Shown here in pieces: positions 1-32,000 of a stretch of 32,000 nt of DNA. Under the pieces are notes generated by a model that was not told the DNA's origin, did no database searches, and worked only from the letters and a program-made list of their open reading frames with translations. Source of the stretch: Flavobacteriaceae bacterium. GTDB lineage: Bacteria > Bacteroidota > Bacteroidia > Flavobacteriales > Flavobacteriaceae. Each line of letters begins with the position of its first letter. Positions within the stretch are counted from its first letter, which is position 1. The stretch is from positions 60,001 through 92,000 of the forward strand of contig OZ245049.1 in assembly GCA_965224465.1 (NCBI GenBank), in the 5' to 3' direction. The position numbers were made by a program, and so were the translations under genes.

Positions 1-213
1 TCTTTGCTGGCAGTCATGAGTCCGCACAAAACATAGCTCTATTTTATAGCTTTTTTGCTACTTGCAAAAAGAATAACGTAAACCCACATACGTGGCTATG
101 TGATGTCCTTAATAGATTACCAGAACATAAGGCTAATAAACTTTCGGAGTTACTGCCTCAAAATTGGAAGCCTGTTGATAAATAATCAAGGGTGTACTTT
201 ACCGTACGCTTAC
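1..213 (+). mobile_element. Right-hand end of an IS66-family insertion sequence (the rest lies upstream of the window)
   Basis: The transposase C-terminus (3-185) is followed 28 nt later by ...ccgtacgcttac, ending at 213. Its reverse complement GTAAGCGTACGG starts with GTAAGCG, the typical outer end of IS66-family terminal inverted repeats (recalled family knowledge). The left end is outside the window, so neither the TIR pair nor a target duplication can be verified. Confidence 0.55.
3..185 (+). CDS. IS66-family transposase, C-terminal 60 aa (5' partial at window edge)
   Basis: Frame 3 is open from the window edge to TAA at 183-185. The translation is FAGSHESAQNIALFYSFFATCKKNNVNPHTWLCDVLNRLPEHKANKLSELLPQNWKPVDK. 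It fits the conserved IS66 transposase C-terminus pattern (FAGS...YS...TCK.N.VNP..WL.DVL.R...LLP.NW) as I recall it. Confidence 0.65.
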   Translation, partial: FAGSHESAQNIALFYSFFATCKKNNVNPHTWLCDVLNRLPEHKANKLSELLPQNWKPVDK

Positions 214-394
214 TTTTAATAGCCAACAACAACCAATAATTAGTAATGATACACTAGCCACTTTAACGCTGTTTATTGCTTCAAGTAAACCAGATGAAAT
301 GGAAACAGTAAAACGATTAGTAATTAGCGTACTCAATAGAAATAAATAAATAAAATGACAGATGCAACTATAATATCAAAAATATGGAACCTTG

Positions 395-730
395 TACCCG
401 CTGCGCAAAGTCTCCCGACTTAGCGCCACCATATTGCTCACATTATCAAAGAAAAAATATAAGAAGATTACATCGTAAGAGATCAAGAAAAGATACATTT
501 TATTACAGCTACTGTTAAAGATGTAATTATAGAAAGCTTAGAGTTTTGTATTCAAGTGCAACAAATTATATAAACAATGAAGGGTTACTTCCAGTGACAC
601 TTGTGGGCAATCCAGTAATTGATTATTAAAAACATCAACGATTAAGAAATTGAATCAAGAATAAAAATGAATGTAGGAAATTAACACATAAAAACAAAGC
701 TCAAAGTCGGGAGACTTTGCGCAGCGGGTA
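395..730 (+). mobile_element. Copy 1 of a ~340-bp hairpin-ended non-autonomous element with a decayed Y1 (RayT/IS200-like) transposase stub
   Basis: A perfect 27-bp terminal inverted repeat: tacccgctgcgcaaagtctcccgactt (395-421) versus aagtcgggagactttgcgcagcgggta (704-730). Each end also folds on itself (403-426 GCGCAAAGTC-tccc-GACTTAGCGC; 699-722). The interior reads EKIHFITATV/KDVIIESLEFCIQ followed by stop codons. Confidence 0.7.
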
Positions 731-734
731 GTTC

Positions 735-792
735 GCCAAATGTATTACTTTTATGTTTGAAAAAAAATAAACATAAAAGTAATACATTTGGC
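735..792. repeat. Perfect 24-bp-arm inverted repeat (hairpin) with a 10-nt loop
   Basis: gccaaatgtattacttttatgttt (735-758), loop gaaaaaaaat (759-768), aaacataaaagtaatacatttggc (769-792). The arms are exact reverse complements. It lies 4 nt after the right end of element copy 1 and 80 nt upstream of the lipoprotein ORF. Confidence 0.85.
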
Positions 793-872
793 TAATTGAT
801 AAATGAAAATCAGTACTTTTAACTTGCCCTACGATTTTTTATACTGGGCGTTGTATATAACTAAAAAAGACT

Positions 873-1499
873 ATGAAAATAAAAATACTTGGAATTACAT
901 TGGGTTTAATTGCCTTACTTAGTTGTAGTGAAAAAGCTGAAAATAAAGTAGAATTGCAAGAAGTTCAGAATGAAACACCTCAAGTACTTGACCAAAATAC
1001 TGATTACAAATTAAGCTCTATTTCCAAAAGATACAGTTCTGATATTATTTCAAAATTATATAATGAAGCTCTTGAGAAAAGTTCAAAACTCAATCAACTT
1101 AATGATGAAATAAATGGCGTTTTAGAAACTAAAAATGATAGCCTTTTAAATTACTCGAAATTTTCACAAACAAATACTAATTATTGGACAACAGCAAATA
1201 GTTATGTAAATCAGATACAAGATTCTGTTCTTAAAGAATCAACTCTTGAAGTTATCAAGGTTCTCGAATCAACATACAAGAATAAAATGTCTATTTACGA
1301 GCAGAAACTAATAGAAATTGACAAAAAGACAATCTCATTAAATGACCAATTGATATTAATGAAATTAGTTGTTACTGAGCCAATGATGAAAAATTATCAG
1401 CGAAATGAAAAACCTAACATTAAATCTTTAGAAATGATTATTAGTGAATATGACAGACTTATAAAAGAAACTGAAGAATACACTAATTTTGAAAAATAG
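873..1499 (+). CDS. Hypothetical lipoprotein (208 aa)
   Basis: ATG start. The N-terminus MKIKILGITLGLIALLSCSE is a signal peptide with a lipobox-like LLSC. The rest is a K/E/N-rich helical sequence with no recognisable enzymatic motif. It is flanked by element copies 1 and 2 in direct orientation. Confidence 0.55.
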   Translation: MKIKILGITLGLIALLSCSEKAENKVELQEVQNETPQVLDQNTDYKLSSISKRYSSDIISKLYNEALEKSSKLNQLNDEINGVLETKNDSLLNYSKFSQTNTNYWTTANSYVNQIQDSVLKESTLEVIKVLESTYKNKMSIYEQKLIEIDKKTISLNDQLILMKLVVTEPMMKNYQRNEKPNIKSLEMIISEYDRLIKETEEYTNFEK

Positions 1500-1521
1500 C
1501 AACGTACAAACAACTAAGTTT

Positions 1522-1863
1522 CGCTGCGCAAAGTCTCCTGACTTAGCGCCACCATATTGCTCACATTAGCAAAGGAAAAAGAATTAAAAAATAAAAGAAG
1601 GTTACATCATAAGAGATCAAGAAAAGATACATTTTATTACAGCTACTGTTAAAGATGTAATTATAGAAGCTTAGAGTTTTGTATTCAAGTGCAACAAATT
1701 ATATAAACAATGAAGGATTACTTCGAGTGACACTTGTGGACAATCCAGTAATTGAAGTATTAAGAAAAGCATCGATTAAGAAATTAAATCAAGAATAAAA
1801 ATGAATGTAGGAAATTAACATATAAAAACAAAGCTCAAAGTCGGGAGACTTTGCGCAGCGGGG
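1522..1863 (+). mobile_element. Copy 2 of the hairpin-ended Y1-stub element
   Basis: Colinear with 395-730 over its whole length. The left end is cgctgcgcaaagtctcctgactt (one substitution) and the right end is aagtcgggagactttgcgcagcggg. There are a few indels and substitutions in the interior. Confidence 0.7.
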
Positions 1864-1923
1864 AAAGAGGCCGAAAAAATTAAGAAAGTTTCACAAAAAA
1901 AAGAAGAAAGTAAAATGAGGCTG

Positions 1924-3040
1924 AATTCAAGTCACAAACGCAACTTTTAGTTAAATAATAATTGTTCCATTACAAATATAGGGTTTTGATATTTATGTCT
2001 CTTCCTAGGTCTGTTATTTAATTTTGTTTCTACCTCTTTGATTCTTTGATCTGTTAGGTTTGTAAAGTCACTTCCTTTGGCAAAATATTGTCTAATCAAA
2101 CCATTTAAATTTTCGTTAGATCCTCTTTCCCAAGAGTGATATGGATGCGCAAAAAAGTAATCAATACATAAATTTTCTGCAACCTGCTCATGGCCTGCAA
2201 ATTCTTTTCCATTATCAGCTGTTATAGTATGTAGATAAGGCTTCCAGTCTTCTAATATTTCATTGATAGCTTTAGTGACAACAACTGCTTCTTTAGAGCT
2301 TACTTTTTTCATTTTAAGCATTCCAGAAGCTCTATCATTTACGGTAAGTATGGCTTGATTATGGTTTTTACCTATGATTAAATCGACCTCTAAATCTCCA
2401 AATCGATTTCTTTGTTCAACAACTTCAGGGCGTTGTTCTATACTAATACGATTCTTTATAACCCCTCTAGAATCCTTTGATGAGCCACGTTTTCTATATC
2501 TCCTTCCCTGTCTGCGAAGGTGTGTATGTAAATCACCATCATTCCTCTTGTCTTCCCTAATATGCTGATATATACGCTCAATAGACACCGTTTCTTTACC
2601 TTGTTTTTTTAGGACACCAACTACTTGCTCAGGACTATAATCGTCTCGCAATAACAACTCTATTGCTTGTTGAATATCTTCTGTAAAGCGTTTTCTTTTA
2701 GGCTTTTCTTTATGACGTTTAGCATACTTTTTTTGGGCTAATTCATGCTTGTAAACTCCATTTCTTTTGTCTGAATTACGCTTAATCTCTTTGCTAATAA
2801 CAGACTTGTCTTTTCCTATAGCAGCTGCTATCTCAACCTGTTTATAACCTTGTTTTAACATGCAACAAATTGTGTATCTTTGCGCTTGGGTGATGTGTTT
2901 CATACAACTTCTTTTTTCGAGATTTGAGACCGTAAGATACATATCCATCAAGACAAGAAAGGTAGGTTTTCCTACTTTTCTGTTTTGAAAATATAACCAT
3001 CATAGAATCAAATCGAAAAGTTGCGTTTATTAGTTGAATT
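1924..3040 (-). mobile_element. IS30-family insertion sequence (complete copy)
   Basis: 25-bp imperfect terminal inverted repeats: aattcaagtcacaaacgcaactttt (1924-1948) versus aaaagttgcgtttattagttgaatt (3016-3040), with 22 of 25 positions complementary. They enclose a single transposase ORF. The exact outer ends are uncertain by a few bp, and no clear target-site duplication was seen. Confidence 0.75.
1947..2903 (-). CDS. IS30-family DDE transposase (318 aa from the ATG at 2903)
   Basis: MKHITQAQRYTICCMLKQGYKQVEIAAAIGKDKSVISKEIKRN is the typical IS30 N-terminal HTH. The DDE region reads DLEVDLIIG ... ITADNGKEF ... SWERGSNENLNGLIRQY. The ORF-track start at 2951 adds 16 poorly supported residues, so I prefer the ATG at 2903. 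Confidence 0.85.
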   Translation of the reverse strand: MKHITQAQRYTICCMLKQGYKQVEIAAAIGKDKSVISKEIKRNSDKRNGVYKHELAQKKYAKRHKEKPKRKRFTEDIQQAIELLLRDDYSPEQVVGVLKKQGKETVSIERIYQHIREDKRNDGDLHTHLRRQGRRYRKRGSSKDSRGVIKNRISIEQRPEVVEQRNRFGDLEVDLIIGKNHNQAILTVNDRASGMLKMKKVSSKEAVVVTKAINEILEDWKPYLHTITADNGKEFAGHEQVAENLCIDYFFAHPYHSWERGSNENLNGLIRQYFAKGSDFTNLTDQRIKEVETKLNNRPRKRHKYQNPIFVMEQLLFN

Positions 3041-4077
3041 TAAGTAACGATATATCTTTGTATAAAAAGGAAACTAAATTATTATTTAAAAAGATTCAAC
3101 AAGAGAGAAAATTTGCAGAGTTTATTGATGAATTAATAAATAGTTATGGTGACTTAATGGATCATATTGATTCCTTTTTATTAAAAGAACAAAGTGAATT
3201 AATCTTACAAATTAAAGGAAGAATCTTAGGATATTATAATGAAATAAACAAAGGAGACTCAAATGATGAAATAATCAGTGAAATAGAATTTAATCAGCAG
3301 AAAGATAAGACTTATTCAATTGATTTAGAGAGAAGTGATGGTTTTAAAAATGCAGGTGTAATTTTAAGTGAAGGGCATTTAAGATCGTTAGGATTATCTA
3401 TTATTTTATCCATAGCTGAATCATCTAATGTTCCATTTATAATTTTTGATGATGTTGTAAATGCTATTGATTCTGAGCATAGAGCAAATATTATAGACAT
3501 GATGTTTGACAATAAATTTTTAAAGAAAATTCAAATAATTGTTACAACTCACGATAGATTATTCTGGGAGAGATTTTGTAATATATATTCTAGTAAAATA
3601 AATAGAAAAGAACTATCTTCAATTAGCTCTTGTTTTAAATATCAAAATCAAGGAATTATCTATGTACCTTATCAAATTTCTTTTGAAGAAAAGATTAAAG
3701 AAGCATTATGTTATTCGGATATTAGACAGGCTTTAGTTTATTTAAGAATATGGTTTGAGACAATATGTTTCAATTACTGTAAAATGGCAAAAAAAACCAT
3801 TACTGGTCAATTTTCGCAAGATAATACAGGTAATTCATCACAATTAATGGTTTCGTTGACTAAAGTTTACAATAACATTATAACTCCCTCTTTTTCGTCA
3901 AGTGATAATTTAAAAGTAATTAAAGACAAATTAAATTGGAAATTTTTAAATCAAGAACATCACTCGTTTGATGAAAACATATTTAATGTAACTCATTCAA
4001 CAACGAGTAGTGAAATTGAAGATATTTTTATAGCAATTAAAAATTTTGAACAAGAAGTATTACAATCAAATAAATAA
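3041..4077 (+). pseudogene. 5'-truncated ABC/SMC-type (AAA_13/PrrC-RloC-like) ATPase gene, cut by the IS30 insertion
   Basis: The ORF-track ORF 3034-4077 starts at a TTG inside the IS30 right IR. The product has a signature-like LSEGHLRSLGLS, a Walker B PFIIFDDV, a D-loop AIDSEH and an H-loop VTTHD. It has no Walker A anywhere. A coiled-coil-like stretch precedes the signature, and about 170 aa of unassigned C-terminal sequence follow. Confidence 0.65.
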
Positions 4078-4292
4078 CGAACGCCAATAACACTCGTACA
4101 CCTCTAAAAACGCCGAAAAAACATTCTAAACAAGCTAGTAAACACCTGAAAGCTACTAAATACGCATAAGTACTCCCCGTAAAAACAACGATACTATCTA
4201 ATGTTAAAACGCCACGTTTACCATAAGAACAAGTACTCTTGTTGAGATTCTGAAAAACAGAGGTTATTGGTTGAAAATTTTTAAAAAAGTAA

Positions 4293-4342
4293 TTAAAAGG
4301 TTAGTGTGCGAAAAGGATATCTTTTGTATATTTGAAGGACGC
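4293..4342 (+). promoter_or_regulatory. Candidate Bacteroidetes-type promoter/operator (P1) upstream of ORF 4509-5183
   Basis: Contains TATATTTG (4327-4334), which fits the Bacteroidetes -7 consensus TAnnTTTG. The 50-nt block matches 6679-6727 at 39 of 50 aligned positions. A hairpin, cgctgtat-gttgt-atatagcg, lies just downstream (~4340-4362). Confidence 0.4.
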
Positions 4343-4508
4343 TGTATGTTGTATATAGCGGATTTATAAATAAATGCACCACTATTGTAGCTATTACGTA
4401 AATAACGTCAAGTTTAGGGTTGCTGTTGTGGATGTAGAGGTAGTTATCTGTAGTTTGAGTCAGCTTTTAGCCTAAATAAAAATGTGATACTTAAATAAAT
4501 CTCTTAGA

Positions 4509-5183
4509 ATGAAAAAAGTAACAGTAAAAAATCTAATTCAATTTCGAGGAAAAAATGAACGAACCAAAATTACGTTTGTTCATAATCTTAAGAAAGAAAA
4601 AAAGAAGTCTGAAGATAGTTCTGGAGGTGATTATTGGATAAGTTGTTTAAGTGCAATTAGAAATTCGTTTAGACTTAATGATGAAAGTTTATTGGATGAG
4701 AAAATAGATTTATTAAGAGATAAAATTGACGTAACAGAAATAAAAAGGATAAAAGACCAATTTCAAAGAAACATTGAGATTGTGGATAGCTTTAAAGAAT
4801 ATGATTTAAAACAACTAAAACCTAATACTGACTTAACTTTTTTAAAGCAAGCTAAAGCCGTGTCTTTATTGAATATTAATGGACTTCCTATAGAAGCTAA
4901 ACCTTGTCACATTTACACCTTTTCCGAAAACAGTAGTGAGGAAATTGGAGGGATTTGGTTTGTCGCAAAATTAAAAGGATTTAAGAAAAGTGAGTTGGGA
5001 ATGTTTACTGATGTACTTTATCGATATTTGGATAAAAATTACTCAAAAGACTTTTACGTTAACCCAGATTATTGTGTTGCTGTTGACCTTTTCAATGCTC
5101 AGGAAGTAAATTATTCAGATATTAAGAATGGAATAGTTCCAATCTTAATTGATAGTACAATAGAAGAACTAAATAAAATATAA
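4509..5183 (+). CDS. Hypothetical protein (224 aa), neighbour of the truncated ATPase
   Basis: ATG start and a clean ORF. There is no motif I can assign (MKKVTVKNLIQFRGKNERTKITFVHNL...GGDYWISCLSAIRNSF...). It is on the same strand as the ATPase remnant, 431 nt downstream of it. Confidence 0.5.
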   Translation: MKKVTVKNLIQFRGKNERTKITFVHNLKKEKKKSEDSSGGDYWISCLSAIRNSFRLNDESLLDEKIDLLRDKIDVTEIKRIKDQFQRNIEIVDSFKEYDLKQLKPNTDLTFLKQAKAVSLLNINGLPIEAKPCHIYTFSENSSEEIGGIWFVAKLKGFKKSELGMFTDVLYRYLDKNYSKDFYVNPDYCVAVDLFNAQEVNYSDIKNGIVPILIDSTIEELNKI

Positions 5184-5242
5184 AATCATGTTAGAATACA
5201 GTATTTCAGGAGTGTGGAAATATAATAATAATGTGATAATCC

Positions 5243-5384
5243 GCTCTCGTACGATTGTATAGTGTGATCGTAGCAATTTTAAGAATACTTAATATGAACT
5301 ATTTTTGCATATTACAATAATACATGAAAAATAAATAATTGTACGGCTTACTCGTTGACGCTACACGATAAAATCGTGCGGGAG
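5243..5384. mobile_element. Short (142-bp) MITE-like element with ~45-bp imperfect inverted ends containing a CACGAT-NNN-ATCGTG hairpin core
   Basis: The left end is gctctcgtacgattgtatagtgtgatcgtagc (from 5243). The right end is 5341-5384, whose reverse complement reads ctcccgcacgattttatcgtgtagcgtcaacgagtaagccgtac. The same end types recur at 5752 and 6546-6588. The right sub-terminal interior (ataatacatga.aaa.taaataa.tg.a.ggc) also matches the long copy. Confidence 0.5.
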
Positions 5385-5417
5385 TGGGGTTGCCACACAT
5401 AAAAAAAACAGAAACCA

Positions 5418-5687
5418 ATGGGAACATTAGAAAACAAACTTAAAACAGTTTCTGAAAAATACAGAAAGGAATATGCTTCAGTTTGCGAACCAATAAATGG
5501 TTTGGAATCTAGACGTGATAACGCTTTGAAATTTGACCCAATTAATGAAAAATTTAGGGACCAAATAATTGATGAGTTAAATAAATATTTAGAAAACAAT
5601 ATCGATTCTGACAAAGAGTCAGCCATTAAAATAGGACAAAAATATATCAAGGGTTTTGAGAAATATCTTATTGATCCTTTTTGTTAA
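5418..5687 (+). CDS. Small hypothetical protein (89 aa)
   Basis: ATG-initiated ORF lying between the two MITE-like elements. It is a helical K/E-rich sequence with no recognisable domain. The overlapping minus-strand ORF 5348-5650 looks less protein-like. Confidence 0.35.
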   Translation: MGTLENKLKTVSEKYRKEYASVCEPINGLESRRDNALKFDPINEKFRDQIIDELNKYLENNIDSDKESAIKIGQKYIKGFEKYLIDPFC

Positions 5688-5831
5688 TTGGTTGAATAAT
5701 GATTTCAAATCCTTCTTTATTCAATTCTTTTTCAATTTGAAACAATTTTCAGCTCTCGCACGATTGTATCGTGTGACCGCAGTAATTTAAGACTATTTTT
5801 TTAAAAAAAAAGACAATAAAAGTGTAATAAA

Positions 5832-6290
5832 ATGAATATTGAAAATACTTTAAAAAACTTATATAAGAGGTTAAAAGATTGTAATAATAAACATAAATCA
5901 GGAATTTTGTTTTTAGTGATTCAGTTGAAAACAGAAAATGAAGATTTAAAAAACCTTAAACAAACTAAATATAAGGATATTAAGTTATTTATAAAATATT
6001 ATATTAAATCTAGTGATAAAAGGGGGTTTGGGTATGATATTGTTAATGTAAGTAAGATCGTAAAGGCAATATCATATAATTCAAATATAAAAGAGAGATG
6101 TGAGCTGACTGTTTTTGCTATTAGTGTCTCGCTGCGCAAAGTCTCCCGACTTAGCGCCATCATATTGCTCATATTAGCAAAGAAAAATGAATTAAAAATA
6201 AAAGAAGGTTACATCATAAGAGATCAAGAAAAGATACATTTAATTACAGCTACTGTAGTGGATTGGGTAGATGTGTTTACAAGGAAATAG
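5832..6290 (+). CDS. Chimeric ORF: ~98 aa of unknown sequence fused in frame to the Y1-transposase stub of element copy 3 (probably not a functional gene)
   Basis: From about residue 100 the translation (VSLRKVSRLSAI...KEGYIIRDQEKIHLITATVVDWVDVFTRK*) is encoded by the inserted element, whose left end is at 6130. Confidence 0.3.
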   Translation: MNIENTLKNLYKRLKDCNNKHKSGILFLVIQLKTENEDLKNLKQTKYKDIKLFIKYYIKSSDKRGFGYDIVNVSKIVKAISYNSNIKERCELTVFAISVSLRKVSRLSAIILLILAKKNELKIKEGYIIRDQEKIHLITATVVDWVDVFTRK

Positions 6291-6505
6291 TACAAAGATG
6301 TAATTATAGAAAGCTTAGAGTTTTGTATTCAAGTGCAACAAATTATATAAGCAATGTAGGGTTACTTCCAGTGTCACTTGTGGACAATCCAGTAATTGAT
6401 TATTAAAAAAATCAACGATTAAGAAATTGAATCAAGAATAAAAATGAATGTAGGAAATTAACACATAAAAACAAAGCTCAAAGTCGGGAGACTTTGAGCA
6501 GCTGG
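6130..6505 (+). mobile_element. Copy 3 of the hairpin-ended Y1-stub element (least deleted copy)
   Basis: Colinear with copies 1 and 2 but retains a net 36 extra nt, so it encodes GYIIRDQEKIHLITATVVDWVDVFTRK. This matches the conserved N-terminus of Bacteroidetes RayT/IS200-like Y1 transposases (..Y.FRDQ...YF.TFTVV.WIDVFTR..YKD....SL..C) as I recall it. The right end is degenerate (ttgagcagctgg). Confidence 0.7.
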
Positions 6506-6678
6506 ACTCTATTTACATGAATAATACATGATAAACTAAATAACTGCATGGCTTACTCGTGGACGCTACACGATACAATAGAATGCAGTAGCGATGGTGG
6601 TTATTCATGCTGTATCAGAGGTTTTACTAAGTTTATGAATAACAAGAGTTAATAGCTAAAAATTTCCGAGTTGAATTG

Positions 6679-6727
6679 TTAAAAAGATAGTATGCGGGAA
6701 GAAATATTTTGTATCTTTGAAAGATGC
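6679..6727 (+). promoter_or_regulatory. Candidate promoter/operator (P2) of the channel-nuclease operon
   Basis: TATCTTTG (6712-6719) fits the -7 box TAnnTTTG. The block is 39 of 50 identical to P1 at 4293-4342. A perfect 15-bp direct repeat, aaattaaattgatta, occurs at 6736-6750 and 6781-6795, between the box and the ATG at 6843. Confidence 0.4.
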
Positions 6728-6842
6728 AATGGAGAAAATTAAATTGATTATAATAAGTTTTTATGTTCCATAAAATAATGAAATTAAATTGATTAAATGC
6801 ATTTATTAATTCCTGACATTTTGTAATCCCCAATGACTAAGA

Positions 6843-7646
6843 ATGATCAAAAAACTCTTTTTAAACGATAAATTCATACTAGTATTAATTTTACTAAATG
6901 CAATAATAATATTTTTTACGGGCTTTGATTTAACTATTAATAATAAGTTTCTTTTTTCACTTACAGATCATTTGATAACATGCTTATTTATTGTTGAATT
7001 AATAGTTAAGTTTAACGAGTTTGGAATTAAAAATTATTTCAAATCTAATTGGAGAAGGTTCGATTTTATTCTAATTTCCTTATCAGTACCAACATTGATT
7101 GCGTTTGTTGGAGATGTAGAACTCACTAGTTTTAGTTACTTTCTAGTATTTAGGATTTTGCGTGTGTTTAAATCATTTCGATTTTTAAAATTCATACCTG
7201 GAATTAATCATTTAGTAAGAGGTGTTAGTAGAGCATTAAAAGCATCAGTTGTTGTATTAATAGGCTTTTTTATTTATATATTTATAATTGGATTATTTTC
7301 GTTCTCCTTATTTAAAGAAGTTTCACCTGAATTTTTTGGAAATCCGTTAATGGCACTTTATTCTATATTTAAAATTTTCACTATTGAAGGTTGGTACGAA
7401 ATTCCAGAACTAATAACTGAAGGTCTATCACCTATAGCGTCGTTCTTTACGTATTTATATTTTATTTTCGTGGTGATGTCAGGAGGGATATTTGGTTTGT
7501 CACTTGTAAATTCAATTTTTGTAGATGCTATGGTAAGTGACAATAATGACGAACTTGAAAAGAAAATAGAAATATTAAATAGTAAGATTGATACATTATT
7601 AGCAAAAAAATATATATATAATGAAATTAGAAAAAATATTAGATAA
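6843..7646 (+). CDS. BacNav-type voltage-gated cation channel subunit (Ion_trans family, 6TM, 267 aa)
   Basis: Six hydrophobic segments. S4 has positive charges at every third residue (FRILRVFKSFRFLKF). The pore loop FTIEGWYE resembles the NaChBac/NavAb filter TLESW. S6 is FFTYLYFIFVVMSGGIFGLSLVNSIFVDAM. The C-terminal coiled-coil-like tail is DELEKKIEILNSKIDTLLAKK. Confidence 0.8.
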   Translation: MIKKLFLNDKFILVLILLNAIIIFFTGFDLTINNKFLFSLTDHLITCLFIVELIVKFNEFGIKNYFKSNWRRFDFILISLSVPTLIAFVGDVELTSFSYFLVFRILRVFKSFRFLKFIPGINHLVRGVSRALKASVVVLIGFFIYIFIIGLFSFSLFKEVSPEFFGNPLMALYSIFKIFTIEGWYEIPELITEGLSPIASFFTYLYFIFVVMSGGIFGLSLVNSIFVDAMVSDNNDELEKKIEILNSKIDTLLAKKYIYNEIRKNIR

Positions 7647-9474
7647 AGTAAATTCGCTAGAAAAGAATTCTTTTTTAAAAATTATAGATACTATTATTTC
7701 AAACAGGCCTAAGAATTATAAGGAAATTGAAAAGATACTATCGGAAAACAATACTAACCTTAAAGGCATAGATAACATCAATATTGCTAAAGTTTTTAAC
7801 CTTATTACAGATGAATTTACAAATGTGATAAAGCAAGAATTTGTAGATACATCCTCACAGCTTGATATTTTAATTGATATTATTATCCGAGATGCTCATA
7901 ATTTGATTAAAGAGGATTGGTTTGTAAAACTTTATGAAAAAGAAATTAGTGGTCTTAAAAGTAAAACGGAAGCCCTAAGTCAAAACCTAGAAAATAATAA
8001 ATCAGACATAGAGAATCAACGAAAAAGAGATTATTTGATTTATAAATCATGTGTAGAGACTGCCTATTTTAATGATAACGTGAGTAATAGAGATACGAAA
8101 ATAACAAGTGATGAATTATCTATTCTGTTAACGCTATCTAATGAACTTAAATTATCACAAGAAGAAATTAAGCTAATAAATTATATCGTAATTCCTCCTG
8201 TCAAATTACAAATTGAAAAAGTAATTAATGATTTAAAATCGGTTGGACTTATATTTTATTCAAAGAAAAACAGACAAGTTTATGTTGCGGATGAGGTTGT
8301 AAGAGTCTTAAGGGGAATTCGTAAAAAACAAGTTGCGGATAAATTTTATCGTCGTTTTTTAAAATTATTAAGAGAACCTCAAATAAATATAGTCTGTAGG
8401 AATCATAATATTGATATAAAATTATCTTTAGATCATAAAATAAAAAACATCATTAATGAGGGGATTTCATTTTCAAATTTGTTGGTAAATGAATTACATA
8501 AGGAAGGGACTTCATTAAATGAAAAAAAGAAATTTGTTAAAGAAATTTGGGAAAAAGGATTTGAAATCTCTGTTCCTCTTAAGGGAATAACCTTAGAAGA
8601 AAAAATTGAAAATTTAATAAGGTATTTTGATGAAATAGAGCAAGATGATAAAGTTGGAATCTCGAATGATGGTTATGGTCAACTTCTTTCTGATTTACAC
8701 GATACCTTTCCTTTACTAAATAATTTGATTCGATCAGAATTTGAAATTCAAAATGAATTTGTTTTGAACAATGTGTATTTGCGGGATTACAATATAAAAC
8801 CTAGGGATATTCTGGATATGATTGAGCAAAAGGATTTAATGAAGTTTTGCAATAAATATAATCTAAAAAAGCGAGGGAATAGTATTTTAAACATTCTTGA
8901 TGGTTATAAAGATGCTGAAAATCTATTTATAGAAAATTTCGAAAACATTGGTTTCAGAGACTTAAGATCACTGAAAGAGAATGGGATAAATATAAAAGAA
9001 GCAGAGTTAGGTGTTAAATTTGAAGACATTACAAAATCAGTATTTGAAAAATTAGGTTTTAATGTGGATGAGGATTTAAAAAAGAATCTTAATACTAAGA
9101 AAAATAAAATTGATTTAGTGTTAAATTTAGGAGATCAAGGTCTAATCATAATTGAATGTAAAACGGTAAAAGAGAGTGGTTATAATAAATTCAGTTCTGT
9201 AACCAGACAAATGAAATCGTATATAGATTTAGCGAAAGATAATGGACATAATGTTGTGAAATCATTGCTGATTGCACCGGGATTTAGTGATGAATTTGTA
9301 AGTGATTGTGAGATAGACTTTGAATTAAATTTATCATTGATAACAGCTTCTTCTCTTTTAAAAATATTAGAGGCTTTTAAATGTTCAAAACACAAAGCAT
9401 TTCCTTATCAACTCTTGATGAAAGACGTATTGATTAAAGAGGATAGAATAATTAAAGCGATTAATAAGAAATAA
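7621..9474 (+). CDS. 617-aa protein with a C-terminal Mrr-like PD-(D/E)xK restriction-endonuclease-fold domain and an unassigned N-terminal ~460 aa
   Basis: The ATG at 7621 overlaps the channel ORF by 26 nt. The C-terminus reads FEDITKSVFEKLGFNV...KIDLVLNLGDQGLIIIECKTVKE...VKSLLIAPGFSDEF...LSLITASSLLKIL. This fits the Mrr_cat pattern (FE..v..ll...Gf.v, D in a beta strand, then E-x-K). The N-terminal part is helical and contains several SAP/HeH-like stretches. Confidence 0.7.
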   Translation: MKLEKILDKVNSLEKNSFLKIIDTIISNRPKNYKEIEKILSENNTNLKGIDNINIAKVFNLITDEFTNVIKQEFVDTSSQLDILIDIIIRDAHNLIKEDWFVKLYEKEISGLKSKTEALSQNLENNKSDIENQRKRDYLIYKSCVETAYFNDNVSNRDTKITSDELSILLTLSNELKLSQEEIKLINYIVIPPVKLQIEKVINDLKSVGLIFYSKKNRQVYVADEVVRVLRGIRKKQVADKFYRRFLKLLREPQINIVCRNHNIDIKLSLDHKIKNIINEGISFSNLLVNELHKEGTSLNEKKKFVKEIWEKGFEISVPLKGITLEEKIENLIRYFDEIEQDDKVGISNDGYGQLLSDLHDTFPLLNNLIRSEFEIQNEFVLNNVYLRDYNIKPRDILDMIEQKDLMKFCNKYNLKKRGNSILNILDGYKDAENLFIENFENIGFRDLRSLKENGINIKEAELGVKFEDITKSVFEKLGFNVDEDLKKNLNTKKNKIDLVLNLGDQGLIIIECKTVKESGYNKFSSVTRQMKSYIDLAKDNGHNVVKSLLIAPGFSDEFVSDCEIDFELNLSLITASSLLKILEAFKCSKHKAFPYQLLMKDVLIKEDRIIKAINKK

Positions 9475-9493
9475 CTGAATTACCAACAAAAAA

Positions 9494-9526
9494 AAGCCAA
9501 CACTCCCAAAAAAGGAACGTTGGCTT
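9494..9526. terminator. Bidirectional intrinsic terminator between the convergent nuclease-domain gene and pfaD
   Basis: The stem is aagccaac (9494-9501) / gttggctt (9519-9526), with inner tcc/gga pairing. It is flanked by an A-run upstream and a T-run (9525-9529) downstream. Confidence 0.6.
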
Positions 9527-9551
9527 TTTAAATAAATATTCAGTCATTAGA

Positions 9552-11156
9552 TTACCCCACAACCAAACGCTCCACCTCAGGTTCCAATTCCAATTGCAAC
9601 AAGCCAATCGGTAATTCCACCCCTTGGTCCTTAATCGTATTGATACGATGCAAATACGCAGCACCTTCCAACAACTGTAAAGCAACATCCGCAACTTTAC
9701 GGTTTTTAGCTTCGCTTAGGTAGGAATCTTTGGTCCATTCGTTAAAGGCACCCATGGCAGGGCCACACCAAATTTGATAGTCCATAATTCTGTCTGGCGT
9801 ACCAGCATTTGCCCAGTTAGAAGACAAGCCTAGGTACCAACGGAAGATCAATGCCATTTTTCGTTTTGGGTTTTGCTTGGCTCTTGCTATTTGTTCTGGA
9901 TCTCTTTCTTCGAAGAAACTCACACAACCTTCCCAAACCTTTTCTAAAGGCATTTTAAAAGTCTGTTTCTCTAATTTTATACGTTCGTCTGCTGGGATTG
10001 CATCGATGCTCTCGTAGCGGTTGTAATAATCGTATAGTTTTTTTGCTCTGGCACCGAATAAGGTACCGCGTTTTAAGACTTGCAATTCCACGCCCAATTC
10101 GAACATATCGGAAGCGGGAGCCATGGTCACATCCGTAGAAGCGACTTTGGACAATAATTCTTTTACACCCTCCGAAGTACCTGATTCTATACAAGCTTGG
10201 TTGATAGAACCCGTTACGATATAGGCAGCACCCATGGCAAAAGCAGCTAATGCCGCCGCAGGGGTTCCGATACCACCGGCTGCACCCACACGGAGTTGTT
10301 TTTTGTACTGGTATTTTTGTTGAAGTTCGTCTCTTAATTGTAAGATGATGGGGAACAAGACTACCAAGGGACGGTTGTCCGTATGTCCTCCAGAATCTGC
10401 TTCTACGGTAATATCATCCGCCATGGGTACTTGTTGTGCAAGCGTGTGTTGCTCTTGAGTGATTTTCCCTGCGGCGAGTAAGTTGTCTAAGAATTTAATA
10501 GGTGCGGGAGACATAAAACGTTCTGCCACTTCTTTTCGAGAGATTTTCCCGATCACTTTATTTCCGATGATTATTTCTCCTTGTGCGTCTCGGCTCAATC
10601 CAACGGCTCTGTATTTTACAATTTGCTCGGATAAGTTCATATACGCCGAGGCTTCTACGACTTTTACTTTGTGTTTGATAAATAAATTCACAGCACCTTC
10701 TTCCAATGCCTTTTCAATAGGACTGTGGATGAGGTTGCAAGCGTAGGTTTGTGTAGGCAAGCCTGCTTGAATTTCGGCAATGGCTGCTTCTACACGTGCA
10801 GGAATCATTCCGGCGGCTCCAAAGGAACCCATCAGTTCGTTTCTTCCTAAAGAAATCACCATATCGGTAGAGGCAATTCCGTTTGCCATGGCGCCTCCTT
10901 TATAGGCGTAGCTGAGGTTGTAGTCTTCTTTAAAAGATGTGTCTCCGAGGTCTTTTGCTGTAAAAGCGGGAACAATTGCTTTTAAAAACAAACCATTTCC
11001 TTCAGATTGGATTGTTCCTGTATTGGTAATTCCGATGCGTCCTGATAAATCTTTTACCACATAGCATGGAATGGCAGTGTTTTTTAATTTTTCGGACATT
11101 CCTTTGTGGTCAAAGGAGATCTCTCTGGGAGATCCTATCCATTTTAAATCGATCAT
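9552..11156 (-). CDS. pfaD: PUFA synthase enoyl reductase PfaD (FMN-dependent, 2-nitropropane dioxygenase-like)
   Basis: GGAMANGIAS...MGSFGAAGMIPARVEAAI...CNLIHSP...VEASAYM...VEADSGGHTDNRPL...VGAAGGIGTP closely parallels Shewanella PfaD as I recall it. The ORF-track start at 11198 is a TTG, so I prefer the ATG at 11156 (MIDLKWIG...). Confidence 0.9.
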   Translation of the reverse strand: MIDLKWIGSPREISFDHKGMSEKLKNTAIPCYVVKDLSGRIGITNTGTIQSEGNGLFLKAIVPAFTAKDLGDTSFKEDYNLSYAYKGGAMANGIASTDMVISLGRNELMGSFGAAGMIPARVEAAIAEIQAGLPTQTYACNLIHSPIEKALEEGAVNLFIKHKVKVVEASAYMNLSEQIVKYRAVGLSRDAQGEIIIGNKVIGKISRKEVAERFMSPAPIKFLDNLLAAGKITQEQHTLAQQVPMADDITVEADSGGHTDNRPLVVLFPIILQLRDELQQKYQYKKQLRVGAAGGIGTPAAALAAFAMGAAYIVTGSINQACIESGTSEGVKELLSKVASTDVTMAPASDMFELGVELQVLKRGTLFGARAKKLYDYYNRYESIDAIPADERIKLEKQTFKMPLEKVWEGCVSFFEERDPEQIARAKQNPKRKMALIFRWYLGLSSNWANAGTPDRIMDYQIWCGPAMGAFNEWTKDSYLSEAKNRKVADVALQLLEGAAYLHRINTIKDQGVELPIGLLQLELEPEVERLVVG

Positions 11157-11404
11157 TTTAGTGTCTATATTTTGAGTCTTGTGTCCTTTAATTTTCAATA
11201 AGTATTATTATTAATGGACTGCTTAAGACGGTTGTTTATTGCCTTGCTTCTAAAATTTTTTTAAAGAAGCCTCTTTATTGTTTTTCAAATCTTTTTTTAA
11301 TCCCACCAGTGGGTTTAATTTTCCGATGCTTGTATCGAAATGATTAAGGGTTGTTTTCTCTTTTTTATGCCTCGTAGTCCTGAGCTTATTGACTGTTGTA
11401 TTTC

Positions 11405-11508
11405 GCATTAAGGATAGAACGGCCTGTTTGAGCTCTTTTTTTGTTTTTTTACAAAAAAAAGCGAGTAGTGAAAGCCTGACCCGACCTTTTTTGGGAGGGG
11501 AATGCCCA
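11405..11508. repeat. Intergenic repeat family member X (related to 27589-27697)
   Basis: Shares with 27589-27697 the ordered blocks gcat..ggatag.a..ggc, an all-A/T hairpin tttttttgt-tttttt-acaaaaaaa (11436-11459), ccgacctttt and atgccc. Confidence 0.5.
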
Positions 11509-11524
11509 CATTATTTTAAAAATT

Positions 11525-11559
11525 AAGGAGGAAGATTTTATGCATTTTCTTCCTCCCTT
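11525..11559 (-). terminator. Hairpin immediately after the pfaC stop codon (possible intrinsic terminator/attenuator)
   Basis: On the minus strand the sequence reads AAGGGAGGAAG-aaaatgcataaaat-CTTCCTCCTT followed by AATTTTTAAAATAA. The core stem is 8 perfect bp. The T-tract is short and interrupted. Confidence 0.4.
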
Positions 11560-11564
11560 GTTTT

Positions 11565-14500
11565 TTATGCTTCCTGAATTCCAATGGCTAAATCTGTCAA
11601 TTGATAGATTCTTGTGCCTTCGTTCCACAGATACGCATTGGCGATAATTACCAAGGTGTCTTCTCGTTTTTCGATGGTTTTAAAATGCACTTCTAAATGC
11701 ATGTTTTCCACGTTTACTTTAATTTGTCCGCGGTATTTCCATTCGGTTTTATTATTAGCGACCTGTACAAAGCGTGGTTTTTTAAAGTCTTTTCCTAAGT
11801 CTTGTTGTAGGGCGAATAACTGCATGGCTTGTGAAATGGCTTCGACGCCTAAGGATCCTGGCATTACAGGGTCTGAGTAAAAATGACAGGTAAAGAACCA
11901 GTCGTAGGTATGGATGGCTTTGGAGCAATGGATGTATCCTTTGCCAAATTCGCCGCCGTCTTTTACGAGCAATCCGCTGTCTAGTAAATTCAATTGATCT
12001 GTTGATAAACGGAAGGTGTTTGTTGGATCATTTTCTTTATACAATTTCATTTTTGCGTATAAAGAGTCGAGCTTGATTTGGAAATAATCCTTGGGGGTCA
12101 ACTTGTTTTGTACATACCATGCGGGTACGTCTTTCCCATTGTCCAAGCCTACTTGTTGTGCCAAGGCTTCTTTAGGGAAGAATCCGAAGGAGGAGAATCC
12201 TTTATAGAACACATAGCCGTCTACGGAGACTTCGAAGAGGTATTTCTGAATTACAAAACCGCCTAATGCCGTTGAGGAGGTTAAGGTTGCTTTGTTGTGA
12301 ATTACTTTTCCTCTAAAGTCGGTACCTGCGGGGAGGTCGATCATTTCGCCATCTCCATCCAAGTTTCTAAAGTATAAATCTTTGTCTGGGAATTGTAGGG
12401 TGGATCCTAAATAGGCGCCTAACAATCCACAGGGTTGCAATGCTATTTCCATTAAAATGGCGTACGGCATGGTCATGGAAGCGTTTTGTGTGTAATACCA
12501 CGCATCGGCTGGCACGTCGTATTCTGTCCAAATATTTGTTGCTTTTTTAAAGTTAAATCGTTCTCCGTCTATTTTAATAACACGGCTTACGACTTGCAAG
12601 TCGGTATTTGGTTGGCGGGACAAGGCTCTGTTGTCATACACGGCGTATTCTGGACCAAAACAATCTGCCAATCTGCCTAAGGCAAAGGTTTCGATGTCTT
12701 GTTCGTTGAGCAATACGTTCTCGGTTATTTTTTTAGGTTGTTCTAGGTATTTTGGATTGTCTTTTTCTCTTATTTGCAATCCTAAATCGGCAAAATGAAC
12801 GGTAATTACACCGTCTACAATAATTTCTAAATCGCCAATCACATAAGGGTCTGGCAACAATCCGATGTCTTTAATTACCAAGCGATACATTAATTTCTTA
12901 TCATTAGGGGTCACTTCTTTTCTACAACGTACTTTTTGAGCAACTCCGTAGATAGGTTGGAAACGTGCATCTTTTTTAAGGCGTTGTAGCCCTAGCATCA
13001 TCATAAAGAAACGGAGTAAGTTACCGCCGCCTTCTGCTTGTAAAGATCCTGCCAATACTTGGTCGTCTCTAAAATGACAAGGGAAATACCAATCGTCTGG
13101 ACTTAGGTCTTTTTCTGCTATAATTTCTCCCAATCCATAAGGACCTCCGTGGACGTCTGCTTTGGTAATGCGATCCAACATCAGCATTTTTTCTGGTGCT
13201 AAACGGATGGATTTATTTTTACCGTTGGGGAAGTAGGAGATATCGTCAAAACATGTATGTGCATCTCCGTTGATAAGATGTCTTAAATCCTGAATATCAA
13301 ATGCGGTCTTTTTAGTAGTTAAAAAGGGAATGAATTTTTTCTTTTCTACGCCCGCTAAAATTTTCTTTTCAGCTTCGGTATATACAACACCATTTCCTTT
13401 ACTCAATTCTTCATCGGTAAAGAAGCCAGCCACTCCATTGGTCATTTTTAAGACAAGGCGGTCTTCTACAAAGCATTCGTAGCTAAAGAAGAACAATAGG
13501 TTACGTCCATTTCTTACAAAGGAATTGATAGAGATATCATAACGTAGGGTTTGCCCTTCAAAAGGCAGGTCGTCCGTAAAGGTAAGCGTACAGTCGAGTA
13601 GGCGATAGACATAGTCTCCTTTGTTTTCTAAGTCGATGCCTAAATAAGAGATCAACATCAAATCACATTGTCCTGATTCTACCGAAACTGCCCATGGGAT
13701 TTGTGTATCGGTGGCATAGCCTGAATTGTAAGGAATGTCGTATTCCGTTTGCATGGTAGACGGTTTGTATTCGCCTAGCTTGGCATTTAATCCTGTGACT
13801 CTACTCACCAATAGGTAAGGATCCATAGGAAGCATCACACGGCGTTTGTATTGGTCGATTACATTGTATTCCGCACCAAAGACATTGCTTATTTTACCTT
13901 CGGAAAATTCGATTAAATCTTCTTTGTTAAAAATAATGTTTTTCCCTTTTAAATGATTTGGGTCTGTGTAATCTTGTAATTTTAAGCCGTTTTCTGCGAT
14001 TGTTGTTGCAGTTTTAGGTGTTGTGTTAGCTATCATATACCTTTTTTTCTCTAATGTGTTTGTGCTAGTAATTGGGATTTTTAAGTCCGTTTTTTGGGGT
14101 GTATTTGCTTCTTTCTTTAGGTGTTTAATTTGAGCAAATTGATGTTTCATATCTTCGGATAATAAGACATCGTATATACGTCTTCCTCCTGTTTTAACTT
14201 TTTTGCTAAATCTTTTTTTAAGGATTGTTTCTTGTTGTTTTGGATATAACAGTCCTAGGTCTACCTCAATGCCGTTTGCAATTAATTGTGCCAAGCACTC
14301 GAACAATGATTGTACGGAACTGCTTCCTTTCTTATCGATGGCACAGCTAGCATGGGTTTTTTGATCCAAGGTTCCTTTGATCCAATTGCTACAGGTACTA
14401 TTAGGGCCTAGCTCTACAAAAGTGCTAAAGCCATTTTTTGACATTTGATGAGCAAAGGCAGGGAAATCTACTGTTTTATAACATACTTCTGTCGAATTTT

Positions 14501-17500
14501 GGGCGATTTTTAAACTGTCCATCGGAAGTTTTTTTCCTGTTAAACTAGAGTAGAATTCGATGTCAGGACGTTGTTCCAAAGGGAAATTGTGCATTTCAAT
14601 AAGTCCGTCGTATTCCTTTTTACAGAATTCGTTATGAATAATGTTTTGAAAGGGAACCAATATAGATCCACAATTTAATTCGGAGATAAGGGCTTTACAC
14701 TGGCTTTTATCACCCGAAATAATCAATTCCTTGTCCGAATTCACAAAAGTGATAGAGACTTTGTCAAATTTAGAAATTACAGCTGCAACGTCTTCTTTTT
14801 TTGCTAATAAAATCCAGCTTTGCCACCTTTCTTTTGCTTCGGTTGTAGTTATATTCCACGCATCTGCCAATACTTCTAAGTTTCCAGAAAATTTATTTTT
14901 AAAGATAGGGGAGTTGCGAAACACCTTGGTACCTTCACTTGGATTCCAAACACCAAAAGCATACCACATAGAACTGCATTCTCCCATGCTATATCCCATA
15001 GCAGCTTTTGGTTTGATACCAAAATAGTTTCTTAAAATATGGGTGTACAACGTGGCGTATAAAACACCTGCCGACATCATAGAAATGGCGTCTTTTTGTA
15101 TGGGAGGAGTCTGTTCTGCGGTGGATTGTTTTTTAGGGAAAATATAATTTAAGGAAAAGAATTCCTTAAGGTTTGGAATGCGTGTTTCAAAATCGTGGAG
15201 TAGCTGGGGGAAGAATTGAAATAAATCCTGTCCTAGCCCTTCATAACTGGTGGCGGATCCTGGATATACAAATGCTAAATCTCCCTTGGCTGCCGAGGGT
15301 GTTGGTGTAAAGAACGTACCGCTTGGTAATTTGAGGTCTGTCCCTGTTTTAAACGAAGTGTCTACTTGTTTTTCTAAGAATTTAAGGTCTTGTAAGAGTG
15401 CGTTTTTATCCTTAGCAATCAATACAATTCGATGGCTTTTTTTAAGGGTTTTTTCCTTGTTAAAATGTGCTTGGGCTAGGGCATTCAAGCTTGTTGTAGC
15501 AATGTTTTTGTGAAGGGTTGCTATTTGTGCTTTGAGCTCGTTGGCATTGTTTCCTTGTAAAACCAATATATGCGTACCCAAATAATTATTGATAGGTGCT
15601 TTGTCTTCTCTGATTACTTCTGACAATTGCACGCGATCTTGCAATCCTAAATTCACCATTGCCTGTCTCGGAACAGCTGTTTCGTTTACCCAAGGTCTTG
15701 ATTGACTAGGGAAATAATAATTACTGTTTTTGAGTGCCTCATTTTTAAAAGCTTTCCAGTTAGGAATGCCTGGGATAAATTGATGGTATACACAAAGTGC
15801 TGTCTTTACGATAGCTGCCAGTCCAGAAGCGGCAAAGGTATGTCCAATGTTTGTTTTTACCGATCCTAAGGCAACCTTGTTTAAGGGTTTTGCTTGTATT
15901 AATTGTGCTTGCTCTAATTGGTCTTCTTGGTGAAACCCTGTAGCGACTAATTCTTGCAAAGCGATATTGGGATGGATGTCTAAATCACCAATGGCTTCTA
16001 TTTTTGCATAGACAGTATCTGCTTTAGAGACATCTTCATTGGCTTTTAAAACGATGGCTGCGGCTCCTTCACCAATCAACCAACCGTAGTCGTCTGCATT
16101 AAATGATAGGCTAGGGCGTTTGTTTTGGTTTACCTGAGTGACTAAATTTCTCAAGAGTACAGCTTCCATTCCTGCGGAGAATTCTACAGCACCTACAACT
16201 ACGGCATCTACTTCGCCTAAGGACAACATGTTTTGTGCAACTTCTAAGGCTCTGGTGGTTCCTTGATTTCCGTTACTAATGGTAAAGGAAGGCCCACTGA
16301 AATCCCAAAGGGCAGAAATACGACTCGACATAATATTTCCTACAAAACTTGTATGCTGACTCGGCGCTTGTACCTTTCCTATTTGATATAGGATGTTTCT
16401 ACACTCTGCTAAAAGGGTTGTTTTTTGAGTTTTGTCTAAATCGATACCTGCCATGGCTAAGGCTTTGTCCAATTGCCATTGACTGTCCCAACGTGCTAAG
16501 TAATGATGAATTGCCAATTCTGGATTCATGGCAACTAATACCGCTACGTTTTGTCCCTTTTTAAGATTCGATTTTTGAATGGCTTGATCCGCCACTTTTA
16601 AAATCAAGGCTTGTTGAGGTTCCATGGTATCAATTTCGTTGGGTTGGATTTTATAACGCATTAAATCCATGTCAAAATCAGCAATGTAATTTCCTTTCGG
16701 TGCCTGTTTTGTATCTAAACCAAAGGAAGCCATGACTTCTGATTGGGCTTCAAATCCTTTCCAACGATTCTTTGGCATCTCAGAAAAATGCTGTTTTCCT
16801 TCAAAAATAGTTTGGTAAAAATGATCTAAATTATCGCAATCGCCAAAATGAACTTCCATACTGGTAATTGCCATTTCTTTTAGAGGGGTCGCTTTTAAAG
16901 GGCGATGTGCATCTTTATTATGGCTTTCTACGACCAAATGCGCATTGGTACCACCAAAGCCAAACGAATTGACCGCGGCTTGCTTATGGTTTGTTTCCCA
17001 TTTTAAAGGTTCTTCTATGATTTGCTCTCGTTGAAACCAACCATTTTCTGACTGAATGGCTTCGCCCATATTAATTCCAGGAGGAATCATATCGTGCTCC
17101 ATAGAAAGCAATACCTTTATTAAACTTGGCATACCGGCTGCGGTAAGCATGTGTCCCATATTTGACTTTACAGAACCCAATCTGATTTTGTCTGGGTTTT
17201 CACCAAAAAAACTTTCTAAAGAATTGATCTCTGTGACATCGCCAAGGGGAGTTCCAGTAGCATGACATTCGATATAAGAAGTGTCCTTTTTAGAGAGACT
17301 TCCATTGTAGGCTCTTTCATACGCCAAGGTTTGTCCTTTTGGATTGGGGCTTAATAAAAATTTACCAGCACCATCATTGGACAATCCAATACCTGCAATC
17401 ACACCGATAATAGTATCTCCATCTCTTTCGGCATCAGACAATCGTTTTAATAAAATCATTCCTGCGCCTTCGGAAGAGACCAAGCCAGAAGATTCCTTGT

Positions 17501-18251
17501 CTAAGGGAGAGTATTTCTTGTCATGTGCTGCATAGGCATGGAAAATAGAAAATCCCATGTGGATAAACAATTGGTCGGAAGAACAAACTGCTCCTGCCAA
17601 CATCATGTCTGATTTCCCTGTCAATAATTCATCACAAGCCAATTTTATAGCGTATAATGAACTGGCGCAAGCGGCATCTAAATCAAAATTAGTTCCTTTT
17701 AGCCCTAAAGTGTTTTTTACCAACTGAGAGACATCGCCCTGTAAAGGATTGTTTGTTGGAATGTCGTATTCTGTTGCTGGAATTTTAAAATCAGGGTCTT
17801 TTAAAAGGATTTTTAATCCTTTTTCTAGTGTTTTTGTATAAACAGGCGCCAATATTTTATGCGAGGAAGTTGTAGGGAAAGATAAATTTCCGAAAATAAC
17901 ACCGCAAGAATCTAAGGCTTTGGATTTATTCCAATAACCTCCGTCTTGTAAAGCGTCCTTTGTTACTTGTAAACCCCATTGGTAAATTTGGTCTAAATTG
18001 TCGAGGTCATCTCTTCCAAAGTCTTTCGGATCGAATTTATAATCGCGGATATAACCGCCACGAAGGGAATAACAACTGTCTATAATTCCTTTGTCTTTTT
18101 TGTAAAATATGTTTGGGTCGGCACCAAAATCTTCTTTGGTTGCCATGCCTGTCAAATCCTTTTTGTTCATCAGGTTGTTCCAAAACTCTTGCAAGGTTTT
18201 AGATCCTGGGAAAAGGGATGACATTCCGATGATTGCTATTTTTTCTTTCAT
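11565..18251 (-). CDS. pfaC: PUFA synthase subunit with KS-CLF-AT-DH(FabA-like)-DH(FabA-like) domains (PfaB/PfaC-type functions in one 2228-aa protein)
   Basis: The KS has DAACASSLYA, CHATGTPLGD and NMGHMLTAAG. The second KS-like domain lacks the active-site Cys (FTISNGNQGTT; TNIGHTFAASG), which marks it as a CLF. The acyltransferase has GYSMGE (GxSxG). The two FabA-like dehydratase motifs are FPCHFRDDQVLAGS and FTCHFYSDPVMPGS. The ORF-track start at 18305 is a TTG, so I prefer the ATG at 18251 (MKEKIAIIGMS). Confidence 0.9.
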   Translation of the reverse strand: MKEKIAIIGMSSLFPGSKTLQEFWNNLMNKKDLTGMATKEDFGADPNIFYKKDKGIIDSCYSLRGGYIRDYKFDPKDFGRDDLDNLDQIYQWGLQVTKDALQDGGYWNKSKALDSCGVIFGNLSFPTTSSHKILAPVYTKTLEKGLKILLKDPDFKIPATEYDIPTNNPLQGDVSQLVKNTLGLKGTNFDLDAACASSLYAIKLACDELLTGKSDMMLAGAVCSSDQLFIHMGFSIFHAYAAHDKKYSPLDKESSGLVSSEGAGMILLKRLSDAERDGDTIIGVIAGIGLSNDGAGKFLLSPNPKGQTLAYERAYNGSLSKKDTSYIECHATGTPLGDVTEINSLESFFGENPDKIRLGSVKSNMGHMLTAAGMPSLIKVLLSMEHDMIPPGINMGEAIQSENGWFQREQIIEEPLKWETNHKQAAVNSFGFGGTNAHLVVESHNKDAHRPLKATPLKEMAITSMEVHFGDCDNLDHFYQTIFEGKQHFSEMPKNRWKGFEAQSEVMASFGLDTKQAPKGNYIADFDMDLMRYKIQPNEIDTMEPQQALILKVADQAIQKSNLKKGQNVAVLVAMNPELAIHHYLARWDSQWQLDKALAMAGIDLDKTQKTTLLAECRNILYQIGKVQAPSQHTSFVGNIMSSRISALWDFSGPSFTISNGNQGTTRALEVAQNMLSLGEVDAVVVGAVEFSAGMEAVLLRNLVTQVNQNKRPSLSFNADDYGWLIGEGAAAIVLKANEDVSKADTVYAKIEAIGDLDIHPNIALQELVATGFHQEDQLEQAQLIQAKPLNKVALGSVKTNIGHTFAASGLAAIVKTALCVYHQFIPGIPNWKAFKNEALKNSNYYFPSQSRPWVNETAVPRQAMVNLGLQDRVQLSEVIREDKAPINNYLGTHILVLQGNNANELKAQIATLHKNIATTSLNALAQAHFNKEKTLKKSHRIVLIAKDKNALLQDLKFLEKQVDTSFKTGTDLKLPSGTFFTPTPSAAKGDLAFVYPGSATSYEGLGQDLFQFFPQLLHDFETRIPNLKEFFSLNYIFPKKQSTAEQTPPIQKDAISMMSAGVLYATLYTHILRNYFGIKPKAAMGYSMGECSSMWYAFGVWNPSEGTKVFRNSPIFKNKFSGNLEVLADAWNITTTEAKERWQSWILLAKKEDVAAVISKFDKVSITFVNSDKELIISGDKSQCKALISELNCGSILVPFQNIIHNEFCKKEYDGLIEMHNFPLEQRPDIEFYSSLTGKKLPMDSLKIAQNSTEVCYKTVDFPAFAHQMSKNGFSTFVELGPNSTCSNWIKGTLDQKTHASCAIDKKGSSSVQSLFECLAQLIANGIEVDLGLLYPKQQETILKKRFSKKVKTGGRRIYDVLLSEDMKHQFAQIKHLKKEANTPQKTDLKIPITSTNTLEKKRYMIANTTPKTATTIAENGLKLQDYTDPNHLKGKNIIFNKEDLIEFSEGKISNVFGAEYNVIDQYKRRVMLPMDPYLLVSRVTGLNAKLGEYKPSTMQTEYDIPYNSGYATDTQIPWAVSVESGQCDLMLISYLGIDLENKGDYVYRLLDCTLTFTDDLPFEGQTLRYDISINSFVRNGRNLLFFFSYECFVEDRLVLKMTNGVAGFFTDEELSKGNGVVYTEAEKKILAGVEKKKFIPFLTTKKTAFDIQDLRHLINGDAHTCFDDISYFPNGKNKSIRLAPEKMLMLDRITKADVHGGPYGLGEIIAEKDLSPDDWYFPCHFRDDQVLAGSLQAEGGGNLLRFFMMMLGLQRLKKDARFQPIYGVAQKVRCRKEVTPNDKKLMYRLVIKDIGLLPDPYVIGDLEIIVDGVITVHFADLGLQIREKDNPKYLEQPKKITENVLLNEQDIETFALGRLADCFGPEYAVYDNRALSRQPNTDLQVVSRVIKIDGERFNFKKATNIWTEYDVPADAWYYTQNASMTMPYAILMEIALQPCGLLGAYLGSTLQFPDKDLYFRNLDGDGEMIDLPAGTDFRGKVIHNKATLTSSTALGGFVIQKYLFEVSVDGYVFYKGFSSFGFFPKEALAQQVGLDNGKDVPAWYVQNKLTPKDYFQIKLDSLYAKMKLYKENDPTNTFRLSTDQLNLLDSGLLVKDGGEFGKGYIHCSKAIHTYDWFFTCHFYSDPVMPGSLGVEAISQAMQLFALQQDLGKDFKKPRFVQVANNKTEWKYRGQIKVNVENMHLEVHFKTIEKREDTLVIIANAYLWNEGTRIYQLTDLAIGIQEA

Positions 18252-18329
18252 TTTTTTAATGGTTGGACGGTTGGGGTATTTGGATTTGGTTGGGGCGTAT
18301 TGCAATACGCCCTTATTTTATACATTGGC

Positions 18330-20618
18330 TTACCATTTTAATCCAGGTGATACCGTTAATCCTGCGCCTTGTGTGAATAAAAATACCTGTCCGTTTGTAT
18401 CGTACACAGTACAATCTGCGAACATTTTTGACACTGTATTTTCTTGTATTTTGATATGTACATAAAAACTGGTGTTGGCAGGAATATCTCCATAGACCAA
18501 TCCTTTTAATGTTTGTAAAGGCAAACTGTTGGCACCTTGGTGATATTTCTGTACCCAGACCACCATTCCTTGGTATTGTATGTCTAAGAAAAAGGCATTT
18601 AAACTGGTGGTTGGAAATTGCCCTTGGTCTTTATAAGAAACCTCAGGGGCTTTACATTTTAATACCATTTCTTGTTGGTTCATTAATACGACCTCTTCAA
18701 TACCTTGGTAAAAAGCGCCGTGAAATAAGGAACCATCCTTGTAGTATTGTGCACCTTTTATTTTTTCTCCACTTAATTGAGGGGCTTTAAATGTTGGTTT
18801 CTCCGCTCTCTTACGATCTAAGGTTACCGTTGCACGATAATGATTTAAAGGCAGTTTAGCGCCTTTGCTATAAATGGTTACTTCACAAACAATGCTATCC
18901 GCAGTTTTAGTGATTTCCTTTACATCTGTGAAATAGTATTCTTTTTCTGTTCCATCGAAAACGATGCCTTTAAACAATTTCACATTTTCGATACCTGCTA
19001 ATTGGTAATCAGGGAATAATTTGACACAAGAATCTGCCATCCATGCCGTTGCATTTACCATTGGCAATACGGGGTTTCCTTGAATCACATGGTGGTGTAA
19101 GAAATTATTATCGGCAAGTGCTAATTGTCGTTGAATGGTATGTGTTTTAGGTTCTCCAGAAATATCTGAAATTCCTGCAGGCAAGGTGCCTCCAATAATT
19201 ACTTGTGGTTGGTTGTGATATGCGCCATTCAATTCCTGTACAAAACGTGCCGCTCCTCCTGGATGATTTACCAAGGAAACACCCGCTTCTTCAAACATTT
19301 TTTGCAATGCTGGACTTACCATTCCGCCTTCCCAAGCACCCCAATTGATGGCAGTAACCTTGGTATTTGGATGGTTGGTACTAAATAGATGTGCTGCAGT
19401 ACTTAAAATCTCATTTGCCATTGCATAATCGGACTGTCCAACGTTTCCGTAAAAACCAGCGACTGAAGAGAACATGATAAGGTGTTTCAATTCGTTGATA
19501 TTGACCATTTTTAATAGCTGTAACAAACCGTCTAATTTTACAGACGTTACATTGTCAAAGATCTCTTCTGTTTTATCTTGAATTAATTTATCTGCTAAAC
19601 GACCGGCACCATGAATAATTCCGGTAATTTTCCCCCATTGTTTTTCTATTTTTAATAGTTGAGGTTTGATGTTGAGGTTGGTAACATCACCCGCAACATA
19701 TACAGCGTCACCACCGTTTTCTTTGATGATGGCAATGGTTTCTTCAATTTCTTTTTTGGCAGTGAATTTGCTAAAAGTACGGTTCAATGCTTTGATAGAA
19801 ACTTTTTCTCCGCTGGATTTCATGGCTTGCATGATGGCAGCTTTAAGTTTCGCAGGATCGTTTTCATTTATAGCATATGTTGGGAGTTCAAAATCCAAGG
19901 AAGACCTTCCTACTAAAATAAATTTGGAATGGAATGCCTTGTTCAGCTCCTTAATACAAGTTGCCGTTACACCACGACCACCACCAGCGACTAAAAACAC
20001 ATCTTTATCGGTCACGGTTTGTTGATAGGCTTGGTCCGTAGGAACTTCATTCAGTTGCACATCGTAGGTGCTTCTACCTTGTTTGTTGATAGCAACATCT
20101 ACATAACGCAGATCTGCATCGTGTAATTCTAAGAATAAATGAGTTGCGATTGCTGTTGCGGACAATTCTGGTTGTACATCTACCGCTCTACAAAATACGG
20201 GAGACCATTCTAAATTCATACATTTTGTCAATCCAGACAAACCACCTGCAATAATAGACATGTCAGAGCGTTTGCCCATTCCAAATTTCCCGTCCAAACG
20301 AGATACCGTCATAAAAGCAGTACGTTGGGTCTTGCTATTGGCATTTAAAGGAGCTTGTAAATACTTAGCCAATAAGAAAGTCGCTTTTAATAAGGCGCGT
20401 TCTTCCGTAAAATGTTGGGTAAAATTATGACCAGTAAATGTAAAATGTGGATGCAAATAGATAAAAGCACCAATTGTTTGTTTCGCGAGAATGCTATCTA
20501 TAGCGGTTTTGATGTTTTGATCGTTTATTTGTGGAATAACAACCGTATTTTGTAAGGAAGTGTTTTTCTGAAACCCATCGAATTGTAGTACGATTACTGT
20601 ATGTCCTTCACGTTCCAA
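18330..20618 (-). CDS. pfaA: Ketoreductase plus PKS-type dehydratase (the KR-DH portion of canonical PfaA), present as a separate ORF
   Basis: The KR has a Rossmann motif VFLVAGGGRGVT and the catalytic SDYAMANE. The DH has HHVIQGNPVLP (HxxxGxxxxP). The annotated start at 20618 is a TTG. The frame stays open upstream to 20849 with no ATG/GTG/TTG, and encodes conserved-looking sequence (..LLPVVITDEGSELTIAV..). See the A10 finding. Confidence 0.85.
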   Translation of the reverse strand: MEREGHTVIVLQFDGFQKNTSLQNTVVIPQINDQNIKTAIDSILAKQTIGAFIYLHPHFTFTGHNFTQHFTEERALLKATFLLAKYLQAPLNANSKTQRTAFMTVSRLDGKFGMGKRSDMSIIAGGLSGLTKCMNLEWSPVFCRAVDVQPELSATAIATHLFLELHDADLRYVDVAINKQGRSTYDVQLNEVPTDQAYQQTVTDKDVFLVAGGGRGVTATCIKELNKAFHSKFILVGRSSLDFELPTYAINENDPAKLKAAIMQAMKSSGEKVSIKALNRTFSKFTAKKEIEETIAIIKENGGDAVYVAGDVTNLNIKPQLLKIEKQWGKITGIIHGAGRLADKLIQDKTEEIFDNVTSVKLDGLLQLLKMVNINELKHLIMFSSVAGFYGNVGQSDYAMANEILSTAAHLFSTNHPNTKVTAINWGAWEGGMVSPALQKMFEEAGVSLVNHPGGAARFVQELNGAYHNQPQVIIGGTLPAGISDISGEPKTHTIQRQLALADNNFLHHHVIQGNPVLPMVNATAWMADSCVKLFPDYQLAGIENVKLFKGIVFDGTEKEYYFTDVKEITKTADSIVCEVTIYSKGAKLPLNHYRATVTLDRKRAEKPTFKAPQLSGEKIKGAQYYKDGSLFHGAFYQGIEEVVLMNQQEMVLKCKAPEVSYKDQGQFPTTSLNAFFLDIQYQGMVVWVQKYHQGANSLPLQTLKGLVYGDIPANTSFYVHIKIQENTVSKMFADCTVYDTNGQVFLFTQGAGLTVSPGLKW

Positions 20619-20824
20619 TTTGGATTTTACAGCGATTGTTAATTCGCTTCCTTCATCGGTAATAACTACAGGTAGTAGGCTAGGGATGTGTTGTACTAAG
20701 AAATCTACTTTAGGAATAAATTTTATAGCGATAGATTTTCGGGGTACTTTGTGAAAGTTAGTAGGTAAGGAGAAGTCCTGTGTCGGTATCTTCTCCTCAC
20801 GTACTGTATTGTTTGGGGCTAAGC

Positions 20825-23800
20825 TTAGACTAGGCTTGGACTTTTTTTTTTACTTGAAATTCCTGCCTTTTCAGAAATATAATCTACAATTTCTTGTAAG
20901 GTTCTCAATTCTGTAAGATCGTTTGGATTGATGTCCGTTAATTTATCAGATTGCTCTGTAATGGCACCAAAGATCTCTACACGTTTGATAGAATCGATTC
21001 CTAAATCAGCTTCCATATCCATGCTCAATTCTAACATCTCCGCAGGATAACCAGTTTTCTCAGCAACTACGCTTAACATTAAGTCTAGCATTTCTGAGTT
21101 TCCAGCAGTAGGAGCAGCAGTTTCAACAACAGGTGTTGCTACAGGAGCCGCAGCTGTTGGAGTGGTTGCAGTTGTTGCAATTCCCGCTTTTGCAGAAATA
21201 TAATCTACAATTTCTTGTAGGGTTCTCAATTCAGTAAGATCGTTAGGATTGATGTCCGTTAATTTATCAGATTGCTCTGTAATGGCACCAAAGATCTCAA
21301 CACGTTTGATAGAATCGATTCCTAAATCAGCTTCCATATCCATGCTCAATTCTAACATCTCCGCAGGATAACCAGTTTTCTCAGCAACTACGCTTAACAT
21401 TAAGTCTAGCATTTCTGAGTTTCCAGCAGCAGGAGCAGCAGTTTCAACAACAGGCGTTGCTACAGGAGCTGCAGCTGTTGGAGTGGTTGTAGTTGTTGCA
21501 ATTCCCGCTTTGGCAGAAATATAATCTACAATTTCTTGTAAGGTTCTCAATTCAGTAAGATCGTTAGGATTGATGTCCGTTAATTTATCAGATTGCTCTG
21601 TAATGGCACCAAAGATCTCAACACGTTTGATAGAGTCGATTCCTAAATCAGCTTCCATATCCATGCTCAATTCTAACATCTCTGCAGGATAACCAGTTTT
21701 CTCAGCAACTACGCTTAACATTAAGTCTAGCATTTCTGAGTTTCCAGCAGTAGGAGCAGCAGTTTCAACAACAGGTGTTGCTACAGGAGCCGCAGCTGTT
21801 GGAGTGGGAGTGGTTGCAGTTGTTGCAATCCCCGCTTTGGCAGAAATATAATCTACAATTTCTTGTAAGGTTCTCAATTCAGTAAGATCGTTAGGATTGA
21901 TGTCCGTTAATTTATCAGATTGCTCTGTGATGGCACCAAATATCTCAACACGTTTGATAGAGTCGATTCCTAAATCAGCTTCCATATCCATGCTCAATTC
22001 TAACATCTCCGCAGGATAACCAGTTTTCTCAGCAACTACGCTTAACATTAAGTCTAGCATTTCTGAGTTTCCAGCAGTAGGAGCAGCAGTTTCAACAACA
22101 GGTGTTGCTACAGGAGCCGCAGCTGTTGGAGTGGGAGTGGTTGCAGTTGTTGCAATCCCCGCTTTGGCAGAAATATAATCTACAATTTCTTGTAGGGTTC
22201 TCAATTCAGTAAGGTCGTTAGGATTGATGTCCGTTAATTTATCAGATTGCTCTGTAATGGCACCAAAGATCTCAACACGTTTGATAGAGTCGATTCCTAA
22301 ATCAGCTTCCATATCCATGCTCAATTCTAACATCTCTGCAGGATAACCAGTTTTCTCAGCAACTACGCTTAGCATTAAGTCTAGCATTTCTGAGTTTCCA
22401 GTAGTAGGAGCAGCGGTTTTAACAACAGGTGTTGCAATTGGAGCTGTCGGAGTAACTGTAGCCGTAGTTTGAACAGGTATAGGAGTTACGATGGTTTCTG
22501 TTATCGGTGTCGCTACTGTTGGAGTTTCAATAACTAAAGGAGCAGCAGGAGCTTCTAAAATATTCTGATCCGCTGTAAAATTACCAGATAACAGGGATAA
22601 TAATTGAGCAGTTTGCTTGTTTTGTTCCATTAAAATAGTTTGGAACATATCCAATGTCTTGGATTGGTTTTCTTTAATGCCATCGATGGCACTTTTAATA
22701 ACATCTACCCTCATATCGTCTTCTGTATCTTGTTCAGTACTAATTTCACTTATATAGGTGGGAACTTCCTTGATCACTTCTTTGATCACTTCTACTTCCT
22801 TAATCACTTCTACCGTTTTAATAATTTCTGTAGCAGTGCTTATTTTAAATCCGTTATTTAAAACGTCTTGATACGCTTTTTGCGTAGCAGGACTTACATA
22901 ATTGTTTCCTGCAATTCTCACTGCCATTTTAGGTTGGGCTAGCGGAGTAGCTTCTTTACGAGCATTGGTATCAATAGCTCCCAATTCACATCCTAAAACT
23001 TGCAATTGTAGCGCAGCTTCTCTAATTTGTAAATCACTGTTTTTAGCAGCTTTCGCATTGGTAGCTATGACAAAATGTTCTTTGTCTGCTAAGATATCTT
23101 TTACCAAGTTTGATAAAATAGACTTGGGACCAAATTCAACAAAAACTCTGGCTCCAGCAGCATACATATTTTCAATTTCACTTTTAAAATCCACGGAGTT
23201 TAAAATGTGTTGTGAAAGGATATTTTTGATGCTACTTGTTTCGGTAGGATATGCTTTTCCTGTAGAATTTGAATACACAGGAATTGTTGGACTTTTAAAT
23301 GGTATTGCTTTTATATTTTTTTCAAAAGGCTTTTGTGCATGTCTCACGCAATCGGTATGGAAAGCGGCAGAGACAGGTAATAAAACAGAGCGGTATTTTT
23401 TACTGTCTAAAAGTGCTTTTGCTTTTGTGATGCCTTCTGTGGTTCCACCTAAAACGATTTGGTTTGACGAATTGATGTTTGCAATAGAAACCCCAGTAAT
23501 ACTTTTGATTAAAGGTTGGATTTCACTAGCAGCAGCTTTTACGGCTAGCATCGTACCCGCGTCTCCACTTGTACTTTTACTTGCCATGGCTTTACCACGA
23601 GCAATGGCTAAGGTCATGTAGTCGTTTTCGCTCAGTACGCCCGATGCACAAAGTGCGGTAAGCTCACCAAAACTATGACCAGCGACCATGTCGGTTGTAA
23701 AACCAGCATTTTTAAATACCTTATAGTATCCTAAACTAATGGCACCTATTGCAGGTTGTGCAAATTCTGTATTGGTAATATTTTTTTCTAATGTTGCTTT

Positions 23801-25711
23801 GTCTGTATCGTTAAAAACAGGTTTTGGATATATTTTATTGGCTAAATCAAAGCCTTTTTTAGCATCAAAAGCAGCAATGGTTTGTTGGATAGTTTCAAAA
23901 CTACTCGTTGCTTCTTTTGCCATGTTCGCATATTGAGAACCTTGACCTGAGAACAAAGACGCCACTTTTAGGGTCTTAGAGATTCCGTTAGGTCTAAAGA
24001 AGATTCCTTTGGGATGTGACCACTCTTTCGAGTTGTTTTCTAATTGTTTTACGGTGATTTCCAATTTAGAAATACAGTCACTTAAAGATTCAGCAACAAA
24101 ACCTACACGTGCTTCGTGTTGTTTTGCGGTACCTTGTTTAGAACTTTCTTTTAAATTGTAAAATGCAGTAGTTAGCTCTTTTGAATTTAAAGCTATAATC
24201 GTATTTTTAATGTTTTTTAGCAATTCAGTAGCATTCGCAGCTTTTATGTAAATGCTGTGAAAGGCTTGGTGCATTCTATCGGTAAACGAAGTGTTGTTTT
24301 GATACTCTTCCATGGCAAAGTGCACGTTGACTCCACCAAAACCAAAAGCAGATACACCAGCTCTACGCGGTGTTCCATTTTTGAACCAAGGTCTGGTTTC
24401 TGAGTTTACATAAAAAGGAGATTTTTCAATCCCAAATTTTTCATGAGGTTTGGTAACATTAATAGTTCCGGGCAATACTTTATGATACAATGCCAAGGCA
24501 GCTTTGATCATTCCAGCAGCACCAGCGGCTGATTTTGTATGTCCAATTTGAGATTTTACAGAACCAATTCCAATATGGTTTTTCTCGGTGTTATTTTTAC
24601 CAAACACCATGGTCATTGATTCAAATTCAGCAGCATCTCCAGCACCAGTTGCCGTACCGTGACCTTCGATTAATTTAACGGTAGAGGCATCATAACCAGC
24701 TTCGTCATAAGCACGTTGCATGGCTAAGGCTTGTCCGTGAGGACGCGGAGCGTATACAGATTTATAGCGGCCATCACTTGAAGAACCTACACCCGTAATT
24801 AAACCGTAAATACGGTCTCCATCACGTTCTGCATCTTCCAATCTTTTTAAGACCAACATTCCAATTCCTTCTCCAATCAACATTCCGTCTGAATCGGTGT
24901 CAAAAGGACGAATGCTTCCTTTTAGTGAAAAAGCAGGAGTTTTTGAGAAGGACATATACATAAAAGGAGAGTTGTCTGTATCGACACCTCCAGTTAACAT
25001 CATATCACATCTTCCTTCGATCAATTCAGATACAGCCATTTTAATAGCCGAAAGTGAAGCAGCACAGGCAGCATCCACAACAGAATTAATTCCTCCTAAA
25101 TCAAAACGATTGGTAATACGACCAGAGATCACATTTCCTAACATACCAGGGAAAGAATTTTCATTCCATCCAATATATGCTTTTTTCATTTTTTCGATGA
25201 TATGTGGAATATCAGCATCGCTAATTCCACTGCTTTTTAAGGCGCGTTCCCAAATAGGAGTTTGCAATCTAGAGGTAAGGGGAGTGATTAGCTTTTGCCC
25301 ACCACCAACACCTAAGATGACACCAGTTTTTTCTTTTAATAAAGCGGTAAATTTATCAGATTTTCTACCATAACCTGCATCTTCAAAAGCATCTCTAGCA
25401 CCTACAAGTGACAGTAATTGAGAAACATCTGTTACCTCTAAAATATTTGGAGGCAAGCCAAATTCCATGGGGTTGAAGTCTACATCTGGAATAAAACCAC
25501 CTTTTTTACAATAGGTTTTATCTGCCTTTCTAGGGTCGGCATCGTAATAATCTTCTATTTTCCAACGCGATGCTGGTACATCAATAATACTATCTTTTTG
25601 TGAGATAATATTATTCCAAAACTCGGCTACATTACTTGCATCCGCAAACATTGCAGACATACCAATAATGGCGACAGGTGTTTTTTTAAGTGAACTGTTA
25701 AAGTGGTCCAT
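20825..25711 (-). CDS. pfaA: PUFA synthase PfaA N-terminal part: KS-MAT-5xACP (1628 aa from the ATG at 25711)
   Basis: The KS has DAACAASLSA (Cys codon at 25066-25064), HGTATGAGD and GHTKSAAG. The MAT has GQGSQYANM and GHSFGE. There are five tandem ACPs, each with LGIDSIKRVEI. The ORF-track start at 25780 overlaps the TetR gene, whereas MDHFNSSLKKTPVAIIGMS begins at the ATG at 25711. Confidence 0.9.
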   Translation of the reverse strand: MDHFNSSLKKTPVAIIGMSAMFADASNVAEFWNNIISQKDSIIDVPASRWKIEDYYDADPRKADKTYCKKGGFIPDVDFNPMEFGLPPNILEVTDVSQLLSLVGARDAFEDAGYGRKSDKFTALLKEKTGVILGVGGGQKLITPLTSRLQTPIWERALKSSGISDADIPHIIEKMKKAYIGWNENSFPGMLGNVISGRITNRFDLGGINSVVDAACAASLSAIKMAVSELIEGRCDMMLTGGVDTDNSPFMYMSFSKTPAFSLKGSIRPFDTDSDGMLIGEGIGMLVLKRLEDAERDGDRIYGLITGVGSSSDGRYKSVYAPRPHGQALAMQRAYDEAGYDASTVKLIEGHGTATGAGDAAEFESMTMVFGKNNTEKNHIGIGSVKSQIGHTKSAAGAAGMIKAALALYHKVLPGTINVTKPHEKFGIEKSPFYVNSETRPWFKNGTPRRAGVSAFGFGGVNVHFAMEEYQNNTSFTDRMHQAFHSIYIKAANATELLKNIKNTIIALNSKELTTAFYNLKESSKQGTAKQHEARVGFVAESLSDCISKLEITVKQLENNSKEWSHPKGIFFRPNGISKTLKVASLFSGQGSQYANMAKEATSSFETIQQTIAAFDAKKGFDLANKIYPKPVFNDTDKATLEKNITNTEFAQPAIGAISLGYYKVFKNAGFTTDMVAGHSFGELTALCASGVLSENDYMTLAIARGKAMASKSTSGDAGTMLAVKAAASEIQPLIKSITGVSIANINSSNQIVLGGTTEGITKAKALLDSKKYRSVLLPVSAAFHTDCVRHAQKPFEKNIKAIPFKSPTIPVYSNSTGKAYPTETSSIKNILSQHILNSVDFKSEIENMYAAGARVFVEFGPKSILSNLVKDILADKEHFVIATNAKAAKNSDLQIREAALQLQVLGCELGAIDTNARKEATPLAQPKMAVRIAGNNYVSPATQKAYQDVLNNGFKISTATEIIKTVEVIKEVEVIKEVIKEVPTYISEISTEQDTEDDMRVDVIKSAIDGIKENQSKTLDMFQTILMEQNKQTAQLLSLLSGNFTADQNILEAPAAPLVIETPTVATPITETIVTPIPVQTTATVTPTAPIATPVVKTAAPTTGNSEMLDLMLSVVAEKTGYPAEMLELSMDMEADLGIDSIKRVEIFGAITEQSDKLTDINPNDLTELRTLQEIVDYISAKAGIATTATTPTPTAAAPVATPVVETAAPTAGNSEMLDLMLSVVAEKTGYPAEMLELSMDMEADLGIDSIKRVEIFGAITEQSDKLTDINPNDLTELRTLQEIVDYISAKAGIATTATTPTPTAAAPVATPVVETAAPTAGNSEMLDLMLSVVAEKTGYPAEMLELSMDMEADLGIDSIKRVEIFGAITEQSDKLTDINPNDLTELRTLQEIVDYISAKAGIATTTTTPTAAAPVATPVVETAAPAAGNSEMLDLMLSVVAEKTGYPAEMLELSMDMEADLGIDSIKRVEIFGAITEQSDKLTDINPNDLTELRTLQEIVDYISAKAGIATTATTPTAAAPVATPVVETAAPTAGNSEMLDLMLSVVAEKTGYPAEMLELSMDMEADLGIDSIKRVEIFGAITEQSDKLTDINPNDLTELRTLQEIVDYISEKAGISSKKKSPSLV
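20842..20851 (-). other. A10 homopolymer (T10 on the + strand) at the junction of the two pfaA reading frames; candidate slippage or frameshift site
   Basis: The coding strand reads AGT AAA AAA AAA AGT CCA AGC CTA GTC TAA in the KS-MAT-ACP frame. The -1 frame through the same run reads AAA AAA AAG TCC AAG CCT and continues uninterrupted into the KR-DH ORF. Confidence 0.8.
20855..22440 (-). repeat. Five near-identical tandem ACP-plus-linker coding repeats (periods 321, 321, 327, 327 bp)
   Basis: The landmark cagaaatataatctacaatttcttgta recurs at 20872, 21193, 21514, 21841 and 22168. Units differ mainly by a 6-bp indel in the Ala/Pro/Thr linker (TPTPTAAAP versus TPTAAAP) and by scattered substitutions. 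Confidence 0.9.
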
Positions 25712-25716
25712 ATATG

Positions 25717-26334
25717 TTAATCTATATTTAAGAATAGGTTTTTTTGTTTTTCGACTTCTAAGAGTCCTTTTTCGGTACATAGTCCTCTTAGGTATGCTAC
25801 CATGATTCCTTCGGTGAGTCTTGATTTAGAAAATTGTGCCGATGGAAATATTTTTGTGTTATTGCATAATTTCAGAAGTGTTTGTACCGTAGACATGGTT
25901 ACTTCTGGATCCAAATCCTTGCGAAACAATTCTTCTTTAATCCCCCATTTAGAAAGATAAAGTAATTCTCTAAATGCAAATTTTGCATTTTTTTTAAAAG
26001 AGTCCTTTAAGATACTTGGGTAATATTTTAAGATGTCCTTGTAAAAGGTAGCATTGCTATAATCAGCTCTTTTTAAGACCTGTTGCTGTATCTTTCCCAT
26101 GGCTTCAATAGCGGAACTCGATTTGTTTATGATTTCGTCGTTGTTGCTTCTAATACTTGCCAAATATTGCTCAATACAGGCTTGCATTAAATCTGTTTTG
26201 TCTATAAAATGATTGTAAATAGTTCGTTTTGAGGTGCTCAATTCCTTGGTGATGTCTGCAATAGTGACAGACTTAACGCCGTTTTTTAAGTATAATTGAG
26301 TGGTGACCTCTATGATATATTCCTTTGTAATCAT
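25717..26334 (-). CDS. TetR/AcrR-family transcriptional regulator, 5 nt upstream of pfaA
   Basis: The N-terminal HTH is VKSVTIADITKELSTSKRTIYNHFIDKTDLM. The size (205 aa) and the helical C-terminal domain are typical of TetR proteins. The stop at 25717-25719 lies 5 nt before the pfaA ATG (25711). Confidence 0.8.
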   Translation of the reverse strand: MITKEYIIEVTTQLYLKNGVKSVTIADITKELSTSKRTIYNHFIDKTDLMQACIEQYLASIRSNNDEIINKSSSAIEAMGKIQQQVLKRADYSNATFYKDILKYYPSILKDSFKKNAKFAFRELLYLSKWGIKEELFRKDLDPEVTMSTVQTLLKLCNNTKIFPSAQFSKSRLTEGIMVAYLRGLCTEKGLLEVEKQKNLFLNID

Positions 26335-26357
26335 ATTTATTTACTACTTTTGTTCCA

Positions 26358-26387
26358 GTGGTACTATTTTCGTACCGCCAGTACCGC
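26358..26387. promoter_or_regulatory. Candidate operator in the TetR/pfaE divergent intergenic region
   Basis: GTGGTAC-tattttc-GTACCGC (26358-26378) is an imperfect palindrome with 6 of 7 positions complementary. GTACCGC is repeated directly at 26381-26387. Confidence 0.3.
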
Positions 26388-26452
26388 AAAGAAATGAATT
26401 ATAAATGAAACACCTTGAGTTTTTATCATAAATGTTTCTTAACACCTATTGA

Positions 26453-27097
26453 ATGCATAAAATTTGGCTTCTTGAAATTCAAGAAAACGATCTGGTTTTC
26501 ACAAAAGAATCACTGTTAAATAAACTTCCTAAAGCCCTGCATTCAAGGGCGGATCGCTATTTGAGTACGGCTAGTTCTTTGGCTTATATTGGCGGGAGGT
26601 TGCTGTTAAAAAAAGCCCTGTTAGAAAATGGTTTTCCAAGCTCTTTATTGGAGGAGATCTCCTATTCAAAACAGGGAAAACCGATGATTAATGGATTGAA
26701 TTTTTCGATTTCTCACAGCAATCGGTACGTTTCTTTTTTGTGCAGTACCGCATTTTCTGTTGGAATTGATATCGAAATGAAGAAAAATATTGATTTAAAA
26801 TTATTTGAATATCTATTTACAGTTCAAGAGTGGCAATCAATTGTAAATGCAGAAAATTCTCTAGCTCGTTTTTATTGGTATTGGGTACGTAAAGAAGCGT
26901 TATTGAAAGCTGCGGGCTGTGCTTTGAATGCATTGAAAGAGTTACAGGTATTTGAATCTCATGGTTTTTATAAAGAGAAACGCTATTATTTTAAATCTTT
27001 TGAGTTTGATCCTAATTTTAATGGAATGTTGGCGACAGAGAAAGAGGCGTGTTTTGAAGTAGAGTTGTTAGGTTTTAAGGATTTGTTGATGGAGTAG
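26453..27097 (+). CDS. pfaE: Sfp-type 4'-phosphopantetheinyl transferase (PfaE)
   Basis: The PPTase motifs are GKPMINGLNFSISHS, VGIDIE and WVRKEALLKAAG. The gene is divergent from the TetR-pfaA transcription unit. Confidence 0.85.
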   Translation: MHKIWLLEIQENDLVFTKESLLNKLPKALHSRADRYLSTASSLAYIGGRLLLKKALLENGFPSSLLEEISYSKQGKPMINGLNFSISHSNRYVSFLCSTAFSVGIDIEMKKNIDLKLFEYLFTVQEWQSIVNAENSLARFYWYWVRKEALLKAAGCALNALKELQVFESHGFYKEKRYYFKSFEFDPNFNGMLATEKEACFEVELLGFKDLLME

Positions 27098-27125
27098 GTT
27101 GTTTTCGGGTCTCTTTTTTATTCTT

Positions 27126-27262
27126 TTATGAAGGATTTACACCTATGTATGTTGTAAAAGCTGTATGATTATACGGAGTTATTTTTTACATGATAAAAGT
27201 TAAAACAGCGTAGTATAGCCTTTGTTATGAGGAATTGTTATTTACAGATAGGTTGTGAAAAA
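27126..27262 (+). repeat. 137-bp direct repeat, copy 1
   Basis: Identical to 27338-27474 at 135 of 137 positions. The differences are acatgat versus acacgat and gataggttg versus gatatgttg. Confidence 0.9.
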
Positions 27263-27337
27263 CAAACTATTTATATCGGTTATTTTGGATTGTAATTTAA
27301 TACCAAATACATTTCCAAGTGATGGTTTAGAATTGAA

Positions 27338-27474
27338 TTATGAAGGATTTACACCTATGTATGTTGTAAAAGCTGTATGATTATACGGAGTTATTTTTTA
27401 CACGATAAAAGTTAAAACAGCGTAGTATAGCCTTTGTTATGAGGAATTGTTATTTACAGATATGTTGTGAAAAA
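27338..27474 (+). repeat. 137-bp direct repeat, copy 2
   Basis: See copy 1. The copies are separated by a 75-bp spacer. The pair is bracketed by ggtctctttt (27108-27117) and its reverse complement aaaagagacc (27471-27480). Confidence 0.9.
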
Positions 27475-27588
27475 GAGACCGTTTAATACAACATGAGAAG
27501 GTTGTAATTGGTATTGTGGTTGATCTTTAAAATTGGGCTTCACAGCGTTTTTTTGTAACGTACTTATGTTTGAAATATGAACCTTAGT

Positions 27589-27697
27589 GCATGAGGGATA
27601 GCAATGGCATCCTTTTTTGTATTTTTTTTACAAAAAAGATATAATGGATAGCCCGACCTTTTCTTATTTTTTGGAAATAAGAAATAGGACATGCCCC
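27589..27697. repeat. Intergenic repeat family member Y (related to 11405-11508)
   Basis: Contains gcatgagggatagcaatggc, the all-A/T hairpin ttttttgta-ttttttt-tacaaaaaa (27613-27637), ccgacctttt, a second hairpin ttcttatt...aataagaa, and atgcccc. It lies just downstream of the minus-strand oxidoreductase gene. Confidence 0.5.
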
Positions 27698-27725
27698 GAT
27701 ACAAACAGCTTAGAAGAGCCGTGTT

Positions 27726-29216
27726 TTAGCAAACGGAGTCGCATTGTTTGGAAATTAGTTTTTGATTGATTCTGCTTGCCATTGCTATCGGGTAATTACG
27801 TTGCGTGCAGAGTGTTTCTGCAGTTGTGTGAATGTTGATTTCGCGAATACTTTGTGTAATGGGATTGTGTTTTTTTGGATAATCTGTATTTTTGATATGC
27901 TTCTCTTCTATTAGTTTTTCTAGAATGGCATTGGCTGCCGTTAGGGTAGAAGAGGCTTTTACAATTTCGCAACAGGCGTAATTAGGAATGGAGAACGTAA
28001 CATTTGCTGTTCTTAACTCTGGGTCTTCTCCAGGGATTTGTTGTGCTCCAAATAGGGGGATTCCTCCCAGTTCAGCAGTTATAAAATCGGGTATATATTG
28101 AGCGATATGTTGAATGGATTTTTGAGTTCTATCGCTTATTTCTTCTGCTTCCCAACGATTGTCTAGTTTTGAGATAAATGTGTCTCCTAATTCTGGTTGA
28201 GAACTGTGCTTGCTTGTTGGGATTAATCCGTTTTTAAATAAGGTGATTTCTGGAGTCATTCCATGAATTTGAAAATAGCCTTGAGGGTAAGGTGTGAGTT
28301 GTCCCATTCCGTGTTTACTACCTCTAGTTCCATGAAAAATAATTTCAGGTAAATAGCCTTTAAAAAGGGGCCATTTAGTGATGTAAGCGGCTTTAAATTC
28401 TACCATACGATTCCTTTTTATGGCGAGCATATCATCTATAGTACCTGTTTTAAAACCACAGGCATTTATTATAAACGAAACAGATATTTGATTTTTTACT
28501 CCTTGTTTTTCGTAGTTTATAGTCCAATTTGCATGGGGACTTTTTAGGGGTGTTATCCGATCTACTTTTGCCTTTGTAATAACGGTACAGTGCTTGTTTT
28601 TATCTAAAGAAATACTTGCTGTAGCAGCCAATCTAAAGATGTTTAAACCGTATTCTTGGACCATCAGTAAAGGAAATTTGAGTTGGTCTAATGCTAGTTT
28701 TTTGGCAGCGTATGCCATCCATTCATCTAAGTTTTCTGGAGCATGATTGATGGGGGTACTCGCAAGGTATTCGACTTCTTTTCTGTCGTAATATTTATAG
28801 TAGTTTTCAGCATCTCCTAGGATTTTATTTTTAGGGTCTTCTAGGATTAAGCGTTGGTATTCGGTCTGTAGTTTTTCCAATCGTGGATGTAAATCTTTGG
28901 GATTCCCAGGGTCTATTGTTGGAATTGCAATAAGCGTAGGGCGGTAGTCTACAGCGCTAGGGTAAAGTTGTATCAAATCTATAGATTCCTTGAGTAGTGT
29001 TAAGCATTGGTTGTCACTTATTTCACGGTATAAGTTTCCTCCTGCATGCAGGTGGCAAATAGGAGGGCCGTTTACCAAACTGTCTCCTTTTTCTAATAGC
29101 ACAACCTTTATGCCTAATTCCGATAAACGGATGGCGATGGTTGCTCCTGCAATACCTCCGCCAATAATACCAACCGTATGTTGCTTTGTTGGAAGTGATT
29201 CAAATTTGTTGTTCAT
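27726..29216 (-). CDS. FAD-dependent oxidoreductase (496 aa)
   Basis: The N-terminal dinucleotide-binding fold is HTVGIIGGGIAGATIAIRLSELGIKVVLLEKG (GxGxxG with a terminal acidic residue). ATG start at 29216. The specific subfamily is not recognisable by eye. Confidence 0.7.
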   Translation of the reverse strand: MNNKFESLPTKQHTVGIIGGGIAGATIAIRLSELGIKVVLLEKGDSLVNGPPICHLHAGGNLYREISDNQCLTLLKESIDLIQLYPSAVDYRPTLIAIPTIDPGNPKDLHPRLEKLQTEYQRLILEDPKNKILGDAENYYKYYDRKEVEYLASTPINHAPENLDEWMAYAAKKLALDQLKFPLLMVQEYGLNIFRLAATASISLDKNKHCTVITKAKVDRITPLKSPHANWTINYEKQGVKNQISVSFIINACGFKTGTIDDMLAIKRNRMVEFKAAYITKWPLFKGYLPEIIFHGTRGSKHGMGQLTPYPQGYFQIHGMTPEITLFKNGLIPTSKHSSQPELGDTFISKLDNRWEAEEISDRTQKSIQHIAQYIPDFITAELGGIPLFGAQQIPGEDPELRTANVTFSIPNYACCEIVKASSTLTAANAILEKLIEEKHIKNTDYPKKHNPITQSIREINIHTTAETLCTQRNYPIAMASRINQKLISKQCDSVC

Positions 29217-29354
29217 GCAAGACTAATTTGGAATGTAAAAAGGATATGAATTAATGATACTTTTTTATAAGTGCAAAAATAGTCATTTTTTTTGTTAATT
29301 TTGATGCATTATTCATGGCTCTTTTTTAAGAGTTTAAACAGCATTAGTCAAGCA

Positions 29355-30080
29355 ATGAGAACATTTGTAATTGGAGACATTCACGGTGCCTATAAAGCCT
29401 TGGTTCAACTTATAGAAAGAATGGACTTAGAAAAAGGAGATACGCTTATATTTTTGGGGGATTATGTAGATGGATGGAGTGAGTCTCCACAGGTAATAGA
29501 TTATTTATTGGAGTTGAAATTAGGGTATACTTGTAAGTTTATAAGAGGAAATCACGACGTGAAGTGTTATGAGTGGTTACAAAACAATCGTGTAATTGGG
29601 GATTGGTTGCTGCATGGAGGTGGGGCGACTCAAGCTGCTTATGCGAAAGAATCTCAAGAAAAAATAGCCCTTCATTTAGCATTTATAGAGGCATTGGAAG
29701 ATTATTATATAGATGCAAGGAACCGTCTATTTGTGCATGCTGGATTCACAGCGATTAAAGGGGTAGAAATGGAGACATACCTACCCAATTATTGTTGGGA
29801 TCGTACCTTGTGGGAAACTGCGTATGCTCTTGATCCAAGTTTAGCTATGACCGATAAAAGATACCCGCAACGATTGAAATTGTATCATGAAATTTACATT
29901 GGACATACCGCAACCACGCGTTATGGTGAAATTACACCTATTCAAGGAGGGAATCTTTGGAATATTGATACAGGAGCCGCTTTTTCTGGGAAATTAACAG
30001 CCATGGATATTGATAGCAAAGAGGTATTTCAAAGTGATTTAGTTATGGACTTGTATCCAGGGGAGTCTGGAAGGAATTAG
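29355..30080 (+). CDS. Metallophosphoesterase (calcineurin-like/PPP-family phosphatase, 241 aa)
   Basis: The motifs are MRTFVIGDIHG (DxH), FLGDYVDGW (GDxxD), IRGNHD (GNHD/E), VHAGF and IGHTA. The ORF-track start at 29292 is a TTG that adds a hydrophobic extension, so I prefer the ATG at 29355. Confidence 0.8.
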   Translation: MRTFVIGDIHGAYKALVQLIERMDLEKGDTLIFLGDYVDGWSESPQVIDYLLELKLGYTCKFIRGNHDVKCYEWLQNNRVIGDWLLHGGGATQAAYAKESQEKIALHLAFIEALEDYYIDARNRLFVHAGFTAIKGVEMETYLPNYCWDRTLWETAYALDPSLAMTDKRYPQRLKLYHEIYIGHTATTRYGEITPIQGGNLWNIDTGAAFSGKLTAMDIDSKEVFQSDLVMDLYPGESGRN

Positions 30081-30434
30081 AAACAAGGCGTATTTTAGAT
30101 GCATCAAAGCGCTAGTTTACAATTCAAAATAACCAATACAAATAGTTTGTTTTACGTTCTAGCGTTGTTAAAAAATAGAACGATAACTATCCATCCATCG
30201 ATCCATTTTTCGACTCGCTTAAAAAAATAGTTCCATTTCTAAACCGTCACTTGAAAATGTATTGGTATAAGTATGAATGGCATGATGCTATTTTGATTAT
30301 TGATCATAGAGATATTTTTTATGGTTTTTCTTGGAATCTGCGATTTTCACGTATAGATTCTGTATATTTATAACATATTAGAAGGTTTCTGTTAATTATC
30401 GATAAAAAAAATAAAAAAAATCAAATATGATTTG

Positions 30435-30463
30435 TTTGTTAAAAATAAATTCACATATATTTG
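30435..30463 (+). promoter_or_regulatory. Candidate Bacteroidetes-type promoter of the his leader/operon
   Basis: TTTG (30435-30438), 17 nt, then TATATTTG (30456-30463), approximating the -33 TTTG / -7 TAnnTTTG consensus. It lies 19 nt upstream of the leader ATG. Confidence 0.4.
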
Positions 30464-30481
30464 TTTTATAATTAAATAAAA

Positions 30482-30541
30482 ATGTACACATTAATACATC
30501 ATATGCATCGCTTTTTTTCTGATCCTCATCAGGTGAGCTAG
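30482..30541 (+). CDS. Candidate his operon leader peptide (19 aa, MYTLIHHMHRFFSDPHQVS)
   Basis: A short ATG ORF with 4 His codons (three within HHMH), placed between the candidate promoter and a strong terminator that directly precedes hisG. Confidence 0.35.
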   Translation: MYTLIHHMHRFFSDPHQVS

Positions 30542-30575
30542 GTATGTAGTGAATTAAACACAAATAATATATACA

Positions 30576-30611
30576 AGTCCTTCCTGATATTTCAGGAGGG
30601 ACTTTTTTTTT
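30576..30611 (+). terminator. Intrinsic terminator 15 nt upstream of the hisG start (candidate attenuator)
   Basis: agtccttcctga (30576-30587), loop tatt, tcaggagggact (30592-30603). This gives a 12-bp stem with one G-U pair. Nine T residues follow (30603-30611). Confidence 0.7.
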
Positions 30612-30626
30612 ATACCAATTACAAAA

Positions 30627-31484
30627 ATGGAAAAATTAAGAATTGCAGTACAAAAATCGGGTCGATTGAATGAAGATTCGTTAAAATTATTAAAGGATTG
30701 TGGAATTTCTGTTGATAATGGAAAAGACCAATTAAAAGCCTCTACCCGTAATTTCCCTATGGAAGTATTCTATTTAAGAAATGGAGATATTCCTCAGTAT
30801 TTAAGAGATAATGTTGTGGATATTGCCATTATAGGAGAAAATGTATTGATAGAAAAAGGCGAGGATATTGCGATTGTCGAAAAGTTAGGATTTTCAAAGT
30901 GTAGAGTGAGTTTGGCAATTCCTAAAGGAGATACTTATACATCTATCAAGGATTTAGAAGGGAAACGGATTGCAACATCGTATCCAAATACCGTGAAGAA
31001 GTATTTGGCAGAAAAAGGAGTGAAAGCGGACTTACATGTGATCAGTGGTTCTGTAGAAATCGCACCAAATATAGGTTTGGCAGATGCCATTTGTGATATT
31101 GTTTCTAGTGGTAGTACCTTGTTTAAAAACAATTTGAAAGAGGTTGAAAAAATGCTAGTAAGTGAGGCTGTATTGGCAGTTTCAAAAAATATTTCTTCTG
31201 AAAAACAGGAGCTATTAGATACGCTACAGTTCCGAATAAAATCGGTATTGAAAGGAAGGAAAAGTAAGTATATATTGATGAACGCACCGAATTCAAAGGT
31301 CGAAAATATTATCAAACTTTTACCTGGAATGCGAAGTCCTACAGTATTGCCTTTGGCAGAAGAGGGTTGGAGTTCTATTCATACAGTCATAGAAAAAGAT
31401 ACATTTTGGGATGTTATTGATGCATTAAAAAAAGAAGGAGCAGAGGGTATTTTAGTCGCTCCTATCGAAAAAATGGTATTATAA
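30627..31484 (+). CDS. hisG: ATP phosphoribosyltransferase, long form (HisG, 285 aa)
   Basis: MEKLRIAVQKSGRLNEDSLKLLKDCGI...RVSLAIPKG...RIATSYPN...DAICDIVSSGSTL is typical HisG. The C-terminal ~80 aa regulatory domain is present. hisD follows 9 nt later. Confidence 0.9.
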   Translation: MEKLRIAVQKSGRLNEDSLKLLKDCGISVDNGKDQLKASTRNFPMEVFYLRNGDIPQYLRDNVVDIAIIGENVLIEKGEDIAIVEKLGFSKCRVSLAIPKGDTYTSIKDLEGKRIATSYPNTVKKYLAEKGVKADLHVISGSVEIAPNIGLADAICDIVSSGSTLFKNNLKEVEKMLVSEAVLAVSKNISSEKQELLDTLQFRIKSVLKGRKSKYILMNAPNSKVENIIKLLPGMRSPTVLPLAEEGWSSIHTVIEKDTFWDVIDALKKEGAEGILVAPIEKMVL

Positions 31485-31493
31485 AAGAGCATT

Positions 31494-32000
31494 ATGGAAA
31501 TTATAAAATATCCAAATAGAGGAGATTGGGAATTAATGTTAAAGCGTGCTACACAATCCGTTTCAGAGATTGAAGATGTGGTAGTTGATGTGTTTGATAA
31601 TATTAAAACCAGAAAAGATGCAGCTGTTTTTGCGTACACTAAAAAGTTTGACAATGTTTTGTTGGATTCTATGCTGGTGACAGAAAAAGAGTTTGAGAAT
31701 AGTATCTATTCGGTCGATTTGGAATTGAAAGAGGCTATTAAATTGGCAAAATCCAATATAGAAAAATTTCACAGAGCTCAAGAATTCGATGCGAAGCGTA
31801 TCACTACTTCAACAGGTGTGGTTTGTTGGCAAGAAACAAGACCTATTACGGATGTAGGTTTGTATATACCAGGAGGGTCGGCACCGTTATTTTCAACAGT
31901 GTTAATGTTAGTTTGTCCTGCTAAAATTGCGGGGTGTAAAAACATTGTATTGTGTACGCCTCCCGATGAAAATGGTGATATACACCCCGCTATTTTATAT
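31494..32000 (+). CDS. hisD: Histidinol dehydrogenase (HisD), N-terminal 169 aa; continues beyond the window
   Basis: ATG at 31494, and the frame is open to the window end. MEIIKYPNRGDW...FDAKRITTSTGVVCWQETRPITDVGLYIPGGSAPLFSTVLMLVCPAKIAGCKNIVLCTPP matches the conserved HisD N-terminal half. It is absent from the ORF track because there is no stop within the window. Confidence 0.85.
   Translation, partial: MEIIKYPNRGDWELMLKRATQSVSEIEDVVVDVFDNIKTRKDAAVFAYTKKFDNVLLDSMLVTEKEFENSIYSVDLELKEAIKLAKSNIEKFHRAQEFDAKRITTSTGVVCWQETRPITDVGLYIPGGSAPLFSTVLMLVCPAKIAGCKNIVLCTPPDENGDIHPAILY

What the first reader, a model, noticed from the sequence alone, without database searches (positions are those of the whole stretch)
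6679..9530. Self-contained operon coupling a BacNav-type voltage-gated cation channel to a large Mrr-like PD-(D/E)xK nuclease-domain protein: candidate novel (abortive-infection-like) system
Seen directly: the 267-aa ORF has all the hallmarks of a bacterial voltage-gated channel. These are an S4 with R/K at every third position, a T-I-E-G-W pore filter and a C-terminal coiled coil. Its last 26 nt overlap the start of a 617-aa ORF whose C-terminus has the Mrr_cat pattern (FE..VFEKLGF, IDLV, IIIECK). The pair has its own promoter-like block and a bidirectional terminator, and it sits in a mobile-element-rich island. Established knowledge: BacNav channels are normally stand-alone genes. Membrane-depolarising pores or channels coupled to nucleic-acid-sensing or nuclease modules are a recurring logic in anti-phage systems (for example RexAB and CRISPR- or CBASS-associated membrane effectors). 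Inference: the nuclease-fold protein could sense or cleave invading DNA and gate the channel, or the reverse, or the nuclease domain could be an inactive DNA-binding sensor. I know of no described system with this pairing.
Basis: partly seen in the sequence, partly recalled or inferred. Interest (0 to 1): 0.8.

Follow-up and report, generated by a model that had tools for sequence, protein, structure and literature searches.

The report
Voltage-gated calcium-type channel paired with nuclease
A bacterial relative of animal voltage-gated calcium channels is encoded in a tight, mobile two-gene unit with a FokI-like DNA-cutting enzyme; the pairing recurs across many Bacteroidota and matches no described system, so it may be an immune module that reads membrane voltage.

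Summary
Window 6843-7646 encodes a 267-aa six-helix Ion_trans channel. Its last 26 nt overlap a 617-aa ORF (7621-9474) ending in a PD-(D/E)xK nuclease domain, and a hairpin terminator follows.

Two refinements:
- The channel filter is TIEGWYE, the CavMr/Cav-domain-I type linked to Ca2+ selectivity. It is not a canonical Na+ BacNav filter.
- A high-confidence model of the partner best matches whole-length FokI and Nt.BspD6I, so its layout resembles a Type IIS enzyme. No methyltransferase recurs next to it.

Comparative data:
- The channel abuts the 617-aa gene in 23 of 65 assessable loci. It is usually upstream and once downstream.
- DNA homology among relatives covers exactly the two ORFs.
- Channel and partner distances correlate (r=0.90).
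- Related channels instead abut an unrelated ~350-aa HSDR_N nuclease in seven loci, in either order.
- Both nuclease families also occur alone.

Neither protein of the pair, nor the HSDR_N partner, matches a PADLOC model, and I found no paper on such a pairing.

Best reading: a mobile, defence-type module in which the nuclease is the effector and the channel is an added membrane-potential/Ca2+ sensor. The coupling is well supported. The function and the direction of signalling are inferred.

The parts
6712..6719 (+). Possible Bacteroidota-type -7 promoter element, TATCTTTG (matches TAnnTTTG), 124 nt upstream of the channel ATG. Unverified.
   Evidence: One search found 50 matches in the window against 48.8 expected, so the motif is not significant by itself. 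Upstream DNA is not conserved in relatives.
6843..7646 (+). Gene for a 267-aa six-helix voltage-gated-type cation channel of the Ion_trans family (AnclNav/CavMr-like).
   Evidence: Pfam Ion_trans, E=2.1e-27. PDB sequence hits to Cav3.1, NaChBac and NavMs. More than 2300 homologues.
7143..7196 (+). S4 voltage-sensor helix, LVFRILRVFKSFRFLKFI, with R104, R107, K110, R113 and K116 at every third position.
   Evidence: All five charges are invariant in alignment A5.
7380..7400 (+). Selectivity filter TIEGWYE (residues 180-186), with Gly at position 4 and an acidic residue at position 7.
   Evidence: T[VIL][ED]GW[YF][ED] occurs in all 120 close homologues. CavMr has TLEGWVD, and its Gly4 determines Ca2+ selectivity (PMC7041947).
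7548..7610 (+). Cytoplasmic C-terminal neck and predicted short coiled coil, DELEKKIEILNSKIDTLLAKK.
   Evidence: The a/d heptad pattern is read from the sequence. L238, E239, K241 and K248 are invariant. Not tested structurally.
7621..7646 (+). 26-nt overlap between the end of the channel gene and the start of the nuclease gene, suggesting translational coupling.
   Evidence: Relatives overlap by 4 or 11 nt or abut within about 17 nt.
7621..9474 (+). Gene for a 617-aa FokI-like (Type IIS-like architecture) PD-(D/E)xK nuclease. It has no Pfam family and corresponds to PHROG 34709.
   Evidence: AF2 model with pLDDT 89.8 and pTM 0.81. Foldseek top hits are FokI 2fok (E=4e-4, 613-631 columns) and Nt.BspD6I. 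phrog_34709, E=2.8e-115. More than 2800 homologues of about 617 aa.
7621..8985 (+). Mostly helical N-terminal region (residues 1-455) with at least one winged-helix-like unit (residues 163-233). It is the putative DNA-recognition part.
   Evidence: Secondary structure of the model. Whole-length structural alignment to FokI and Nt.BspD6I. The DNA-binding role is inferred.
8998..9471 (+). C-terminal PD-(D/E)xK nuclease domain (residues 460-617). Catalytic candidates are E468 (9022-9024), D498 (9112-9114), E512 (9154-9156) and K514 (9160-9162), plus Q530 and Y534.
   Evidence: These residues are invariant. Foldseek hits to the R.BspD6I small subunit, NucS/EndoMS and MspJI. The core aligns with the HSDR_N core.
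9491..9529 (.). Hairpin with a 17-bp stem, flanked by an A-run and a T-run, between the convergent nuclease and pfaD genes. It would act as a bidirectional intrinsic terminator.

Best explanation
Window 6843-9474 is a mobile two-gene accessory module, most likely directed against invading DNA.

Gene 1 encodes a homotetramer-type voltage-gated cation channel. Its sensor charges and its CavMr-type (Ca2+-type) filter are under purifying selection. Gene 2, translationally coupled to it, encodes a soluble nuclease with a FokI-like layout: a DNA-recognition region followed by a PD-(D/E)xK cleavage domain.

Proposed mechanism (inferred): the nuclease is the effector and can work alone, as it does in most lineages. 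In some lineages the channel has been added as a membrane-level sensor or licensing device. Depolarisation, such as that accompanying phage genome entry or envelope damage, opens the channel. The resulting Ca2+ entry, or movement of the cytoplasmic C-terminal domain, would then activate, recruit or release the nuclease near the membrane.

Shown here: gene structure, domain identities, residue conservation, recurrent linkage, partner swapping and mobility.

Inferred: the defence role, any physical or ionic coupling, and the direction of signalling.
For: Linkage:
- The channel is adjacent on the same strand in 23 of 65 assessable loci with a 617-aa homologue. Most are upstream with a -23 to +17 nt gap (as measured from tblastn alignment ends); in L005 the channel is downstream with an 8-nt gap.
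- The Polaribacter SA4-12 and Lutibacter A64 channels are each followed by the 617-aa gene with a 4-nt overlap.
- At least 25 of the top 57 partner homologues share a contig length with a channel homologue, by my reading.
- No other neighbour recurs.

Unit of inheritance:
- blastn homology among relatives runs from the channel ATG (6829-6843) to the partner stop (9474) and no further.
- Channel and partner pairwise distances correlate, r=0.90, n=23.

Modularity:
- The same channel clade abuts an unrelated ~350-aa HSDR_N nuclease in L092, L099-L102, L110 and L111, in both gene orders.
- These channels nest between the two 617-linked clades.
- Only the nuclease cores of the two partner families align.

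Functional constraint:
- S4 charges, S2/S3 counter-charges and the filter are invariant.
- D498, E512, K514, Q530 and Y534 are invariant to 26% identity.

Context:
- The pair has low G+C and sits beside an IS30 and a truncated AAA_21 ATPase.
- L111 lies next to patatin and RnlAB.
- L095 lies next to an integrase and PemK.
- L001 lies next to HigB/HTH.
- The 34%-identical Pseudoalteromonas homologues sit beside SIR2, an ATPase, SLATT, HNH and DUF3427 genes.
- A 35% homologue is a moron inside a Mu-like prophage.
- Both nuclease families are PHROG families.

Analogy: in Zorya, a conserved membrane ion-driven complex is thought to sense invasion and to act through variable soluble nuclease effectors (bioRxiv 10.1101/2023.12.18.572097 and PMC11890865, listed).
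Against: - No experiment supports any of this, and neither protein (nor the HSDR_N partner) hits a known defence HMM.
- Immediate neighbours of the mostly solo 617-aa genes are largely housekeeping, with only a minority of defence genes.
- No residue signature distinguishes channel-linked from solo 617-aa proteins: only 3 positions, scattered. This weighs against a dedicated protein-protein interface.
- Ca2+ usually inhibits rather than activates PD-(D/E)xK cleavage (established knowledge).
- One close channel homologue is solo.
- The Foldseek similarity to FokI has low TM-scores (0.23-0.25) and E about 1e-3 to 1e-4.
- Ca2+ selectivity is inferred from a motif only.
Confidence: 0.45

Rival explanations
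1. Reverse signalling. The FokI-like protein recognises foreign DNA and then opens the channel. The channel floods the cell with cations, depolarises it and aborts the infection, in the manner of RexA/RexB. Voltage gating would make the collapse regenerative.
For: Tight coupling and co-evolution of the two genes. A DNA-recognition-type N-terminal region. Membrane pores are common effectors in CBASS, type III CRISPR and Rex systems (established knowledge; Chp1 preprint).
Against: The catalytic residues of both partner families are invariant, which is not expected for a pure sensor. Both nucleases occur alone in most lineages, so they must carry their own output. The channel keeps a complete voltage sensor, which suggests it is gated by voltage rather than by a partner. 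No linked-specific surface was found in the partner.
Confidence: 0.2
2. No functional coupling. A solitary restriction-type nuclease (modification-dependent, or a Type IIS enzyme whose methyltransferase lies elsewhere) and an ordinary physiological cation channel happen to travel as one cassette.
For: Both genes are found alone. There is no distinguishing signature in linked partners. Defence and accessory genes often cluster without interacting (established knowledge).
Against: The ORFs overlap or abut in every linked locus. Both gene orders occur. Homology is confined to exactly the two ORFs. The distance correlation is r=0.90. The same channel clade is independently paired with a second nuclease family.
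Confidence: 0.17
3. A non-defence role. Examples are a prophage or mobile-element function (host takeover, superinfection exclusion on behalf of the element, or addiction) and a stress or DNA-processing pathway triggered by membrane depolarisation.
For: Both nuclease families are PHROG families, and one homologue sits inside a Mu-like prophage. Many solo copies lie among housekeeping genes.
Against: There is no match in 50,697 GenBank phage genomes for either protein. Insertion sites are variable. Several loci have toxin-antitoxin or defence neighbours.
Confidence: 0.18

Closest known systems
CavMr / AnclNav branch of prokaryotic voltage-gated channels (Shimomura et al. 2020, PMC7041947)
   Same: A single-domain six-helix Ion_trans protein of about 260 aa. 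S4 has R/K at every third position. The filter is T-x-E-G-W-x-(D/E), with the Gly4 that determines Ca2+ selectivity in CavMr and an acidic position 7. The same motif occurs in Cav3.1 domain I, which is the best PDB sequence hit.
   Different: No current has been recorded. The filter has Y/F at position 6 (CavMr has V) and E at position 7 (CavMr has D). The channel is encoded in a translationally coupled pair with a nuclease, which the CavMr paper does not report for AnclNav channels.
FokI and Nt.BspD6I/N.BstNBI-type Type IIS restriction endonucleases and nickases
   Same: Similar length (617 aa against about 580-600). A helical, winged-helix-containing N-terminal region is followed by a C-terminal PD-(D/E)xK cleavage domain. 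These are the best whole-length Foldseek hits. The catalytic E...D...E-x-K arrangement is shared.
   Different: There is no detectable sequence similarity. TM-scores are low. No cognate methyltransferase recurs nearby. The recognition sequence and the cleavage mode are unknown.
Zorya (ZorAB plus ZorC/D/E and related proteins)
   Same: The logic is similar. A conserved ion-conducting inner-membrane complex is combined with interchangeable soluble nuclease effectors, and the membrane part is thought to sense invasion (papers listed).
   Different: There is no homology. ZorAB is a MotAB-type 5:2 stator, not a tetrameric voltage-gated channel. There are no PADLOC Zorya hits. Here the effectors also exist as autonomous single genes.
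RexAB of phage lambda and membrane effectors of CBASS and type III CRISPR (for example Cam1 and Chp1)
   Same: A cytoplasmic component that recognises nucleic acid or a signal is combined with a membrane ion pore. Depolarisation is part of the response.
   Different: In those systems the pore is the effector and carries no voltage sensor, and the cytoplasmic partner is not a conserved active nuclease. There is no homology.
Mrr and Type IV modification-dependent restriction enzymes
   Same: A solitary nuclease without a methyltransferase. The layout is an N-terminal DNA-binding part plus a C-terminal PD-(D/E)xK domain. There is a weak Mrr_cat match.
   Different: The Mrr_cat score is below the Pfam cut-off. 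No Mrr_N domain was detected. The N-terminal region is three times larger and FokI-like.

Membership tests
Prokaryotic voltage-gated cation channel (BacNav/AnclNav, Pfam Ion_trans) | Six-transmembrane Ion_trans domain above the Pfam gathering score | tested here: met
   PF00520, 96.3 bits against a cut-off of 25, residues 10-234
Prokaryotic voltage-gated cation channel (BacNav/AnclNav, Pfam Ion_trans) | S4 with at least four R/K at every third position, plus acidic counter-charges in S2 and S3 | tested here: met
   R104, R107, K110, R113, K116, E52 and D74 are invariant in A5
Prokaryotic voltage-gated cation channel (BacNav/AnclNav, Pfam Ion_trans) | Pore filter T-x-E/D-x-W | tested here: met
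   TIEGWYE at residues 180-186. The motif is conserved in 120 of 120 homologues
Prokaryotic voltage-gated cation channel (BacNav/AnclNav, Pfam Ion_trans) | Homotetramer with voltage-dependent currents | not testable with these tools
   Requires expression and electrophysiology
CavMr-type Ca2+-selective subgroup | Gly at filter position 4 and a polar or acidic residue at position 7 | tested here: met
   G183 and E186. The criterion comes from PMC7041947
CavMr-type Ca2+-selective subgroup | Measured PCa/PNa much greater than 1 | not testable with these tools
   No electrophysiology is available
Type IIS restriction endonuclease (FokI family) | Separate N-terminal recognition region and C-terminal PD-(D/E)xK cleavage domain | tested here: met
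   Whole-length Foldseek hits to 2fok (E=4e-4) and 5lhc (E=1e-3), probability at least 0.98 but TM only 0.18-0.25. Catalytic residues are invariant
Type IIS restriction endonuclease (FokI family) | Cognate DNA methyltransferase encoded alongside | tested here: not met
   No recurrent neighbour other than the channel in 89 loci. No methyltransferase family appears among the 25 commonest Pfam families of the 97 flanking ORFs. One locus carries an adjacent HsdM
Type IIS restriction endonuclease (FokI family) | Sequence-specific binding with cleavage at a fixed distance | not testable with these tools
   Requires biochemistry
Mrr-type Type IV restriction enzyme (Pfam Mrr_cat, with Mrr_N) | Mrr_cat domain above the gathering score | tested here: not met
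   16.3 bits against a cut-off of 21, E=0.011
Mrr-type Type IV restriction enzyme (Pfam Mrr_cat, with Mrr_N) | Dependence on modified DNA | not testable with these tools
   Requires biochemistry or genetics
Any defence system catalogued in PADLOC-DB v2.0.0 (including Zorya, Rex-like and PDC candidates) | HMM match of the component proteins | tested here: not met
   No hit at E up to 0.1 for the window channel or the 617-aa protein. No hit at E up to 0.01 for the HSDR_N partners or the channels linked to them
Defence-island gene (guilt by association) | Enrichment of known defence or mobile-element genes among neighbours | tested here: inconclusive
   Clear in several loci. Most immediate neighbours of 97 flanking ORFs are housekeeping. 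No background-corrected statistic was computed

The most novel reading that the evidence does not exclude
Bacteria use a true voltage-gated, Ca2+-type channel as an immune sensor. Phage-induced depolarisation opens it, and the resulting Ca2+ or conformational signal licenses interchangeable restriction-like nucleases (the 617-aa FokI-like protein, the HSDR_N protein, and possibly a radical-SAM enzyme). This would amount to 'excitable-membrane immunity'. It would also give the first clear physiological role for AnclNav/CavMr-type channels, and a prokaryotic precedent for voltage-gated Ca2+ signalling to a cytoplasmic enzyme.
Probability: 0.3. Interest if true: 0.95.

Novelty: categorically new. 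Interest (0 to 1): 0.8.

Why it matters
The physiological roles of prokaryotic voltage-gated Na+/Ca2+ channel homologues are largely unknown outside a few Bacillus phenotypes. They are studied mainly as structural models.

A recurrent, co-evolving, translationally coupled pairing with two unrelated restriction-type nucleases gives a concrete, testable function. It would add membrane voltage or Ca2+ entry to the list of infection signals read by bacterial immunity.

It also defines a large uncharacterised nuclease family: more than 2800 proteins, with no Pfam, NCBIfam or PADLOC model. The family has a FokI-like modular layout and no methyltransferase, which may interest enzyme engineers.

If the coupling turns out to be only co-transfer, the result is still a new solitary nuclease family and a CavMr-type channel clade in marine Bacteroidota.

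Tried and rejected
- Sequence searches of the 617-aa profile against the PDB found nothing useful. The only hit was 4uhp at E=0.72.
- The first AF2 model, built from a shallow alignment of sequences at least 64% identical, was poor (pLDDT 65). Adding 26-48%-identical representatives fixed it.
- The genome-contig scan with a single protein returned only 7 loci, because the peptide patterns were too specific. The alignment-based metagenome scan gave 80.
- I looked for a second recurrent neighbour of solo 617-aa genes, such as an alternative effector or a methyltransferase. None was found.
- I looked for residues or regions specific to channel-linked 617-aa proteins as a possible interface. Only 3 scattered positions emerged.
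- I looked for a domain shared by the 617-aa and HSDR_N partners outside the nuclease core, as a possible channel-binding module. None was found.
- Sigma-70 and Bacteroidota -7 promoter scans were not above chance.
- tblastn against GenBank phages found neither protein. The channel was also not found in PLSDB plasmids.
- BFVD structure search found only nuclease-domain-level hits.
- Five literature searches found no paper on a voltage-gated channel in a defence or nuclease operon.
- Exact look-up of the window's channel protein in the contig index failed.
- I considered a homing-endonuclease-like selfish element and rejected it, because insertion sites differ from genome to genome rather than sharing one target.
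- I considered whether ORF 873..1499 is the missing N-terminal half of the truncated ATPase. It is a lipoprotein-like ORF instead.


Full report
**1. The observation**

The window carries two same-strand ORFs, 6843..7646 (267 aa) and 7621..9474 (617 aa), overlapping by 26 nt.

The first ORF is a clear Ion_trans protein (PF00520, E=2.1e-27). Its features are:
- an S4 helix, LVFRILRVFKSFRFLKFI, with five R/K at every third position;
- S2 E52/K56 and S3 D74 counter-charges;
- the pore motif TIEGWYE;
- a C-terminal stretch with an a/d heptad pattern.

The second ORF has no significant Pfam, NCBIfam or PADLOC hit. Mrr_cat scores only E=0.011, below the cut-off. It does contain E468...D498...E512-C-K514.

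A hairpin with a 17-bp stem and A/T runs at 9491-9529 separates it from the convergent pfaD gene.

The promoter claim could not be verified.

The pair is 26% G+C and lies in a 29% G+C stretch (1-9500). The adjacent pfa polyunsaturated-fatty-acid cluster is 39%. An IS30 transposase and a truncated AAA_21 ATPase lie upstream. The description is therefore correct.

**2. What the two proteins are**

*Channel.* Its best PDB sequence matches are T-type Ca2+ channel repeats, then NaChBac and NavMs.

All 120 closest homologues carry T[VIL][ED]GW[YF][ED]. This corresponds to the CavMr filter TLEGWVD. In CavMr, Gly at position 4 is the determinant of Ca2+ selectivity, and position 7 is polar or acidic. 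Canonical BacNavs lack both features (PMC7041947, read).

The voltage-sensor charges, the filter and the S6/neck segment are invariant across the family. The protein is therefore under selection as a working voltage-gated channel, not as a mere membrane anchor. Ca2+ selectivity itself is inferred.

*Partner.* It belongs to a compact family:
- more than 2800 hits, nearly all about 617 aa;
- about 395 clusters at 50% identity, most of them fragments;
- all annotated 'hypothetical';
- mainly Bacteroidota, with 34%-identical relatives in Pseudoalteromonas.

With a deeper alignment the AF2 model reached pLDDT 89.8 and pTM 0.81. Foldseek against the PDB put whole-length FokI first (2fok, E=4e-4, 613-631 aligned columns). 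Next came the Nt.BspD6I nickase, then the FokI-like small subunit of R.BspD6I. Other PD-(D/E)xK nucleases (NucS/EndoMS, MspJI) followed. The earlier, poorer model had already picked Nt.BspD6I.

TM-scores are low (about 0.2). That can arise when multi-domain proteins differ in domain arrangement, but I did not check this. I therefore treat 'Type IIS-like architecture' as supported but not proven.

D498, E512, K514, Q530 and Y534 are invariant down to 26% identity. This argues for an active enzyme.

**3. Is the pairing real?**

I collected 89 loci encoding a homologue of the 617-aa protein.

- The window's channel has a homologue directly adjacent on the same strand in 22 of them. With later loci and the window itself, the count is 23 of 65 loci that have enough flank to judge.
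- Gaps measured from tblastn alignment ends range from -23 to +17 nt. In L005 the order is reversed, with an 8-nt gap.
- Starting from the channel, Polaribacter SA4-12 and Lutibacter A64 both show the 617-aa gene overlapping by 4 nt.
- At least 25 of the 57 closest partner homologues share a contig length with a channel homologue in the two hit tables (my reading).
- Clustering of flanking ORFs found no other recurrent neighbour.
- blastn homology between the window and its relatives begins at the channel start codon and stops at the partner stop codon. The two ORFs are therefore the unit that moves.
- Channel and partner pairwise distances correlate at r=0.90 across 23 pairs.

Linked partners fall into two clades plus L005. 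Forty-two assessable loci in other clades have no channel.

**4. A wider pattern**

Channels of the same clade also abut a different protein, about 350 aa long, with an N-terminal HSDR_N/HSDR_N_2 PD-(D/E)xK domain. The gap ranges from an overlap to 7 nt. The loci are:
- L092;
- L099, L100, L101 and L102, in both gene orders;
- L110, Draconibacterium orientale, beside a DDE transposase;
- L111, Puteibacter, followed by patatin and RnlA/RnlB.

Four further pairs are implied by matching contig lengths.

In the channel tree these HSDR_N-linked channels, and a solo one (L093/94), nest between the two 617-linked clades. Partners have therefore been exchanged.

The two partner families share only the nuclease core, E...D...ECK...Q (hhalign E=2e-4).

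The HSDR_N family also occurs without a channel (L112, L113).

One channel (L098) overlaps a radical-SAM gene with PADLOC pVip similarity. This is a single case and was not followed up.

The picture is of two autonomous nuclease families, each with sub-lineages that have acquired the same kind of channel.

**5. Context**

Several loci have defence or mobile-element neighbours:
- the window has IS30 and a truncated mad3/AriA/AbiLi-like ATPase;
- L001 has HigB/HTH;
- L095 has an integrase and PemK;
- L111 has patatin and RnlAB;
- the Pseudoalteromonas homologues sit beside SIR2, an ATPase, SLATT, HNH and DUF3427 genes;
- L108 is a moron inside a Mu-like prophage.

Both nuclease families correspond to PHROG families, 34709 (unknown function) and 4225 (endonuclease).

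Against this, most immediate neighbours of 97 flanking ORFs are housekeeping genes, with only a handful of PADLOC hits. GenBank phages contain neither protein. Defence-island association is suggestive, not established.

**6. Mechanism**

Shown:
- a voltage-sensor-bearing, Ca2+-type-filter channel and an apparently active nuclease are co-transcribed and probably translationally coupled;
- they are co-inherited and exchanged as modules.

Inferred:
- Both nucleases keep invariant catalytic residues and exist alone, so they are effectors rather than sensors.
- The channel keeps its voltage sensor and is the element shared between systems. It is therefore most simply a sensor or licensing device that responds to depolarisation, as occurs at phage genome entry (established knowledge).
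- It could signal by Ca2+ entry or through its cytoplasmic C-terminal domain.

The closest functional analogy is Zorya, where a conserved ion-driven membrane complex works with variable soluble nucleases (papers listed). There is no homology to Zorya.

Weak points:
- No linked-specific residues were found in the 617-aa protein.
- Ca2+ generally inhibits PD-(D/E)xK cleavage.

I give this reading 0.45. The reverse direction (nuclease senses, channel kills) gets 0.20, mere co-transfer 0.17, and a non-defence or mobile-element role 0.18.

**7. Comparison and novelty**

The channel is a new member of the AnclNav/CavMr kind. The nuclease is a new family with FokI-like architecture. It fails the Type IIS membership test for a cognate methyltransferase and the Mrr_cat threshold.

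The pairing matches no PADLOC model. Five full-text searches found no report of a voltage-gated channel in a nuclease or defence operon. Absence from these libraries is not proof of absence from all literature.

I rate the system as categorically new in composition, with the caveat that its function is inferred.

**8. Verdict**

Interest is 0.8.

Noticed in passing
window 1947-2951 (-) and 3034-4077 (+): An IS30-family transposase (NF033563, E=1e-86) abuts an ORF that holds only the C-terminal half of an AAA_21/SMC_N ATPase domain, with PADLOC similarity to mad3, AriA and AbiLi. This is probably a defence gene truncated by the insertion. ORF 873-1499 is a lipoprotein-like ORF, not the missing half.
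   Followed up: partly
window 9552-25780 (-), 25717-26334 (-), 26453-27097 (+): A pfa-type polyunsaturated fatty acid synthase cluster (PfaD_N/FabD_helical_ins protein, then ORFs of 2246, 762 and 1651 aa) with a TetR regulator and a phosphopantetheinyl transferase. At 39% G+C it is native-looking DNA next to the 26-29% G+C island.
   Followed up: partly
L092 5776-6825; L099 3696-4778; L100 1124-2245; L101 335-1429; L102 1675-2766; L110 4001-5053; L111 4001-5044: A very large Bacteroidota family (at least 8000 hits) of ~350-aa proteins annotated 'type I restriction endonuclease'. Each has an N-terminal HSDR_N nuclease and an unknown C-terminal domain, and the family matches phrog_4225. It is a second, unrelated partner of the same channel clade, in either gene order. 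It is also found without a channel in L112 (next to an AAA_15/AAA_21 ATPase) and L113.
   Followed up: partly
L098 1825-2595 and 2588-3577: A channel 61% identical to the window's overlaps by 8 nt a 329-aa radical-SAM protein. That protein hits PADLOC prokaryotic-viperin models (E=3.5e-17, radical-SAM core only). It may be a third kind of partner. Only a single locus was seen.
   Followed up: no
L108 5980-7842; L096 6001-7845; L097 171-2015: Homologues 34-35% identical to the 617-aa protein occur in Gammaproteobacteria. One is an opposite-strand moron between the Mu-like protease I gene and a virion morphogenesis gene of a prophage. The others lie on Pseudoalteromonas chromids beside SIR2, an ATPase, SLATT, HNH and DUF3427-helicase genes.
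   Followed up: partly
P0049; L009 2472-2861: Close homologues (58-68% identity) of the 617-aa protein occur on contigs labelled as Promethearchaeota and Methanobacteriota MAGs. This could be binning contamination or recent transfer.
   Followed up: no
window 6291-6842, hairpin 6476-6499: An unusually long (about 550 nt) non-coding stretch precedes the channel gene. It holds a 10-bp GC-rich hairpin followed by a T-run on the minus strand, which is terminator-like for leftward transcription. The stretch is not conserved in relatives.
   Followed up: partly
L003 15126-15514 versus window 9589-9977: The 88%-identical relative (Flavobacteriaceae MAG NORP270) also has pfaD-like DNA downstream of its cassette, but about 5 kb further away. 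The cassette therefore sits in the same neighbourhood in two genomes, with extra genes inserted in one.
   Followed up: no
window 4509-5183, 5418-5687, 5832-6290 (+): Three island ORFs have no family match. The 89-aa ORF has only a sub-threshold RE_CfrBI hit (E=0.012). Their function is unknown.
   Followed up: partly

What the first reader, a model, noticed from the sequence alone, without database searches (positions are those of the whole stretch)
6679..9530. Self-contained operon coupling a BacNav-type voltage-gated cation channel to a large Mrr-like PD-(D/E)xK nuclease-domain protein: candidate novel (abortive-infection-like) system
Seen directly: the 267-aa ORF has all the hallmarks of a bacterial voltage-gated channel. 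These are an S4 with R/K at every third position, a T-I-E-G-W pore filter and a C-terminal coiled coil. Its last 26 nt overlap the start of a 617-aa ORF whose C-terminus has the Mrr_cat pattern (FE..VFEKLGF, IDLV, IIIECK). The pair has its own promoter-like block and a bidirectional terminator, and it sits in a mobile-element-rich island. Established knowledge: BacNav channels are normally stand-alone genes. Membrane-depolarising pores or channels coupled to nucleic-acid-sensing or nuclease modules are a recurring logic in anti-phage systems (for example RexAB and CRISPR- or CBASS-associated membrane effectors). Inference: the nuclease-fold protein could sense or cleave invading DNA and gate the channel, or the reverse, or the nuclease domain could be an inactive DNA-binding sensor. 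I know of no described system with this pairing.
Basis: partly seen in the sequence, partly recalled or inferred. Interest (0 to 1): 0.8.

Follow-up and report, generated by a model that had tools for sequence, protein, structure and literature searches.

The report
Voltage-gated channel paired with restriction-type nuclease
A horizontally acquired two-gene cassette joins a bacterial voltage-gated cation channel to a FokI-like DNA-cutting enzyme; related channels have become linked to restriction-type nucleases several separate times, so the two probably work together, most likely against invading DNA, though nobody has tested this.

Summary
A 267-aa Ion_trans channel (6843-7646) has intact S4 gating charges and a TIEGW filter. 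Its last 26 nt overlap a 617-aa ORF (7621-9474), and a hairpin terminator follows at 9491-9529.

The partner is better described as FokI-like than Mrr-like. Its C-terminal domain matches the FokI and BspD6I cleavage domains (Z 12-15), and D498, E512, K514, Q530 and Y534 are invariant. Its N-terminal 430 residues are helical and contain winged-helix-like modules. No methyltransferase recurs beside it.

The pairing recurs but is optional:
- 29 of about 75 partner loci carry the channel immediately upstream.
- The other partner loci are solo.
- Most channels of the wider subfamily are also solo.

Channels of this subfamily have become linked to nucleases at least five separate times. The partners are the 617-aa family (both gene orders), an unrelated HSDR_N PD-(D/E)xK family (both orders) and a GmrSD_N-like gene. 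Within pairs the two proteins co-diverge (Mantel r 0.87).

My best reading is a mobile anti-invader module in which the nuclease is the effector and the channel couples it to membrane potential. Neither protein matches any PADLOC model, and I found no paper describing such a pairing. Defence function, physical binding and the direction of signalling are all untested.

The parts
6122..6511 (.). MITE-like repeat copy bounded by inverted repeats of about 36 nt. It forms the upstream edge of the cassette. Other copies lie at 395-730 and 1518-1862.
   Evidence: direct-repeat families D1-D3, inverted pair I3
6712..6719 (+). The only Bacteroidota-type -7 box (TATCTTTG) in the upstream gap, 124 nt before the ATG. 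It is no better than chance.
   Evidence: 31 such motifs on this strand of the window; no properly spaced -33 TTG; sigma-70-like sites at or below the shuffle expectation
6843..7646 (+). 267-aa six-transmembrane voltage-gated cation channel of BacNav type
   Evidence: Pfam Ion_trans 2.1e-27; sequence matches to NavMs, NaChBac, NavAb and CaV chains; 33-row alignment A4
6987..7064 (+). Voltage-sensor residues F49 and E52 (placed in S2) and D74 (placed in S3), the likely charge-transfer centre. All three are invariant in the subfamily.
   Evidence: invariant columns; coordinates. The assignment to S2 and S3 is my inference from BacNav knowledge.
7143..7199 (+). S4 segment with R104, R107, K110, R113 and K116 at every third position
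   Evidence: R104, R107, K110 and R113 are invariant; K116 is at least 90% conserved.
7380..7394 (+). Selectivity filter T180-I-E182-G-W184, followed by Y and E186. This is a CaV-like TxEGW filter with a second acidic position.
   Evidence: T180, G183 and W184 are invariant; E182 and E186 are at least 90% conserved.
7539..7628 (+). Cytoplasmic region after S6: an invariant D233-N234-N235 neck motif, then a short heptad segment (L238, I242, L245, I249, L252)
   Evidence: The motif is also kept in solo channels and in channels linked to HSDR_N proteins.
7621..7646 (+). 26-nt overlap between the channel's stop region and the partner's start, suggesting translational coupling
   Evidence: In related loci the distance from channel stop to partner start ranges from -32 to +5 nt.
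7621..8910 (+). Partner residues 1-430: a helical region with a winged-helix-like module (about residues 60-235) and a small three-helix module (242-292, matching a FAN1 segment that I recall as its SAP domain). I presume it binds DNA.
   Evidence: AF2 models with pLDDT 89.9 and 90.7. VIA-align gives Z 6-7.5 to ORC/Cdc6, NLR winged-helix, TubR and SarA domains, and Z 6.1 to the FAN1 segment. Foldseek finds nothing significant.
8911..9441 (+). Partner residues 431-607: a PD-(D/E)xK nuclease domain of FokI cleavage-domain type
   Evidence: VIA-align: FokI Z 14.6, N.BspD6I 13.6, R.BspD6I small subunit 12.2. Foldseek: N.BspD6I 5.5e-5, FokI 3.6e-4. The nearest named ESM Atlas clusters carry FokI_cleav_dom.
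9112..9222 (+). Catalytic set D498, E512-x-K514 and Q530-xxx-Y534, invariant across the family down to 26% identity
   Evidence: alignment A2; coordinates
9491..9529 (.). 17-bp G+C-containing hairpin with an A-run on one side and a T-run on the other. It is a bidirectional terminator shared with the convergent pfaD-like gene.

Best explanation
The two genes form a mobile, co-inherited and functionally coupled module, probably directed against invading DNA.

The 617-aa protein is the effector. It has a Type IIS-like layout, with an N-terminal winged-helix-containing DNA-binding region and a C-terminal FokI-type cleavage domain with a full catalytic set. It has no companion methyltransferase. 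It is therefore probably either modification-dependent or held inactive until triggered.

The channel is a true homotetrameric voltage-gated cation channel. I propose that it is the accessory part that ties nuclease action to the state of the membrane. Depolarisation or ion leakage accompanies phage DNA entry. This would move the voltage sensor and open the pore, and that would license, recruit or activate the nuclease at the inner membrane. The logic resembles Zorya or Kiwa: a constant membrane sensor combined with exchangeable nuclease effectors.

**Shown:** the identity of both proteins, intact functional motifs, recurrent and independent adjacency, co-divergence, patchy distribution and recent acquisition.

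**Inferred:** the defence role, physical contact, the direction of signalling and depolarisation as the trigger.
For: 1. **Recurrent pairing.** The channel lies immediately upstream of the partner in 29 of about 75 loci from different genera and phyla. The distance between the genes ranges from a 32-nt overlap to a 5-nt gap.

2. **Independent origins.**
- In the partner tree, all channel-then-partner cases fall in one clade of 43 (support 100).
- The reverse order, partner then channel with a gap of about 12 nt (L163, L164), falls in the other clade, which is otherwise all solo.
- The same channel subfamily is also joined to an unrelated HSDR_N PD-(D/E)xK protein of about 350 aa. That protein lies downstream with a 17-20 nt overlap in L083, L103 and L131, downstream also in L134, L142, L157 and L159, and upstream in L087-L090.
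- It is also joined to a GmrSD_N/HEC-05-like gene in L155 and L156.
- The channel tree requires at least five separate pairings. One of them is a swap between the 617-aa and HSDR_N partners inside a single channel clade.

3. **Co-divergence.** Channel and partner distances correlate in 27 pairs (Mantel r 0.87, 0 of 2000 permutations reach it).

4. **Both proteins look active.**
- D498, E512, K514, Q530 and Y534 are invariant in the partner.
- The D...ExK...QxxRY pattern is intact in all ten HSDR_N partners.
- The S4 charges, F49/E52/D74 and the filter are conserved in the channel.

5. **The nuclease survives alone.** It is solo in about 46 of 75 loci, including at least 9 losses of the channel inside the paired clade. 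That fits an autonomous effector with an optional regulator.

6. **Mobile, patchy distribution.**
- The partner occurs in 420 genomes of the 185,579-species collection.
- It keeps about 60% identity across Bacteroidota, Calditrichota, Ignavibacteriota, Latescibacterota, Lentisphaerota and Chlorobiota.
- It is single-copy here, inside a low-G+C island, and none of 28 same-family genomes has the channel.

7. **Defence genes beside several instances:**
- a mad3/AriA/AbiL-like ATPase fragment in the window;
- PDC-M22A/B next to the pair in Polaribacter SA4-12;
- a Cas_TM1802 protein in L103 and a TIR protein in L084;
- AbiEii in L162;
- an HNH endonuclease and a variable flank beside distant homologues in Pseudoalteromonas.
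Against: - Both genes are more often alone than together, so neither needs the other.
- The 144 immediate neighbours of the partner loci hit 151 different, mostly housekeeping Pfam families. Only a few are defence-type ATPases, so enrichment in defence islands is not shown.
- Neither protein matches any PADLOC model.
- The 617-aa and HSDR_N partners share nothing outside the nuclease core that could serve as a channel-docking module.
- An endonuclease without a methyltransferase has no shown way of sparing host DNA.
- No expression, phage or electrophysiological data exist.
- The sequence gives no direct information on the direction of signalling.
Confidence: 0.4

Rival explanations
1. Rex-like direction. 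The nuclease-fold protein recognises invader DNA or a replication intermediate and then opens, or keeps open, the channel. The cell depolarises and the infection aborts.
For: - The same co-occurrence evidence applies as for the best explanation.
- A cation channel is a plausible suicide effector. Membrane-depolarising effectors triggered by nucleic-acid sensing are well known, for example RexAB and the CBASS and type III CRISPR membrane effectors (papers listed).
- The channel is the constant part while the DNA-binding partners vary, which could equally mean variable sensors feeding one effector.
Against: - The catalytic residues of both partner families are invariant, which a pure sensor would not need.
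- The nuclease persists alone in most loci, so it has a function of its own.
- The channel keeps a complete voltage sensor. That is unnecessary if gating came from a protein ligand.
- Solo channels in housekeeping contexts are common. That is odd for a dedicated suicide effector.
Confidence: 0.2
2. There is no functional link. The FokI-like and HSDR_N-like genes are autonomous, selfish or stand-alone restriction-type genes. The channel is an ordinary physiological ion channel. The adjacency reflects joint mobilisation or a preferred insertion site.
For: - Both genes are solo in most of their occurrences.
- Flanking genes are mostly housekeeping.
- Co-divergence is expected for any two genes that are transferred together.
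- Solo channels lie beside genes for an MCP-signalling-domain protein, an M3 peptidase, aldolases and TrkH.
Against: - At least five independent pairings occurred, with three unrelated nuclease families and in both gene orders.
- In the 617-aa family and in one HSDR_N group the genes overlap or lie within a few nucleotides.
- Inside the window's own channel clade, pairing is the rule: 37 of 40 rows, and 4 of 5 in the sample not chosen through the partner.
- Chance adjacency would not keep selecting restriction-type nucleases.
Confidence: 0.2
3. The pair is coupled but has a non-defence role. The channel reports membrane stress, such as ionic, osmotic or energetic collapse, to a nuclease that acts on the cell's own DNA. 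Examples would be programmed genome degradation, handling of taken-up DNA, or an addiction or toxin-antitoxin-like pair.
For: - The coupling evidence is the same as above.
- There is no cognate methyltransferase.
- Many pairs lie in housekeeping neighbourhoods.
Against: - Each gene is repeatedly retained after the other is lost (13 solo partners and 2 solo channels inside the paired clades). That argues against an addiction pair in which one gene neutralises the other.
- The patchy distribution shaped by horizontal transfer, and the restriction-type identity of all three partner families (FokI-like, HSDR_N, GmrSD_N-like), fit conflict systems better.
Confidence: 0.1

Closest known systems
BacNav channels (NaChBac, NavAb, NavMs; Pfam Ion_trans PF00520)
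   Same: - It is a single six-transmembrane subunit of about 260 aa.
- S4 has basic residues at every third position, and the S2/S3 counter-charges are present.
- The filter is T-x-E-x-W, and a C-terminal neck is followed by a heptad segment.
- Sequence matches to solved BacNav chains reach E 1e-21.
   Different: - The filter is TIEGWYE. This resembles CaV TxEGW and has a second acidic residue, whereas NavAb and NaChBac have TLESW (from my knowledge of those channels).
- An invariant post-S6 S-D-N-N motif is present.
- The gene is linked to nuclease genes, a link I found in no paper for any BacNav.
- Ion selectivity and voltage gating are untested.
FokI and N.BspD6I/R.BspD6I (Type IIS restriction and nicking endonucleases)
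   Same: - The size is similar (about 580-620 aa).
- The layout is the same: an N-terminal DNA-recognition region and a C-terminal PD-(D/E)xK cleavage domain.
- The cleavage domain matches at Z 12.2-14.6, with whole-length Foldseek hits at E 5.5e-5 to 3.6e-4.
- ESM Atlas neighbours carry FokI_cleav_dom, with or without SAP.
   Different: - There is no sequence-level match to FokI or to Pfam FokI_cleav_dom.
- The N-terminal region does not match the FokI recognition subdomains beyond a generic winged-helix fold.
- No methyltransferase lies beside it in any surveyed locus.
- The family keeps about 60% identity across phyla.
Zorya (ZorAB ion-driven membrane complex plus ZorC/D/E nucleases) and Kiwa
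   Same: The logic is the same: a membrane-embedded, ion-conducting sensor combined with soluble DNA-targeting effectors that differ between subtypes (abstracts of 10.1101/2023.12.18.572097 and PMC11890865, listed).
   Different: - There is no homology. The channel is Ion_trans, not MotAB/ZorAB, and no PADLOC Zorya or Kiwa model is hit.
- The module has two genes only.
- Its components are often found alone.
RexAB and other sensor-plus-ion-channel abortive-infection systems (CBASS and type III CRISPR membrane effectors such as Chp1 and Cap14)
   Same: A nucleic-acid-related component is paired with a membrane cation pore. Chp1 is even a tetrameric pore (abstract of 10.64898/2026.08.05.743128).
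   Different: - There is no homology and no nucleotide-signal domain (CARF or SAVED).
- The partner here keeps a full nuclease active site.
- The channel keeps its own voltage sensor.
Mrr / Mrr_cat (PF04471) Type IV restriction enzymes
   Same: It belongs to the PD-(D/E)xK superfamily with a D...ExK core. Like Type IV enzymes, it has no methyltransferase.
   Different: - The Mrr_cat model scores 16.3 bits, below its 21-bit cut-off.
- Structural matches to AF1548 (Z 9.6) and LlaBIII (Z 8.1), whose nuclease domains I recall as Mrr-type, are well below the FokI-type matches.

Membership tests
Voltage-gated cation channel, BacNav type (Pfam Ion_trans) | Ion_trans profile match above the curated threshold | tested here: met
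   96.3 bits against a cut-off of 25; residues 10-234 cover profile positions 6-237 of 241
Voltage-gated cation channel, BacNav type (Pfam Ion_trans) | S4 with at least four basic residues at every third position, plus S2/S3 acidic counter-charges | tested here: met
   R104, R107, K110, R113 and K116; F49, E52 and D74 are invariant in 33 sequences
Voltage-gated cation channel, BacNav type (Pfam Ion_trans) | Pore-loop selectivity filter T-x-E-x-W | tested here: met
   T180-I-E182-G-W184, conserved across the subfamily
Voltage-gated cation channel, BacNav type (Pfam Ion_trans) | C-terminal neck and four-helix coiled coil | tested here: inconclusive
   Only a short 4-3-4-3 hydrophobic pattern (L238 to L252) is seen in the sequence. 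No structure of the channel was predicted.
Voltage-gated cation channel, BacNav type (Pfam Ion_trans) | Voltage-dependent, cation-selective current | not testable with these tools
   Needs electrophysiology
FokI-type (Type IIS) restriction endonuclease | C-terminal cleavage domain with the FokI fold and a D...(D/E)xK active site | tested here: met
   FokI Z 14.6 (rmsd 3.1 over 152 residues), N.BspD6I Z 13.6, R.BspD6I small subunit Z 12.2. D498, E512 and K514 are invariant.
FokI-type (Type IIS) restriction endonuclease | Sequence-profile membership (Pfam FokI_cleav_dom PF09254) | tested here: not met
   No such hit at E up to 0.1. A profile of the family finds no FokI chain in the PDB sequences.
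FokI-type (Type IIS) restriction endonuclease | FokI-like recognition subdomains D1-D3 | tested here: inconclusive
   Only generic winged-helix matches at Z 6-7.5 and one small three-helix match at Z 6.1. Foldseek finds nothing.
FokI-type (Type IIS) restriction endonuclease | Cognate DNA methyltransferase in the same locus | tested here: not met
   No methyltransferase family is among the recurrent neighbours of 80 loci. None lies in window 1-9500.
Mrr_cat (PF04471) Type IV restriction endonuclease | Profile match above the curated threshold | tested here: not met
   16.3 bits against a cut-off of 21, E 0.011, covering residues 465-518 only
Known or candidate anti-phage systems (PADLOC-DB v2, including Zorya, Kiwa and other membrane-plus-nuclease systems) | Match of either protein to a model of a described system | tested here: not met
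   No PADLOC family for the channel, for the 617-aa partner or for the HSDR_N partners
Anti-phage defence system (generic operational definition) | Enrichment of homologues next to known defence genes | tested here: inconclusive
   Defence genes lie beside several instances. Immediate neighbours of 80 loci are mostly housekeeping genes, and no background control could be run.
Anti-phage defence system (generic operational definition) | Protection against phage or plasmid on expression | not testable with these tools
   Needs an experiment

The most novel reading that the evidence does not exclude
Membrane voltage acts as an immune signal. A BacNav-type channel detects the depolarisation or ion leak caused by phage genome entry and licenses a methyltransferase-less, FokI-like (or HSDR_N-like, or GmrSD-like) nuclease to cut the incoming DNA. 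This would be the first defence system built on a voltage-gated channel. It would also give a physiological role to one branch of the bacterial voltage-gated channels.
Probability: 0.25. Interest if true: 0.9.

Novelty: new variant of a known kind. Interest (0 to 1): 0.72.

Why it matters
- Bacterial voltage-gated channels have been central structural models for eukaryotic NaV and CaV channels. From my own knowledge, what they do for the bacterium is still largely unknown.
- A repeated, independently evolved link to restriction-type nucleases gives that question a concrete and testable answer for one widespread subfamily.
- For phage-defence research, it would add a system whose membrane component is a true voltage sensor. 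That extends the Zorya, Kiwa and Rex theme of membrane surveillance.
- The 617-aa family is itself new material. It is a compact, highly conserved FokI-like endonuclease without a methyltransferase, annotated everywhere as hypothetical. It could have an unusual specificity or mode of regulation.

Tried and rejected
- **Complex prediction.** Channel plus partner at 1:1, using both alignments, gave no verdict (score 0.00). I do not use it as evidence either way.
- **RNA data.** No RNA holder is listed among the public runs for this stretch, so co-transcription could not be checked and read laying was not used.
- **Viral and phage collections.** No relative of the partner was found in IMG/VR contigs or in GenBank phages. 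I found no evidence that it is phage-borne.
- **Plasmids.** Only three distant homologues (about 34% identity) turned up, all on large Pseudoalteromonas replicons and all solo.
- **Sequence searches for the partner.**
  - PDB, single sequence: nothing useful.
  - PDB, family profile: nothing useful.
  - NCBIfam: no hit.
  - PADLOC: no hit.
- **N-terminal region alone.** Foldseek gave no match at E 0.001 or better. VIA-align gave only middling winged-helix matches.
- **A conserved third gene.** None was found: 151 Pfam families among 144 flanking ORFs.
- **Toxin-antitoxin or addiction reading.** I rejected it as the main model, because each gene is repeatedly kept after the other is lost.
- **Shared docking domain.** The 617-aa and HSDR_N partners share only the nuclease core, at low probability.
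- **Literature.** Searches for Ion_trans or BacNav together with defence or restriction terms found no paper describing such a system.

Full report
**1. What is in the window.**

Two same-strand ORFs lie at 6843..7646 (267 aa) and 7621..9474 (617 aa) and overlap by 26 nt. A 17-bp hairpin follows at 9491-9529, with an A-run on one side and a T-run on the other. It sits between the pair and a convergent pfaD-like gene.

Bases 1-10000 have 25-35% G+C, against 33-45% (mostly 36-41%) over 10001-32000. This stretch also carries:
- an IS30 transposase;
- three copies of a MITE-like element, one ending 331 nt before the channel's ATG;
- the C-terminal part of a mad3/AriA/AbiL-like ATPase.

The genome is a single 5.24-Mb contig. 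It holds one copy of each gene. None of the 28 sampled genomes of the same family has the channel. The cassette was therefore acquired horizontally.

**2. The channel.**

It matches Pfam Ion_trans at 96.3 bits. By sequence it aligns with solved BacNav chains (NavMs, NaChBac, NavAb) and with single repeats of CaV and NaV channels.

In a 33-sequence alignment of the subfamily (A4), these features are conserved:
- The S4 charges R104, R107, K110 and R113 are invariant, and K116 is at least 90% conserved.
- F49 and E52 (which I place in S2) and D74 (which I place in S3) are invariant.
- In the filter, T180, G183 and W184 are invariant, and E182 and E186 are at least 90% conserved.
- A post-S6 motif N-S-I-F-V...S-D-N-N is invariant, and I cannot explain it.

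A short heptad segment follows. The protein therefore looks like a working voltage-gated cation channel. The filter TIEGWYE resembles CaV-type TxEGW and has a second acidic position. What that means for Ca2+ against Na+ selectivity is inference only.

**3. The partner.**

Sequence methods say little. Mrr_cat scores below its threshold (16.3 bits against 21). PADLOC, NCBIfam and PDB sequence searches give nothing.

The family is nevertheless large and uniform:
- More than 2,800 database proteins match, and nearly all of those listed are 616-617 aa and annotated as hypothetical.
- At the 50%-identity level there are 332 representative clusters, most of them fragments.
- A 31-sequence alignment reaching down to 26% identity keeps D498, E512, K514, Q530 and Y534 invariant. 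This is a PD-(D/E)xK core with a following QxxxY motif.

An AlphaFold2 model is confident (pLDDT 89.9, pTM 0.80). Fold searches gave the following.

| Region | Method | Best matches |
|---|---|---|
| Residues 430-607 | VIA-align | FokI Z 14.6; N.BspD6I Z 13.6; R.BspD6I small subunit Z 12.2 |
| Residues 430-607 | VIA-align | HindIII Z 10.2; AF1548 Z 9.6; LlaBIII Z 8.1 |
| Whole length | Foldseek | N.BspD6I E 5.5e-5; FokI E 3.6e-4 |
| Residues 1-432, folded alone (pLDDT 90.7) | VIA-align | Winged-helix-like module at about 60-235, Z 6-7.5; three-helix module at 242-292, Z 6.1 to a FAN1 segment |
| Residues 1-432, folded alone | Foldseek | Nothing significant |

The nearest named ESM Atlas clusters carry FokI_cleav_dom, one of them together with SAP.

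So the protein has a Type IIS-like layout, with a recognition region at the N-terminus and a FokI-type cleavage domain at the C-terminus. It is not a sequence-level member of the FokI family, and it has no companion methyltransferase.

**4. Is the pairing real?**

I sampled from both sides.

*From the partner side.* A scan of one genome for each of 185,579 species found 420 genomes with a relative, and 80 loci were kept. In 29 of about 75 loci with enough upstream sequence, the channel lies immediately upstream, from a 32-nt overlap to a 5-nt gap. In the others the partner stands alone among unrelated genes. One locus, L015, keeps a possible 31-aa remnant of the channel.

*From the channel side.* In a sample not chosen through the partner, 35 of 401 genomes of the order that contains Carboxylicivirga sp. 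A043 carry the subfamily. The 30 loci examined break down as follows.

| Context of the channel | Loci |
|---|---|
| 617-aa partner downstream | 3 |
| 617-aa partner immediately upstream (gap about 12 nt) | 2 |
| 617-aa partner upstream, with one ORF in between | 1 |
| HSDR_N-type PD-(D/E)xK protein downstream | 4 |
| GmrSD_N/HEC-05-like gene upstream | 2 |
| AbiEii gene upstream | 1 |
| Housekeeping contexts | 17 |

Metagenome and assembly look-ups add more cases:
- three pairs with the 617-aa partner: L081, L082, and L130 in Polaribacter sp. SA4-12;
- three HSDR_N pairs with a 17-20 nt overlap: L083, L103, L131;
- four HSDR_N-then-channel pairs around more distant channels: L087-L090;
- one channel with a TIR-domain gene 198 nt downstream: L084;
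- one solo close homologue: L132.

**5. Independent origins.**

In the partner tree, every channel-then-partner case lies in one clade of 43 (support 100). That clade also holds 13 solo members, which implies at least 9 losses. The sister clade of 36 is entirely solo. The reverse-order pairs fall in that sister clade, so they represent a second, separate association.

In the channel tree, a well-supported clade of 40 contains 33 channels linked to the 617-aa partner. Four HSDR_N-linked channels are nested among them, which indicates that one partner replaced the other in place. Other HSDR_N-linked and partner-upstream groups lie elsewhere in the tree. At least five separate pairings are needed.

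Within 27 pairs, channel and partner distances correlate strongly (Mantel r 0.87, 0 of 2000 permutations reach it). That shows stable co-inheritance, though not contact.

All ten HSDR_N partners also keep an intact D...ExK...QxxRY pattern. The two partner families share nothing beyond the nuclease core.

**6. Interpretation.**

The repeated, independent and often overlapping linkage of one channel subfamily to three unrelated restriction-type nuclease families is hard to explain without a functional connection.

Several observations make the nuclease the likely effector and the channel an optional membrane-coupled sensor or regulator:
- The nucleases keep their active sites and survive alone.
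- The channel keeps a complete voltage sensor.
- The channel is the constant element across the different pairings.

This resembles Zorya or Kiwa in logic, without any homology. The opposite, Rex-like direction remains possible. A purely accidental association is less likely but not excluded.

A defence role fits four observations:
- the patchy distribution across phyla with about 60% identity;
- recent acquisition in this genome;
- the absence of a methyltransferase;
- defence genes next to several instances.

It is not demonstrated. The immediate neighbours are mostly housekeeping genes, and no expression or phenotype data exist.

**7. Novelty.**

No PADLOC model covers either protein. Full-text searches found no paper that links Ion_trans or BacNav channels to restriction or defence genes. 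The general idea of a membrane ion conductor working with a nuclease is known. Using a voltage-gated channel for it would be new, as is the 617-aa FokI-like family. I therefore rate this a new variant of a known kind. It has a realistic chance of revealing a new sensing principle.

Noticed in passing
window 395-730, 1518-1862, 6122-6511: Three copies of a MITE-like element of about 340-390 nt, bounded by 28-36 nt terminal inverted repeats (CGCTGCGCAAAGTCTCCCGACTTAGCGC and its complement). The ORF 5832..6290 runs into the third copy and is probably not a real gene.
   Followed up: partly
window 1924-3040 and 3034-4077: An IS30-family transposase gene (1947-2951, minus strand) is flanked by 25-nt inverted repeats. 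The ORF that starts at its right end matches only the C-terminal half of mad3/AriA/AbiL-type defence ATPases, so the insertion sequence may have split a defence ATPase gene.
   Followed up: partly
window 9552-25780 (minus strand): A large polyunsaturated-fatty-acid/polyketide synthase-like cluster: a pfaD-like gene (PfaD_N domain) followed by ORFs of 2246, 762 and 1651 aa. It has the genome's normal G+C and borders the low-G+C island directly.
   Followed up: no
L130:10967-13595 (Polaribacter sp. SA4-12, CP019334.1): Directly downstream of that genome's channel-nuclease pair lie two genes matching the PADLOC candidate system PDC-M22 (A at 7e-135, B at 5e-206; B resembles LmuB).
   Followed up: partly
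L103:1100-2986 and L084:860-1642: A Cas_TM1802 CRISPR-associated protein lies about 1 kb upstream of (divergent from) one channel-HSDR_N pair. A TIR-domain protein lies 198 nt downstream of another close channel homologue.
   Followed up: partly
channel residues 223-235 (window 7509-7547) and alignment A4: An invariant post-S6 motif N-S-I-F-V-(D/E)-x-M-x-(S/A/Q)-D-N-N is shared by paired and solo channels of this subfamily. I know of no counterpart in described BacNavs, and its role is unknown.
   Followed up: no
L041, L054, L067 (MAGs labelled Saccharibacteria and Paceibacterota): Near-typical copies of the partner (with the channel in L054 and L067) sit on short contigs of candidate-phyla-radiation bins. 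They group with Bacteroidota sequences in the tree, so they reflect either binning contamination or recent transfer.
   Followed up: no
L165:3362-4135 (= L140:690-1463): In one genome a 257-aa ORF with no Pfam or PADLOC match sits between the 617-aa gene and the channel. It could be a third component or an insertion.
   Followed up: partly
L166 and L167 (Pseudoalteromonas large replicons): Distant solo homologues of the 617-aa protein (about 34% identity) lie next to an HNH endonuclease gene. The downstream flank differs between the two strains, as at a variable hotspot.
   Followed up: partly

What the first reader, a model, noticed from the sequence alone, without database searches (positions are those of the whole stretch)
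6679..9530. Self-contained operon coupling a BacNav-type voltage-gated cation channel to a large Mrr-like PD-(D/E)xK nuclease-domain protein: candidate novel (abortive-infection-like) system
Seen directly: the 267-aa ORF has all the hallmarks of a bacterial voltage-gated channel. These are an S4 with R/K at every third position, a T-I-E-G-W pore filter and a C-terminal coiled coil. Its last 26 nt overlap the start of a 617-aa ORF whose C-terminus has the Mrr_cat pattern (FE..VFEKLGF, IDLV, IIIECK). The pair has its own promoter-like block and a bidirectional terminator, and it sits in a mobile-element-rich island. Established knowledge: BacNav channels are normally stand-alone genes. Membrane-depolarising pores or channels coupled to nucleic-acid-sensing or nuclease modules are a recurring logic in anti-phage systems (for example RexAB and CRISPR- or CBASS-associated membrane effectors). 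Inference: the nuclease-fold protein could sense or cleave invading DNA and gate the channel, or the reverse, or the nuclease domain could be an inactive DNA-binding sensor. I know of no described system with this pairing.
Basis: partly seen in the sequence, partly recalled or inferred. Interest (0 to 1): 0.8.

Follow-up and report, generated by a model that had tools for sequence, protein, structure and literature searches.

The report
Voltage-gated channel paired with FokI-type nuclease
A voltage-gated cation channel gene, probably calcium-permeable, overlaps a restriction-enzyme-like nuclease gene, and the same two-gene cassette recurs in about 30 other Bacteroidota genomes; it may be an undescribed anti-phage module, but no function has been tested.

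Summary
Window 6843-7646 encodes a 267-aa Ion_trans channel with five S4 charges and a TIEGWYE filter. Its last 26 nt overlap a 617-aa ORF (7621-9474), followed by a hairpin terminator.

The 617-aa protein folds confidently (pLDDT 90). Its C-terminal domain is closest to the FokI / Nt.BspD6I cleavage domain (Z 14-15), not Mrr. D498, E512 and K514 are invariant. The N-terminal 430 residues are a helical region with no clear known fold.

The nuclease family is patchy: 461 loci in about 185,000 species genomes, across 24 phyla. It is usually solitary and has no recurrent methyltransferase neighbour.

- The only recurrent neighbour is this channel: 29-30 of 78 best loci, always directly upstream, from 32 nt of overlap to 5 nt of spacer.
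- All paired loci fall in one nuclease clade and nearly one channel clade.
- A second, independent pairing has the reverse gene order.
- Both genes are under strong purifying selection, and the pair has crossed orders as a unit.

Against a simple defence reading: the channel has been lost repeatedly, most related channels are solitary, flanking genes are mostly ordinary, no dedicated interface is visible, and PADLOC and literature searches found nothing.

Best reading: a mobile restriction-like nuclease that recruited a voltage-gated channel. The defence role and the direction of signalling are inferred.

The parts
6712..6719 (+). Candidate Bacteroidota -7 promoter box (TATCTTTG), 124 nt upstream of the channel ATG
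   Evidence: Pattern match only. The genome-wide frequency of the motif equals chance, so this is weak.
6843..7646 (+). Gene for a 267-aa six-TM voltage-gated cation channel (Ion_trans; BacNav / AnclNav-like)
   Evidence: Pfam PF00520 E 2.1e-27. PDB hits to NavMs, NaChBac, NavAb and Cav/Nav repeats. 26 orthologues in the same position in other genomes.
7152..7190 (+). S4 voltage-sensor charges R104, R107, K110, R113, K116 (every third residue)
   Evidence: Read from the translation. In about 105 close carriers, 104 and 107 are always R, and 110, 113 and 116 are almost always R or K. R104, R107 and R113 are invariant in paired channels.
7380..7400 (+). Selectivity filter T-I-E-G-W-Y-E (residues 180-186), the CavMr / Cav domain I type with Gly at position 4 and an acidic residue at position 7
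   Evidence: E182, G183, W184 identical in essentially all close carriers; T180 in 96 of 105, S in 9. CavMr TLEGWVD and the role of Gly4 come from PMC7041947.
7536..7628 (+). Post-S6 neck (S-D-N-N-D-E-L-E, invariant S232 D233 N234 N235 E239 K241) and a heptad-repeat C-terminal helix
   Evidence: Alignment A4. The heptad spacing is read directly from the sequence. The motif also occurs in solitary related channels.
7621..7646 (+). 26-nt overlap between the channel stop and the nuclease start (translational-coupling arrangement)
   Evidence: Across 29 paired loci the junctions are overlaps of 32, 26, 23, 11 or 4 nt in 23 loci and spacers of 2-5 nt in 5. One locus with a truncated channel has a 230-nt gap.
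7621..9474 (+). Gene for the 617-aa nuclease protein (matches phrog_34709, function unknown)
   Evidence: More than 2800 homologues, the 120 best listed all 616-625 aa. Model pLDDT 90, pTM 0.81.
7621..8910 (+). N-terminal helical region, residues 1-430; probable DNA-binding or recognition part, with no clear known fold
   Evidence: Model pLDDT 89. No Foldseek hit better than E 0.7. VIA Z is at most 7.4, with repeated weak winged-helix matches (residues about 60-236) and SAP-like matches (238-292).
8911..9471 (+). C-terminal FokI-type PD-(D/E)xK cleavage domain, residues 431-617
   Evidence: VIA Z 14.8 to FokI (rmsd 3.0 over 155 residues), 14.2 to Nt.BspD6I, 12.4 to the R.BspD6I small subunit and 10.2 to HindIII. 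Other nucleases score 9.8 or less. Foldseek E 7.4e-5 to BspD6I and 6.4e-4 to FokI.
9022..9162 (+). Putative catalytic residues E468 (helix), D498 (start of strand), E512-C-K514 (next strand)
   Evidence: D498, E512 and K514 are invariant in 44 sequences down to 26% identity. E468 is invariant in members of 46% identity or more.
9491..9529 (.). Hairpin terminator (17-pair stem) flanked by an A-run and a T-run, shared by the convergent nuclease and pfaD genes

Best explanation
The locus is a horizontally mobile two-gene cassette.

**Gene 2.** The 617-aa protein is an autonomous, methylase-less, restriction-like endonuclease. It has a novel helical N-terminal region, probably for DNA recognition, and a FokI-type PD-(D/E)xK cleavage domain that is likely active. 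In most genomes this gene stands alone, so it must recognise and cut its target by itself. The most likely target is foreign or modified DNA, in the manner of a Type IV or innate restriction enzyme.

**Gene 1.** The channel is a voltage-gated tetrameric cation channel. Its filter is of the CavMr type and therefore probably passes Ca2+. One nuclease lineage recruited this channel, and a second lineage did so independently in reverse gene order. The channel is co-translated with the nuclease.

**Proposed mechanism (inferred, not shown).** The channel adds a membrane-potential layer to the nuclease's defence. The depolarisation that accompanies phage DNA entry opens the channel. The resulting cation (Ca2+) influx either stimulates or licenses the nuclease, or arrests the cell while the nuclease degrades the invader.

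**Shown:** the gene identities, the fold, the invariant catalytic residues, the recurrent overlapping pairing, co-inheritance, purifying selection, and the patchy, horizontally transferred distribution.

**Inferred:** the defence role, the Ca2+ selectivity, and the direction and nature of the coupling.
For: **Identity of the two proteins.**
- Channel.
- Nuclease fold and invariant D498/E512/K514.

**The channel is the only recurrent neighbour.**
- Among 80 loci from other species, a channel homologue lies directly upstream on the same strand in 29, plus one on a cut contig. The next most common neighbour family occurs in 4 loci.
- The census found Ion_trans within 2 kb in 24 of 144 carrier genera, against 0 at random places.
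- The reverse census found the nuclease beside the channel only among close channel relatives: 12 of 75 and fewer than 3 of 6, against 0 of 219 in the lower bands.

**Phylogeny.**
- All paired loci fall in one nuclease clade: 29-30 of 43 rows there, against 0 of 37 in the sister clade.
- 27 paired channels form one clade that contains a single solitary member.

**Independent second pairing.** In G526 the order is nuclease, a 6-nt spacer, then the channel. Both genes branch outside the main paired clades.

**Selection and co-inheritance.**
- omega is 0.05-0.13 for the channel and 0.03-0.065 for the nuclease, with similar dS in the two genes.
- Near-identical pairs occur in different orders, for example Maribacter and Sunxiuqinia.
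- Within the genus, nucleotide similarity to G747 starts 5 nt before the channel ATG and ends 5 nt before the nuclease stop.

**Accessory, transferable character.**
- Found in 6 of 401 genomes sampled from the phylum and 1 of 28 from the family.
- Found in 24 phyla, including archaea.
- The local context is a low-GC, IS-rich segment.
- No recurrent methyltransferase neighbour.

**Filter.** The Gly4 filter matches the CavMr determinant of Ca2+ selectivity.
Against: - **No functional data.** No PADLOC hit for either protein.
- **Weak defence-island signal.** The genes flanking the cassette in other genomes are mostly ordinary: hydrolases, peptidases, secreted proteins, DNA polymerase III beta, catalase. 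Only a few are defence-like.
- **The channel is dispensable.** At least 8 gains or losses are forced within the paired clade. One locus retains only an internally deleted channel remnant (L029) and one has a truncated channel (L033).
- **Most close channel relatives are solitary**.
- **No dedicated interface is visible.** Only one fixed difference (K601R) separates paired from solitary nucleases. The channel's conserved neck motif is shared with solitary channels. No fused forms were found.
- **Metal chemistry.** From general knowledge, Ca2+ usually does not support catalysis by PD-(D/E)xK enzymes, so direct Ca2+ activation is not an obvious mechanism.
- **The N-terminal DNA-binding role** rests on weak fold matches only.
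Confidence: 0.45

Rival explanations
1. RexAB-like abortive infection. The nuclease-fold protein senses invading DNA or a DNA-protein complex and opens the channel. The channel collapses the membrane potential and kills or arrests the cell. Nuclease activity would be secondary or absent.
For: - The gene pair is tightly coupled and recurrent.
- A sensor plus ion channel is an established defence logic (RexAB; papers listed).
- The channel gene comes first and overlaps the second gene, which fits stoichiometric co-production.
Against: - The catalytic D/E/K residues are invariant down to 26% identity, so the protein is probably an active enzyme and not merely a sensor.
- The nuclease is solitary in most genomes and keeps the same sequence features there, so it has an output of its own.
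- The voltage-sensor charges are strictly conserved. That points to voltage, not a protein ligand, as the channel's input.
- No interface signature is visible.
Confidence: 0.15
2. The two genes have no functional link. A mobile solitary nuclease gene once landed next to a channel gene, and the two have since been co-transferred as neighbours, each doing its own job.
For: - Both families are mostly solitary.
- The channel has been lost repeatedly.
- No co-adapted residues are evident.
- Flanking genes are heterogeneous.
Against: - The start/stop overlap or a spacer of 5 nt or less is retained in 28 of 29 diverged loci.
- The channel is under strong purifying selection while paired.
- An independent pairing with reversed order involves different lineages of both genes.
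- Nucleotide conservation within the genus is limited exactly to the two-gene unit.
- No other neighbour family recurs.
Confidence: 0.2
3. A physiological module unrelated to defence. A voltage-gated Ca2+ channel works with a cytosolic DNA-processing protein, for example to link membrane excitation or ionic stress to DNA repair, recombination or uptake.
For: - The cassette often lies among ordinary chromosomal genes.
- It is almost absent from phage collections: 0 INPHARED records and 1 IMG/VR contig.
- Sequence conservation is very strong.
Against: - The distribution is very patchy: 6 of 401 genomes in the phylum and variable presence within the genus.
- Cross-phylum transfer at 60-65% identity is atypical for housekeeping functions.
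- The fold is that of restriction-enzyme cleavage domains.
- Distant homologues sit beside an HNH endonuclease and a DEAD-box helicase.
Confidence: 0.1
4. A classical Type IIS restriction-modification enzyme whose methyltransferase lies elsewhere in the genome. The channel would be irrelevant.
For: - The cleavage domain is FokI / BspD6I-like, and the protein has about the same total length as these Type IIS enzymes.
- ESM Atlas neighbours carry FokI_cleav_dom.
Against: - No methyltransferase recurs next to the gene in 80 loci.
- The N-terminal region does not match the FokI or BspD6I recognition domains when searched alone.
- The Pfam FokI_cleav_dom model does not hit by sequence.
- A cassette that moves without a methylase would be lethal if it cut unmodified sites.
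Confidence: 0.05

Closest known systems
FokI and Nt.BspD6I / R.BspD6I (Type IIS restriction endonuclease and nickase)
   Same: - The C-terminal cleavage domain has the same fold: Z 14.8, 14.2 and 12.4.
- The D...(D/E)xK catalytic motif lies on the equivalent strands.
- Overall size is about 580-620 aa, with the recognition part at the N terminus and the cleavage part at the C terminus.
   Different: - No sequence-level match.
- The N-terminal 430 residues do not match the FokI D1-D3 recognition domains.
- No cognate methyltransferase is present.
- The family is sometimes operonic with an ion channel.
CavMr / AnclNav and BacNav channels (NaChBac, NavAb, NavMs)
   Same: - Single-domain six-TM Ion_trans channel with a charged S4 and a T-x-E-x-W filter.
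- C-terminal heptad helix.
- Filter TIEGWYE resembles CavMr TLEGWVD, including Gly4 and an acidic residue at position 7.
   Different: - Ion selectivity and gating are not measured here.
- Membership of the AnclNav clade was not tested.
- Known BacNav and CavMr genes are described as stand-alone, whereas this one overlaps a nuclease gene.
Zorya (ZorAB ion-driven membrane complex with ZorC/ZorD nuclease) and Kiwa (KwaA membrane sensor with KwaB DNA-binding effector)
   Same: The logic is the same: a membrane component thought to detect infection at the envelope is paired with a cytosolic DNA-targeting effector (Zorya papers listed; Kiwa from my own knowledge).
   Different: - There is no homology: ZorAB is a MotAB-like 5:2 motor and KwaA is a different membrane protein.
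- Here the membrane part is a voltage-gated tetrameric cation channel.
- Here the nuclease is frequently found alone.
RexAB of phage lambda, and other defence systems that end in a membrane channel or pore (CBASS and type III CRISPR membrane effectors such as the Chp1 tetrameric pore)
   Same: A cytosolic nucleic-acid-related component is paired with an ion-conducting membrane protein, and membrane depolarisation is the defence output.
   Different: - RexB, Cap-type effectors and Chp1 are not Ion_trans channels and have no voltage sensor.
- Those effectors are ligand- or partner-gated.
- No nucleotide-signalling enzyme is present here.
Type IV (modification-dependent) restriction enzymes such as Mrr, MspJI and AspBHI
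   Same: - A solitary nuclease gene with no methylase.
- A PD-(D/E)xK domain at the C terminus and a recognition region at the N terminus.
- A weak Mrr_cat hit, and structural Z of 6.8-7.6 to MspJI and AspBHI.
   Different: - Mrr_cat is below the gathering score.
- The cleavage domain is clearly closer to FokI.
- No known modified-base reader domain (SRA, YTH and so on) was detected.
- Specificity is untested.

Membership tests
Voltage-gated cation channel, Ion_trans (PF00520), BacNav-like | Six-TM Ion_trans domain above the Pfam gathering score | tested here: met
   96.3 bits against a cutoff of 25, covering 232 of 241 model positions.
Voltage-gated cation channel, Ion_trans (PF00520), BacNav-like | S4 with R/K at every third position | tested here: met
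   R104, R107, K110, R113, K116, conserved in about 105 close carriers.
Voltage-gated cation channel, Ion_trans (PF00520), BacNav-like | Voltage-dependent cation current from a homotetramer | not testable with these tools
   Requires electrophysiology.
CavMr-type (Ca2+-selective) prokaryotic channel | Filter T-x-E-G-W with Gly at position 4 and a polar or acidic residue at position 7 | tested here: met
   TIEGWYE. G183 is invariant in close carriers. The criterion is taken from PMC7041947.
CavMr-type (Ca2+-selective) prokaryotic channel | Phylogenetic placement in the AnclNav group, and measured Ca2+ selectivity | not tested
   No CavMr sequence was available by reference. Selectivity needs electrophysiology.
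FokI-type Type IIS restriction endonuclease | FokI-like cleavage domain fold | tested here: met
   Z 14.8 (FokI), 14.2 (Nt.BspD6I) and 12.4 (R.BspD6I2), standing above other nucleases at 10.5 or less.
FokI-type Type IIS restriction endonuclease | Sequence membership in Pfam FokI_cleav_dom (PF09254) | tested here: not met
   Not listed even at E up to 10. Only ESM Atlas feature similarity of 0.90-0.91.
FokI-type Type IIS restriction endonuclease | Catalytic D ... (D/E)-x-K conserved | tested here: met
   D498, E512 and K514 are invariant in 44 sequences.
FokI-type Type IIS restriction endonuclease | N-terminal FokI-like D1-D3 recognition domains | tested here: inconclusive
   The N-terminal model searched alone gives no Foldseek hit and only weak winged-helix or SAP-like matches, Z at most 7.4.
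FokI-type Type IIS restriction endonuclease | Adjacent cognate methyltransferase | tested here: not met
   None in the window. No recurrent methyltransferase among the neighbours of 80 loci.
   16.3 bits for the whole protein and 19.1 bits for the C-terminal piece, against a cutoff of 21.
Known anti-phage defence systems (PADLOC-DB 2.0) | Either protein matches a model of a described or candidate system | tested here: not met
   0 families for both proteins at E up to 0.01.
Defence system in general | Enrichment next to known defence genes (defence islands) | tested here: inconclusive
   The window context is IS-rich with a truncated AriA/mad3-like ATPase. However, the nearest neighbours in 80 other loci are mostly ordinary genes, with only a few defence-like ones. 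No formal background comparison was made.
Defence system in general | Protection against phage or plasmid on expression | not testable with these tools
   Requires an experiment.

The most novel reading that the evidence does not exclude
A voltage-gated, Ca2+-permeable channel serves as an electrical infection sensor in prokaryotic immunity. Depolarisation caused by phage genome entry opens it, and the resulting cation signal controls or complements a FokI-type nuclease. This would be the first immune role for a BacNav/CavMr-type channel and a bacterial example of excitation-effector coupling.
Probability: 0.2. Interest if true: 0.9.

Novelty: new variant of a known kind. Interest (0 to 1): 0.62.

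Why it matters
**An open question about the channels.** The physiological role of prokaryotic voltage-gated Na+/Ca2+ channels is still largely unknown. A conserved, translationally coupled pairing with a restriction-like nuclease gives a concrete hypothesis that can be tested at the bench.

**If the pair is a defence module.** It would add a new type of membrane component, a true voltage-gated channel, to the list of membrane-linked anti-phage systems. It would also suggest that bacteria can use membrane potential as an infection signal.

**Independent of the channel.** The 617-aa family is a sizeable uncharacterised group:
- more than 2800 proteins, 461 species loci and 24 phyla;
- a FokI-type nuclease without a methylase;
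- a new N-terminal recognition region.

Such a protein could be of interest for enzymology and as a programmable-nuclease scaffold.

Tried and rejected
- **Complex prediction.** Full-length channel plus nuclease with paired alignments gave no verdict (score 0.00). This is not evidence either way.
- **Sequence searches of the 617-aa protein.** Nothing was found above threshold in Pfam, NCBIfam or PADLOC, or in PDB by single sequence or by profile.
- **N-terminal region folded alone.** No convincing known fold.
- **Fused channel-nuclease proteins.** None among the 150 best representatives; the longest full-length hit is 635 aa. None among longer channel relatives, where only four-repeat eukaryote-like channels appeared. 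This is weak evidence.
- **Neighbourhoods of distant representatives** (P0123, P0125, P0126). The contigs were too short to be informative.
- **Residues that distinguish paired from solitary nucleases.** Only K601R was found.
- **Phage and plasmid collections.** No INPHARED phage hit. Only three Pseudoalteromonas megaplasmids at 34% identity. One IMG/VR contig carries a solitary copy.
- **Promoter scans.** Not above chance.
- **Rfam and tRNA scans of the region.** Nothing found.
- **Second Ion_trans gene in the genome as a paralogous partner.** Rejected: it is a Kv-type K+ channel with a TVGYGD filter.

Full report
**1. What is in the window**

Two same-strand ORFs, 6843..7646 (267 aa) and 7621..9474 (617 aa), overlap by 26 nt.
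- A 17-pair hairpin at 9491-9529, flanked by an A-run and a T-run, separates them from the convergent pfaD gene.
- Upstream, a Bacteroidota-type -7 box (TATCTTTG, 6712-6719) is present. Such matches occur at chance frequency, and sigma-70 scans are below the shuffled mean. The promoter is therefore only a candidate.
- Bases 1-10000 have GC 0.25-0.35, against 0.36-0.45 over the adjacent polyunsaturated-fatty-acid synthase cluster.
- The segment contains an IS30-family element (about 1900-3048) with at least 14 near-identical copies in this 5.24-Mb genome.
- A truncated AAA_21 / AriA / mad3-like ATPase ORF starts at the end of that IS element.

**2. The channel**

- Pfam Ion_trans scores E 2.1e-27 over residues 10-234.
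- PDB sequence hits include NavMs, NaChBac, NavAb chimeras and single repeats of eukaryotic Cav/Nav channels.
- S4 carries R104, R107, K110, R113 and K116.
- The filter is T-I-E-G-W-Y-E (residues 180-186). E182, G183 and W184 are identical, and the S4 positions are R or K, in essentially all of about 105 genera with close relatives. The same holds in the 26 orthologues found next to the nuclease.
- The filter resembles CavMr (TLEGWVD). In CavMr, Gly at position 4 was shown by mutagenesis to determine Ca2+ selectivity, and the same Gly is conserved in Cav domains I and III (PMC7041947). Ca2+ permeability is therefore a reasonable but untested inference.
- The tail after S6 has an invariant S-D-N-N-x-E-L-E neck and a heptad helix. 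Solitary relatives share this feature.
- The only other Ion_trans channel in the genome that spans the whole domain is a Kv-type K+ channel.

**3. The 617-aa protein**

- No library gives a hit above threshold. The C-terminal part gives weak, mutually consistent PD-(D/E)xK hits: Mrr_cat 19 bits against a cutoff of 21, plus YraN, NERD, HSDR_N and Cas4.
- An AlphaFold2 model built from a 44-sequence alignment is confident (pLDDT 90, pTM 0.81).
- Residues 431-617 match the FokI cleavage domain (Z 14.8, rmsd 3.0 over 155 residues), Nt.BspD6I (Z 14.2) and the R.BspD6I small subunit (Z 12.4). These stand clearly above HindIII (10.2) and all other nucleases.
- Foldseek ranks BspD6I and FokI first for the whole model. 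ESM Atlas neighbours beyond its own clusters carry FokI_cleav_dom, some together with SAP.
- D498, E512 and K514 are invariant down to 26% identity, as are Q530 and Y534. E468 is invariant in closer members. These residues lie on the helix and the two consecutive strands where the PD-(D/E)xK motif belongs.
- The N-terminal 430 residues are all-helical, with two small hairpins. Folded alone (pLDDT 89) they have no Foldseek hit. VIA gives only weak repeated matches to winged-helix domains (residues about 60-236) and SAP-like motifs (238-292), with Z at most 7.4. I read this region as a probable DNA-binding module of a new arrangement.
- The earlier full-length Foldseek alignment to FokI seems to be driven by the C-terminal domain.

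**4. Distribution of the nuclease family**

- The large protein collection holds more than 2800 homologues. The 120 best listed are all 616-625 aa long and at least 64% identical, across several Bacteroidota orders.
- The family forms roughly 20 full-length clusters at 50% identity. It matches phrog_34709, of unknown function, over its full length.
- It occurs in 461 loci among about 185,000 species genomes.
- It occurs in 144 of 36,145 genera across 24 phyla. Most are Bacteroidia, but Desulfobacterota, Calditrichota, Patescibacteriota, and Asgard and DPANN archaea also carry it.
- It is patchy: 6 of 401 genomes sampled from the phylum and 1 of 28 from the family. Presence varies within the genus.
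- It is nearly absent from virus collections.

**5. Is the pairing real?**

I called ORFs in the 80 best loci and clustered all neighbours within 4.5 kb.
- The only recurrent neighbour family is the channel. It occurs in 29 loci, plus one on a cut contig, out of 78 loci with enough upstream DNA.
- It is always immediately upstream on the same strand. The next most frequent family occurs in 4 loci.
- The junctions are overlaps of 32, 26, 23, 11 or 4 nt in 23 loci, and spacers of 2-5 nt in 5.
- The genus-level census found Ion_trans within 2 kb in fewer than 3 of 9, fewer than 3 of 24, 15 of 99 and 3 of 12 carriers, from the lowest to the highest likeness band. The random control gave 0.
- The reverse census found the nuclease beside the channel in 0 of 144, 0 of 75, 12 of 75 and fewer than 3 of 6.

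The association is therefore specific, but it is a minority state for both families.

**6. Phylogeny**

- The 80 nucleases split with full support into two clades. One has 37 rows and no channel. The other has 43 rows, of which 29-30 have the channel.
- A wider tree shows the paired clade nested among solitary lineages.
- Within the paired clade the channel has been lost several times; at least 8 changes are forced. L029 still shows the two ends of an internally deleted channel just upstream of the nuclease. L033 has a truncated channel.
- The 27 paired channels form one well-supported clade that contains a single solitary member.
- In a sample of 400 genomes from the class, 21 have close channel relatives. 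Only one of these (G526) has the nuclease adjacent, and there the order is reversed: nuclease, a 6-nt spacer, then the channel. Both G526 genes branch outside the main paired clades.
- I read this as a second, independent association. It is the strongest argument against mere hitch-hiking.

**7. Selection and transfer**

- Pairwise dN/dS is 0.05-0.13 for the channel and 0.03-0.065 for the nuclease, with similar dS in both genes. Several comparisons are near saturation; the closest pairs are the most reliable.
- Nearly identical pairs occur in different orders, for example Maribacter and Sunxiuqinia.
- Within the genus, nucleotide similarity to G747 runs from 5 nt before the channel ATG to 5 nt before the nuclease stop, and not beyond.
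- The two genes therefore move and persist as a unit.

**8. What speaks against a simple defence-system reading**

- Neither protein matches PADLOC.
- The nearest flanking genes in 80 loci are mostly ordinary. Only a few are defence-like: AAA_15 / PtuA / AriA-like, PDC-S01, RhuM and IS200. The contexts in G747 and G526 are also ordinary.
- Paired and solitary nucleases differ by a single fixed residue.
- No fused forms were found.
- No methyltransferase or other candidate immunity gene recurs. How the host tolerates an apparently active nuclease is unexplained. Modification dependence, as in Type IV enzymes, is the simplest guess.

**9. Interpretation**

The best-supported reading is a mobile, restriction-like nuclease that works alone in most genomes and has recruited a voltage-gated, probably Ca2+-permeable, channel at least twice.
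- The voltage sensor is strictly conserved and the nuclease keeps its own catalytic site. For these reasons I favour a model in which membrane voltage is the channel's input. Depolarisation on phage DNA entry is established general knowledge.
- In that model the channel's cation influx supports the nuclease's action or arrests the cell.
- I favour this over a RexAB-like model in which the nuclease-fold protein gates the channel.
- The direction of coupling, the ion selectivity, DNA binding and the defence role itself are all inferences.

Literature searches of the held library found no description of this pairing. The nearest analogies in logic are Zorya, Kiwa, RexAB and membrane-pore effectors of CBASS and type III CRISPR. 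None is homologous.

**10. Verdict**

I rate it a new variant of a known kind (a membrane component plus a nuclease), built from components not previously linked.

Noticed in passing
window 1900-3048 (transposase ORF 1947-2951, minus strand): An IS30-family element (HTH_38 plus rve) with at least 14 near-identical (99-100%) copies across the 5.24-Mb genome, so it has probably been active recently.
   Followed up: partly
window 3034-4077 (+): The ORF matches only the C-terminal half of AAA_21 / SMC_N ATPases and the PADLOC models mad3, AriA and AbiLi. It begins exactly at the IS30 end. It is probably a defence-type ATPase gene disrupted by the IS insertion.
   Followed up: no
window 9552-27097: A complete pfa-type polyunsaturated fatty acid synthase cluster on the minus strand (PfaD-like, KS/FabA, KR/DH, and KS-AT with five ACPs). 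It is accompanied by a TetR regulator and a phosphopantetheinyl transferase.
   Followed up: no
window 372-465, 644-730, 1516-1605, 1808-1868, 5243-5373, 5728-5790, 6126-6332: Short sequences of 60-200 nt are repeated many times in this genome and in other genomes of the genus, sometimes in tandem. They look like MITE- or REP-like elements that fill the intergenic DNA of the island.
   Followed up: no
window 6476-6499 (minus strand): A second terminator-like hairpin lies in the 550-nt gap upstream of the channel gene.
   Followed up: no
L118 (G526:C11) 4218-6833, minus strand: The gene order is reversed: the 617-aa nuclease comes first, then a 6-nt spacer, then a 251-aa Ion_trans channel. Both genes come from lineages outside the main paired clades.
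   Followed up: yes
L029 5790-5947: A remnant of the channel gene (residues 1-25 and 210-240 only) lies directly upstream of an intact nuclease gene. This is an internal deletion caught in the act.
   Followed up: partly
Searches (P0050; L056, L069, L082 and others): Nuclease homologues at 60-68% identity are assigned to Promethearchaeota/Asgard, DPANN archaea, Patescibacteriota, Cloacimonadota, Latescibacterota and others. This means either very wide recent horizontal transfer or contaminated metagenome bins. One Paceibacterota MAG carries two copies of the pair.
   Followed up: no
L095 (Pseudoalteromonas donghaensis 843-kb plasmid/chromid) 6001-7845: A distant homologue (34% identity) sits between an HNH endonuclease and a metallophosphoesterase / EutP-like GTPase / DEAD-box helicase block. 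This context looks more defence-like than most Bacteroidota loci.
   Followed up: no
L006 (G000:C1:5149220-5152858) 1393-2214, minus strand: The genome's Kv-type channel (TVGYGD filter) ends in a Cys-rich CxxC...CxxC tail that looks like a zinc ribbon. This is an unusual C-terminal appendage for a Kv channel.
   Followed up: no
L125 (IMG/VR UViG_2839188362_000002) 5001-6845: This is the only viral-collection contig carrying the nuclease (58% identity, solitary). The family matches phrog_34709, function unknown.
   Followed up: partly

What the first reader, a model, noticed from the sequence alone, without database searches (positions are those of the whole stretch)
20619..20852. pfaA is split exactly at an A10 run; a -1 shift (or one extra A) restores a canonical KS-MAT-ACP5-KR-DH protein
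In the ACP frame the coding strand reads AGT AAA AAA AAA AGT CCA AGC CTA GTC TAA, so a stop falls 5 codons after the run. In the -1 frame the same run reads AAA AAA AAG TCC AAG CCT..., and this frame stays open for 77 codons until the annotated TTG start of the KR-DH ORF. There is no ATG, GTG or TTG in between, and it encodes linker or pseudo-KR-like sequence (KSKPSLSLAPNN...HIPSLLPVVITDEGSELTIAVKSKL) of the kind canonical PfaA proteins carry between the last ACP and the KR. An independent start at 20618 would therefore cut into conserved sequence. A AAA AAA is a classic -1 slippery heptamer (compare E. coli dnaX A AAA AAG). A/T runs of 9 or more are known transcriptional slippage sites (T. 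thermophilus dnaX, Shigella mxiE). There are four alternatives: a homopolymer sequencing error (true A11), a recent inactivating frameshift, phase-variable on/off switching of PUFA synthesis, or programmed recoding that sets the ratio of a truncated KS-MAT-ACP5 protein to full-length PfaA. The only downstream hairpin I see (GGAGAAG...CTTCTCC, 20767-20800) is about 45-50 nt from the run. That is too far for a classical frameshift stimulator, so I cannot favour programmed frameshifting over the other options.
Basis: partly seen in the sequence, partly recalled or inferred. Interest (0 to 1): 0.7.

Follow-up and report, generated by a model that had tools for sequence, protein, structure and literature searches.

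The report
Conserved frameshift site inside PUFA synthase
The break in this marine bacterium's omega-3/omega-6 fatty-acid synthase gene is not an error: the same one-base frame change at a run of A's occurs in nearly ninety related genomes, so the enzyme's second half is most likely made by programmed slippage rather than from a separate gene, as the literature assumes.

Summary
On the minus strand an A10 run (20842-20851) ends the KS-MAT-ACP5 frame five codons later. The KR-DH frame is -1 and is open from the run, with no ATG/GTG/TTG for 77 codons.

The new result is comparative. In about 88 of 92 orthologous junctions from Flavobacteriaceae, Saprospiraceae, Lewinellaceae and Aureispira, including complete isolate genomes, KR-DH is again in the -1 frame. 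The two frames overlap only at an A9-A11 run or, in some clades, at an in-phase A_AAA_AAG, A_AAA_AAA or G_GGA_AAG heptamer followed by a stop and a hairpin 5-6 nt away.

In 35 of 84 loci there is no start codon between the slip site and the first conserved KR motif. The "TTG start" used by gene callers is a synonymous Leu codon (TTG/TTA/CTA). Three lineages carry in-frame fusions.

This rules out sequencing error and recent inactivation, and makes phase variation very unlikely. It supports programmed recoding that yields full-length PfaA plus truncated KS-MAT-ACP5.

For the long runs, including this window, transcriptional slippage is slightly favoured over -1 ribosomal frameshifting. The evidence is run length of at least 9, both other frames closing within 16 nt, and no nearby 3' structure.

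I found no publication describing this. Type D pfa clusters are described as "split pfaA1/pfaA2".

The parts
20825..25780 (-). pfaA 0-frame part (pfaA1): KS, MAT and 5 ACP domains, ending ...GISSKKKSPSLV*. The listed ATG at 25780 overlaps the TetR ORF end by 64 nt, so the true start may lie further downstream.
   Evidence: ORF list; Pfam hits ketoacyl-synt, Ketoacyl-synt_C, Acyl_transf_1 and 5 PP-binding stretches; translation
20842..20851 (-). Slippery A10 run, read AAA AAA AAA A in the 0 frame. It contains an in-phase A_AAA_AAA heptamer. This is the proposed site of transcriptional slippage (+1 A) and/or -1 ribosomal frameshifting.
   Evidence: An equivalent A9-A11 run or in-phase heptamer is present in about 88 orthologous loci.
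20850..20852 (-). TAA in the -1 frame that overlaps the 5' edge of the run. It sets the 5' limit of the shift window.
   Evidence: translation ...NFK*KKKSKPSL. The same TAA or TGA is present in all 20 ungapped Flavobacteriaceae rows examined (TAA 19, TGA 1).
20825..20827 (-). 0-frame stop TAA, 14 nt after the run. It terminates the truncated KS-MAT-ACP5 product.
   Evidence: The 0-frame stop lies within 20 nt of the run in all 73 loci.
20830..20832 (-). TAG in the +1 frame, 9 nt after the run. It closes the third frame.
   Evidence: The +1-frame stop lies within 16 nt of the run in 63 of 63 long-run loci, against 39% within 20 nt at random in-gene positions.
20757..20841 (-). Linker read in the -1 frame ((K)SKPSLSLAPNNTVREEKIPTQDFSLPTN). 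It is predicted to be disordered, contains no start codon, and is conserved at protein level (PS, NNTV, KE, KQ[ED]FSLPT).
   Evidence: alignment of 24 relatives; pLDDT below 50 for residues 1-36.
20767..20798 (-). Conserved hairpin: GAGGAGAAG, a 14-nt loop, then CTTCTCCTT. It lies 43 nt 3' of the run and 26 nt after the 0-frame stop. Its function is unexplained.
   Evidence: 94% of cells paired, 0 of 500 shuffles reach this, slid controls at most 52%; the stems use the rarer codons AAG, GAG, TTC and TCC, while the loop and flanks use AAA, GAA and TTT.
18330..20849 (-). pfaA -1-frame part (pfaA2): linker, KR structural subdomain, KR and PKS-type DH (839 codons). The conserved fold begins at FHKVPRK (20736-20756).
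   Evidence: Pfam KR, adh_short, PKS_DH_N and PS-DH; alignment A1; AlphaFold2 model.
20616..20618 (-). First TTG in the KR-DH frame, the mechanical ORF start at codon 78. It lies inside helix 69-80 of the predicted KR structural subdomain and is not a plausible native start.
11565..18305 (-). pfaBC fusion (KS-CLF-AT-DH-DH).
9552..11198 (-). pfaD enoyl reductase.
   Evidence: PfaD_N, FabD_helical_ins.
25717..26334 (-). TetR-family regulator upstream of pfaA.
   Evidence: The acpT/TetR/pfaA1A2BCD order is the one reported for Psychroflexus torquis (PMC3914696).
26453..27097 (+). 4'-phosphopantetheinyl transferase (acpT/pfaE-like).

Best explanation
The pfaA split is a deeply conserved programmed recoding site, not a gene boundary.

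Standard decoding of the mRNA yields a truncated KS-MAT-ACP5 protein that stops five codons after the A10 run. A fixed fraction of expression events change to the -1 frame within the run and yield full-length PfaA (KS-MAT-ACP5-linker-KR-DH, about 2483 aa, junction ...GISSKKKKSKPSLSL...). This is the only conserved route to a complete KR-DH.

In this window and other A9-A11 lineages I slightly favour transcriptional slippage as the main mechanism. RNA polymerase would realign on the T10 template and add one A, with -1 ribosomal frameshifting on the in-phase A_AAA_AAA possibly contributing. In related lineages the run has been replaced by a bare heptamer plus an immediate stop plus a hairpin 5-6 nt downstream, and there the mechanism is classical -1 ribosomal frameshifting.

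What is shown: the conserved -1 relation, conservation of the slippery motif at nucleotide level, the absence of a conserved start codon, coding conservation across the junction, and the existence of in-frame fused relatives. What is inferred: that slippage actually occurs, which of the two mechanisms operates, its efficiency, and that the ratio of short to long product is the selected trait.
For: 1. The frame relation is conserved. In 80 genome loci and 15 metagenome loci found through the KR-DH protein, every junction that could be analysed has KR-DH in the -1 frame, apart from 3 in-frame fusions and 1 probable miscall. The overlap with the ACP frame is usually only 16-22 nt, centred on the run. 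The set includes complete isolate genomes: Dokdonia sp. R86516, Patiriisocius sp. Uisw_017 and Maribacter antarcticus DSM 21422.

2. The motif is conserved at nucleotide level while the flanks diverge. Run lengths are A10 in 33 loci, A9 in 25 and A11 in 5. The other motifs are A_AAA_AAG in 7, A_AAA_AAA in 1 and G_GGA_AAG in 2, and every short motif is in the X_XXY_YYZ phase. Uninterrupted A9 persists in loci with 55-59% GC whose Lys codons are only about 50% AAA.

3. No start codon is conserved. 35 of 84 loci have no ATG/GTG/TTG between the slip site and the first conserved motif (FHGVxR), against 19 expected from background codon frequency. Only 8 have an ATG, and where start-like codons occur their positions vary. 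The Flavobacteriaceae "TTG" is TTG in 16, TTA in 7 and CTA in 1, so it is a Leu codon. NCBI gene calls for Dokdonia begin at internal Met residues and give 680- or 708-aa products.

4. The interval is coding. The linker varies from 20 to 41 codons, yet the frame stays open back to the run in every locus. Conserved residues lie upstream of any candidate start. The fold starts at residue 37.

5. In-frame fused relatives exist. Lentimicrobium sp. L6 and Bacteroidales BB22 have A11 in frame, and a Saprospiraceae-like contig has no run. All are nested within recoded clades.

6. Several points favour slippage for the long runs. Run length is bimodal (6-7 or 9-11, never 8). Both alternative frames close within 16-20 nt in 63 of 63 long-run loci, whereas heptamer loci often leave the +1 frame open for 41-61 nt. 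In the window there is no structure within 60 nt 3' of the run (z = +0.64), and across loci none 5' of the run (mean z = -0.03). Reporter data from another gene family gave 40% frameshifting for A9 and 63% for A11 in E. coli (PMC3711429).

7. The system is functional in this configuration. P. torquis, with pfaA1A2BCD annotated, makes EPA and ARA, and its pfa products are abundant in proteomics (PMC3914696). The Aureispira marina cluster makes ARA in E. coli (PMC4882568, PMC5067506).
Against: There is no direct RNA or protein evidence. All support is comparative.

About 58% of loci do carry some GTG, TTG or ATG in the linker, so independent initiation could contribute in those species.

Stand-alone KR-DH may be active. 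The A. marina genes were expressed in E. coli as pfaA, B, C, D and E, and I could not see how pfaB was cloned.

The choice between transcriptional slippage and ribosomal frameshifting for A9-A11 runs rests on indirect features. The +1-frame stops could partly be a by-product of the conserved Pro-Ser codons (CCT AGC). The loci are phylogenetically related, so the counts overstate the number of independent observations.

The hairpins in the heptamer loci are individually modest (z from -0.3 to -2.3).
Confidence: 0.82

Rival explanations
1. The outcome is the same (a fused full-length PfaA), but in this window it arises purely by -1 programmed ribosomal frameshifting on A_AAA_AAA, with no contribution from RNA polymerase slippage.
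For: An in-phase A_AAA_AAA heptamer is present. Sister clades use bare in-phase heptamers with hairpins 5-6 nt downstream, which can only work at the ribosome. A 0-frame stop lies close by in every locus.
Against: There is no 3' structure within 60 nt of the run in the window (z = +0.64), and none is consistent across its family. The conserved hairpin is 43 nt away. Runs are held at 9 or more A, although 7 would be enough for the ribosome. The +1 frame, which is irrelevant to -1 frameshifting, is closed within 16 nt in 63 of 63 long-run loci.
Confidence: 0.3
2. These are two genuinely separate genes, as currently annotated (pfaA1 and pfaA2). KR-DH would be initiated independently, either at TTG 20618, at a non-canonical codon, or by termination-reinitiation, with the A-run serving as an A-rich initiation enhancer typical of Bacteroidota.
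For: Published descriptions treat them as two genes (PMC3098273, PMC4882568). Many relatives have a TTG or GTG 4-6 codons upstream of the FHGV motif. My own background knowledge, not tested here, is that Bacteroidota use A-rich leaders in place of Shine-Dalgarno sequences.
Against: 35 of 84 loci, including the window, have no canonical start before the conserved motif. In some the first start is more than 100 codons in (L004 131, L005 179, L048 164). Start-like codons are depleted in the linker, not enriched. The Flavobacteriaceae TTG alternates with TTA and CTA. The nearest candidate lies 80 nt or more from the run. A start at 20618 removes three strands and most of a helix of the predicted fold. 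Independent genes would not keep a -1 relation and an open frame back to the run in about 88 loci while the linker length varies from 20 to 41 codons.
Confidence: 0.08
3. This is a phase-variable contingency locus. Slippage at the A10 tract during DNA replication would switch PUFA synthesis on (A11) and off (A10) within populations.
For: A10 tracts are mutable at the DNA level (general knowledge; discussed in PMC3711429). Related Lentimicrobiaceae have A11 in frame.
Against: No in-frame allele occurs among 27 Flavobacteriaceae loci, counting the window. The in-frame forms are confined to separate clades. Run length differences arise by substitution at the 3' edge of the run, with the frame kept (A10 followed by G, against A11 followed by T). 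Organisms with the out-of-frame state produce PUFA. The bare-heptamer variants cannot phase-vary.
Confidence: 0.04
4. The split is a homopolymer sequencing or assembly error (true A11), or a recent inactivating mutation in this genome.
For: Homopolymer miscalls do occur. One of about 92 loci (L058, A9) looks like one.
Against: The same configuration appears in about 88 independent assemblies, including complete genomes, and with A9, A10 or A11 runs that all require -1. The downstream ORF is intact and 89% identical to the closest relatives.
Confidence: 0.01

Closest known systems
dnaX recoding: E. coli -1 frameshifting at A_AAA_AAG with a 3' stem-loop, and Thermus thermophilus transcriptional slippage at A9
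   Same: One gene family solves the same problem with either a bare lysine heptamer plus hairpin or a long A-run, depending on lineage. Two products share an N-terminus, presumably in a set ratio. The motifs are the same (A_AAA_AAG, or A of 9 or more).
   Different: In dnaX the shifted product is the short one, whereas here the shift is needed for the long product. The host gene is a PUFA megasynthase. No upstream SD-like stimulator is evident. Nothing has been tested experimentally.
IS1/IS3-family transposases (OrfA against the OrfAB fusion), and the Mg-chelatase A-run clusters validated by Antonov et al. 2013 (PMC3711429)
   Same: The 0 frame gives a short product and -1 recoding at A_AAA_AAA/G or a longer A-run gives the fusion. 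There is a nearby 0-frame stop. A9-A11 runs gave 40-63% frameshifting in E. coli reporters.
   Different: This is a cellular biosynthetic enzyme, not a mobile element. Conservation spans at least two bacterial classes within a metabolic operon.
Type D pfa cluster (Shulse & Allen 2011; Psychroflexus torquis, SCB49, Aureispira marina)
   Same: The architecture is identical: PPTase, TetR, [KS-AT-ACP5], [KR-DH], [KS-CLF-AT-DH2], ER. The window is a member of this cluster type.
   Different: The literature describes pfaA as 'split into two genes, pfaA1 and pfaA2'. The evidence here indicates one recoded gene whose full product has the same KS-MAT-ACPn-KR-DH domain order as canonical gammaproteobacterial PfaA.
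Canonical fused PfaA of Type A/B clusters (Shewanella, Moritella, Colwellia)
   Same: The same domain order would be restored by the shift.
   Different: A gammaproteobacterial-like homologue (P0041) has no KKK or A-run at the junction between the last ACP and the KR. Those genes make a single product, with no truncated ACP-only form.

Membership tests
Programmed -1 ribosomal frameshifting site | Slippery heptamer X_XXY_YYZ in the 0-frame phase | tested here: met
   The window reads AAA AAA AAA A, which contains an in-phase A_AAA_AAA. All 10 short-motif relatives are in phase.
Programmed -1 ribosomal frameshifting site | The downstream ORF is in the -1 frame, overlaps the 0-frame ORF, and lacks its own conserved initiation signal | tested here: met
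Programmed -1 ribosomal frameshifting site | Stimulatory RNA structure about 5-9 nt 3' of the heptamer | tested here: not met
   In the window there is no structure within 60 nt (z = +0.64) and the conserved hairpin starts 43 nt away. The feature is met, modestly, in heptamer-type relatives, with a 5-6 nt spacer.
Programmed -1 ribosomal frameshifting site | A trans-frame protein is demonstrated | not testable with these tools
   This needs proteomics or Western blotting.
Programmed transcriptional realignment (slippage) site | Homopolymeric A or T run of about 9 or more in the coding strand | tested here: met
   The window has A10. Relatives have A9-A11 and never A8.
Programmed transcriptional realignment (slippage) site | The run is conserved at nucleotide level against codon-usage expectation, and a 1-nt insertion restores the ORF | tested here: met
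Programmed transcriptional realignment (slippage) site | mRNA population heterogeneous in run length | not testable with these tools
   This needs cDNA amplicon sequencing.
Type D pfa (PUFA synthase) gene cluster | [KS-AT-ACPn] and [KR(-DH)] in separate frames or ORFs, a fused pfaBC [KS-CLF-AT-DH2], a pfaD ER, and Bacteroidota origin | tested here: met
   Pfam results. The closest relatives are Flavobacteriaceae. The definition comes from PMC3098273.
Phase-variable contingency locus | On and off alleles that differ in tract length among close relatives or strains | tested here: not met
   None of the 26 related Flavobacteriaceae loci is in frame.
Pseudogene or assembly error | Sporadic occurrence, with the downstream part decaying or orthologues intact | tested here: not met
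   The configuration is near-universal in orthologues and the downstream ORF is intact.

The most novel reading that the evidence does not exclude
Bacteroidota PUFA synthases use an obligatory, tunable recoding switch to set the stoichiometry between an ACP-only carrier subunit (KS-MAT-ACPn) and full-length PfaA. The efficiency of slippage or frameshifting, and the conserved downstream hairpin, might respond to temperature or growth state and so couple PUFA output to cold adaptation. In addition, the family has switched repeatedly at the same codon position between transcriptional slippage (A9-A11), ribosomal frameshifting (heptamer plus hairpin) and re-fusion. That would make it a natural evolutionary series for comparing the two recoding mechanisms. 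It would be the first recoding event I know of inside a PKS/FAS-type megasynthase.
Probability: 0.3. Interest if true: 0.85.

Novelty: new member of a known kind. Interest (0 to 1): 0.72.

Why it matters
1. It changes the accepted architecture of Type D PUFA synthases (Psychroflexus, Dokdonia, Aureispira, Saprospiraceae) from "pfaA split into pfaA1 and pfaA2" to one recoded gene that makes two products. Gene callers currently mis-start or truncate the KR-DH protein; NCBI, for example,-aa and 708-aa products in Dokdonia.

2. It has practical consequences for heterologous EPA and ARA production. Yields from the Aureispira genes in E. coli were reported as "quite low" (PMC5067506). Expression of KR-DH may depend on the slippage efficiency of the host, and a simple +1 A fusion or a tuned ratio could be tested.

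3. It adds a deeply conserved cellular recoding case, apparently the first in a megasynthase. Lineages use either an A-run or a heptamer plus hairpin, in parallel with dnaX. The system is therefore useful for asking why a set ratio of truncated to full-length enzyme is selected.

4. The persistence of the out-of-frame state needs explaining. A +1 A mutation at the DNA level would fuse the gene and should arise easily, so the persistence argues that the truncated product or a limited amount of full-length product is advantageous.

Tried and rejected
- An exact-sequence look-up of the 762-aa ORF2 product found no record, so the source contig was not identified.
- The Ujihara 2014 FEBS Letters paper on A. 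marina is not held, so I could not see how pfaB was cloned.
- The supplements of the P. torquis proteomics paper are not held, so I could not take the PfaA1:PfaA2 spectral-count ratio or look for linker peptides.
- Literature searches found no report of recoding in a PUFA or PKS synthase. They combined frameshift, slippage or recoding with pfaA, PUFA synthase, polyketide, ACP or Bacteroidetes. I also searched within Antonov 2013, the Atkins 2016 review and a 2025 preprint. Antonov's supplementary cluster tables were not searched.
- I tested for an upstream RNA hairpin that might stimulate slippage. The mean z of the 60 nt 5' of the run is -0.03 across 71 loci, so none was found.
I rejected this on spacing (43 nt), although the hairpin itself is conserved.
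- Rfam has no family at the junction.
- The PDB sequence search gave only generic PKS and FAS KR domains.
- Exceptions L045, L031 and L051, flagged by my first script, turned out to be artefacts of masked N stretches and conform to the rule. L028 starts in an A19 tract at a contig end and is uninformative.
Full report
**Observation**

The window carries a Type D pfa cluster on its minus strand. It comprises a PPTase (26453-27097, plus strand), TetR (25717-26334), KS-MAT-ACP5 (20825-25780), KR-DH (18330-20849 in the -1 frame), KS-CLF-AT-DH-DH (11565-18305) and the PfaD enoyl reductase (9552-11198).

The coding strand at the junction reads AGT AAA AAA AAA AGT CCA AGC CTA GTC TAA. The run is exactly A10 (20842-20851) and is the only homopolymer of 10 or more in the window.

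The -1 frame is closed by a TAA overlapping the 5' edge of the run (20850-20852). It then runs open to 18330, and its first ATG/GTG/TTG is the TTG at 20616-20618, codon 78. Adding one A gives a single 2483-codon ORF with the junction ...GISSKKKKSKPSLSL....

**Orthologues**

I searched 5.8 billion proteins with a query spanning the last ACP, the linker and the KR. Almost all close and distant Bacteroidota homologues are called as separate proteins of about 800-835 aa. Their N-termini are inconsistent: MPTNFH..., LPTNFH..., VPRKS..., MGLKF..., MVCEENTS.... In Dokdonia the calls are 680-aa and 708-aa products that begin at internal Met residues. That inconsistency is what gene finders produce when there is no real start.

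I then fetched DNA for 80 genome loci and 15 metagenome loci through the KR-DH protein. This selection is blind to the junction.
- In every junction that could be analysed, except three fusions and one odd case, the KR-DH frame is -1 relative to the ACP frame. The two frames overlap by only about 16-22 nt in most loci.
- The overlap is always centred on a slippery motif: A10 in 33 loci, A9 in 25, A11 in 5, A_AAA_AAG in 7, A_AAA_AAA directly followed by TAA in 1, and G_GGA_AAG directly followed by a stop in 2.
- The set spans Flavobacteriaceae (Dokdonia, Patiriisocius, Psychroserpens, Psychroflexus, Maribacter antarcticus, SCB49/Ulvibacter), Saprospiraceae, Lewinellaceae/Phaeodactylibacter and Aureispira. 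Protein identity falls to about 50%, and several complete isolate genomes are included.
- Runs of A9, A10 and A11 all require the same -1 change. The A10 and A11 forms differ by a G-to-A substitution at the 3' edge of the run, not by an indel.

These results dispose of the "true A11" sequencing-error reading and of recent inactivation. One locus (L058) has A9 with KR-DH in the +1 frame. With A10 it would be perfectly canonical, with a 0-frame TAG 3 nt after the run and KR in -1, so it is probably a homopolymer miscall. That also gives a rough error rate of about 1%.

**Is KR-DH initiated independently?**

- In 35 of 84 loci, including the window, there is no ATG, GTG or TTG anywhere between the slip motif and the first conserved KR motif (FHGVxR). 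Background codon frequencies predict 19 such loci, so start-like codons are depleted in the linker. Only 8 loci have an ATG, and where start-like codons occur their positions vary. In some loci the first start is at codon 116-179 (L004, L005, L045, L048, L094).
- The "TTG" that many Flavobacteriaceae gene calls use is the Leu of the invariant FSLPT motif. Its codon is TTG in 16 loci, TTA in 7 (including the window) and CTA in 1, which is plain synonymous drift.
- Conserved residues (PS, NNTV, KE, KQ[ED]FS) lie upstream of that codon. The linker varies from 20 to 41 codons across the family without ever breaking the frame.
- An AlphaFold2 model of the 839-residue -1-frame product shows residues 1-36 as disordered. 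The fold begins with strands 37-44, 50-52 and 61-64 and helix 69-80, at pLDDT 79-94. The TTG at residue 78 lies inside that helix. Alignment A1 has invariant residues P46, D49, T64, E66, G67 and T71 upstream of it.

Independent initiation therefore cannot yield a complete KR-DH in the window or in a large share of its relatives.

**Fused relatives**

Lentimicrobium sp. L6 and a Bacteroidales MAG carry TC[TC] AAA AAA AAA AAT CC., an A11 run in frame, and encode one continuous ACP-KR-DH protein (...SSKKKNPLS...). A Saprospiraceae-like metagenome contig is fused with the run lost (TCC AAG GAC AAG GGT). In a neighbour-joining tree of KR-DH these fusions are nested inside recoded clades. The long run is therefore the likely ancestral state, and both the fusions and the bare heptamers are derived, each probably at least twice. 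The fusion protein is thus a viable, naturally occurring product, as the recoding model requires.

**Which mechanism?**

The bare-heptamer lineages are textbook -1 ribosomal frameshift sites. The motif is in the X_XXY_YYZ phase, a 0-frame stop lies 0-4 nt after it, and a stem of 9-12 bp begins 5-6 nt downstream in most of them (L020 type, L025/L027, L054/L080, L067). Stabilities are -11 to -16 kcal/mol, but the individual z-scores are modest, from -0.3 to -2.3.

The long-run lineages differ in four ways.
- Run length is never 7 or 8 and always 9-11. This matches the length range cited for transcriptional realignment (PMC3711429).
- There is no consistent 3' structure at frameshift spacing. The window gives z = +0.64 over 60 nt, and the Flavobacteriaceae are near 0.
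- There is no 5' structure (mean z = -0.03).
- Both non-productive frames close almost immediately. The +1-frame stop lies within 16 nt of the run in 63 of 63 long-run loci, with varied stop types and positions. At random in-gene positions only 39% have a stop within 20 nt, and in six of the ten heptamer loci the +1 stop is 41-61 nt away.

Closing the +1 frame matters only if transcripts with other A-counts exist. I therefore slightly favour RNA-polymerase slippage for the window, with ribosomal -1 slippage on A_AAA_AAA as a possible contributor. The evidence is indirect. The loci are not phylogenetically independent, and the conserved CCT AGC (Pro-Ser) codons may contribute to the TAG.

Reporter assays on another gene family gave about 40% frameshifting for A9 and about 63% for A11 in E. 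coli. A substantial fraction of full-length product is therefore plausible.

GAGGAGAAG (20798-20790) pairs with CTTCTCCTT (20775-20767). Across 22 Flavobacteriaceae sequences the structure is 94% paired, no shuffle out of 500 reaches this, and slid controls reach at most 52%. One pair covaries as UA, UG and CG.

The stems use the locally rarer codons: AAG in 17 of 17, GAG in 16 of 18, TTC in 19 of 20 and TCC in 17 of 20. The same amino acids in the loop and flanks use AAA, GAA and TTT. The hairpin therefore appears to be under RNA-level selection.

It starts 43 nt after the run and 26 nt after the 0-frame stop, which is too far for a canonical stimulator. It is also irrelevant to polymerase slippage. 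Its role is unexplained. Possibilities include masking the TTG/AAGGAG pair against spurious internal initiation, mRNA stability in a sparsely translated region, or pausing.

**What is known**

Shulse and Allen (2011) define Type D clusters with [quoted passage not shown]. The 2016 Marine Drugs review says the same for Aureispira marina. The P. torquis genome paper annotates acpT/TetR/pfaA1A2BCD and reports abundant pfa proteins. The A. marina genes give ARA in E. coli at "quite low" productivity.

None of these mentions a frameshift. None of my full-text searches, nor the 2016 Atkins recoding review, nor the main text of the Antonov 2013 survey, links recoding to PUFA, PKS or ACP genes. The mechanism class is well known. 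This gene family as a user of it appears to be unreported within the literature I could search.

**Verdict**

The interpretation can be sharpened. Sequencing error and a recent pseudogene are excluded. Phase variation and independent initiation are unlikely. A conserved programmed recoding site is strongly supported (about 0.8), with the specific mechanism in this lineage undecided (slippage somewhat favoured over frameshifting).

The persistence of the out-of-frame state, despite the ease of a +1 A reversion in DNA, suggests that the two-product output (KS-MAT-ACP5 plus full-length PfaA) is itself selected. All of this is comparative inference. cDNA sequencing and detection of linker peptides would settle it.

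Noticed in passing
window 20767-20798 (minus strand): Hairpin AAGGAGAA/TTCTCCTT, conserved in 22 Flavobacteriaceae. It has one covarying pair and uses the locally rarer codons in both stems. One arm contains an SD-like AAGGAG, and the other arm includes the Leu codon that gene callers use as a TTG start. It is too far from the run (43 nt) to act as a frameshift stimulator, and its function is unknown.
   Followed up: partly
window 27582-27662 (+): A Flavo-1 sRNA (Rfam RF01705, 64.7 bits, E = 3.7e-12) lies between the PPTase gene and the FAD-oxidoreductase ORF. This fits a Flavobacteriia origin for the window.
   Followed up: no
L097 (Lentimicrobium sp. L6) and L050 (Bacteroidales BB22), junction region: These relatives keep an A11 run but in frame, so standard decoding gives the fused protein and slippage would give truncated forms. 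The polarity is the reverse of the window's and resembles dnaX.
   Followed up: partly
L058 (Saprospiraceae MAG, 3951-nt contig): This is the only locus with KR-DH in the +1 frame, at an A9 run. With A10 it would be fully canonical, so it is probably a homopolymer miscall in a low-coverage contig.
   Followed up: partly
L021, L023, L041, L045, L053, L055 (10-25 nt 3' of the A9/A10 run): Very stable hairpins (z from -3 to -6) lie just after the 0-frame stop. Many have GGAGG-like and CCUCC-like arms and recall the Flavobacteriaceae hairpin. They are not positionally conserved across clades.
   Followed up: no
window 25717-25780 (minus strand): The mechanical pfaA ORF start (ATG 25780) overlaps the end of the TetR ORF by 64 nt, and the KS domain starts only at residue 34. 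The true pfaA start is probably a downstream ATG.
   Followed up: no
P0027/P0030 (Dokdonia sp. Asnod3-C12) and other database entries: Public annotations of the KR-DH protein start at many different codons, giving 680 to 825 aa. NCBI names them simply 'SDR family NAD(P)-dependent oxidoreductase'. The family is systematically mis-annotated.
   Followed up: partly
window 1947-2951 (-) and 3034-4077 (+): An HTH_38-domain ORF and an AAA_21/SMC_N ATPase ORF lie at the far end of the window. In P. torquis the pfa cluster sits on a genomic island flanked by transposases (PMC3914696). I did not examine whether this window is also an island.
   Followed up: no
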